Assembly: GCA_032718475.1 (NCBI GenBank)
Contig: JAUCBJ010008390.1
Location: 1-51,349, forward strand
Origin: Nemertoderma westbladi
Taxonomy: Eukaryota; Animalia; Xenacoelomorpha
Direction: 5' to 3'
Length of the DNA stretch: 51,349 nt
Shown: positions 1 through 51,349 of the stretch, piece after piece
How the letters are laid out: the number at the start of each line of letters is the position of its first letter
Position numbering within the stretch: position 1 is the stretch's first letter
Translations under genes and position numbers: made by a program
The notes under the pieces: generated by a model
Seen by the model: the letters and a program-made list of their open reading frames with translations, nothing else
What the model was told of the DNA's origin: nothing
The model's database searches: none

Positions 1-272
1 AAAGGGGAAACCCAAATTCCGCCAAGGATTGCACTGTAGACACAAGAGCTTGCTCTTCAGTAGCTGATAGGTATGGTGGTCTTCCTTCACCTACTTTGGT
101 ACACGAAATCCCCGCCATATGCCTCGCTTTCGTGCTCCGTAGGCACCCCGAATATATCAGCAGCTGCATAACTACTCATTCCATCCTTTACACTATTAAT
201 GGAAAGTTGAAGGTTCTCATTATTGTATTTACATCGGCGGCTATCAGGAACTGGTTTATAAGTTCGTGGCAT
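1..272 (-). pseudogene. pogo/Tigger-like transposase N-terminus (psq HTH + CENP-B-type HTH), frameshifted, running off the window edge
   Basis: MPRTYK...YNNENLQLSINSVKDGMSSYAAADIFGVP. After a 1-nt shift near 140 it continues RSTKARH...GRPPYLSATEEQALVSTVQSLAEFGFPL, the typical pogo-family DNA-binding region. Confidence 0.7.
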
Positions 273-398
273 CGTTTAAGCAGAATAACATCAGTGAAGT
301 AAATAGTCTGAGTGAGTATGGTACCGGTACCTATAACACAACACAGGTAGGTCTACCCATATAACAGTATAAGAGCCTATATATTATGCTGACAAGTA

Positions 399-1435
399 AC
401 ACGTTCGTGGGGACTTCGCGCAGCACGAGAGTGCATACGTACAAATTTTGGTTTAATTTAATCTGCAATTGCCCGACTTATTTCGGTTTATATAAAAGTC
501 TGAACTGCAATTGCCCGACTTATTTCGGTTTTTATAAAAAGTCTGAAACCACCGGTACCGACTGACCTATTTTTGACCAAACTTCAGATACTTTCCAAAC
601 TTTTAATGGAGTGCATACGTACAAGTTTGGTTTAATTCATCATTTGATTGAACGACTTATTTTAGTTTTTATCAAAAGTCTGAAACTACCGGTACCGAGT
701 GTCCGACAGTCTTATTTTGATAAAAACTCAGATTATTTCTAATAGACTGCATATATGATGTAATAAAAGTTGGTTTAATTCTAGTAATTGTTGTTGGCTT
801 TAAATAATTTAATATAAAAAACGTGCAAAATAAGCTTTGCCAGAGATATGATTCGAACCAGCGCGAGAAGATCCCATTGGATGGCTAGTCCAACGCCTTA
901 TCCACTCAGCCAACACCGCTCGAGGTAACGAGCTGGCCATTGAAGGTATTAAAGTTTTATACTGCAATTTCGTAATCACTACTGATAGGTACAGCAGTAG
1001 GCCTACCGTACCGGTAGGCCTATGTCATTACTTCGGAGTCTCTAGCGGATCCCCAATTAAATGTCTTAACTTTTCAATTTCGTAAAAGATAGACTTCATG
1101 ATTATCTACAAGTAACCAAAATTTCAGCTCAGGAAAATGAGGCGTTCCCGAGAAATTTAACATTTTCTAAAAACCACATAATCTGTCGTAGCTGACGTCA
1201 GACTGCATGATTTTTCACCAAACTTTACAAACTTTCTAAACTTTCTCTCTACTACTTACCTACTAAGTTTGGTTCAATTCCGAACGAGCGATGCCGAGAA
1301 ATTCGCGTTCAAACATTTACCAGACAGACGGACGGACAGACAGACAGACGGACAGACAGACAGACAGACGGACATGCCCCATTTGCCCTATATGAACCGT
1401 ATGCCAAGGCTCGCCGACTACGTGTCTCGCCCCAC
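399..1435 (-). mobile_element. DINE-1/HINE-like non-autonomous Helentron-type element, copy 1
   Basis: 991-1435 is a near-identical inverted copy of about 38589-39011, and 399-428 matches 39181-39211. Has a (GACA/GACG)n microsatellite next to GGACATG, as in DINE-1 cores. Family assignment is by resemblance only. Confidence 0.55.
839..919 (-). pseudogene. Degenerate tRNA-Ser-like sequence
   Basis: Reverse complement GCGGTGTTGGCTGAGTGGATAAGGCGTTGGACTAGCCATCCAATGGGATCTTCTCGCGCTGGTTCGAATC resembles tRNA-Ser(AGA) with A/B boxes and a long variable arm. Anticodon loop is altered and the acceptor/T stems are broken. Confidence 0.65.
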
Positions 1436-1984
1436 AAGACAAACACTCAGGCACTACAGTAGTCTATTTTGATCAAAACCCACATGCAGAATGCAGAAAT
1501 GTATATAGTTGATAGTGTACAAAATTTAGGCATAAGTCTAAGTATTGTATAACAGATGTACAGTAACTAGGCCTAGTGTAATATGGGCCCTTACATATTA
1601 ATAAATTATAGCTGAAAAACAGATCAGAATTGAAATTATAGCTAGTTCACTTTACCGCAGAGTTTCTAAAAACGACGGGGTAATGTGAACTAGAAATAAA
1701 ACTTCAACAGTGATTGAAATTTTGGTGCTGCTTCAAAAAAGACAATTTCAAACCAAAATATACCCTCTGTGAAATAGTTTCACAAATTTTTTTGAAAATC
1801 TGTTCACATTAAATATTATAAACACTGAAATTAGAATATAATGCAGAAAGTTTATATAACTCAATTTTTGTACTTTTCTGAGACCATGTAGAATTTGAGC
1901 TGTAAATGAAATAATTTTAATGAATTTACAATTAAACGTTTCATAACACGTTATTTGTATGACAGGCTACCAGTACAGTTCTTT

Positions 1985-3346
1985 TCGGGGAATCTCATTG
2001 ATCTCGATTGCTGCAAAGCTATACAATAGAATTCTATTAAATCGCATCAGGGATCCCATTGAGAGACTGCTCCGTGGAAATCAGAATGGGTTCCGTAAAG
2101 ATCGTGGGACCATGGATCCATTTTGGCACTTAGAAGGATAATTGAAGAGTTATCAAAAAAGAAAGACAGGCATCTGGCTGATATCTTTGTTGACTTCTTC
2201 AAGGCCTTTGATTCAGTCTCTCGCTCACGTATGTTCAGCATACTTTCATTATATGGGATTCCTGATGAAATTATTGCATCAATCAGATCAGTATACGATG
2301 GTTCAACAACATTTGTGTCTCCTGTTGACGGTGACACAGAACCATTTGAAGTGTTATGGGGCGTCCTCCAGGGAGACACACTTGTACCATTCTTGTTCAT
2401 AATTGTTGTTGACTATGTTCTACGCATGTCCTTAGATCATCATCATCATAATGATGATGGGGTGATGATAACTCCACCTACTGGCTCCCGAAGTCGAGGA
2501 AATCCTGCCAAGTACCTAACTGATCTAGACTTTGCTGATGACTTAGGAGTACTCTCAGAATCACTAGAGGGAGCCCAACGGCTCCTCAGCTCATTAGAAC
2601 ATGCTGCTTCTAGTGTTGGTCTTTTTATTAACTCCAGAAAGACCAAAATTTTGACAGTTAACTTTGAAAGTCCTCAGCAAGTCTCTGATCGGATGAGCAT
2701 AAGCTCAAAGATGGTATGCTTGAGCATGTGGATGACTTCTGTTACCTGGGATCATGGATCCGGAAGTCAGGTGAGGACCTTCGAATATGTAAGGGAAAGG
2801 CATGGGCAGTCTTGAATAGGCTTTCCAGGATTTGGAAGTCACCGAGAATTAATCGGAAACTTAAGGTCCGATTATTTAGAGCAGCAGTAGTTCCAGTACT
2901 CCTCTTTGGGAGTCCATGCTGGGCTCTAACTGCTGAGGACACGAAATCTCCGGATGGCACATTCACAAGAATGCTACGCCGGGTACATTGTGTCAAGTAC
3001 AATGCACACATCTCCAACCAGACAATATATAACATTGGAGGTGTCTCATTGGTTCCCCCAAGCTTGACACTAGAACAAAGTCGCCTCCGCTTTGCAGGAC
3101 ATTGCTTTCGCCGTGAGGACCAGCCAGTGCATAATCTTGTACTTTGGCAGCCTCATGGAGTGAATAAGCATGGTGGACAGCCCATGACTTTCTTGAGACG
3201 CATCTTAAAGGACACTGGCCTTGAAGATGCGGATGATCTAGCAAATGTCATGGGTGATAGGGAGTTGTGGCGGTGCAATTTTGTCAATAATTCGGCACAG
3301 CATTATTAAAAATGCAGCTGCAATGCAGCATGCCGATCCTAGTAGT
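1985..3346 (+). mobile_element. 5'-truncated RTE-clade LINE (RT pseudogene), copy 1
   Basis: RGISLISIAAKLYN, QNGFR, FVDFFKAFDSV, GVLQGD, DLDFADD, FCYLGS and RLRFAGHC are split over three frames (single-base deletions near 2117 and 2710 relative to copy 2). Short TAG-repeat tail. Confidence 0.9.
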
Positions 3347-3475
3347 ACCAGTACAAGGCCATTTACCACTTTAAAAATAACTTTTCGAACTATTACTTTT
3401 GAAGTAAAAATTTTAGTTCACTTTACCCCTGGTTCACTTTACCCCAGCTTACCCCTATGGTTATACAGTACAGGC

Positions 3476-5909
3476 CAGTGGCGTGGTGGCCATACATCTA
3501 TTCGGGAAAATTCCCGGGCCCCCTTGACGATCTGGGCCCCCCGGGCCCCTCAGGGTCAAAAAATTATATTGATGTTATAAAAAAATATAGTAGTAGGTAT
3601 TACATTTTTCCAATAAAATGTAAGCATAACGAAACCAAAACAATAGCTACAGTATAAAGGTTTCATGTCGCGTCGCAGTTAGCAAGCACAGCACTAAATT
3701 AAGAGGGCTGGAGGGGAGGAGGGGGGGGGGGGGTGTAGTAAACGTTAGTAGGAGCACATACCAGTATTATTCTATATTGAAAAAGTCCCCACAGGTGTCA
3801 GGCAAGGCAAACTGTGTTGAAGTTGAAGTTACATTAAAGACCAGCCCGCCAGACCAGATAGAATTCATGATGGAGACATACTCCATCTACACCTGTTCTA
3901 TACCTTGCCCCATTCATTACCCTTCTTACCCAATAATTGCCTGCCTTTCTTTAGCAGTAGTCAGGTCTGTAATAATATTGAGTTGTTTCTTGAAAAAGGG
4001 AGCCTAATTGGCCACAGTAGGGGGGCGCCCTCTTCCCCTCTAATGCAGTGTGCTGTGTATTGGGAAGGGGTGTGTGTGTTGGGAATGCATTCGTTTCAGC
4101 TGAGCTGACCATCCACCAGAGTTCAATATAGGTAAGTAGGTAGGTAGTCAATATAGGTAGGTAGGTAGGTAGGTAGGTACTCTAATGTAATAAACATGAT
4201 GTAATCTTATCTGATAACGCTGGTCAACATGTTGTCTGATTGGTCAGTTTGTCTAAAAGTCATTGGATATATGTAATAACTGTTAATTCCCAATGTCCTG
4301 TCAGTCTTCATATTACACTCATTGTTATACACCTACCTGATTACAGTACAGTAGTACACCATTTCCTGGAATATAATAGTGTGGTTATTCAGCTACATGC
4401 CCCCCCCCCCCCCCCCCCCAAAAAAAAATAAAATAAAAAATTTTGTTCTTATACAAATCTGAATAATGGTATTGCATGAAATTTGACCCTCGAGTGTGAG
4501 TCAGAATTTTTATTTTTGTTCTCATTTTTTAGATATAAGCGTTTAAAAAAACAATAGCCGAGGTATGAGCCTTCAAATGTTATATAGTATTACACAGAAC
4601 TATTTTATTACTATGTATATTATATAAATACACCATATTCTGGAACATTTTGTTTATCCAATACGTAGATGCATGGCCTGGTAGATGTGCAACAATGCAA
4701 TAACTCTTTAATCATACTATTATGTTGCTATTCATACTCTACTTCAGTATATCTAATGGACGGTCCTTTTAATTTAATTTATTATTTATTCACTTTATCG
4801 TATGTTTTATTGTGCCATTCCCAGTCCCTTGGCTTAATTAACTTTAAGAATGTAGAGGTGCAACACTATGCAACATTATTGAACGCCCAAATTATTGAAC
4901 ATTATTGAATATCTTAGCCATTTTTCAACGAAATTCTACATATTTTGAATCCTTTTCTCCATCAGCTTTCCTTCACTAGGGAGAGTGAGGGAGACTTGAC
5001 TTTAGGGGAGACTTGATTTTTTTGTATAACTCAAAAACAATTGTAAATTATTTGACAATACCACACAATAATGTGTAAAAGTAAAGTACATGTAGGCTAC
5101 ACCCGCGCAACAATGTTGTACTACCTTTTGGTTATTTTTTATTTTATTGCCTATAAACGTTTTCTGAGTTCAAATGTAAATTTTTTCCCTTTACAACGAA
5201 TGTAACTAAAAGCAGATATGGTTGAAGAATAACTGCGGTGTATGGTGTAACTGGTGCAATATCGACCTTTTTAAATGGTTGTACTCTAATATTTCATTTC
5301 ATTTCATCGTGCGCACCGGTCAAGCCGGTATATATTAGATAGGAGAGCACCCGAGAATATAAAAACACAGCATAGCAAAAAGTAAAGACTAAAATGTTAA
5401 CATTTTCAATGAGTGTTTAGAGTACGTTATGATATAGTTGAAAGCAAAAATGAAATTCTGACTCACCCACCCATGATTTGCGTAATTCTACCTCTATTTC
5501 AAGTTTCATGCAATCTCAATAACATTTGGAGTCATTTCTCCTGATGAAATTAAACAGGTGTTGGACCAAGGAATTTGAACCACCTGTTATAATTAAAAAA
5601 CTTTGCGAAGGAAGCTCTATATTTTGAAGCTTTTGCAACAACTATAACTAAATCGATATAATAAATAATAAATCTTATAAATAAATATATTGTGTACTGC
5701 CCTATCACTACTTACAGTAGTATTTAATTGTGCCATTATATTTGTTTAACTTTATAAAAAGCCTTTTTCTAGAAAATATTTTGTGCATGAGGGGAGGGGT
5801 GAGGGGGGGGGGGGGGCGGTTAGTCAAAATTCCAGGTGATCTAGCATTTATGAATGGGCCCTTATTTTGGGATTTCCCGGGCCCCTTACTGGGTCCCACC
5901 ACGCCACTG
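3476..5909. mobile_element. Non-autonomous hAT-type DNA transposon
   Basis: 14-bp TIRs CAGTGGCGTGGTGG / CCACCACGCCACTG, 8-bp TSD GTACAGGC (3468-3475, 5910-5917), subterminal GGGCCC motifs, no transposase. Confidence 0.85.
4978..5200 (+). repeat. Dispersed repeat (probable DNA-transposon end), second copy at about 50497-50706
   Basis: GTGAGG(G/A)AGACTTGA...AATTATTTGACAATACCACAC...CCTTTACAACGAATG is shared between the two loci. Confidence 0.7.
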
Positions 5910-6584
5910 GTACAGGCCACCAGAAAAAGCAGATTTCATCCAATGTTATCACATGTGAACACATTTGTTCAAGTCATCTGATTGGCAGGTTATGGCGAGT
6001 TATCTAGCTAACTTGCTGGGACCGACAAAGGCTTTGTGTGCGGTGCGCCTGTATGTCTGATATCAGGTAGATGAGAGAGCCCACAGGGCGTAACATTGCA
6101 GACATGGGCTGTATTGGTAGAGAGAGAACTACATACAAGACCACATGGAGGTTCATGGAGTGGATGGGTATATGAATGAACGAGCCTAGACATTGAATAA
6201 TTAATTTAGTGCAGGGAGATGTCGCGCCATTAGTCTGACACCGAGAGGGCACAGAGAAACACAAGAAGATGGCTTAACATCACTAACTATAGGCCTGCCT
6301 ACTAGACACTATTAACCGCACACTATAAAGGTAAACAAAATCCTTATCGCATTTCCAGCTGCAGTGAGTGACAGTTTGCGGCAAACTACAGAGAGTTTCC
6401 AGATTACTAAGCGTTTCAAAAGTATTCAATTGTATCCTTTGGCGAAAAAATTTTGGTTGTTGCCAATTCAATTATGTTCAATTATGTTCAATTGTCCCGT
6501 TCAACAACATTAAATTACACTGGTACACATTTGATAAAATGTGTTCACAATTGTACAAATCTGCGTTTTCTGGTGGCCTGTACT

Positions 6585-6732
6585 GTAAATTTCATTATGG
6601 TGCATCGCGATGGCTCAAAATTTCCACCCCCTTGGGATCCGTGAATATATAGGCCTAGACAAAATTTATAAAAATTTTTTGCCTTAATTTTTTACCATTT
6701 GGCAACAAAAAAGTAAAAAACGCACCGCCCTA
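6585..6732. mobile_element. Right-end fragment of the TAGGG hAT foldback family
   Basis: Matches 17155-17321 and ends in AAAACGCACCGCCCTA. Confidence 0.7.
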
Positions 6733-7796
6733 CTGTATAGAACTGTAGAACTGGCTATTAGGGTGGTGCGTTTTTTACTTTTTTTCGATTTCATTGTTCT
6801 ACCGGTGCACAAAAGTTGCCAAATGGTAAAAAAATAAGGCAAAAAAAATTTCATTTAATTTCGTCTATATCTTTACGGATCCCAAGAGGGCTGAAATTTT
6901 GAACCATCGTGATGTGCCATAATGAAATTTATAGCAATATAACACATTAATGAAAGATCAATGACTCAAGAAAGAACTTCCTGCATGCATCAAATGTCAT
7001 CAAATGGGTCCAAACTTAGTTAGAAACCAAAATTTTAATTTTTGGTTCAAGGGAACTAGTGCCACAGGCACATGGACAGAAGCTACCATTTGGCACAAGT
7101 GACGATTATTCTCAATTTTTGCGATGGCCAACTTTTAGTACTCCTACTGCATTAATATTAAGCTCATTAGAACCACAATGGCAACCACAATCGCAACCGC
7201 AATTTAGTGTGGGTAGACACCTTCAAAACAAACGTAGAGCGAATAGTTCTTGAGATATCGCAGAAAATGTGAAGTCCGGCACAAGTCTACACTACCTTTG
7301 TGCGATATGGAAAAATCCTCAAAAGTTTTATTTTGAATTATCTCAAGGAATCTAGAATAGACACACCACTGCAACAAATTGATTTAGTGTATGCAGACAC
7401 CTTCAAAATTAAAGAGTAGTGATTAGTTGACTATAGTTGTTGTACAAAATGTACGGAAAGGGTCAACTGAATATCTAGTATTAATCAGTTAATTGGTGGA
7501 TATAGTCTTGACATTTTGTATAATAACTCAAGAACTAATGACTCTATTCTTAATTTAAAGGTGTCTACACCCACTACATCGATCATTTCTGTGATGGGTC
7601 TATTCTTGGTTCCTTCAGAGAATTCAAAATAAAAATTTTTGAGGATTTGTCCATATCTCATCAAGGTGGTAATGAAGACTTGTGCCGGATTTCACATTTT
7701 CTGCGATATCTCAAGAACTATTCTCTCTACGTTTGTTTTGAAGTTGTCTACCCCCACTAAATCGGACATTGCGGTTCTAATGAGCGTAATATTAAT

Positions 7797-9943
7797 TATT
7801 ATTATTATTATGTTTAATTTCGTGCAGGAACATTAATGTAAACATTATGTAGCACCGCACAACTCTACTGTAGGCTACTACTGTATCTATAAACTAATAT
7901 AAAGCAACTACAGTACCTAGCAGCTAGCACAATGTACTGTAAGAATGAGACGTTATTAATGGGCGCACCCAAAAAAAGAAAAGGAATGTAGAAACTATCG
8001 GCCATAAGTTAATAATGAAATACCAAAGTGTTCATAAATTGTATAGATTGATAAGAGAATAGAGTACAAATTACTAATTGGATATAGGTTAGTTTTCATC
8101 GACCCCTAAAACAATATTCCAGCGAGATCTAAGCGTAGACATACCAATAGAGTTACAGGTACGAAGTATAGGATTTGAAGATATTGAAACACGATGTAAC
8201 AGTGAAAAAATAGCAGTACGACAAATTGATTTAAAAGTATTGATACGGTTCAAACAAAATAAAGTGTTGGCGTCTTCGGTACTACAATATGAAAATAATT
8301 GACGGAAAGCGTAATTGTAAGCTACCTTTAATCTACGTAAGGATTCAACACGAAACACAGACCATAGAGAACAACAGTATAAGTTATAACAATAAGTTTT
8401 GAAAATAATGGATTTTATAGGTAAAGAGCATTTATTAAACGTTCTGGCTAATTGATTACCACGACAATATAAGGTTGATTTCAAACGCTTAATGTCAGGT
8501 TCATCAGATAGGTTGCAACAGAGGGTATGCCCTAAGTAACAGTATTCTAGAACACAAGGGAGGATCATACCACAAAGGTATACGTCACCAGCTCGTCCAA
8601 ATTGTGAAGGGATAAAATACATACACTTTGATTTAACGAAATTAAACATAACATCAAATTTAGCACCATAATCTTCACAAATTTTAAGTAAAGACCGTAA
8701 ACCAAAAATACTGGGAGCCATTAAACTTAGATCATCGGCATACAATAGATGGTTGATTACAATATTACCAACCTTACAACCTGCAGGACATTTGTTCAAT
8801 AAAATACTTAAGTCATTCAAGTATATGTTAAATAGAAGAGGAGAAAGCAAACTACCCTGTCGTACACCATTACATACAGTGAAGGGTACGCTTGTTGCGC
8901 TGCCCCAACGTACCGCTAGCAATTGATTGGTATACCAAAAATATAGTAAACGTATTACACCAAGGGGAACTTTAAGATAAATTAACTTTTTAAAAAGTTT
9001 TACATAATTAACACGGTCGAATGCCTTAGAAGCATCCAAAAAAGCTGTAAAAGCAGGGGTGTCTCTAGATACAAAATAATGGACTGTCTCTTTAAATGCA
9101 AAAATACAGGTTTCAGTACCAAGACCGGGTTGAAATCCAAACTGGTTCGGCGTGATATTCACACAATTCGTAATTAGCATAAGGAAGCAAAACTCTAACA
9201 ACTTGGAACAAGCATTAGATGTGGCTATAGGTCTATAATTTAACTGATCAGTAAGTTTATTGTTCTTATTTTTAACGATAGGCATTAAGTGACTGGTAAT
9301 TAACGAGACTGGCAAAAACCCATGTGAAATAAATGAATTGAATAGTAAACTAAGAACAACCGCCAATCGACACCCTGCATAATACCAGCACTCAGGCGCC
9401 AACTGGTCTGGCCCAGAAGCCTTACCAAGTTTAAGACTAGCTAAAGCCTCTTCCACATTCCTTGGGAAAATATGGAATCTATCAGATCCATCCCAAGTTT
9501 CAAACTTACTCTTTAAGAATGTAACGTCAGCCAAATCAGGCTCTACACTATTATACGTAGATTCGTAGCCATTACTAAACAAATTGGCAATGTCCTCATC
9601 ATTGTGGGCATTACCTATGATATTAGCACGTGGAACTTTTGTGTTACGGTGTTTTTGGGCGCAGTGCCAAAAATCCTTGCTGGAAGACAGGAACGACTGA
9701 GCTAACTTGTCATTTCTTATTGTTGCTTCATTTTTTCTACAATTTTTCAGCGCCAGTTTATACTGCGCGCAACTTTTACGTTTTAATTCCCATAGAATTC
9801 CAGAGCGAGGTTTACCGTTATCCCTCCAGTGTTGAGAAGCTTCAATAGAGGCTTCGCGCTTCTCCTTAACGAAGTCGTTCCAGCCAGGAATATGGACCCG
9901 CTTGTTATTACTACAATTACCGGAAGAAGTTACTGGTATATGG
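7797..9943 (-). mobile_element. 5'-truncated non-LTR retrotransposon 'LINE A' (Proto2/RTE-X-like, clade uncertain). Last ~40 bp of its 5' end lie at 16880-16920
   Basis: RT ORF plus 3' UTR ending in a (TAA)n tail at about 7797-7810. Reading frame CNIFSTATDI (16880-16909, minus) joins HIPVT at 9943. Confidence 0.85.
8089..9943 (-). CDS. LINE A reverse transcriptase (N-terminally truncated, frame open)
   Basis: IPGWN..W..GKPR, NYRPIA, QFGF, FLDASKAFDRV, NGVRQG.LSP.LF, LLYADD, YLG. The first ~39 codons of the tracked ORF 8089..10059 are antisense sequence of LINE B. Confidence 0.9.
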
Positions 9944-9950
9944 GTATATA

Positions 9951-10226
9951 CGCCTCCTCCTGCTTCAAAAAGCTCGAAATCTAAGAAAGTCTCAAAGATA
10001 CAGCCATATATATATAACGCCAGACTACACCCTGGCTGAGAACAAACTGCAGTACTCACTCCGACAAGAACGGCGGTCCATGGCTGCAGCGAAACCAGGA
10101 AAAGATTGGGTTATATATCGCGGTGCCGTCGTTGACTCTGCGTTTCTCAAGCGTCCTGTCACCCGTGCCAGTCAATCTCAGACAAACGAAAGTGAGGGAA
10201 TTGATGTGGTGGGTCAGGTCGATTGA
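9951..10226 (+). CDS. C-terminal part of LINE B ORF1 (RNA-binding ORF1p-like), not in the ORF track
   Basis: Manual translation RLLLLQKARNLRKSQRYSHIYITPDYTLAENKLQYSLRQERRSMAAAKPGKDWVIYRGAVV...GQVD*. The A..LR...IYI.PD.T..E...LR pattern is typical of CR1-group ORF1 ends. Confidence 0.75.
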   Translation, partial: RLLLLQKARNLRKSQRYSHIYITPDYTLAENKLQYSLRQERRSMAAAKPGKDWVIYRGAVVDSAFLKRPVTRASQSQTNESEGIDVVGQVD

Positions 10227-13200
10227 CTACATTCCCCCCACCTTTCCAGTAGTAATATTGTGTTGCGTGCCCCCTCCTCCCGAGGGGGCGCCGGATCAAC
10301 TAATTCGGCAACTCTAATTGCGTCACAGCCCCCCTCCTCCCGAGGGGGCACCGGTTCGATTAATTCGGCAACTCTAATTGCGTCACAGCCCTCCTCCCCC
10401 CGAGGGGGTACCGGTTCGATTAATTCGGCAACTCTAATTGCGTCACAGCCCCCCTCCTCCCGAGGGGGCACCGGTTCGATTAATTCGGCAACTCTAAATG
10501 CGTCACAGCCCCCCTCCTCCCGAGGGGGCACTGGTTCGATTAATTCGGCAACTCTAATTGCGTCACAGCCCCCCTCCTCCCGAGGGGGCACCAGTTCGAT
10601 TAATTCAGCAACTCTAATTGCGTCACAGCCCCCCTCCTCCCGAGGGGGCACCAGTTCGATTAATTCAGCAACTCTAATTGCGTCACAGCCCCCCTCCTCC
10701 CGAGGGGGCACCGGTTCGATTAATTCGGCAACTCTAATTGCGTCACAGCCCCCCTCCTCCCGAGGGGGCACTGGTTCGATTAATTCGGCAACTCTAATTG
10801 CGTCACAGCCCCCCTCCTCCCGAGGGGGTACCGGTTCGATTAATTCAGCAACTCTAATTGCGTCACAGCCCCCCTCCTCCCGAGGGTACACCTCACAGCC
10901 CCCCTCCCCCCGAGGGGGCACCGGTTTGATTAATTCAGCAACTCTAATTGCGTCACAGCCCCCCTCCTCCCGAGGGGGTACTGGTTCGATTAATTCGGCA
11001 ACTCAAATTGCGTCACAGCCCCCCTCCTCCCGAGGGGGTACCGGTTCGATTAATTCGGCAACTCTAATTGCGTCACAGCCCCCCTCCTCCCGAGGGGGTA
11101 CCGGTTCGATTAATTCGGCAACTCTAATTGCGTCACAGCCCCCCTACTCCCGAGGGGGCACCGGTTCGATTAATTCGGCAACTCTAATTGCGTCACAGCC
11201 CCCCTCCTCCCGAGGGGGCACCAGTTTGATTAATTCGGCAACTCTAATTGCGTCACAGCCCCCCTCCTCCCGAGGGTACACCTCACAGCCCCCCTCCTCC
11301 CGAGGGGGCACCGGTTTGATTAATTCAGCAACTCTAATTGCGTCACAGCCCCCCTCCTCCCGAGGGGGCACCAGTTCGATTAATTCAGCAACTCTAATTG
11401 CGTCACAGCCCCCCTCCTCCCGAGGGGGCACCAGTTCGATTAATTCAGCAACTCTAATTGCGTCACAGCCCCCCTCCTCCCGAGGGGGCACCGGTTCGAT
11501 TAATTCGGCAACTCTAATTGCGTCACAGCCCCCCTCCTCCCGAGGGGGCACTGGTTCGATTAATTCGGCAACTCTAATTGCGTCACAGCCCCCCTCCTCC
11601 CGAGGGGGTACCGGTTCGATTAATTCAGCAACTCTAATTGCGTCACAGCCCCCCTCCTCCCGAGGGTACACCTCACAGCCCCCCTCCCCCCGAGGGGGCA
11701 CCGGTTTGATTAATTCAGCAACTCTATTTGCGTCACAGCCCCCCTCCTCCCGAGGGGGTACTGGTTCGATTAATTCGGCAACTCAAATTGCGTCACAGCC
11801 CCCCTCCTCCCGAGGGGGTACCGGTTCGATTAATTCGGCAACTCTAATTGCGTCACAGCCCCCCTCCTCCCGAGGGGGTACCGGTTCGATTAATTCGGCA
11901 ACTCTAATTGCGTCACAGCCCCCCTACTCCCGAGGGGGCACCGGTTCGATTAATTCGGCAACTCTAATTGCGTCACAGCCCCCCTCCTCCCGAGGGGGCA
12001 CCAGTTTGATTAATTCGGCAACTCTAATTGCGTCACAGCCCCCCTCCTCCCGAGGGTACACCTCACAGCCCCCCTCCTCCCGAGGGGGCACCGGTTTGAT
12101 TAATTCAGCAACTCTAATTGCGTCACAGCCCCCCTCCTCCCGAGGGGGTACCGGTTCGATTAATTCGGCAACTCTAATTGCGTCACAGCCCCCCTCCTCC
12201 CGAGGGGGTACCGGTTCGATTAATTCAGCAACTCTAATTGCGTCACAGCCCCCCTCCTCCCGAGGGGGCACCGGTTCGATTAATTCGGCAACTCTAATTG
12301 CGTCACAGCCCCCCTCCTCCCGAGGGGGCACCGGTTCGATTAATTCAGCAACTCTAATTGCGTCACAGCCCCCCTACTCCCGAGGGGGTACCGGTTCGAT
12401 TAATTCGGCAACTCTAATTGCGTCACAGCCCCCCTCCTCTCGAGGGGGCCCTGGTTCGATTAATTCGGCAACTCTAATTGCGTCACAGCCCCCCTACTCC
12501 CGAGGGGGTACCGGTTCGATTAATTCGGCAACTCTAATTGCGTCACAGCCCCCCTCCTCTCGAGGGGGCACCGGTTCGATTAATTCGGCAACTCTAATTG
12601 CGTCACAGCCCCCCTCCTCTCGAGGGGGCACCGGTTTGACTAATTCAGCAACTCTAATTGCGTCACAGTCCCCCTCCTCCCGAGGGTTCACCTCACAGCC
12701 CCCCTCCCCCCGAGGGGGCACCGGTTTGATTAATTCAGCAACTCTGATTGCGTCACATCCCCCCTCCTCCCAAGGGGGCACCGGTTCGATTAATTCAGCA
12801 ACTCTAATTGCGTCACAGCCCCCCTCCTCCCGAGGGGGCACCGGTTCGATTAATTCGGCAACTCTAATTGCGTCACAGCCCCCCTCCTCCCGAGGGGGCA
12901 CCGGTTCGATTAATTCAGCAACTCTAATTGCGTCACAGCCCCCCTACTCCCGAGGGGGTACCGGTTCGATTAATTCGGCAACTCTAATTGCGTCACAGCC
13001 CCCCTCCTCTCGAGGGGGCCCTGGTTCGATTAATTCGGCAACACTAATTGCGTCACAGTCCCCCTCCCCCCGAGGGTGCACCTCACAGCCCCCCTCCCCC
13101 CGAGGGGGCACCGGTTTGATTAATTCAGCAACTCTGATTGCGTCACAGCCCCCCTCCTCCCGAGGGGGCACCGGTTCGATTAATTCAGCAACTCTAATTG

Positions 13201-16200
13201 CGTCACAGCCCCCCTCCTCCCGAGGGGGTACCGGTTCGATTAATTTGGCAACTCTAATTGCGTCACAGCCCCCCTTCTCCCGAGGGGGCCCTGGTTCGAT
13301 TAATTCAGCAACACTAATTGCGTCACAGTCCCCCTCCTCCCGAGGGGGCACCGGTTTGATTAATTCAGCAACTCTGATTGCGTCACAGCCCCCCTCCTCC
13401 CGAGGGGGCACCGGTTCGATTAATTCAGCAACACTAATTGCATCACAGTCCCCCTCCTCCCGAGGGTGCTCCTCACAACCCTCATCCCCCCGAGGGGGCA
13501 CCGGTTTGATTAATTCAGCAACACTAATTGCGTCACAGTCCCCCTCCTCCCGAGGGTGCTCCTCACAGCCCCCCTCCCCCCGAGGGGGCCCTGGTTCGAT
13601 TAATTCAGCAACACTAATTGCGTCACAGCCCCCCTCCTCCCGAGGGGGCACCGGTTCGATTAATTCAGCAACTCTAACTGTGTCACAGCCCCCCTCCTCC
13701 CGAGGGGGCCCTGGTTCGATTAATTCAGCAACACTAATTGCGTCACAGTCCCCCTCCCCCCGAGGGTGCACCTCACAGCCCCCCTCCCCCCGAGGGGGCA
13801 CCGGTTTGATTAATTCATCAACTCTGATTGCGTCACAGCCCCCCTCCTCCCAAGGGGGCACCGGTTCGATTAATTCAGCAACACTAAGCGCGTCACAGTC
13901 CCCCTCCTCACGAGGGGGCACCGGTTCGATTAATTCAGCAACACCAAGTGCGTCACAGCCCGCCTCCCCCCAAGATGGCGTCGGTTCTACTAACCTTCCC
14001 ACTGAGTGGTTGTCGCTACCATTCATTTTAAACAACAATGTCAATGGGCTTCAAGGTAAACACGTTATTTTGTGTGAATTAGTTGTACTATACAATAATG
14101 TGACTGTGGTTACAATACAAGAATCCAAACTGCAGAATGATGTATCAGATGGTAGTATTGAACTGGACAATTTCTATCTCTTTCGGCATGATAGAGACCT
14201 ATCAAAATTTGAGGAGAATGGTGGTGGTGGTCTGGTTACATATGTGAGCAAACTATGGTGTAATACCAGACCCACCATGGTTACCTCCATTTCATCACCT
14301 CATATAGAAGCTTTAGGTGTATTATGTCGTCCAAGATATCTTCCATCACAGTATAGCTGTATCATCATTATCAATATTTACATACGGCCTAAGGCAAATC
14401 GAGCAATTTCGAGAAAAGAACTTCGTAAAATGATGAGCACGATCATGGTTTCGAATCCTAGGGGCTTTTTAATTGTGATTGGAGATGTCAACCAGCCGAA
14501 ATTGAACTACTTAGACTCCCTGAATTTAGTGAATATGATTGATGAACCCACTTTCACTTTCACTCGCTCAGAATCTCAGTTGGATGTCGCTTACGTCACT
14601 GCAGCATCCCCTTACAAATGTTTAATAATTGCTCCTATTGGTAACTCAGACCATGGCCATAAGACTATTCTACTTAAGCCTAAAATTGACTGTAGGAACA
14701 TCTATAAACCAAAATCATGTTACAAAAGAATTCAGGTTTTTAGTTCGGACAAAGTTGCTGAAGTGCGACAAGTGTTTCACGAGACAGACTGGAATATTTT
14801 CTATGATGAAACCCAGAGTCTAGATGAAAATGTAGAAACAACTGAAAGCTATATAAAGTATGTAATTGATCGACACTTACCCTTGACAAATATTAAAACC
14901 AGGAAGTTTAATATGCGGCAGCCGATCAAGGGTATTAGGGAACTAATGGAAGAAAAAAGGCTTGCTATTGTGAATAGAGATAATGCCAAGCGAAATGAGT
15001 GCCAGAGAAAGATTAATAAATTAATATTTAACAAACGTTAATCAGATTTTAGCAGTATGTCAAAAGATCAAATATATAAGCTATCAAGCAACTGCCTCAA
15101 GAACAAACATAAAATTCATACATTTGATGCGAAAGAAGTTGAGAGTCTAAATGAGTTCTTTACTAGGTTTAATGAAGACGTGGACAAAGATGAACCAACG
15201 TACAAAGGAGTTAGCTATGAGAATAATGTGAAAGTCATTGAGCCTCTTGAAGTTGAACATCAAATCCGTAAATTGAAATCAAATACTGCCCAAGGAAGTA
15301 GCATTATATCATCAACTTGCTATAAAACATTCGCTAGGGAACTTTCAATACCATATGCCTCCCTTTTTAATGGCAGCTTTCAACTCCAAAAATATCCTCA
15401 AAATTGGAACTCTGCGCTAACATCTGCTTTACCCAAAAGACACAACTCATCTATCTCAGATAAAACGAGTTTCAGGCCTGTATGTGTTACTCCACTAAGC
15501 TCAAGGATCCTCGACAGGATTGCACTAGGAATTTTCCGTACTGCAACAGTAGATAGCGATGACATCTTCCAATTTGCGTACAAAAAGGATTATTCAACTG
15601 CGGATGCAGTGCTTTATTTATTACACCAAATTACGGGAGCACTAGACAAAAGGCACACAATCGTAAAATGCCTATTCATAGATTACTCCTCTGCTTTTAA
15701 TACTGTACTGCAGAACAGATTCTTGAACAAACTGTTAGACGAACTGCCTACAGATATGCGCTGGTTGGTGACTTGGTTACAGTCTTATATGAGTAACTTC
15801 TCTCAATGCGTTAAATCTGGTAGAATTATATCTCCTACAATAACTCTAAAAGTTGGATTTCCTCAAGGTGGTCCTCTAAGCGGTCCATTGTTTACGAAAG
15901 ATACAGATGAAATTAGAGAAGAAGATGGTTCCCTTGCCAAGTATTCTGACGATTCTCGTTGCTTGTACTCTATTAGTTGTTCAAAAGATAATGATAAATA
16001 TGAGCTAAGTATTAAGAAAATTGTAGATTTGTCATTAAAGAAAAACTTGAAGCTGAACACAAAGAAGTCTGAGGAACTGTGCTTCATTCCAATAAATTTC
16101 AAAGACTCTAAAATCGTAGATATTGCAAAGGAAAGGATTACAATTGGGGGTAATGTCGTACCACGACCAGCTGTGGTGAAACATCTGGGAGTGTGGATAT

Positions 16201-16688
16201 CAGATAATATGTCATGGAAAATCCATGTCTCTAACTTAATAAAAAAAGTTAACTACATAGTCCGCCAGTTCAGCTTCTTCATTCGGTTTGCGAGTAAAAA
16301 GACTAAAATATTTCTATTCCAAACGTACATTGCACCACACTATTTGTACTGTTCTGTGGCTTGGGTCCCTCTTACACCATCCAGTCTAAGAAAGAAGCTG
16401 CGTAAACCAATATCACTGTACGCAAGGCACTCTAAGATAGATAAACATGTGTACTTAAAATATATTAATGACGCATTCTCCACTCAATTTGTCAACATGG
16501 TTAACAAGATTATGGCCACACCCCGACACCCCTTACATGATTTTATCATGGCCTCCAAGTCAACGTCCACCTCAACTCGCAGCAAATACACAATGCCAAA
16601 CGTTCGTACGAAATTATTTCAGAACTCATTTGCACCTATGGCCATACGATACCTTATTAGTAATGAGATGCCGTTATTTTTCGACTGA
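10227..16688 (+). CDS. LINE B ORF2: ~1240-aa S/T/P/G repeat, APE endonuclease, RT, with one in-frame TAA at 15039-15041
   Basis: EN motifs NVNGL, IQES, GGG..YV..WC, CRP.YLP, GDVN, LD, SDH from ~14020. RT motifs FRPV, QFAY, FIDYSSAFNT, GFPQG, KYSDD, HLGV. ORFs 10260..15041 and 15057..16688 are in the same frame. Confidence 0.85.
10268..13975 (+). repeat. 60-bp minisatellite (about 60 units plus 30-bp half units) inside LINE B ORF2
   Basis: Unit CGTCACAGCCCCCCTCCTCCCGAGGGGGCACCGGTTCGATTAATTCGGCAACTCTAATTG, with a 7-bp stem CCCCCTC/GAGGGGG in each unit and a 780-bp higher-order duplication. Confidence 0.98.
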
Positions 16689-17449
16689 GTTAATGTCCAA
16701 TGTTTATTATTTAATTTCTTATATCATCTATACTTAATGTAATTTTATTTAATTTGTCAAAGACTTTATACTTATTACTTACTTACTTATTTAGCATGTT
16801 TTAATGATGCATTTGGTTTTACTATTCCCATTTACATTTTATCTATGTACAGGAATTAAAACAATATAATATAATATGGATATCAGTGGCGGTGCTGAAA
16901 ATATTACAGATTAATTATTATAGATTAATGCAGTAGGATAATTCAAAGTTGGCCATCGCGAAAATTGAGAATTATCATCACTTGCGCCAAATAGTAGGTT
17001 CTGTCCATGTGCCTGTGGCACTAGTTCCCTTGATCCAAAAATTAAAATTTTGGTATCAAACTAAGTTTGGACCCATTTGATGACATTTGATGCATGCAGG
17101 AAGTTCTTTCTTGGGTCATTGATCTTTCATGAATGTGTTATATTGTTATAAATTAAATTGTGGTGCATCGCGAAGGCTCAAAAATTCAACCCCCTTGGGA
17201 TCCGTCAAGATATCGATGAAATTTAGAGAAATTTTTTTGCCTTAATTTTTGACCATTTGGCAACTTTTGCGCACCGGTAGAACAACGAAATCGAAAAAAA
17301 GTAAAAAAACGCACCGCCCTACTGGCTATGCTTCGAATGGTAGATCTACAACTACAACATACTGCTGTAGTGACATTGGAAATGCCTAGGCCTGTAGGCA
17401 TACTGGCATAATCAGAAAATTTATAATTATTCCTGTATCCAGTAGCGTA

Positions 17450-19285
17450 ATGTATCCGGTACAGTTGAAAAAGTATCCTGAAGATTTACCACAACCCGGT
17501 AAAGGGCCGATCACTGCTGCAGAACTTAATAAAACCTCTAAGACTGAGACTAGCGAAGAAACTGGGTCGTTCGATATAGTTAAGGCCACGCAATATGGCG
17601 CCATTGATCGAGTTAAACAACTGATCGAACAAGAATACGATGTAAATACTCCGGACACGGAAAATGTTAGCCTTCTCCATTGGGCTGCGATAAACAATCG
17701 TGTAGATTTGATCCAATACTTCGTTAGTATCGGAGCTATTATCGACCGGAAAGGAGGCGTTCTAGACTCGACATCCCTACAATGGGCCTGTCGCCAGGGC
17801 AACCTTAAGGCCGTCGTTAGTTTAATCCAACACGGAGCCAACCTTTCTGTCTGCGATAGCGACGGTTTCACTGCGTTGCACTTAGCTAGTCAGTTCGGCC
17901 ACGCATCCGTAGTCGGATACCTGTTGGCCGTGGGTGTCGATCCCAATTCCCGCGACGGAAAGGGCATGACGTCATTAATGTGGTCCGCGTACCGTGTGAC
18001 GTCATCCACCCCATCCAGACTGCTGATCGCTCTGGGGGCCAACGTGGACGCCCGTGACACCCGTAATGGCTACTCGCCGCTGCATTGGTGCGTCGCCGGT
18101 AAGAATTCAGTTACCATGTCCGTGCTGCTGAAGGCTGGAGCCTCCGCGAACGCGGTTAACGCAGAAGGTCGCACTCCCTTGCAAATGGCGAAGTTCAATA
18201 GCGACTATTACATGGCGCGTTGTCTAGAGCAACACGAAGAGTCCCTAGCAACGCGTAATCCCTGGAATATAAACATCTACAGTTCGAGTTTCAGAAATAA
18301 AACCTCGTTTTGTTTGCCTTTCTTCGCTATGTTCGGAATCGGAGTAATATCAGAAATCGTTAGCAACTATCTCATAAAGTTACTTTTATTCATTTTTCTT
18401 TATTTTCTTTCGGTTTTTATCATAAAGAAAGTTTGTCTCGATAAACTGGTCACTGTCACTCCAGTTGGAATTTATTTAGCAACAAAGTTGTTCATGTATT
18501 CCACATGGTTCTTATTCTTCTGGCCTTACGTTTACAATCTTGCGACACAAACTATCTTACTAATATGCACCGTAGGAGTGACTTATTTCTTCTACAAGTC
18601 GGCTACTTTGGATCCGGGAATCATTAAAACCAACCCGGATATACGTAAACGCGATATCCGACAGCTGGCTGAGATGGACCTCCTGGATTCCGAGGTATTC
18701 TGTTCCACTTGTCTCGTGCGTAGGCCGCTCCGCTCCAAACATTGCCACTTATGCGACTGTTGTGTCACCAAGTTCGACCATCACTGTCCCTGGGTCTACA
18801 ACTGCGTCGGCTCCAACAACCACTTCCATTTCCTTTGGTACCTAATCACGTTACTAGCCGTAATAACGATATATATTTACGGGGCTTTTAGCTATTATAT
18901 AAGGGAATGTTCGTTGGACGTTGTGACTGATAAACTTTCTATAACCTCGGGTAAACTCTACCAATGCAACGCTTGGGTTAACTGGATTACCCTCAATGCG
19001 GTTGTCCACCTCCTGTGGGTCTCCACTCTCCTTGGATTCCAGCTGCATCAAGTTGTCTGGCTGGCGGTAACAACCAACGAACGCTTCAACTATTACCGTT
19101 ACCCGCACTTCAAGAAGGATTTATATAGCAGTCCGTTTCAACGTGGAGTTTTGCGTAATTGTTCGGATTTTTGCGGCGTCTCCGTCTGCCCTTTACTTCC
19201 CTCGCCATTGTATACCGATTGGTCCCAGATTCATAGTGTAAATGACTTACCCCAACACTCCCCGAGTAGGTACTTATCTGTGTAG
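17450..19285 (+). CDS. ZDHHC17: Palmitoyltransferase ZDHHC17/HIP14-like (ankyrin repeats + DHHC), intronless CDS, 611 aa
   Basis: DIVKATQYG, LLHWAAINNR ankyrin repeats, TM helices, DPG, FCSTCLVRRPLRSKHC..C..CV.KFDHHCPWV.NCVG..NH, TTNER. Confidence 0.95.
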   Translation: MYPVQLKKYPEDLPQPGKGPITAAELNKTSKTETSEETGSFDIVKATQYGAIDRVKQLIEQEYDVNTPDTENVSLLHWAAINNRVDLIQYFVSIGAIIDRKGGVLDSTSLQWACRQGNLKAVVSLIQHGANLSVCDSDGFTALHLASQFGHASVVGYLLAVGVDPNSRDGKGMTSLMWSAYRVTSSTPSRLLIALGANVDARDTRNGYSPLHWCVAGKNSVTMSVLLKAGASANAVNAEGRTPLQMAKFNSDYYMARCLEQHEESLATRNPWNINIYSSSFRNKTSFCLPFFAMFGIGVISEIVSNYLIKLLLFIFLYFLSVFIIKKVCLDKLVTVTPVGIYLATKLFMYSTWFLFFWPYVYNLATQTILLICTVGVTYFFYKSATLDPGIIKTNPDIRKRDIRQLAEMDLLDSEVFCSTCLVRRPLRSKHCHLCDCCVTKFDHHCPWVYNCVGSNNHFHFLWYLITLLAVITIYIYGAFSYYIRECSLDVVTDKLSITSGKLYQCNAWVNWITLNAVVHLLWVSTLLGFQLHQVVWLAVTTNERFNYYRYPHFKKDLYSSPFQRGVLRNCSDFCGVSVCPLLPSPLYTDWSQIHSVNDLPQHSPSRYLSV

Positions 19286-20286
19286 CAGTTAGCAAGATTA
19301 TCAGCGCACCCCTGTCTCTTAAAATTAAGGGAAAGGAACAGGTTCATAACAGGACGGGCTATTCTAACCAAAACAGTAAACCAGAGTTTAATAGTCCAGG
19401 TTACAGTTTCATTCTTGTTAGTAATATATTCTGTTATTTGCGTCGATTTACCAGTGGTATTTGTATCCAAGGGTGTAATTTTTCCATCTTTATTTTTATT
19501 CAATTATCCATATCAGTTATACTCATAGGTAGTTTCATATTCGTTTAAAATTCCAATATAATTATTAGATTTCTTATCGCTGTCCGAATACCGGTAGTAG
19601 TATTGCTATTAAAATTTCGTAAAATTCTCGTATAACAATTATGTCATAAAATGTTGCGTAATAATATTTGGTTTGTTTATAATTTATATTATTGTAATTT
19701 TGTTAACATTTGATATTGTTGTGTATCCAATTCATACAATGTTATAGCAATCACAACGCACCGCAATGCAACAAATCAATTTTGTATTGAAGTAATTAAT
19801 CTGCCGTTGTGTATTAATAATTATTCAATTGTTTTATTATTAACTAAGACTTCATTAAACAACACTCATCGTAAGGGGGGTGTTCGCTTTGTCCTATTTT
19901 GCGCCCTTTTAATTTAATTATTATATATAAATTTTTTGAATTAAATATTCTGGAAACAATTTTGCAGTGCGAGTGGGCCTATGCCTAACACAGATATTAA
20001 TTACAGTTTAATTTCAGGAATGTTATTTTATTAAAATAACACGAAAACATTCCTTCTTGACTTTCGATGACACTTCTCTAATAAACTTTATTTTACAATT
20101 TAATATATGTTGTTACCATAAAGAAACACTCCATACGATAATCACCTATATAATTTAAACCGTTCTCGACTAATATAGGACACCTTTCTTCTATGGTTGG
20201 CCCCATACGATGGTACTTTTATTTAGTCTCAACAACAATTGCAGGTCCCGGAGCTGTAGATGTTGCATTGGAACGGAATACTATAA

Positions 20287-20400
20287 GGGGCCATCCATAA
20301 ATGACGTCACGCTGGACACGGGGGGAGGGGGTTTCGTATTTCGCGACGATTTGTGACGAGGGGGAGGGGGGGGGTGTGTCCGCAATATCGTGACGTCACA
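20287..20400 (+). mobile_element. Possible MITE left end (Harbinger/ISL2EU-like)
   Basis: TAAGGGGCCATCCATAAATGACGTCAC followed by G tracts and an inner inverted GTGACGTCA. No matching right end found. Confidence 0.4.
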
Positions 20401-20638
20401 TTATAAGTTTCCGATAAAATTACTGTATATTAAATACATAATGTGTCTACTTGTATACTATTAAACGTGTTTACTATTAAACATTACCTCTTCCAATGAT
20501 AACCATTCAAATGTTACCTTACGACCTCTACTGCCCTTCCATAATTGGTAAAATTAGAGAGTGTGTTTGTAAATCTTACATCCCTTCATGGTAGCGGTAG
20601 TTCCAAAATCCGTTTTGATTATCAATCCCCAATTCGAT

Positions 20639-21180
20639 TACTACTAGGATCGGCATGCTGCATTGCAGCTGCATTTTTAGGAATGCTGTGCCGGCTTGTC
20701 GACAAAATTGCGCCGCCACAACTCCCTATCGCCCATGACATTTGCTAGATCATCCGCATCTTCAAGGCCAGTGTCCTTTAAGATGCGTCTCAAGAAAGTC
20801 ATGGGCTGTCCACCATGCTTATTCACTCCATGAGGCTGCCAAAGTACAAGATTATGCACTGGCTGGTCCTCACGGCGAAAGCAATGTCCTGCAAAGTGGA
20901 GGTGAGTTTGTTCTAGTGTCAAGCTTGGGGGAAACAACGAGACACCTCCGATTTTATATAGTGTCTAGTTGGAGATGTGTGCATTGTACTAGACACAATG
21001 AACTCGGCGTAGCATTCTTGTGAATGTACCATCCAGAGATTTGGTGTCCTCAGCAGTTAGAGCCCAGCATGGACTCCCATAGAGGAGTACTGGAACTACT
21101 GCTGCTCTAAATAATCGGACCTTAAGTTTCCGATTAATTCTCGGTGACTTCCAAATCCTGGAAAGCCCATTCAAGGCTGC
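20639..21180 (-). mobile_element. RTE LINE copy 2, 3' part (split by the BEL insertion)
   Basis: Near-identical reverse complement of about 2807-3346. Confidence 0.92.
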
Positions 21181-22381
21181 TGTTCGCGCTTTCAGACCTT
21201 TGGCAGTTTAACCCGCCAAATTAGGATGTCTTCTAGATAATAATTCGCTTTTAGCCTATGACAAGTATTTGATTCACTACACTAGTCGAAACCAATCTGT
21301 GCGCGATCATTCACCCGCTGGATATACCCGGGAGATTGGGTTCGACGGCTTAATCGTATTGCTATGTAAGCCTAATGTATTATTCGACTGACAGTATTAT
21401 ATAATCTCTGACAATATTATTCACCTTCGGGAAATATTAACAGTTCCTTTAGGACGTGGCGCTCTACCTATATAAACAGAGTTATGACTTAAACTACTCA
21501 CAACGATATGGCTTAGTTATAATTCACATATATGGCGCATTCTTTAGGAAATGCTTCGTTATCAGGCTCACTCATACACAATGCTGCACAATACTGCACA
21601 CTGATCTGCCGATCTTCACTGATTTTAGTCACATATAAAAGGAACACGGACCGAATCATGTAGGGTCTATCAAATAACATTAGATTCACTTCAAACCACT
21701 TTAACATAAGTCACAATCGTTATATGTAACCTTTCTCTCTTACCTTCGGTATATCAAGAATATTGGGTTTTCGGGGTTATTTATCGTTATTCCAAATATA
21801 ATAATTCATCAACCATATTATGAAGAACCGACAGTAAATAGCAGTATAACAGTTTAAAGTATGCACAGTGTTACACAGTATGCAGTGTCAGTAAGTAAGG
21901 TTTGAGATAACGGATATATGTCCTTATAATTAAGCCTACTAGTGTTAGGCTAAAACAGAAAAGCACAAAATATTCCCAAGCCGCTCTCTCCTGGCCCAGG
22001 ACAGAATGTAAACACTGCACCTAAAGCATTGCCTGATTTCTAGGAAATTTCTCTACAAGAGCCATAAAAATGCTCTGATTGGCTGACTGAACTGAGAGAT
22101 GCCGTAGAACAAAGAAAATCAACACGTATGAATATCAGCTGTTAACCGACGTCATAGTAACTACTGTTCAAGAGTAGCTATCACCTTTTGCGTCACGGAA
22201 TTACCATAGAATCATCAACTATGCCTTTCACAGTACACATACAGAGGAAATAGCTCTTAGATCCTCTAAAAAACACCGATACAGCAATAATACGGTCTCT
22301 TACACCTATTAAATCAACTACAGAGTATTTTAATGTAAAAGATAATAAAAATAACGGGGCAATTCAGCAAAGGCTTTTACA
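21181..22381 (-). repeat. 3' LTR of the BEL element
   Basis: Direct repeat of 35865-37065. Preceded on the sense strand by a short purine-rich tract GGGAGCGG (22382-22389), the putative PPT. Confidence 0.97.
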
Positions 22382-23283
22382 CCGCTCCCAGAAAATGGGA
22401 TTTTCAGTCTATAAAATATAAAAATCACAGTTTCTAAAACATAAAGATACTCTAAACAGTTAGTTTTCTTTGCGCGGACGGCGTTTACGCAGTTTCCCGA
22501 GGCTAGCCAGAGTCCTTTTCTCCTTAGGGCGAGCCACTTTACTAGGAAGGCTATAACTCCTGGGTAAAGGGTGCAATACAATTGCATTAGAAGGTTTGGG
22601 TTTACGGTCGGTGTCTCGTCCAGTTCGATATGCTTCTCCTCGAGCTGATTTTCCTCCGCTTGTCATGGGATACGTTCGTCCAAAACTCTCGCAGAGAATA
22701 GGGTTTTCTAAGCTTGATATCTTCTTAGAGATTCGAGATTTCCCAATCGAACTGAGATAAGGCTAATTCGTTTATCGATTGGACTTACTGTTATAACTTA
22801 CGTTTATCTGAACAAACGCAGATTTCTTTTTTGATATTTATAGAATAGCGTTTAACTCGTTTCGTAGAACGCTCTCCTTCACCTTGATGAAGGGTTGTAT
22901 CGCGTTAAACGGGGACAACCATACGGTTGGATAGTGATATTAGGTGTCCGCGTCACAATCCGGCTAGGTAAGATGGGCGGCTAGCTAGAAATCACTGTCG
23001 GAGTGTTACCGATTAATTGTTAGGGTAGCACTAGATCTTTGAACAGTGAATACAGTCCGCGAGGATCCGCGACACCACCAGGATCGCAGGTCTGAGGTCC
23101 AACTAAGGAATGAGGAGGTTTGACCGAGTATTCCGGGACTCTGATCGTAGGTTTACTCCAGGATCGTTCGAGCCGAGTGAGCATAGGTGATACGTCAAAC
23201 AAGTTTCGCTCGAAACTCCAGTAAATATAACGAGCACAACTGTGTTTAACACAACGTTTCCGTGGATGTTTATGTCTTTCCGT

Positions 23284-23814
23284 TTATTGGCTGGGTCTAG
23301 GGCATTTATCGTAATAATACCAAAGACGCACGTCTTGAAGGGGAAACGCGGGTGATCGCTCTCCAGTTTTACAATATTCCTCCATCTGTTCGAAGCTATC
23401 TGGAACGACAGGTAGCGGTCGATCGGCGGTAAGATACATCATCGTAAAATAGAGCCGTTTGAGTTCCATCATAGGGTCTGGATGTATACCTTGAGGATAT
23501 CGAGTTTCGAGGTTTTGTTGACTGGCAATATTGAGATAGGTCTCTCTTAGGAATTCTAGATAGTCGTTGAAGTCGCGACGTTTATCAGGTTCTTCAACGT
23601 CTTCCCTCTCGAGTCTGTTTCGAATAGAGTTCTCGTGTTCTATTCTCGATTTATCGTTTCGACTCCGCTGGGTATGATATTTAAATAAATCCATTTCCCT
23701 TTCGGTGTCTATATCGTTGGTGTCGTGTAAATCAATAGGATGACCAGTAGTCAAGAAGTCCATATACGTACCATTACGATGCGTATAGCGAGCGGTGAAT
23801 TTTCCATAGTCCAA
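23284..23814 (-). CDS. Orphan extra ORF in the env position of the BEL element (176 aa, possibly 224 codons from ATG 23958 with one in-frame TAA)
   Basis: Sense-strand ORF, charged and helical-looking, no signal peptide or TM segment, no recognised motif. Confidence 0.45.
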   Translation of the reverse strand: MDYGKFTARYTHRNGTYMDFLTTGHPIDLHDTNDIDTEREMDLFKYHTQRSRNDKSRIEHENSIRNRLEREDVEEPDKRRDFNDYLEFLRETYLNIASQQNLETRYPQGIHPDPMMELKRLYFTMMYLTADRPLPVVPDSFEQMEEYCKTGERSPAFPLQDVRLWYYYDKCPRPSQ

Positions 23815-24059
23815 TTCACGCGTAAGTTACTTCCAGGAAATCGTAGGTTCGACATAACGACCATCATCCTCCGTAGTAGTTGGACTAGTATCACCGCGTA
23901 TCAAGCTATCAACAAACGCTTGAAAGTAGAGTATATCGCTCCCTGATACCAAGACCATCTTCTATCAACTCCGTCATATCTGCTATATATGAGTTTATTA
24001 ATATTATAATGAGTTTATATTTAGGCTAGCGAGCGTCGCTGCCTACCCCAATCAGCCCC

Positions 24060-24167
24060 CGGACAGTGCGAGATCCTCAGCGCCGATGTGTCGTCGCCGC
24101 TGTACTTTCGCCAACGACGTAGCCGCACAACGACAACGACAACCGGCACAAGTCACTCCACTGTCCG
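24060..24167 (-). ncRNA. Predicted long RNA hairpin in the BEL 3' non-coding region
   Basis: 25-bp upper stem with 6 G-U pairs and one bulge, plus a 9-bp basal stem CGGACAGUG/CACUGUCCG. Folds fully only on the element's sense strand. Confidence 0.6.
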
Positions 24168-25625
24168 TCCCAAAGGCTTAGATGTACTTCAGGTTTTCCT
24201 TGGAGAGTTAGGTTACTTTCACGATTGCGACTAGCTACTGTAAACACACTTTAGCAGTAACATTCACCTATAAACTCACAAATACCACACAACTGGTCAC
24301 AAATTACACACACTCGGGCCATTTGTCCGTTAGTCAATGCCTTCCAGAATGTCACTGTATTATTGTGTATCCTTGGATACTAGCAGTGCGCTATTTATTC
24401 CCTATGCTATTCAATGGGACAAGCTTTCTATTGTTCTTTTAACTCAATTCTAATTCTAGCGTGGTTGTTGCCATGGTGACATTATGCAAAGCTAGCGGGA
24501 GAATTAGAGTAATTCCCATGCATACAGATCTGGGATGTTATTTAATAGTAATTCTTTAATAGTCAATGTCCTGTTTGATACATGACTTTATGAATTTTAT
24601 CGGCTATTGACCATGTTTGGGAGACTTTCGCACACTCATACTCATAATAAGACAAATCTCCGCTCCCTTGATCTATTAATTAATGGAATTTTGGGAATGT
24701 TATAAATTGCGTAAAAATGGCAATTTATTAAATTCATTAAAAGGCATGAATTTAAATTTATTCCCTGAAATTTTATTATTTGATAATTAAATGGACATAT
24801 TTTGAGTCTAGAACATGTCTGGGGACACAAGATCCTTAATTCTATGAAAATTGTCCTTTTAAGAATATCGGTAAATGCTACGATATCTTAATTGACTAGA
24901 ATTGTTGAAGGATCTGAATTTTACAGATTTTGATTTATTAGATTTGCAAATATTAAATAATTAATATTTGAGATGGGCACCGATTTATTCCAGAACTTGT
25001 CTGGGGACGTTAACCACTGATTCTAGAATTTGTCTTTCAAGTATATCGGTGGGTGCCGCGATATCTTAATCGACTAGAATTACAGATGGTCAAAGGGTTT
25101 AACAGATTTATTTTGCGTTATACGCTACTGTTAAAGGGACATCACGCTACTATATGTATTATTTAATATACGGTATGAGAGCAATATCGCACGAAGCAAT
25201 GTCAGTGTGAAGAGGCAAGTCGTTTCCAAGGTCTACCCAGAGCTTGGTTTAGCCGAGACACGAGGATCTGAACTTTGCATTCCTAATACTCTGCCTACCA
25301 ATAATACTTGAATATAGTAGTGGCTTTATTGTACTTTAATAAGTACGGACATTTCATCTTACTGTAGTTACGTATTTATAATATAATACGGACAGTAAGG
25401 AAAGAGAAAAACACTTGTTTCTCACCGTCACACTAAATATAATATAAGTAATTACGTACGCAATAAACATGAACATATTGCACTATTCTACTAAATAATC
25501 GCTAAATAATATTCTACTAAATTAAATAAAACGATTATAATAAAATTACAGAGTAATACATACATAAATATAAAAATAATAAAATAATATAAAATAATAG
25601 AGTCACACGCCCACTCCGAACGATA

Positions 25626-25958
25626 TTAAGTTGGGGAGTCCCTAGATGTCGGTTGGATTAGGGAAGTGGTCGTGGGAAGAGTTTCTTGCCTTCCATAGTT
25701 TCCGGAGAGCTCTCTGTCTCTTTCCAGTAAACATAAACGACCCACTGGGCGATTAAGCTGTTGAGTCTCAAAGACTATCCCTGGTTTCTTAAAGTTACGC
25801 CGCATGATGACGAGCTCTACTGATCGCACCAAACCATCGCTCGAGATATGAGTCTCGATGATACGTCCTGTTTGCCATCGCTTACGTGGGAGATCGGGGT
25901 CCACAATAAGCACCATGTCTCCAGCGCTGACGTTTTCTTGCTGCGCAAACCACTTAGT
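25626..25958 (-). pseudogene. Integrase C-terminal (DUF5641-like) domain cut off by a nonsense codon
   Basis: In-frame continuation YLPTLQL*TKWF...GDMVLIVD..LPR..W..GRI......DGLVRSV. The usual BEL motif is LQxRxKW, so TGA at 25959-25961 is probably CGA>TGA. Confidence 0.85.
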
Positions 25959-28900
25959 TCAAAGTTGTAGAGTGGGCAGGTAATGTTTCTCGAAATGGTC
26001 AGCGAAACGATGGGATAGCAACTGCATAAGTTGCCAGGTTCGACGGCAGTACTCGTCTCCGTCTGTGATCTCCGATCGTGGGAGCATGGCTACGGGTTTC
26101 TTCAGTAGAAAGTGCGCGGGTGTTAGCGCTTCCAGGGAATCAGGACTTGAAGAGACTGGCATAAGCGGTCTTTCGTTGAGATAAGCGGCGATTTCCTCCA
26201 TTAACGTCCGCAATAGTTCGTCGGTGAGATAAACGCGACAAGGCACAATAAAGTGGAACGCAGTCTTCACGCTCCTAATCAATCTCTCCCAACTTCCTCC
26301 CCACCAAGGGGCGTCGGCGGCGTTGAAGGTCCAGCTAGACGCTGTTATCCTTAGCTGATCATCCACCTGTCTTTTGTTCCAGTCCTTTACGTAAGCTTGA
26401 ATTTCGTTGTTGGCGCCAATGAAGTTCGTTCCCTTATCCGATCTCATCGTGTTACTGGTTCCGAAACGAGCGATCTGTCGTCGTAAACTCAACACGAAGC
26501 TGTTGGTGGATAGATCGTTTACCATATCGAGATGGATAGCTCTACAAGTCATACAAACGAAGATGACACACCATCTCTTGACTATAGTCCGGGCACGATA
26601 TACTTCAATAGGGCCAAATAAATCCACACCGGTATTAGTAAAGGGTGGTTCGTAGAAGCTTACTCTTTCCCTAGGTAATTCTGCCTCTCGCTGTGTCAAA
26701 GGCCTACTGAATGCTTTCCTACAGGGTATGCAGTTCCTAAGGACTTGGTTCAGAGCCCTACGGGGTTTATAAAAATAGTAGCGAGTTCGAATTTCGCTCA
26801 GAACTCGTTCTCTTCCAGCATGATACAGTTTGCTATGAACATCTACAATCATCTTGATTTGTATGTCAAGATTTCTAATGAGTATGGGAAACTTAGTGTC
26901 AAAGGATAAGGGGGCGTTGGTGAGCCTGCCTCCAACACGTATTAACCCATCTATCATGGTACTAGAGAAGCGATCCCTTAAGCGCATCTGCGGATTTCTT
27001 AACAACAGGAAATACTTATCGGGATCCTCATAGCATTGTAGGAGTCTCAGCATCTGTTTGTTGGTTTTATCATGCTCCTGGTAACTGATCTTCTCCTTTA
27101 GAAACCTGTCGGATATCTTATATTTAGGAAGATCTTTAACAACATGGACTCTTGCAGATGTTGATGGAGCATCATCACTATTGGTCTTTGTCCCGGAGTA
27201 ACGATGATGAAAACATCGTTTTAAATAGGTGACGGCTTTACAGAGCCGATTCCAGGAACTGTAATGACGTATCACTCTCTGCAGGAGAGGTGATAGTCCT
27301 TGCGAAATATCTGGTATTCCAGATTTCCAATCCTTGTCACGGATTTCTAAGACTTCTTTATCCGTGGCTGTGGGTTTCTGATCCAAAGCATCCTCTCCGG
27401 AAGTAAATAATACAGATAGATCAACCGCAGGTTTAAACAACTTCGATTTACTCGCTCGAGTTTTGGGTTTAACTTTCTCCGCTCCCTTGGCCTGTCTGAT
27501 CTCTGCTGTTGTGAGATGGGGAGGCCATTCTTCTTCTTCTCTGTAGAGAAAGTCGGGTCCACCTAACCATTCGGGAGTATTTACCAATTCCTTTGGAGTC
27601 GCTCCTCGGGAAGCGATGTCTGCTGGATTAATCGTTCCGGGGCAATGTCTCCATTGGTCCATCGTCGTGCGACTAAGTATGATGGCTACTCTGTTGGTAA
27701 CGAAGACGCTGAACTGACAGACTTCATTGGTGATATACTCTAACACGAGTAAAGCGTCGGTCCAATAGACAGTTTTCTCTAATGGATAGTCAATCTGTTC
27801 TGTTACATTCCGGCCGATGGCTGTAGCGTATAGAGCCACTTTTAACTCCGCTCGAGGAACTTTCAACTTGTTGTTGATTAATGCCTTAGAAGTAACCAAG
27901 GCGACTTTGATTCCATCCGGAGTTTCCACTCTTAGATAGGCTACTATACCTATTCCCATATCGCTGGCGTCTCCAAACACATGGAGTTGATAGGAATACG
28001 TAGGGAGAACATGACCAAAATATGAACGGGAAATTATAAAATCCTCGATAGCCGGCAGAGAATCTTCCCATTTCATCCACTTCTTCAATAATTCTCCCTT
28101 AAGTGGATCGTCCCATGAGTGGTTTTCAAGCCACATTTGTTGTACCAAACTACGAGCAATCAATATAACTGGGCTAATAAATCCCAATGGATCGAAATAA
28201 GTGCTCAGTATACTTAAGCAAATCCGTTTGGTTCGAACTGGATTATCTCGCTGTTTTAGCTGGAAAAACAGGATATCTCGCTCTGTGTCCCATTTCAAGC
28301 CGAGTGTCTTGGTTTCTGGCAGATCATCTTTGATCAAATCTAGATCTTTCGCCCCTCGATCTTCCGCAGGGATCGACTCCAGAAACTCACGGGAGTTGCT
28401 GGTGAATTTCGTTAATCGAAACCCACCTCTTTTTAAGCACTCTACCGTTCCTTTAGCGACCTCAATGGCTTCCTCAACTGATGGAAGGGACTTCAGATTG
28501 TCGTCCATGTATATGTCCCGCTTGATGTTGTCGATCACTTCCTTAGAGAAGGCCTCTCGGTTGTCCTCTGCAGTGGTACGCACTACCGAACAGGCGTTGG
28601 AAGGGCTTGAGATTATCCCAAAGGCCTGGATGGTCATCCAATACTCCACCGGTTTCTGGTTTAGGTCTCCTTCGGGCCACCATAGAAATCGTAGGCTATC
28701 TCGATCCCTATCCAACACTTTGACTTGCAAGAACATGCCTTCTATATCGGAGGCGAAAGCAATCGAATATTGTCTCAATCTTAAAAGAATTCCCAACAAA
28801 GATTGAAGTAAGTTGGGTCCTGGTAACAATTCAGAGTTAAGGGATTGACCCATGTAAAGAGCGGAGCCATCAAACACTACTCTCACTTCATGTGGTTTAC

Positions 28901-30095
28901 CGGGTTTAGGAACGTAATGGTGAGTTAAGTAATACGTTCTTTCAGTCACAGGTGTTTCTTCCGGTACTCTCTCCGCGTATCCCTTACTAATAAATTTCTC
29001 CAGCTGTGTTTGATACATTTCTTTAGCTGAAGAATTAGCCGTAAGGCGTCGATGGAGTTGCGCGATTCTTTTTTCCGCCAAGGGTCTGTTATTGATGAAC
29101 TTCGGTTCTCTCTTGCGGAAAGGTAGACCGACTTCATACCTACCTTGATCTTTGAGGAAACGTGTAGTTGTCTCTTGGATCTGCTTGGCCCTTTCCTCTT
29201 CCACCGACAAGGCTTTATCGTAGGAATTGGGCTCTACCGCCTCTTGCGTAAAGAATCGTACGGCATGTTCATCTCGAGTCTTGGCATTGCAACGCTCAAT
29301 GACGTCATTTAACTCGTCGTTATAAGCTTCTCGTTCAGATGGATAGAGAAGTTGACATAAGTTCACTTGGTTTTGCCAAGCCTCGTTTTCCTTAAGGAGA
29401 TCGATGGTATTCTCCTCATCAAAAAGCTGGTGAACGTCGTCGTTATCTGAGGAGTATGGAGTTCCCTCAGTTAAATCGTCTCCCTCACTAGTATCATCTT
29501 CCCATTCACTCACCTGGCAGACGCTCTCTTGCGGTAGTCTTTCTCTGAGTGTTCTACGGGAAGGGCCAGTAAAGTACCAACCTACTCTAGTTCTTACCGC
29601 ATAGGTCTGTAGTGGCTGCGGTTGAGCAGGCCATTTCTCCAATGTCTCGAGCGCCTCATGCGCATTTTGGCCGATGAGTATTTGCACTCCAGGATAATCA
29701 GTCTGGAATCGAGGTATCTTAAGATGTTGGATGCTCTCATCCTCGTCCCAATTATAAAGGTCTGCTTGAGTAGTAGCGAAGTTCTTTATAGCCACCATTT
29801 TCACTGACCTTATGCTATGTTCTCCTAGTTCGTCCTGGGGGGTGGACAACGCTCCTACATAATAATCCGCTGTTATTGTAGATTTCCAAACTTGCATAAT
29901 TCCTGACATGTTTAGCTTAGTTCGGAACTTGGGTTGTCCATCGAATATGTCTTCGGCTAGTTCTTTATCAATGAATGTTCCTGTGCTGCCGGAGTCCAGG
30001 AGGGCGTTCACTACATAACTCCGTTTAGGTCCGTGAACCCTTACCTGCACCACAGGAAACTCTCGGATCCCTACATTGAAGATGGCTCTTTCCAA
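25959..30095 (-). CDS. BEL/Pao Pol (protease, RT, RNase H, integrase)
   Basis: ALLDSGS protease, RVVFDGS, SLN..L.PGP, DIEGMFLQV, YMDD, LGLKWD, FDPLG, HVFGDAS, NPADIASRG, HHCC, GVDLFGP, SDKGTNF, PWWGG.WER. Confidence 0.95.
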   Translation of the reverse strand: MERAIFNVGIREFPVVQVRVHGPKRSYVVNALLDSGSTGTFIDKELAEDIFDGQPKFRTKLNMSGIMQVWKSTITADYYVGALSTPQDELGEHSIRSVKMVAIKNFATTQADLYNWDEDESIQHLKIPRFQTDYPGVQILIGQNAHEALETLEKWPAQPQPLQTYAVRTRVGWYFTGPSRRTLRERLPQESVCQVSEWEDDTSEGDDLTEGTPYSSDNDDVHQLFDEENTIDLLKENEAWQNQVNLCQLLYPSEREAYNDELNDVIERCNAKTRDEHAVRFFTQEAVEPNSYDKALSVEEERAKQIQETTTRFLKDQGRYEVGLPFRKREPKFINNRPLAEKRIAQLHRRLTANSSAKEMYQTQLEKFISKGYAERVPEETPVTERTYYLTHHYVPKPGKPHEVRVVFDGSALYMGQSLNSELLPGPNLLQSLLGILLRLRQYSIAFASDIEGMFLQVKVLDRDRDSLRFLWWPEGDLNQKPVEYWMTIQAFGIISSPSNACSVVRTTAEDNREAFSKEVIDNIKRDIYMDDNLKSLPSVEEAIEVAKGTVECLKRGGFRLTKFTSNSREFLESIPAEDRGAKDLDLIKDDLPETKTLGLKWDTERDILFFQLKQRDNPVRTKRICLSILSTYFDPLGFISPVILIARSLVQQMWLENHSWDDPLKGELLKKWMKWEDSLPAIEDFIISRSYFGHVLPTYSYQLHVFGDASDMGIGIVAYLRVETPDGIKVALVTSKALINNKLKVPRAELKVALYATAIGRNVTEQIDYPLEKTVYWTDALLVLEYITNEVCQFSVFVTNRVAIILSRTTMDQWRHCPGTINPADIASRGATPKELVNTPEWLGGPDFLYREEEEWPPHLTTAEIRQAKGAEKVKPKTRASKSKLFKPAVDLSVLFTSGEDALDQKPTATDKEVLEIRDKDWKSGIPDISQGLSPLLQRVIRHYSSWNRLCKAVTYLKRCFHHRYSGTKTNSDDAPSTSARVHVVKDLPKYKISDRFLKEKISYQEHDKTNKQMLRLLQCYEDPDKYFLLLRNPQMRLRDRFSSTMIDGLIRVGGRLTNAPLSFDTKFPILIRNLDIQIKMIVDVHSKLYHAGRERVLSEIRTRYYFYKPRRALNQVLRNCIPCRKAFSRPLTQREAELPRERVSFYEPPFTNTGVDLFGPIEVYRARTIVKRWCVIFVCMTCRAIHLDMVNDLSTNSFVLSLRRQIARFGTSNTMRSDKGTNFIGANNEIQAYVKDWNKRQVDDQLRITASSWTFNAADAPWWGGSWERLIRSVKTAFHFIVPCRVYLTDELLRTLMEEIAAYLNERPLMPVSSSPDSLEALTPAHFLLKKPVAMLPRSEITDGDEYCRRTWQLMQLLSHRFADHFEKHYLPTLQL

Positions 30096-33000
30096 GAAGG
30101 TTGTCGATCCGAAGTAGTTAGAGTGAGGTCGCTGTCGGTATCCTTTTCATATGTGAGTGCTCGATACACTGCGGTATTTATCATGTAACAGGATTCGTTT
30201 TCGTCGGAGAACTCGTCCGTATAGAATCCTTCCATCTCAGATTGATCAGTGTCGTTCACATCACTGAATTGGACATGTAGTTCGGAATCACTTACCTGAC
30301 TCGGACTATTTCGCTCGAATTCAGTGTGCAACAATATATGATGTTTCGCACCGCACTTGGCACATCTTGTGTCAGAGTAACAGGATCGCCGCTGGTGTCC
30401 TTGTCTGAGGCAATTATAGCACAACCGCTTGTCCCACATGACTTCACGTCTCTCAGTTAATGATTTCTTTAGAAATTCATCACACATATTTAAGCGATGG
30501 GTCCCATCACATAGCGCACATTTCGGTTTGATGTTACTCACCTTACTCTGAGTGACATTGTGTACACTTGTTTTTTCTTCGGGCTTTCTCACCTGAATTC
30601 TCTTGGGAGACGTAGGAGGAGTTTTTCTTACCTGTTCTCTCCTGTCATTTGTTCGAGACTTGAATTTACTTACCTGATCTCTAGGCATTTTATTTACGTA
30701 ATAAGCGCGGTCAGTGTCTTTCCCGCTATCTTCTCCTTGAGAAGTCTGGCTTTCGCCATCATCTGTATAACACACTGGTGTTACCTTTCTCCTAGCGACG
30801 GGTTTTTCACTTACCTTGTTTTCCGGTGTCTTCTCTCTGGACAGTTTCAGGAGCTGTAATTTCACTTCTCCATCTAGGAATGACATGAGATCAGCCATGG
30901 TAGGGTCTCTTCGTTGTTGTTCCATCATATATAACACTTTCTTATCCCAGCGTGTACCTACTCCACCCTTCGGTAAAGTAGAAGCTACTGCTCTAATAAC
31001 CATAGTGTTCTGATACTCATGAGACTTACCTAGCCAATCTAATTGTCTGCAGATCTCCTGAATCTCATCGGAAAACTCTATAATTCCGCTGCTAATAAAC
31101 TTTCGGAGCTCTACCAACTTTGCATACAAATACCCAGCTATGTTATTCCTATTACCATACCTGATGTTAAGTGTATCCCAAACTTGTCTTAATCCGTCTG
31201 GATGTCCAATAAACTTTAACGCCATTAACTTGGGAGATCCTTCCAAGCATTCGATGAGGAATCTAAGTTTCTCTCCATTAGATAGCACAGAGTTCTGTAT
31301 GTTATCTTTGTAATATTCATTAAAAGGTAACCATTTCATCTCATCTCCATTGAACTTGACGATCTCTCCCACCTTTACCGCTTGCCGGGCTTCGGTTCTA
31401 GCCATTTGACGCGTAAAACTTTCTTGGGCCATCGTGTTATTTAATATCGAGTTATCGGTATATAAATTTCTCGGATTATGATCCGTTCTATATGGAATAT
31501 CATTATCAACAGGTCTATAATTACCCTTAATAGGGTTCACTATAGGAGTTTCTACTTCGCTAGCAGTATAGATGCGTGTAGGCTCCACACCTTGCGCATG
31601 CGATACTTCAGACCTAACAGGTTGACACATTGTTACAAGGGGTGGTGGTATACCCTTTTGTAAATTTACTAATTTATCGCGTTCTAACGCGATATTTTGC
31701 TGCACTTCCTGCAACTCTAACCTACTTTCCTTTACGGTTCCCTTTAACTGTTGAACAGTCCCTTCTAACTCTCGGACCTGTTGGGAGGAGCGCCTTTGAT
31801 TCTCCTCCATCTTTCCGAGGAGAATGTCCATCCCCCGCCGTCTCTCGTCCACCCAATCAACCGCCGAAACGGGATCCGCCAACGTTGTAGCGGGCGGACG
31901 AGGGACAACGGGCGACAAATCATGAACATTCCGCTCGGAGTCCAGAGCATGAACTGTCTCATGGGCTGTTCTGCTGGGCACAGGTAGCTTAGTGCTGTGC
32001 AACGGGAATTGAGAGGTAGGTTCAGGGAGTACAGGTGTCTCTACGACCGAAAGGGTAGCTTCGGGAACAGGCCTAATTATTTCAGGCTCATCTACTATAG
32101 TAGGGAGTCTCTCTATTGTAATTATTTGGTCTGTGGGTGCTGTACTCGCCAAGTTGGTGTTATTTAGTTGCCTTCTAACAGCTGGAGGCAAATCAGGCAA
32201 TTTCTGACGGTGGAATGTTCTTTTACGTCTGCTTAGACGAGATCGATTTCCTCCGCCTTCAGTGTCGGTGGTATCGCCTTCCTCAGATGATGTATAACCC
32301 TGTCTTTTGGGAGTAGATCGATTCATCATCTGCATATTACTAGCTGTTAACTGTTTACTGAAGTCGTCTTGCTTCTCTTGAAGATTTTCCAACTCCAGTT
32401 GGGCGATCTCTTCAGCCGCTCTCCGTTCTGCTTCCGCCACCGCTGCCGCTTTTGCCTCTGCCGCTGCCGCTGCTGCCGCTGCCAAGGTCGCTTTTCTTTC
32501 TGCCTCTGCCACTGCTGCTATCTTTCTGTCTTCTATACGTTTTTTCCTTACTTTTTCTTCTTGGTCTCTAGCGATGCGGAGTTGTTCATCGAATTTAGCT
32601 TGGTTCGCCGCTAACCTATCCACATCAATTGCATCCAACACACGCTGGGCTCCTTCACTATTAGGACTAAGTCCCGCTAACCTTCTCCTCAACTCTTCAT
32701 CTCCTACAAAACGTTGATAGTCTGACAGATAGATGTCAATGGCATCCCTCTTATGCGGTTTCTCTGCCGTCGCTTCACTTTCCACTTGGGAAAAAGTAGC
32801 GTCTGTTGATTCTCCATGGGTTGAGCGCTCCTCCAGCTGATCTTTCCACTGAGCTGTTCCTTGAACCTGGCGACTCACCCGTTGAAACCAAGTCTTTACG
32901 GCAACTTGCAACGACGTGTCTTGTCTTCTTTTAGAAGCCTCTTCAAAGGCTGATAATATTAGCCTAATTCGCAGAATTCTTTCTCTAACTTGATAAAGCA

Positions 33001-33697
33001 GTTGTCCCTGCTCTTGAGGTCCTTGAGGTTGTTGTAACAGTTGTTTTTCTACTCTCTCCATAGAGCTGAAGAATCCCTGTGCGTATCCGGCTGCGGACCT
33101 CTTCCACACAGCTGGATCGATGGTTTCCTTGGCTACTCCCATCCGGTGTATGTCTTCCCAGGCAGCTTCTGATAAATCGAACGGGAGTCCGGGTCCGGGG
33201 AAGTTCCATTGCGACTCGACCATAGATTTCAGTTCCTCCTTTGTGTATCCCACATAACTATCTTTAGTTGAGCGCTTACTTCTCGCCCAATCGATCTGGT
33301 GTTCTTCCACCGCGATCAATAGCCTAGTGAGTACGGCTGCAGGAAGGATGAGAAGGGGATCCGAATAAACCGCATCCGTCATCCTTGCTCCGCGCTCGGG
33401 TGTCAGTTCTACAGTATCTTCACTACTGGAGCTGTCGGGCCGCTGAGAAATAAATTCTTGGCTCGCGGGTGGTTGCTGTTCCGCTGCTTTTTGGTCCCGC
33501 TTGACCTGAGCTCGAGTGCCTATGATAGACCTACGATGTTGGACCAGCCTAGGTTCTGTTATTACTACTGGAGGGATGACCTTTCTCACAGTGGGAGGTG
33601 AACTGAACTTAGGTGTAGACGGTTCTACACCTTTATCTGAGTCGCAGATAGTTACATCTAATAAACTGTCTGACAGGTTCTGCTTAATATCAGACAT
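30071..33697 (-). CDS. BEL/Pao Gag with a long N-terminal extension (1208 aa)
   Basis: DUF1759-like F.GD...W..F...K...L..CL.G region and knuckles CALCDGTHRLNMC, CYNCLRQGHQRRSC, CAKCGAKHHILLH. Confidence 0.9.
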   Translation of the reverse strand: MSDIKQNLSDSLLDVTICDSDKGVEPSTPKFSSPPTVRKVIPPVVITEPRLVQHRRSIIGTRAQVKRDQKAAEQQPPASQEFISQRPDSSSSEDTVELTPERGARMTDAVYSDPLLILPAAVLTRLLIAVEEHQIDWARSKRSTKDSYVGYTKEELKSMVESQWNFPGPGLPFDLSEAAWEDIHRMGVAKETIDPAVWKRSAAGYAQGFFSSMERVEKQLLQQPQGPQEQGQLLYQVRERILRIRLILSAFEEASKRRQDTSLQVAVKTWFQRVSRQVQGTAQWKDQLEERSTHGESTDATFSQVESEATAEKPHKRDAIDIYLSDYQRFVGDEELRRRLAGLSPNSEGAQRVLDAIDVDRLAANQAKFDEQLRIARDQEEKVRKKRIEDRKIAAVAEAERKATLAAAAAAAAEAKAAAVAEAERRAAEEIAQLELENLQEKQDDFSKQLTASNMQMMNRSTPKRQGYTSSEEGDTTDTEGGGNRSRLSRRKRTFHRQKLPDLPPAVRRQLNNTNLASTAPTDQIITIERLPTIVDEPEIIRPVPEATLSVVETPVLPEPTSQFPLHSTKLPVPSRTAHETVHALDSERNVHDLSPVVPRPPATTLADPVSAVDWVDERRRGMDILLGKMEENQRRSSQQVRELEGTVQQLKGTVKESRLELQEVQQNIALERDKLVNLQKGIPPPLVTMCQPVRSEVSHAQGVEPTRIYTASEVETPIVNPIKGNYRPVDNDIPYRTDHNPRNLYTDNSILNNTMAQESFTRQMARTEARQAVKVGEIVKFNGDEMKWLPFNEYYKDNIQNSVLSNGEKLRFLIECLEGSPKLMALKFIGHPDGLRQVWDTLNIRYGNRNNIAGYLYAKLVELRKFISSGIIEFSDEIQEICRQLDWLGKSHEYQNTMVIRAVASTLPKGGVGTRWDKKVLYMMEQQRRDPTMADLMSFLDGEVKLQLLKLSREKTPENKVSEKPVARRKVTPVCYTDDGESQTSQGEDSGKDTDRAYYVNKMPRDQVSKFKSRTNDRREQVRKTPPTSPKRIQVRKPEEKTSVHNVTQSKVSNIKPKCALCDGTHRLNMCDEFLKKSLTERREVMWDKRLCYNCLRQGHQRRSCYSDTRCAKCGAKHHILLHTEFERNSPSQVSDSELHVQFSDVNDTDQSEMEGFYTDEFSDENESCYMINTAVYRALTYEKDTDSDLTLTTSDRQPSWKEPSSM

Positions 33698-35007
33698 GTT
33701 TGTTTACACAGTTGAATGTCTACCGCTATATTACAGTCTAAGCAAGTCTAGTAATTTAGTGTTAACTGCTAGCCTAGTAATTAATTACCGATACTGCTAC
33801 TCAATGTAGCGTGATATATATAATATATTAGAATACCGGTATGCTTATTGTATATATAAGTATTATTACAGACTAGGTTTTTCACAGAAACCGGTATATA
33901 ATTTTAGCACAAATATATATAAATATATAATAGGCCTATCGGGAATACCGGTATACAGCTTACAGTTTGTAGTATATATAATTCTGGACTAGAATTAATT
34001 ACAAGTACCGGTATAATTTCAGCCTAAATTTATTAGAAATAAAGATAATAGGCCTATCGTAAATACCGGTATATCAATTATTTTAAATAATTGAATTTCT
34101 GAATTTTAGGGTTACTTGGTTACTTTACTTACTTTATTACCGCTATTTAAGCAGTAGTCCAACTGATATTGAGACCTAATTGTTGTATGGCAGGCCTACT
34201 ATTTATAAATCGTTTGAGTTGATTTATAATATATATATACCCGTTTTAATGGGTTTTGTCAATGTTTGAAATAAATGTTATTATTTCTGGGGAGTAATCA
34301 CTACACAAAGCGGTGCGCTTTCAGTGAAGTGTTACTTATAGGACACTAAAACAAATAATGCTAATTTACCTAAGTTACTTAATACTACAAATTACGTACA
34401 ATTCGGGTGAGATTACAATCTCTAAATAAACACAAAAATTTACAAAAAACACAAAATACGAATTTTCAGGGTAATTTTACAAGAAGTCTACAAACCAGCC
34501 TAACAAAGGGTTAGAATCTGGTTATTACAACGGACAGGGTACTACGGTATTTGAAAATAATAAGTAGTAGTAAATACACTGCGTTGTCCAGATAGGAAAA
34601 TACCACCGCCTGACGACCTATAGCCGTATCGCTATAGGTACTACGTTATGTATCACGGAGTGTTCCTACCTAGAAGTTAATAGAGCTAATCGAACGTGCC
34701 TATCAACCACTTTACAACACAAATATAATGCCTACACTAATTACTCTCGGAAAGCACTGTACACTAAACCCTAAATTAGGTACGAGTGCTTATACAACAG
34801 ATAATCAGTAGTTAAAAATACTTGAACAGCTAAAAGAACCACGGCATCTGCTGGAGTGACCGGTGCACAAAATCACCAGTCTTTACCTACGCCAAGCAGC
34901 CCGTGTAGTACCGGGGTTAATTTAACTATAACGGTATGTATAACAAACACAATTATTGTAGGAACAAACTTGGGGAATGAATGTTGCGAATAATCGCATA
35001 AACTCTG

Positions 35008-35585
35008 AATAATAAATATTACGCTACGCGTACAAACCACTCAAACAAAATGCAGACCAAATACTGACAGACTACTATCAAGCCTAAATAAACTACAGGA
35101 CATGCAGACTCCGAAATGATTAGGTAGTATGCGTTCTAACCCAGTAGTACGACTTATTCTTTAGTTGGGGGTTTACCTTACAGCATTGGCTGCCCCTACT
35201 TCCTAACCGTTCTTTATCGGACAGAGGCTCTACACACACTGCAATCCGTTCAGACCTAATAACAGCCAGACAACTATCCAGCCTACAAATTATCTAAATA
35301 AATATTATACGCTACCCGTACAGACTTACACAAACAAAGTACAGACTAAACGATGGCAGACTACTCTCAAGCCTAAATAAACTACAGGACATGCAGACTC
35401 CGAAATGATTAGGTAGTATGCGTTCTAACCCAGTAGTACGACTTATTCTTTAGTTGGGGGTTTACCTTACAGCATTGGCTGCCCCTACTTCCTAACCGTT
35501 CTTTATCGGACAGATGATCTACACACACTGCAATCCGTTCAGGCCTAACAGCAATCAGACAACAGCTCAGCCTACAAATTGTCTG
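35008..35585 (-). repeat. Two tandem ~289-bp repeats in the BEL 5' UTR
   Basis: Core 35079-35225 is identical to 35368-35514, while the flanks have diverged. Confidence 0.9.
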
Positions 35586-35852
35586 TACAATCTGATCAGG
35601 CTTACACGCCTTCTGTTCAATACTGGCCTACAAACAAATAAAACTTGACAGAAATAAGTAAAAATCTCAATAAAAAACCAGGGCTGCAGTCCCTGATTAA
35701 TTATTAAGGCCTACCGGTATATAATTATCAAAATCGAATAATACTGCTGTACCTGTACTGCTGTAGGTACCGGTCCGGGTGGTTAGGTAGTCAGGCCTAC
35801 TGGGTGCCGGTTGCCGGTACTTCAGCTTTATTGCCTACTGCAATACAGAAGC

Positions 35853-35864
35853 TATATCCGTTAT
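35853..35864 (-). promoter_or_regulatory. Non-tRNA primer-binding site, self-complementary to the LTR
   Basis: Sense ATAACGGATATA abuts the 5' LTR and is the exact complement of sense TATATCCGTTAT at 36591-36602 (and 21907-21918). Confidence 0.75.
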
Positions 35865-37065
35865 TGTTCGCGCTTTCAGACCTTTGGCAGTTTAACCCGC
35901 CAAATTAGGATGTCTTCTAGATAATAATTCGCTTTTAGCCTATGACAAGTATTTGATTCACTACACTAGTCGAAACCAATCTGTGCGCGATCATTCACCC
36001 GCTGGATATACCCGGGAGATTGGGTTCGACGGCTTAATCGTATTGCTATGTAAGCCTAATGTATTATTCGACTGACAGTATTATATAATCTCTGACAATA
36101 TTATTCACCTTCGGGAAATATTAACAGTTCCTTTAGGACGTGGCGCTCTACCTATATAAACAGAGTTATGACTTAAACTACTCACAACGATATGGCTTAG
36201 TTATAATTCACATATATGGCGCATTCTTTAGGAAATGCTTCGTTATCAGTCTCACTCATACACAATGCTGCACAATACTGCACACTGATCTGCCGATCTT
36301 CACTGATTTTAGTCACATATGAAAGGAACACGGACCGAATCATGTAGGGTCTATCAAATAACATTAGATTCACTTCAAACCACTTTAACATAAGTCACAA
36401 TCGTTATATGTAACCTTTCTCTCTTACCTTTGGTATATCAAGAATATTGGGTTTTCGGGGTTATTTATCGTTATTCCAAATATAATAATTCATCAACCAT
36501 ATTATGAAGAACCGACAGTAAATAGCAGTATAACAGTTTAAAGTATGCACAGTGTTACACAGTATGCAGTGTCAGTAAGTAAGGTTTGAGATAACGGATA
36601 TATGTCCTTATAATTAAGCCTACTAGTGTTAGGCTAAAACAGAAAAGCACAAAATATTCCCAAGCCGCTCTCTCCTGGCCCAGGACAGAATGTAAACACT
36701 GCACCTAAAGCATTGCCTGATTTCTAGGAAATTTCTCTACAAGAGCCATAAAAATGCTCTGATTGGCTGACTGAACTGAGAGATGCCGTAGAACAAAGAA
36801 AATCAACACATATGAATATCAGCTGTTAACCGTCGTCATAGTAACTACTGTTCAAGAGTAGCTATCACCTTTTGCGTCACGGAATTGCCATAGAATCATC
36901 AACTATGCCTTTCACAGTACACATACAGAGGAAATAGCTCTTAGATCCTCTAAAAAACACCGATACAGCAATAATACGGTCTCTTACACCTATTAAATCA
37001 ACTACAGAGTATTTTAATGTAAAAGATAATAAAAATAACGGGGCAATTCAGCAAAGGCTTTTACA
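35865..37065 (-). repeat. 5' LTR of the BEL element
   Basis: Direct repeat of 21181-22381, upstream of gag on the minus strand. Confidence 0.97.
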
Positions 37066-38175
37066 GCTGCCCAGCCCATGCTTTTCCCTTACGTATTCGA
37101 AGGTCCTCACCTGACTTCCGGATCCATGATCCCAGGTAACAGAAGTCGTCCACATGCTCAAGCATACCATCCTTTGAGCTTATGCTCATCCGATCAGAGA
37201 CTTGCTGAGAACTTTCAAAGTTAACTGTCAAAATTTTGGTCTTTCTGGAGTTAATAACAAGACCAACACTAGAAGCAGCATGTTCTAATGAGCTGAGGAG
37301 CCGTTGGGCTCCCTCTAGTGATTCTGAGAGTACTCCTAAGTCATCAGCAAAGTCTAGATCAGTTAGGTACATGGCAGGATTTCCTCGACTTCTGGAGCCA
37401 GTAGGTGGAGTTATCATCACCCCATCATCATTATGATGATCTAAGGACATGCGTAGAACATAGTCAACCACAATTATGAACAATAATGGTGCAAGTGTGT
37501 CTCCCTTTAGGACGCCCCATAATACAGAACCATTTGAAGTATTATATAACACTTCAAATGGTTCTGTGTCACCATCAACAGTAGACACAAATGTTGTCGA
37601 ACCATCGTATACTGATCTGATTGCTGCAATAATTTCATCAGGAATCCCATATAATGAAAGTATGCTGAACATACGTGAACGGGAGACTGACACTGAATCA
37701 AAGGCCTTGAAGAAGTCAACAAAGATAACAGCCAGATGCCTGTCTTTCTTTTTTGATAACTCTTCAATTATCCTTATAAGTATCAAAATGGGCTCCATGG
37801 TCCCACGACCTTTACGGAACAAATTCTGATTTCTACGGAGCAGTCTCTCAATGGGATCCCTGATTGATTTAATAGAATTCTATTGTATAGCTTTGCAGCA
37901 ATCGCGATCAATGAGATTAAAAGAACCATAGAGTGTTGGGTTGCCCTTCTTGGGAACTGGCACCAACTTATTTGTTTTCATTTCTTGTGGGACTCTTGTT
38001 GTTCGGTACATGTCTACTATGATGGGATAGATGAGCTTTAAACACTCAGGTATTTTAAAGACCTCAGGGGGAACACCATCTACTCCACTGGCACGATTGG
38101 TCTTAATGCTCTTTGCAGCAGCCTTCACTTCTGCAAAGGAGATATCGCCAATGGGAATATCTGGGAGTACGAGTA
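37066..38175 (-). mobile_element. RTE LINE copy 2, 5' part (RT pseudogene)
   Basis: ASGVDGVPPEVFK, LVPVPKKG, FVDFFKAFDSV, DLDFADD and FCYLGS. Continues into 21180 across the GCTGC TSD. Confidence 0.92.
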
Positions 38176-38588
38176 CGAGTTACAGATACAGCCCCCCACC
38201 CACCTCCACCGTTGGGGGTGGGGGGGGGGGGGTGTGGGTTGTGCACTGTGCAGTACAGTATACATGATACAACCTAACAATACAATACATTCCGATCCGA
38301 CGTTAGTACAGTAAGTTAACGACGATAGGCAGATGTTTTACCATAACTACTGTATCATAAAATTCAATAGAATTATTAGGACCGGGGCATTAAGGAAAGC
38401 ATTTGGCCTGTTCGCGTAGTTGCAGGCCAATAATATTGATTCTATAATTTTAATGTTTTTATTAATATAATAAGAGCTATTTTATTAATATTCCCGAAAG
38501 GGTCGACGATATCCTCTGAGTTATCGACATTAGAAAAATAAAAAAATGGTCCCCTAATGCCCCCCACTTAGCAGGCCATCCAGGAACT

Positions 38589-39211
38589 GTGGGGCGAGAC
38601 ACGTAGTCGGCGAGCCTTGGCATACGGTTCATATAGGGCAAATGGGGCATGTCCGTCTGTCTGTCTGTCCGTCCGTCTGTCTGTCTGGTAAATGTTTGAA
38701 CGCGAATTTCTCTGCATCGCTGGTTCGGAATTGAACCAAACTTAGTAGGTAAGTAGTAGAGAGAAAGTTTAGAAAGTTTGTAAAGTTTGGTGAAAAATCA
38801 TGCAGTCTGACGTCAGCTACGACAGATTATGTAGTTTTTAGAAAATGTTAAATTTCTCGGGAAGGCCTCATTTTCCTGAGCTGAAATTTTGGTGGCCTGT
38901 AGAGAATCATGAAGTCTATCTTTTACGAAATTGAAAAGTTAAGACATTTAATTGGGGATCCGCTAGAGACTCAGAAGTAATGACATAGGCCTACCGGTAC
39001 GGTACTGCTGTACAGTGCTGCACTGGTAAGTACGAAATTGCAGAATAACAATTTGACACCACCTAGCGGATTAACATATGATTGTATATCGAATGAATAC
39101 ATTTATAGCATGGGATATTGGGTCCAAACTAGACATGCCCCATTTGCTCTATATGAACCGTATGCCAAGGCTTGCCGACTACGTGCTGCGCGAAGTCCCC
39201 ACGAACGTGTC
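38589..39211 (+). mobile_element. DINE-1/HINE-like element, copy 2
   Basis: Homologous to 399-1435, with an internal ~53-bp inverted repeat (38601-38653 / 39132-39185), a (GTCT/GTCC)n tract and a GTGGGG/CCCCAC subterminal IR. Confidence 0.6.
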
Positions 39212-39347
39212 TATTACTGTTTAATGTGTATTAAATAAGGGACGATGCCAATTTATGATTGGTAACGAACCTTCCAGGGGCATTAAGGACCATGACTGAG
39301 ATGTCCTATGTCCCACCATGATAATCTCGATAACTTATCAACTGATA

Positions 39348-39580
39348 ACGTAGTACCGGTTAGTAAGAGTTAGTGGAGTTGGAAGTTAGTAAGAGGGTAC
39401 GTAGTACCGGTTAGTAAGAGTTAGTGGAGTTGGAAGTTAGTAAGAGGGTACGTAGTACCGGTTAGTAAGAGTTAGTGGAGTTGGAAGTTAGTGAGAGGGT
39501 ACGTAGTACCGGTTAGTAAGAGTAGTAGTTAGTTGTAGAACTAGTTAGTAAGAGGGTACGTAGAGTACCGTTAGTAGCAA
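39348..39580. repeat. 51-bp tandem repeat, about 4 copies
   Basis: ACGTAGTACCGGTTAGTAAGAG... starts at 39348, 39399, 39450 and 39501. Confidence 0.9.
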
Positions 39581-39981
39581 GAATTAGTGGTAGGTTGATA
39601 TGTATAAGATATAGTATATAGTAAGAGACTAGAGAGCACAATATACCATAGAAGTAGTAGCCAGAAAGATAGATAGGGCAATAGCACAAAACAAAATAAA
39701 AATCAAGAATATTAGGATCACCTCCGAACTACAGAAAAGCCTTCAAGATGGCCTTCGAGGGTCTGGTAGATGATGGTCATGGTCGGTGATCATGGTCATG
39801 GTCGGTGATTATCATTTTCTTGTTGTATAAGTTAATCATAATTAATGATGAGTAACAATTCGCAACATCCCTGGCGTAAAGTAAGTAAGTACAAACAAAC
39901 CATGATTTGTGTAATTACTGCATATAATTTTTACAAAATGGCATATCGGATTATCGGGATGCCGCATTAAGATAGCTTTTT

Positions 39982-40757
39982 GTATCTCCCGCTCAGCTAT
40001 GGCCACCCCACAGTGTAGGCCTACGCCATATGCATCTACAGTATCTCCCGCTCAGCTATGGCCACCCCACAGTAGGCCTACGCCATATGCATCTATCTCC
40101 CGCTCAGCTATGGCCACCCCACACCCACAGTGTAGGCCTACGCCATATGCATTTATCTCCCGCTCAGCTATGGCCACCCCACAGTGTAGGCCTACGCCAT
40201 ATGCATATATCTCCCGCTCAGCTATGGCCACCCCACAGTGTAGGCCTACGCCATATGCATCTATTTCCCACTCAGCTATGGCCATCCCACAGTGTAGGCC
40301 TACGCCATATGCATCTATCTCCCGCTCAGCTATGACCACCCCATAGTGTAGGCCTACGCCATATGCATCTATCTCCCGCTCAGCTATGGCCTCCCCACAG
40401 TGTAGGCCTACGCCATATTCATCTATCTCCCGCTCAGGTATGGCCTGGCCACCCCACAGTGTAGGCCTACGCCATATGCATCTACAGTATCTCCCGCTCA
40501 GCTATGGCTACCCCACAGTAGGCCTACGCCATATGCATCTATCTCCCGCTCAGCTATGGCCACCCCATAGTAGGCCTACGCCATATGCATCTACAGTATC
40601 TCCCGCTCAGCTATGGCCACCCCACAGTAGGCCTACGCCATATGCATCTATCTCCCGCTCAGCTATGGCCACCCCATAGTAGGCCTACGCCATATGCATC
40701 TATCTCCCGCTCAGCTATGGCCACCCCATAGTAGGCCTATGCCATATGCATCTACTG
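39982..40757. repeat. 52-59-bp minisatellite, about 14 copies
   Basis: Unit TATCTCCCGCTCAGCTATGGCCACCCCACAG(TG)TAGGCCTACGCCATATGCATC. Confidence 0.95.
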
Positions 40758-40836
40758 TATAATTATTATTAAATATATTGATACAATAGTTGTTCCGACA
40801 GTAACTTACGGCTGCTCAACCTTCGCTGACTTCGAG

Positions 40837-41119
40837 GTTCCACCTTGGTGTAGTGGTTGCATTGAATTCACATCTCCCGTATGTCGTTGTTCGATCCTCA
40901 CATGGCCAGGGCAGTTTTCGTTTCGGCACGAATGCTTTAAAGGGACCAGCCAGGGCGCATCTCTGCCTTGCATACTTAAGTGGTAGCTAAATGAGTTGAG
41001 CACCGGAGTTTCCTCTGGGGAGTAAAGTTCTGGGGGGACCGCACTGGAAATAAGTCGTCAGACTTTGTGCGAAATCCCTGGCCTAGTGGCCGAAGAAAAT
41101 TTACTTTTTACTTTACTTT
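40837..41119 (+). mobile_element. tRNA-derived SINE (Nin-domain-like core), copy 1
   Basis: A box TGGTGTAGTGG, B box GTTCGATCC, central CTCTGCCTTGCAT.CTT...GGTAGCTAAATGAGT resembling the Nin domain (from memory), (TTTAC)n tail. Inverted copy at 43618-43901. Confidence 0.85.
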
Positions 41120-41896
41120 GACCTTACTATAGAGACCAGTTAACGGCATTACCCCATGTCATAAAGACCCGGGGTTCTATTTTAAAATTTGGTGCTGGAT
41201 TAGCAAGTTTGCCTCAGCGACTCAGATCCTTAATGTTGTGGACCATCCAGAACTTTCCACTATTAATCTCTCCTATTTATCAAAAAGGAGGCGACGAGTT
41301 GGCGCACAATTTTGTCCAATGATTTCCACCATAACCTGAGTTCAGTTAGCTCTTGTTGGAGGCCTTCTGACACCTGCCACTGTCGGTTTTGTGGCGCGCC
41401 TGCCACAGATATTCTACCATTCTACGCTCGTTACAATGCAGCCTTCTACCGGACGATCTATCCCCTAAACTTGCACTCCTTACAAGACTCGTCACTTAAT
41501 TTATCTTAATTAATTCTTACTTTAATCATTTTGCGATCTTTCTTCGACTTATTTATTTTATTGGTTTTATATATTGGTTTTACATATTTATTTATTTTAT
41601 ACTACCCGTTGGGTAAATAAGGATAACAATTTCATTATTAAATATTCATAATACACAAATTTAATATTATAAAATTATATTGCATCGTATGTATCGCAAA
41701 TGAGTCGCATGTAACGCATCACGAGTCACATGTGTTTTAAATGTGATTAATCGCACACTTCTGCAAGCGATATTTATGCGTTTTATCGCAAATATTTCAG
41801 ATCCGACAAAGGGTGGGGGGGGGGGGGGGGGTTCAAAACGCCTCACTATCTCTTGTAAATCGAAATTGATATATCTATTGCGATTTTTAAGCGAAT

Positions 41897-42170
41897 TTTT
41901 CACTGGGTATACAGTGGCCCCCTATGTAGGCCTACGGAATGTTTCACTGGGTATACAGTGGCCCCCTATGTAGGCCTACGGTATGTTTCACTGGGTATAC
42001 AGTGGCCCCCTATGTAGGCCTACGGTATGTTTCACTGGGTATACAGTGGCCCCCTATGTAGGCCTACGGTATGTTTCACTGGGTATACAGTGGCCCCCTA
42101 TGTAGGCCTACGGTATGTTTCACTGGGTATACAGTGGCCCCCTATGTAGGCGTACGGTATGTTTCACTCG
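41897..42170. repeat. 44-bp minisatellite, about 6 copies, just upstream of the CA-like gene
   Basis: Unit TTTCACTGGGTATACAGTGGCCCCCTATGTAGGCCTACGGTATG. Confidence 0.95.
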
Positions 42171-42251
42171 GCACAGGTACTGTAAGTTACCGGATAAATT
42201 GTTACGTATTGTATAGCCCTACATCACAGCAGCTTGTAAATATAATTTATA

Positions 42252-45200
42252 ATGTACGATTTACTTGGTGTCATTGCTTTTGTCTCAACCGTTTGTTACG
42301 GTAACCCAATTGGTGACGTCGTACTATACGGGGAGGGACGCCTCCAATCACCGATCGATATAGTAGATGCGGACACGGTTTCGGACTGCGGACTTCGACC
42401 ATTTGTGTTGCCGACAATCGTTCCATCTGATGAAACCTTCATAATAAACGACGGAAACGTATTACGGGTAAAGTTTATTTTTTTCCGGTTACGAGTTATT
42501 TTTGAGGTTATTTACCTAAGGACTTGTTAATAACCCCGCTGTGAAGCTGTGGGTTTATAAAGTAAATGGAATGAGGGTAGATTACCAGAAAGTACATTAT
42601 GATTATGAATTATTAAAGCACAGTATGTATTTTTTCTAAATATTTTTCAATTTTATTTGTTTATTTGATTTTCACGAATAAACGGACATAGGGGCTCATA
42701 AAAAAACCTTTGCAGATAATGTTTTTAATGTTTGGATATCATGCCTAACATCCTAAAGTATCTGAAATGGGAAATTGGAATCAAATTCCGTTATGTGTGG
42801 GCTCATACTTGCAAGTTGAAATTGACTGAACATTTTTTTACATTTTTCAAAATCGCTGTGCGAATTTTGCCTACAATTAAGGCGAAAATACAGTCATTAC
42901 AAATAACATAAATCTTAGTCTGCTTATTTGCCTGTGTGAGTGATGGTTCAACCTCGGTTGCAGTTCAAGAAATAAAATAATTTTGGTTTCCTAGAGAACA
43001 ATCAACTTCGTTTGAAAAAATAACAAAACGCTATTGCGAATTTCGTAATTCCGTAACGAAAACATGACATTTTTTAAAATAGCTTTTAAACTACTCAACA
43101 TGTGACATTCAAAATTTAATTTCTCTTCCTCTAACCGCTGGGCAATACGCAATTATTTTCCTTTTGTGGCAATGTGATATATAAGTCGAGATATTTGCGT
43201 TACGGAATTACAATTTCACGTTACGGAATTACGTTACGGAATTACAGTTTTCCAACAATGCGTGACGATTGTCGGTGTAGACTGCAGAGTGGTACACTGC
43301 GAGACGTTAGAATTGGTGTACAGTGGTACAATGCGATTCGTTAATGTTGGTGTAGACTGGTACACTTCGAGACGTTAGTGTTTGTGTAGACTAGTACACT
43401 GGGAGACGTCAGTGTTGGTGTAGACTGGTACACTGCGATAGATTAATGTTGGTGTAGACTGGTACACTGAGAGACGTTAGTGTTGTGTAGACTGGCACAC
43501 TGCGAGACGTCAGTGTTGGTGTAGACTGGTACACTGCGAGACGTTAGTGTTGGTGTAGACTGGTACAATGCGATACGTTAATTTTGGTGTTGACTTGCAC
43601 AAAAGACTTTAGTGTTTAAGTAAGTAAAGTAAAGTAAATTTTCTTCGGCCGCTAGACCAGGGATTACGCACAAAGTCTGATTGATGACTTATTTCCAGTG
43701 CGGTCCCCCAGAACTTTACTCCCCAGAGGAAACTCCAGTACTCATTTAGCTACCACTTAAGGATGCAAGGCAGAGATGCGCCCTGGCTGGTCCCTTTAAA
43801 GCATTCGTGCCGAAACGAAAACTGCCCTGGCCCATGTGAGGATCGAACCCACGACCTACGGGAGATGTGAATTCAATGCGACCACTACACCAAGGTGGAA
43901 CTTTATTGGTTTAGACTTGTACATTGGGAGACGTTAGTGTTGGTGTAGACAGATACACGGCGATACATTAATGTTGGTGTAGACTGGAACATTGAGAAAC
44001 GTTAGTGTTGTTGTGGACTGGTACACAGCGAGACGGTAGGGGTGTAGACTGGTACACTGATAGACGTTAGTGTCGTTACCTCTAACGTTGGCATTCAGAG
44101 CATTGTATTAAATTACCATTTTTATAGAACATGTGTGTGGAATATATTGTCGTAATTCAATGAAACGACCGATATTGCACCAGTTCCACCGCGCAGTTAT
44201 TCTTCAACGTTATAGTGATTTGTTGGTGCTGTGCTGATGTAAAGCTGGCTGTGCAAGGATTCCAAGGATGTAAAAACATTTGAATTTGGTTTGGAAATAG
44301 CTGCAGTGTAACTGGTGCAATATCGCCGGCGACTCTTTTTTTAACGCTTGTAACTATAGATTGAAAGCAAAAATAAAAATTCCGGCTCTCCCACTAAGTG
44401 GTCAGGAAAGTTTCAAATTTCTATCAATCTCATTAAGACTTGTAGAAAAATTGGCGGGGGGTCGTGCCATTGAATTATGGCACTATATTCCGGGCCATGG
44501 TGTTGTATGTATATCACGATGACAATTATCCCAGTTCAATAACTTCGCAAATTCGCACGAAATTCCGTAACGATCTGGTTTGTAATTCCATAACGACACC
44601 AATAAAGCTGTAACACAAAATTGATTGCTAAATCTGCTTAATCTTTACCATGGCGGGCATTTTGAACATCTCTACTTATGTATGACACCGAGTAACACCT
44701 TATCTGGGAAAAGTCGTGCGAAATGTAATTCCGTAATGATGAAATTCATGAAGGTCGAAAGTTCTATGTGTTTTAAATACTGTAGGTAGATGCCTGATTT
44801 TGTATATAATGTTCTAGAACAAATAAACGACTGCTACCATATTTCATATTTTAGAAATATTTATATTCATACGCAACAACTATTATTTAGGAGTAAAATC
44901 AAAAATGTGTCAAAAATGTTACTGTAGCTATCACTAAGTAAAACCTTTAGCTAACACAAAATGTTTTAGCTAACATTTAGTTCTAGAAGGCTACAATTAT
45001 GTCTCATCAATTCACCATATTGCAGCGAATAAATTGTGGCGTGTCAAGTAGAAACGAACGGAGCCCCTAAAGGGACGAGTGAACCAAAAAATTATTACGA
45101 CATTACATTACGACGATTAGCACGACATACTAAGTCGTTCGAACTTCGAACGACATACTAAGTCGGGCGAACGACATACTAAGTAGTGCGATGTGCGAAC

Positions 45201-48200
45201 GATATACTAAGTCGTTCGAACTTCGAACGACATACTAAGTCGGGCGAACGACATACTAAGTAGTGCGATGTGCGAACGATATACTAAGTCGTGCGAACGA
45301 CATACTAAGTCGTGCGAACGACATACTAGACCGTGCGAACAACATACTAAGTCGTTCGAACGACTTAACTAACTCATGCGAACGACATACTAAGTCGTGC
45401 GAACGACTTACTAAGTCGTGCGAACGACATACTAAGTCGTGCGAACGACATACTAAGTCGTGCGAACGACATACTAAGTCGTGCGAACGACTTACTAAGT
45501 CGTGCGAACGACATACTAGGCCGTGCGAACAACATACTAAGTCGTGCGAACGACTTAACTAACTCATGCGAACGACATACTAAGTCGTGCGAACGACATA
45601 CTAAGTCGTGCGAACTACATACTAAGTCGTGCGAACGACATACTAAGTCGTGCGAACGACATACTAAGTCGTGCGAACGACATACTAAGTCGTGCGAACG
45701 ACTTACTAAGTCGTGCGAACGACATACTAGGCCGTGCGAACAACATACTAAGTCGTGCGAACGACTTAACTAACTCATGCGAACGACATACTAAGTCGTG
45801 CGAACGACATACTAAGTCGTGCGAACGACATACTAAGTCGTGCGAACGACATACTAAGTCGTGCAAACGACATACTAAGTCGTGCGAACGACATACTAAG
45901 TCGTGCGAACGACTTACTAAGTCGTGCGAACGACATACTAGGCCGTGCGAACAACATACTAAGTCGTGCGAACGACTTAACTAACTCGTGCGAACGACAT
46001 ACTAAGTCGTGCGAACGACATACTAAGTCGTGCGAACGACATACTAAGTCGTGCGAACGACATACTAAGTCGTGCGAACGACATACTAAGTCGTGCGAAC
46101 GACTTACTAAGTCGTGCGAACGACATACTAGGCCGTGCGAACAACATACTAAGTCGTGCGAACGACTTAACTAACTCATTAGAACGACATACTAAGTCGT
46201 GCGAACGACATACTAAGTCGTGCGAACGACATACTAAGTCGTGCGAACGACATACTAAGTCGTGCGAACGACATACTAAGTCGTGCGAGCGACATACTAA
46301 GTCGTGCTAACGACATACTAGGCCGTGCGAACAACATACTAAGTCGTGCGAACGACTTAACTAACTCATGCGAACGACATACTAAGTCGTGCGAACGACA
46401 TAGTAACTCATGCGAACGACATACTAAGTCGTGCGAACGACATACTAAGTCGTGCGAACGACATACTAAGTCGTGCGAACAACATACTAAGTCGTGCGAA
46501 CGACATACTAAGTCGTGCGAACGACATACTAAGTCGTGCGAACGACATACTACAGTAAGTCGTGCGAGCGACATACTAAGTCGTGCGAACGACTTACTAA
46601 GTCGTGCGAGCTGCGAGCGACATACTAAGTCGTGCGAACGACATTATAAGTTGTTTAACTTAGGCCAAACATACGGACAGATTTCATCTGCTTTAAAACT
46701 AAATAATGAAGTTATCCTAAGCGTCCGACAAATTGAAAGAATATTGAGTGGACTGAATTTGGGCAGGAGAAATGTTTACACTAATACAGAAGAAGTTATT
46801 AATTTCATTTCCAATGAAATTAAAGGATCAGGGCACCTGCATGGGTATCGCATGATACACACCAAGTACTTATTAGCTGGTCTGCGAGTGCGAAAGGAAG
46901 ATGTGCGTCACATTCTCCGCATGCTCGATCCTGAAGTATCGCAATGGCGCGCTACGAAACGTTTGCGTCGCGACTTAGTATGTCGTTCGCACGAGTAGGT
47001 TAAGTCGTACGCTCGACTTAGTATGTCGTTCGCACGACTTAGTATGTCGTTCGCACGAGTTAGTTAAGTCGTTCGCTCGACTTAGTATGTCGTTCGCACG
47101 ACTTAGTATGTCGTTCGAAAGACTTACTAAGTCGTTCGCACGTGTTAGCGAAATTTTTTTTTTCTCATGTCCCTTCAGGGGCTCCGTAGAAACGTATAGT
47201 ATAAAAAAAGGCGTTCTGAGATAAACGCATTTCAAGTTTTAGGATATGTTTATTTTTCCTTGCAAACCCTATGCCTATGGTCTAGAATGACAGTTTCTGA
47301 CTCAAAACTTTACAAGGTATCCGAAAATTTTGATTTAAACCACGTAGAAGCAATCCTTTGTTCCCAAATATATGATGACAGACAGACTGGCAAAATGACG
47401 GACAGGCGGACAGACAGTCTAGATTACGTGAAATTTGAAAACTGACATCAGAAATGAAATCACAAACCCGGAAAACCTCTCTAGCCATAATTTTAGTTAG
47501 TTAGCATGCTTTTTTAATGTTTGACAGACAGTCTGACAAAAAGATGGACAGACAGACAAACAGCCTATTTCGTAAAATGTGCAACCTAACATCGCAAAAG
47601 AGATCACGAACCTGTAAAATACCCGTAGCGAGAATTTTAACTAGTTTGTTTGCTTTCTTAATGTTTGACAGACAAACAGACTGACAGACAGAAATATGAA
47701 TGGATATCTGGTGTGGTCTGAATTCGTTTTGAAGAAATTATGAGCGATCGATAACCCTTAAAGTGATAAGTTCATAAGTTCTTAAAGTGAAAAAGATAAG
47801 ATCACTTTCCTTAAAGGAAAGTGATACTGTAGAAGATAAGTGTTATATACCACTAGAAAGCCCGCTTATAATCTCGATAATTCCATTATTATAATTTCTA
47901 AATTTTGATTTTGTAAAATCTGCCTCCAGTCACGTGTGGCGGCTACATGGCTGCCTCCCGTGACGCGTGGCGGCTACATGGCTGCCTCCAGTCACGCGTG
48001 GCGGCTACATGGCTGCCTCCAGTCACGCGTGGCGGCTACATGGCTGCCTCACGTCACGCGTGGCGGCTACATGGCTGCTTCCAGTCGCCCGTGGCGGCTA
48101 CATGGCTGCCTCCCGTCACGCGTGGCGGCTACATGGCTGCCTCCAGTCACGCGTGGCGGCTACATGACTGCCTCCAGTCACGCGTGGCGGCTACATGGCT

Positions 48201-49632
48201 GCCTCCAGTTACGCGTGGCGGCTACATGGCTGCCTCCAGTCACTCCTGGCGGCTACATGGCTGCCTCCAGTCACGCGTGGCAGCTACTGTACATGACTTT
48301 TTAATTCTACACTTAAGTAAAATTTATTATTATAATTTTTATTTTATCCTTAATATATTTTTACCATTTACAGTAGGCCTAGTTCCTTAATCCCAGGCTA
48401 TACAGTACATAATGTAATTCAAGCGTCCAAAAAATGCTTTCAGGTCGATATCTTAGAAGAGAGCCAGTACATCGACATCATCGGTGGCAGTCTCCCTGGC
48501 GACTACCAGGCTTTCAACGCCCATTTCCATTGGGGAGTTGGGAGTAATGATGGATCGGAACACGCCATCAACGGCCACAAATATGTCGCAGAAATCCACA
48601 TCGTATGCAAACAGAAGGGTCTAACATGGGAGCAAGCTTTCAAGGACCCAATCGGCATGGCGGTCGTGGGCTTTCTACTCGAGGCAAGTAATTTATTTTT
48701 AGTTAATTATTAGCTAAGAAGATGATGTCCTCGTTTTCCCCATACTATAACTAGATTTCCTATCTCAGGAAAGTGATGAAGATAACGAAGTGTTTGCTCC
48801 AATCGTCAGGCACGTTAATGAGCTTCTTGGAGAGAATTCTGAAGTTCTACTTTCTGAGAATTTGGAACTCAATACGTTACTGGAAAGTCATGATCCTGAG
48901 TATTACAGGTAAACCGACCTTGTTTTCTGTGTTACAGTAACAGCCATAACTACCCCCCCCCCCCCCCCCCCCCCCACACAAGACTGTATAAATGTATGAC
49001 TACTACATTTAAAATTACAATGTTATCTTAAGGCCCGTTCACATCCAACGGAACAGTACACCGCTGACTGTGAACGACCCAACAGGTAGTTGTGCGCTAA
49101 ACCACGCGGTTTACCGCAGCCCATTTAAACAATATGTTACAACAATTAATGTAATTTCCTGTAGAATTCACAGTCGACAGATAGACAATCAGCTACCGCA
49201 ACGGTACCGTTGGGTGTGAACGGGCTCCGGGTACTGTACCGCTGGCTTACCGCTTCAATACCGCCAGACTACTTTACCGCTCACGCACCGTTGGATGTGA
49301 ACCGGGCTTTACATTACAACCATAACCCCCCAAGTAGGCCTACTGTACGATTGTACAGTACATCACAATGGTTATAATCTGAACACATTCATTCACCCCT
49401 ACACACTACTATACTGTATAGGTACAATGGAAGTCTACCAATTCATTCGTTTGCTGAGGTGATTGTATGGACTGTATACGTTGAGCCCCATCACATCGGC
49501 CGCCAGCAACTCGCCGCCTTGAGGAAGCTGACTACAGGACGGGATCAACCACACCCGATTAGAACCAACTCCCGTCCATTACAAAGTGTTTACGGAAGAG
49601 AAATTCTGAAGAGTTGTCCTGGTGGAAGATAA
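42252..49632 (+). CDS. Alpha-carbonic-anhydrase-like protein, 268 aa, exons 42252-42467, 48444-48683, 48769-48908, 49422-49632
   Basis: Signal-peptide-like start, QSPIDI, HFHWG, GSEH, EIHIV, AVVG, YYRYNGSL, V.WTV, N.RPLQ..GR. Splice phases 0/0/2 are consistent and intron 2 is probably GC-AG. Confidence 0.88.
43275..44075. repeat. Degenerate 34-bp minisatellite interrupted by a SINE
   Basis: Unit GTGTAGACTGGTACACTGCGAGACGTTAGTGTTG on both sides of 43618-43901. Confidence 0.9.
43618..43901 (-). mobile_element. tRNA-derived SINE, copy 2 (CA intron 1)
   Basis: Reverse complement of 40837-41119 with a few differences. Confidence 0.88.
45120..46643 (+). repeat. 21-bp tandem array (about 70 units), with a short inverted array at 46970-47142
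   Basis: Unit GCGAACGACATACTAAGTCGT containing an internal ACGAC/GTCGT palindrome. Confidence 0.97.
46651..46970 (+). pseudogene. IS3EU-type transposase N-terminal fragment
   Basis: ILSVRQIERIL..LNL.RR...G..HGYR..H......V.KE.VR.IL..LDPE....R....LRR. The DDE domain is deleted. Confidence 0.75.
47921..48296. repeat. 31-bp minisatellite, about 12 copies (CA intron 1)
   Basis: Unit GCTGCCTCCAGTCACGCGTGGCGGCTACATG. Confidence 0.95.
49031..49308. mobile_element. Harbinger-like MITE in CA intron 3
   Basis: TIRs AGGCCCGTTCACATCCAACGG / CCGTTGGATGTGAACCGGGCT flanked by TTA. Confidence 0.7.
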
Positions 49633-51349
49633 CTTGCGCGCTTCCGTGGAAACCTGTTAATTAATCTTCATTGCTTAACAATATGTAGGAGGTACCAAAC
49701 TCTACAGAATAAGTTTGATTCTAATGTTTCATCTAAGTTTTCGCAAAAATAATCAACACTGAGGAGTTGAGTACAAGATTATTTGTATCGTATTTGAATG
49801 AAACCGTTTGGGTATTTATAGGCCTACTCTACTGAATATCTTAAACAAGTCATAAGGAGAACGGAAAGAGCGATTTGTTTTTTCAGTAAGGAAACCATTA
49901 CCCAAATCTACTCTTATTACTGTACAATGATCTGTGATATTTTACTTCTGCCTATGGAAGTATCACAAACCATTTTGTTCGAAAAATATGACACTTTTTG
50001 TGCAGGTCGGTTTTTTCAAAAATTTTATACATTTTAAGGCTTTTATATGTAAAATATATCATGTAGAAAGATCAGTAATACCATCTGGGTTGAAGTTCTC
50101 TGTCTATATGTTCGGCGCAATGGACCTAGGCCATCTTTTATGAAAATTTCAACAAAAAAATATAGTTTTTGAAAAATATTTCTGGGGGATTTATAGTAGT
50201 GTATGTTCGGACTATATTTTGGGGATCATACATATTGAGATAGACAAAACGTAGCAGTTACAAATCGGATCCAGAACATTCAAATTAGCATGTTTTACAA
50301 AACCAACACTCACTATTGTAGCGCTAAAGTTGCTGACATTTTTGTATGTGGTTAATGAAATATTTGAGTGAAAAATATAAAAGTAGTAGGGAAGGAATTT
50401 AGTGAAGAAAGAGAGTGAAGTTGTCTTATACAGAGACATGAATATCAGCTATGAATACAGGGGCCGCTTGCATAAAACAACCTTAAAGGTAGGATGAGTG
50501 AGGAAGACTTGATTTTAGGGGAGACTTGATTTTTTTTACTAACTCAAAAACTATTGTAAATTATTTGACAATACCACACAAAAATGTGTAAAATACATGT
50601 GGCAACACCCGCGCAACAATGTTTTATTACCTTTTGGTTATTTTTTGTTTTATTATCAATAAACGTTTTCTGAGTTCAAAAGTAAATTTTGCCCTTTACA
50701 ACGAATGAAAATTCGCATCCTTATTTTACTGTATGTTAATTGTAATTCACAGCATGTGTTGACTAATTATTGCACTAACCTGCCATATATTGTTTTCCAG
50801 TTTTGGTGCAGCCGTTGTGAAATTATATAAATTAATATAAAAAAAAGCCCATGTGGGGAGACATGCGCCCGAGTGTGAGGGAGACTTGAAGCCTTCAATG
50901 CTGACGTCTACCTAGAGATACACCCACGTAGAGAACCATTACACCAGAGCACTCCAACTAGTTGATTGGCGCTTACACAGACCAAGCTATGAATGGAATG
51001 TGAATACAATGGAGTGGCCAGGGAGAGAGAGAAAGAGAGAGAGAGAGGCCTTGATAAACCCAGCTAAACCAAGCCAACCAACTCTTCCTTCCCTCTTTGC
51101 AATGTAGTTAGTAGCCCGCCAACTGGGTGATTGACAGCTTAAACAAGATGCCGCTACGTCAGAAAGCGGCACACATCAATAGAATTACAGGAAAACAATT
51201 AATATATGCCTGGATTGAAAATTATACAAGATATTCATTAATAAATAGTACATTCCCGCGTTAAATTTTAATGCGGTTTTAATGAACTATTATTTATTCA
51301 GTTCTTGTTGGGAGAACCATGTGAACGACCACCTAAATTTGTATAAAAT

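Follow-up and report, generated by a model that had tools for sequence, protein, structure and literature searches.

The window, the whole 51,349-nt stretch of Nemertoderma westbladi DNA analysed here, carries a complete LTR element of 15,885 bp on the minus strand, from 37065 to 21181. Its two LTRs are 1201 bp each, have TG...CA ends and differ by 6 mismatches; at 99.5% identity between the copies, the element is a young, recent insertion. The insertion point lies inside a LINE reverse transcriptase (RT) gene, and the form of this LINE without the interruption is present in run X1. The parts of the element are as follows.

37066..37070, minus strand: target-site duplication, left copy, 5 bp, GCAGC
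35865..37065, minus strand: 5′ LTR, 1201 bp, TG...CA
35011..35584, minus strand: tandem repeat, two copies of 289 bp, within the 2.2-kb 5′ leader
30071..33703, minus strand: Gag ORF, 1210 aa from stop to stop, with DUF1759 and a triple Cys-His box
25959..30146, minus strand: Pol ORF, 1395 aa, overlapping gag in a different frame
25626..25958, minus strand: DUF5641 tail of Pol, in frame, with one stop codon (25961-25959) between
23284..23826, minus strand: extra ORF, 180 aa, in the 3.2-kb post-pol region
22382..22389, minus strand: short polypurine tract, adjoining the 3′ LTR
21181..22381, minus strand: 3′ LTR, with a second copy of the 12-mer described below at 21918-21907
21176..21180, minus strand: target-site duplication, right copy, 5 bp, GCAGC

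The element belongs to BEL/Pao by its LTR features, its Gag motifs and a Pol ordered PR-RT-RH-IN with Pao-type domains. Pol contains a protease (LLDSG, LIG), an RT (YMDD), an RNase H (DAS; Peptidase_A17) and an integrase, and its closest homologues share the same Pfam set at a best identity of 43-45%, those with names coming from sea urchins, cnidarians, a mussel, a ribbon worm, a tunicate and fish. A search of the element for a chromodomain gave no match. The 3.2-kb post-pol region (22382-25625, minus strand) holds the 180-aa ORF, for which a Pfam search gave no match, and a 97-bp imperfect repeat; together with the 2.2-kb leader, it makes the element far longer than the size range given by ICTV.

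Several other features of the window were recorded. On the plus strand, 17390-19285 is a 631-aa ORF free of interruptions; it combines ankyrin repeats with a DHHC palmitoyltransferase domain and is possibly a retrocopy or a single-exon gene. A 1604-aa open frame (10227-16688, plus strand) runs through a higher-order 60/390-bp tandem array at about 10270-13970 and is followed, in frame past a stop, by a LINE-type RT. At 45147-47142 lies a 21-bp satellite whose higher-order units measure 190/211 bp; an inverted block of the same unit follows about 320 bp downstream. Within the interrupted LINE RT, a near-perfect hairpin at 37518-37572 matches several Rfam hairpin models weakly, below threshold.

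The start of reverse transcription concerns two short sites.

35853..35864, minus strand: primer-binding site (PBS), zero spacer, no TGG; ATAACGGATATA
36591..36602, minus strand: predicted self-primer 12-mer, contiguous, no intron; predicted RNA 5′ end at about 36601-36603

The initial annotation held that no TGG-type tRNA PBS follows the 5′ LTR and that, with zero spacer, the PBS is the perfect complement of a 12-mer inside the LTR. Both observations were borne out: TGG is absent from the first 20 nt past the 5′ LTR, and 35864-35853 is the exact reverse complement of 36602-36591 (12/12). Base composition alone gives an expectation of 2.3e-4 for a 12-nt match. When the LTR was shuffled with dinucleotides preserved and a spacer of 0-4 nt was allowed, 3 of 5000 shuffles reached 12 nt, a chance of about 6e-4 per element; of 300 random internal 32-mers, none did. 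A different, spliced primer in this LTR was considered and rejected, the best split match being 11 nt with a non-consensus donor. ARAGORN found 0 tRNAs in the window. Rfam returned nothing at gathering score over 20500-38000, so no element-encoded primer RNA was seen. Run X1 spans all 30 bins and contains many variants, none at the PBS or the 12-mer among those listed, and it is uninformative on the PBS of sister copies.

Relatives were collected by Pol alignment. Metagenomes supplied 79 loci from the best 80 of 539 matches, and a further 14 loci (L080-L093) came from prokaryote-labelled assemblies; with the window element, these formed 62 families at 85% DNA identity. A search for Pol relatives among viral contigs found none. 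The BEL/Pao Pol sequences in the 14 contigs of prokaryote-labelled assembled genomes, some of them within complete elements, are likely eukaryotic host contamination.

In 18 loci, representing 15 families, the 5′ LTR end could be fixed by the divergence of the two LTR copies alone. None of these 15 families has a TGG PBS, and the best contiguous LTR complement in the fixed-end loci is only 4-9 nt. This contiguous complement usually starts directly after a pyrimidine tract and AG, with the remainder found just before an upstream GT donor. A complement of 10-15 nt was reached only across a GT-AG intron, in 13/18 loci and 11/15 families under the strict test, and each passing locus exceeded all of its random internal controls (300 per locus; p 0.003). 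Looser limits raise the number of split-complement families from 11 to 14 of 15. Three loci that missed the strict test (L030, L045 and L077) are recovered once the acceptor rule is relaxed or a 4-nt spacer is allowed; L063, another miss, is one copy of the passing L059 family, and L080 has a fixed LTR end, yet 1 mismatch in 10. The LTRs of L045 are identical and end in TA, not CA, with a 4-nt spacer before the PBS (7440-7448).

Two scans were blind to the LTR end, and the counts of both include some false matches. The first scored 25/51 families, while its control transforms scored 4, 4 and 8; the second scored 36/54 families, and its controls 7 and 4. From the second scan, 34 split-complement families were picked by eye as a curated set, so that matches inside this set are partly true by selection. 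Rows of that scan with a site beyond a plausible LTR or PBS were left out (L003, L012, L023, L080, L083, WIN and a 13-nt match in L059/L062). The 34 split families and two with a contiguous complement (L018 and L038) make up 36 of the 53 relative families with enough upstream DNA, so the complementarity is conserved in related families, a check proposed with the initial annotation. The remaining 17/53 were assigned to neither class, and several of those checked have no LTR; LTRs were looked for in outgroup loci L089, L091 and L092, and none was found. A primer split by an apparent intron in most relatives goes beyond anything the initial annotation had claimed.

Across the 34 curated families, the paired length is 10-15 nt with a mode of 11 nt (18/34), the introns measure 71-1022 nt and the predicted first exon is very short, with 3-10 paired nt upstream of the donor. 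Three features that the scans did not ask for recur. Two of them are in the donor and the primer: donor position +6 is T in 30/34 families, against 235/890 (26%) in the background (p 6e-14), and the primer 3′ end is AC in 29/34, ACT in 3/34 and AT in 2/34. The third is GGR, which occurs 6-20 nt before the donor in 23/34, against 18/132 further upstream, for a motif chosen after seeing the data. When the leader was started at the first paired base, its predicted fold formed the duplex in 22/25 families if spliced and in 3/25 if unspliced.

Primer and PBS also change together, the point of a co-variation check suggested initially. Sister families show two paired changes in L082/L084, two in L021/L022 and four in L055/L077, falling on both sides of the intron. 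The mirrored changes may arise mechanically, through recopying of the PBS from the primer in each replication cycle; this in turn would imply that the sequence is used as a primer.

Folding and promoter context of the window element involve four further features.

36604..36609, minus strand: motif containing GG, directly before the primer, in the position of the GGR found in 23/34 relatives
36581..36589, minus strand: stretch able to pair 8/9 with the U5 end (35884-35876), P about 0.17
36351..36427, minus strand: intron-like stretch, 77 nt, with a GTAAGA donor and an AG acceptor, from a motif scan only, downstream of the primer
35883..35904, minus strand: U5 hairpin, 8 bp with one G-U pair, P 0.56-1.0

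For an RNA beginning at 36601 or 36603, the primer-PBS duplex is present in the minimum free energy and centroid structures and has a probability of 0.84-1.0 in the folding ensemble. With a start at 36640 or 36700, its predicted probability is 0.01 or less, and in the 36640 fold the 12-mer instead pairs with 36213-36246. This internal stretch (minus strand) resembles the PBS, interrupted by a short spacer, and can pair with the 12-mer when the upstream LTR is included; such pairing might hide the primer within the 3′ LTR copy, or it might be a folding artefact. The loop between primer and PBS is 726 nt, against 53-435 nt in 27 relatives. Folding z of the last 40 nt before the PBS is -2.3, with a median of -0.15 over 35 elements.

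Two flanking structures had been described initially. The 8-bp U5 hairpin is predicted to form in this element, and the 8/9 pairing can indeed be read from the letters; its probability is low and its rank among swapped partners is 0.06, with relatives spread evenly, and the pairing is weak and not a conserved feature. In the 'pretzel'/U5-stem comparison, neither was kept across relatives, and conservation was rejected for the adjacent duplex and the U5 hairpin alike.

The start site lacks a TATA box at -25 to -30, as had been noted; a TATAA at 36612 lies only 10 nt upstream. The missing box had been raised as a caveat, which is a weak one, given that 31/34 relatives also have no TATA-like motif; with such a motif in 3/34, TATA was rejected as start-site support. 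A CA initiator at a fixed position was looked for among the relatives and not found. The GG-containing motif at 36604..36609 is a possible core-promoter element, present in the window element and absent in L018 and L038. An 11-nt motif at 36603-36613, just upstream of the primer, is identical in the LTRs of L077 and L055 despite a tree that rejects close kinship, and it may be a conserved promoter element.

Downstream of the primer, the LTR contains consensus-like donors and acceptors at 36351-36427 and 36151-36255 (minus strand), and the 77-nt donor-acceptor pair has the size of the relatives' shortest introns. If spliced in the RNA that is copied, such pairs should vanish from the progeny, yet they persist.

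Forms without the intron occur among the relatives as well. In L077 the 3′ LTR carries the intron, and the 5′ copy on the same contig (which may represent DNA or RNA) has the two sides joined exactly. In L038/L039 the intron is absent from a 5′ LTR that is flanked by host sequence and from a 3′ LTR that follows the polypurine tract, and both LTR copies of L018 lack it; in quick trees, L038/L039 and L018 nest among intron-bearing lineages. The window element forms a long branch outside the sampled intron-bearing families and meets the outgroup, and its intron-less state may be derived or ancestral. Kinship with L055/L037/L077, a candidate raised by the shared 11-nt upstream motif, was rejected (AU p 4e-5). 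Because the window element is far from the sampled families, the support that they lend it is an analogy of architecture, not close kinship.

We propose that this recently inserted BEL/Pao element likely primes reverse transcription in the manner of Tf1, from its own LTR 12-mer, and we put the probability of this reading at about 0.8. The self-priming interpretation of the initial annotation is supported by the lack of a TGG PBS in all 15 fixed-end families and by a complementarity kept while the PBS itself varies. The RNA would start at about 36601-36603, near the first paired base, and its first 11-12 nt would fold onto the PBS. The folded 5′ end would then be cut free behind AC or AT, probably by the RNase H of the element, and the freed primer would begin minus-strand DNA 0-4 nt from the LTR end. 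In relatives, a tiny first exon would be spliced to exon 2 to make the primer, a step that the window element would not need; on the best reading of these sequences, it would be the intron-less form of an element whose primer is usually splice-built.

Whatever lies upstream of the cut, the intron included, would be restored from the 3′ LTR copy, which must therefore be unspliced for the progeny LTRs to inherit the intron. The 5′ copy would thus be spliced while the same intron in the 3′ LTR copy stayed in place, and occasional copying of a spliced 3′ LTR could give rise to intron-less forms. For a large branch of BEL/Pao elements in aquatic animals, we consider it a good bet, held less firmly than self-priming in the window element, that tRNA priming has been dropped and that the host spliceosome builds a primer of about 11 nt from an intron kept in the 3′ LTR copy, with intron-less elements as recurrent escapes or the ancestral state.

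The primer could also be the element's own sequence acting in trans or from the 3′ LTR copy, as a second packaged RNA, a short capped LTR transcript or an internal fragment; a supply from the 3′ LTR had been suggested initially. The 12-mer is present in the 3′ LTR too, the 726-nt loop is long and an RNA start 40-100 nt further upstream would abolish the predicted duplex, all of which would suit such a source. A primer from the 3′ copy would require relatives to splice the 3′ intron, and progeny would then lose it; the donor is retained unspliced in 68/69 motif-matched LTR copies. That the 3′ intron must stay unspliced argues against the 3′ copy, not against a separate spliced RNA in trans. In relatives the pairing also ends within 3-10 nt upstream of the donor, as expected with an RNA start there, and overall we regard this origin of the primer as unlikely.

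It is improbable that the match in the window arose by chance or by a one-off rearrangement, with the real PBS of the family being different. In favour of this reading, the element is distant from all relatives and has one stop in its Pol tail, and a chance match is expected at about 6e-4 per element. Against it, the site follows the pattern of the relatives in having no spacer and a priming orientation, in its length of 12 nt, in the AT at the primer 3′ end and in the GG motif upstream; the contiguous layout recurs in intron-less L038/L039 and L018, the LTRs are nearly identical and the target-site duplication is intact.

The pairing could be real and serve RNA regulation or packaging, for example as a splicing-dependent switch, with priming done otherwise. 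The flanking Tf1-type duplexes are not conserved, as this would allow, but all curated families place the 3′ end of the paired strand within 0-4 nt of the LTR end, the point at which minus-strand synthesis has to begin, and they show no other PBS; we give this reading very little credence. Least credible of all is priming by a host half-tRNA or other small RNA with an incidental LTR match, for although the accessible text of PMC6317226 describes half-tRNA priming in Ty1/copia lineages, the 34 families have 26 different PBS 10-mers, each matching its own LTR junction, only 30/1332 cross pairs reach 10 nt, all between families with near-identical primers, and no match of the window primer to another PBS exceeds 2 nt.

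If self-priming from a spliced leader is correct for the relatives, splicing would license reverse transcription: a splice-made primer would tie an intron directly to the start of DNA synthesis and give the host a control point. Under this model, a single RNA would have to lose the intron near its 5′ end yet retain it near its 3′ end. Such elements will be classed as PBS-less by annotation tools that seek either a tRNA site or an unbroken match to the LTR.

ICTV describes Belpaoviridae as tRNA-primed, as the initial annotation had stated, with an 18-nt PBS for tRNA-Arg or tRNA-Gly and genomes of 4.2-10 kb (PMC8742986). The window element resembles this family in its PR-RT-RH-IN order, overlapping gag and pol and 1.2-kb LTR, and differs from Belpaoviridae/Semotivirus in its length of 15.9 kb and in its PBS, which lacks the TGG of a tRNA-type site; membership of BEL/Pao stands despite the non-tRNA PBS because it rests on the proteins. 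In the accessible part of its description, Sinbad (PMC554778) has the same triple Cys-His box, LLDSG and LIG protease motifs and DAS RNase H; that part mentions no PBS or tRNA. The BEL/Pao survey PMC3118150 does not mention primer, PBS or intron, and the available portions of PMC3601003, PMC5443660 and PMC8220671 added nothing. In searches of the main texts of openly accessible papers, we found no report that BEL/Pao elements self-prime or use a splice-built primer.

Tf1/sushi, Tcn1 and TAR elements are described as self-priming in the accessible portions of PMC6317226, PMC4600332, PMC7175516, PMC5341516 and bioRxiv 10.1101/2022.12.06.519325. For the TAR lineage (Houba and Osr-1, plant Ty1/copia) and the Tcn1 chromoviruses, it was predicted from an LTR complement of at least 10 nt, so that proposals of self-priming already cover more than one family (PMC6317226, in the text available). 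These elements belong to other families and hosts, and detection by contiguous matches, as used there, would miss the intron-split form.

The closest parallel is Tf1, in which, as far as the available text of PMC7175516 and PMC4600332 goes, the PBS is bound by the initial 11 bases of the RNA, and the RNase H cut falls between bases 11 and 12. Like Tf1, Tf2 and Tj1 of the Tf1/sushi group (Metaviridae), as described in the accessible sources, the window element has no tRNA site and a PBS, abutting the LTR end, that is complementary to about 11 nt of its own LTR. Tf1/sushi elements are Ty3/gypsy chromoviruses; the window element has the Gag and Pol of BEL/Pao instead of a chromovirus RT-RH-IN, and would work like Tf1 as a non-member. 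The three-duplex 'pretzel' of Tf1/sushi, in the available text of bioRxiv 10.1101/2022.12.06.519325, is unsupported here, where one flanking duplex was compared and is not conserved. We found no intron-split primer described for Tf1/sushi in the portions of the sources available, in contrast to the relatives analysed here. Self-priming in Belpaoviridae would probably be of independent origin, and it would make theirs the third family of LTR elements with this mechanism. Its proposed occurrence in BEL/Pao, a family described as tRNA-primed, with a putative splice-built primer in most relatives, appears to be new, and the modal primer length of those relatives, 11 nt, is that of the Tf1 primer as given in the accessible text of PMC7175516.
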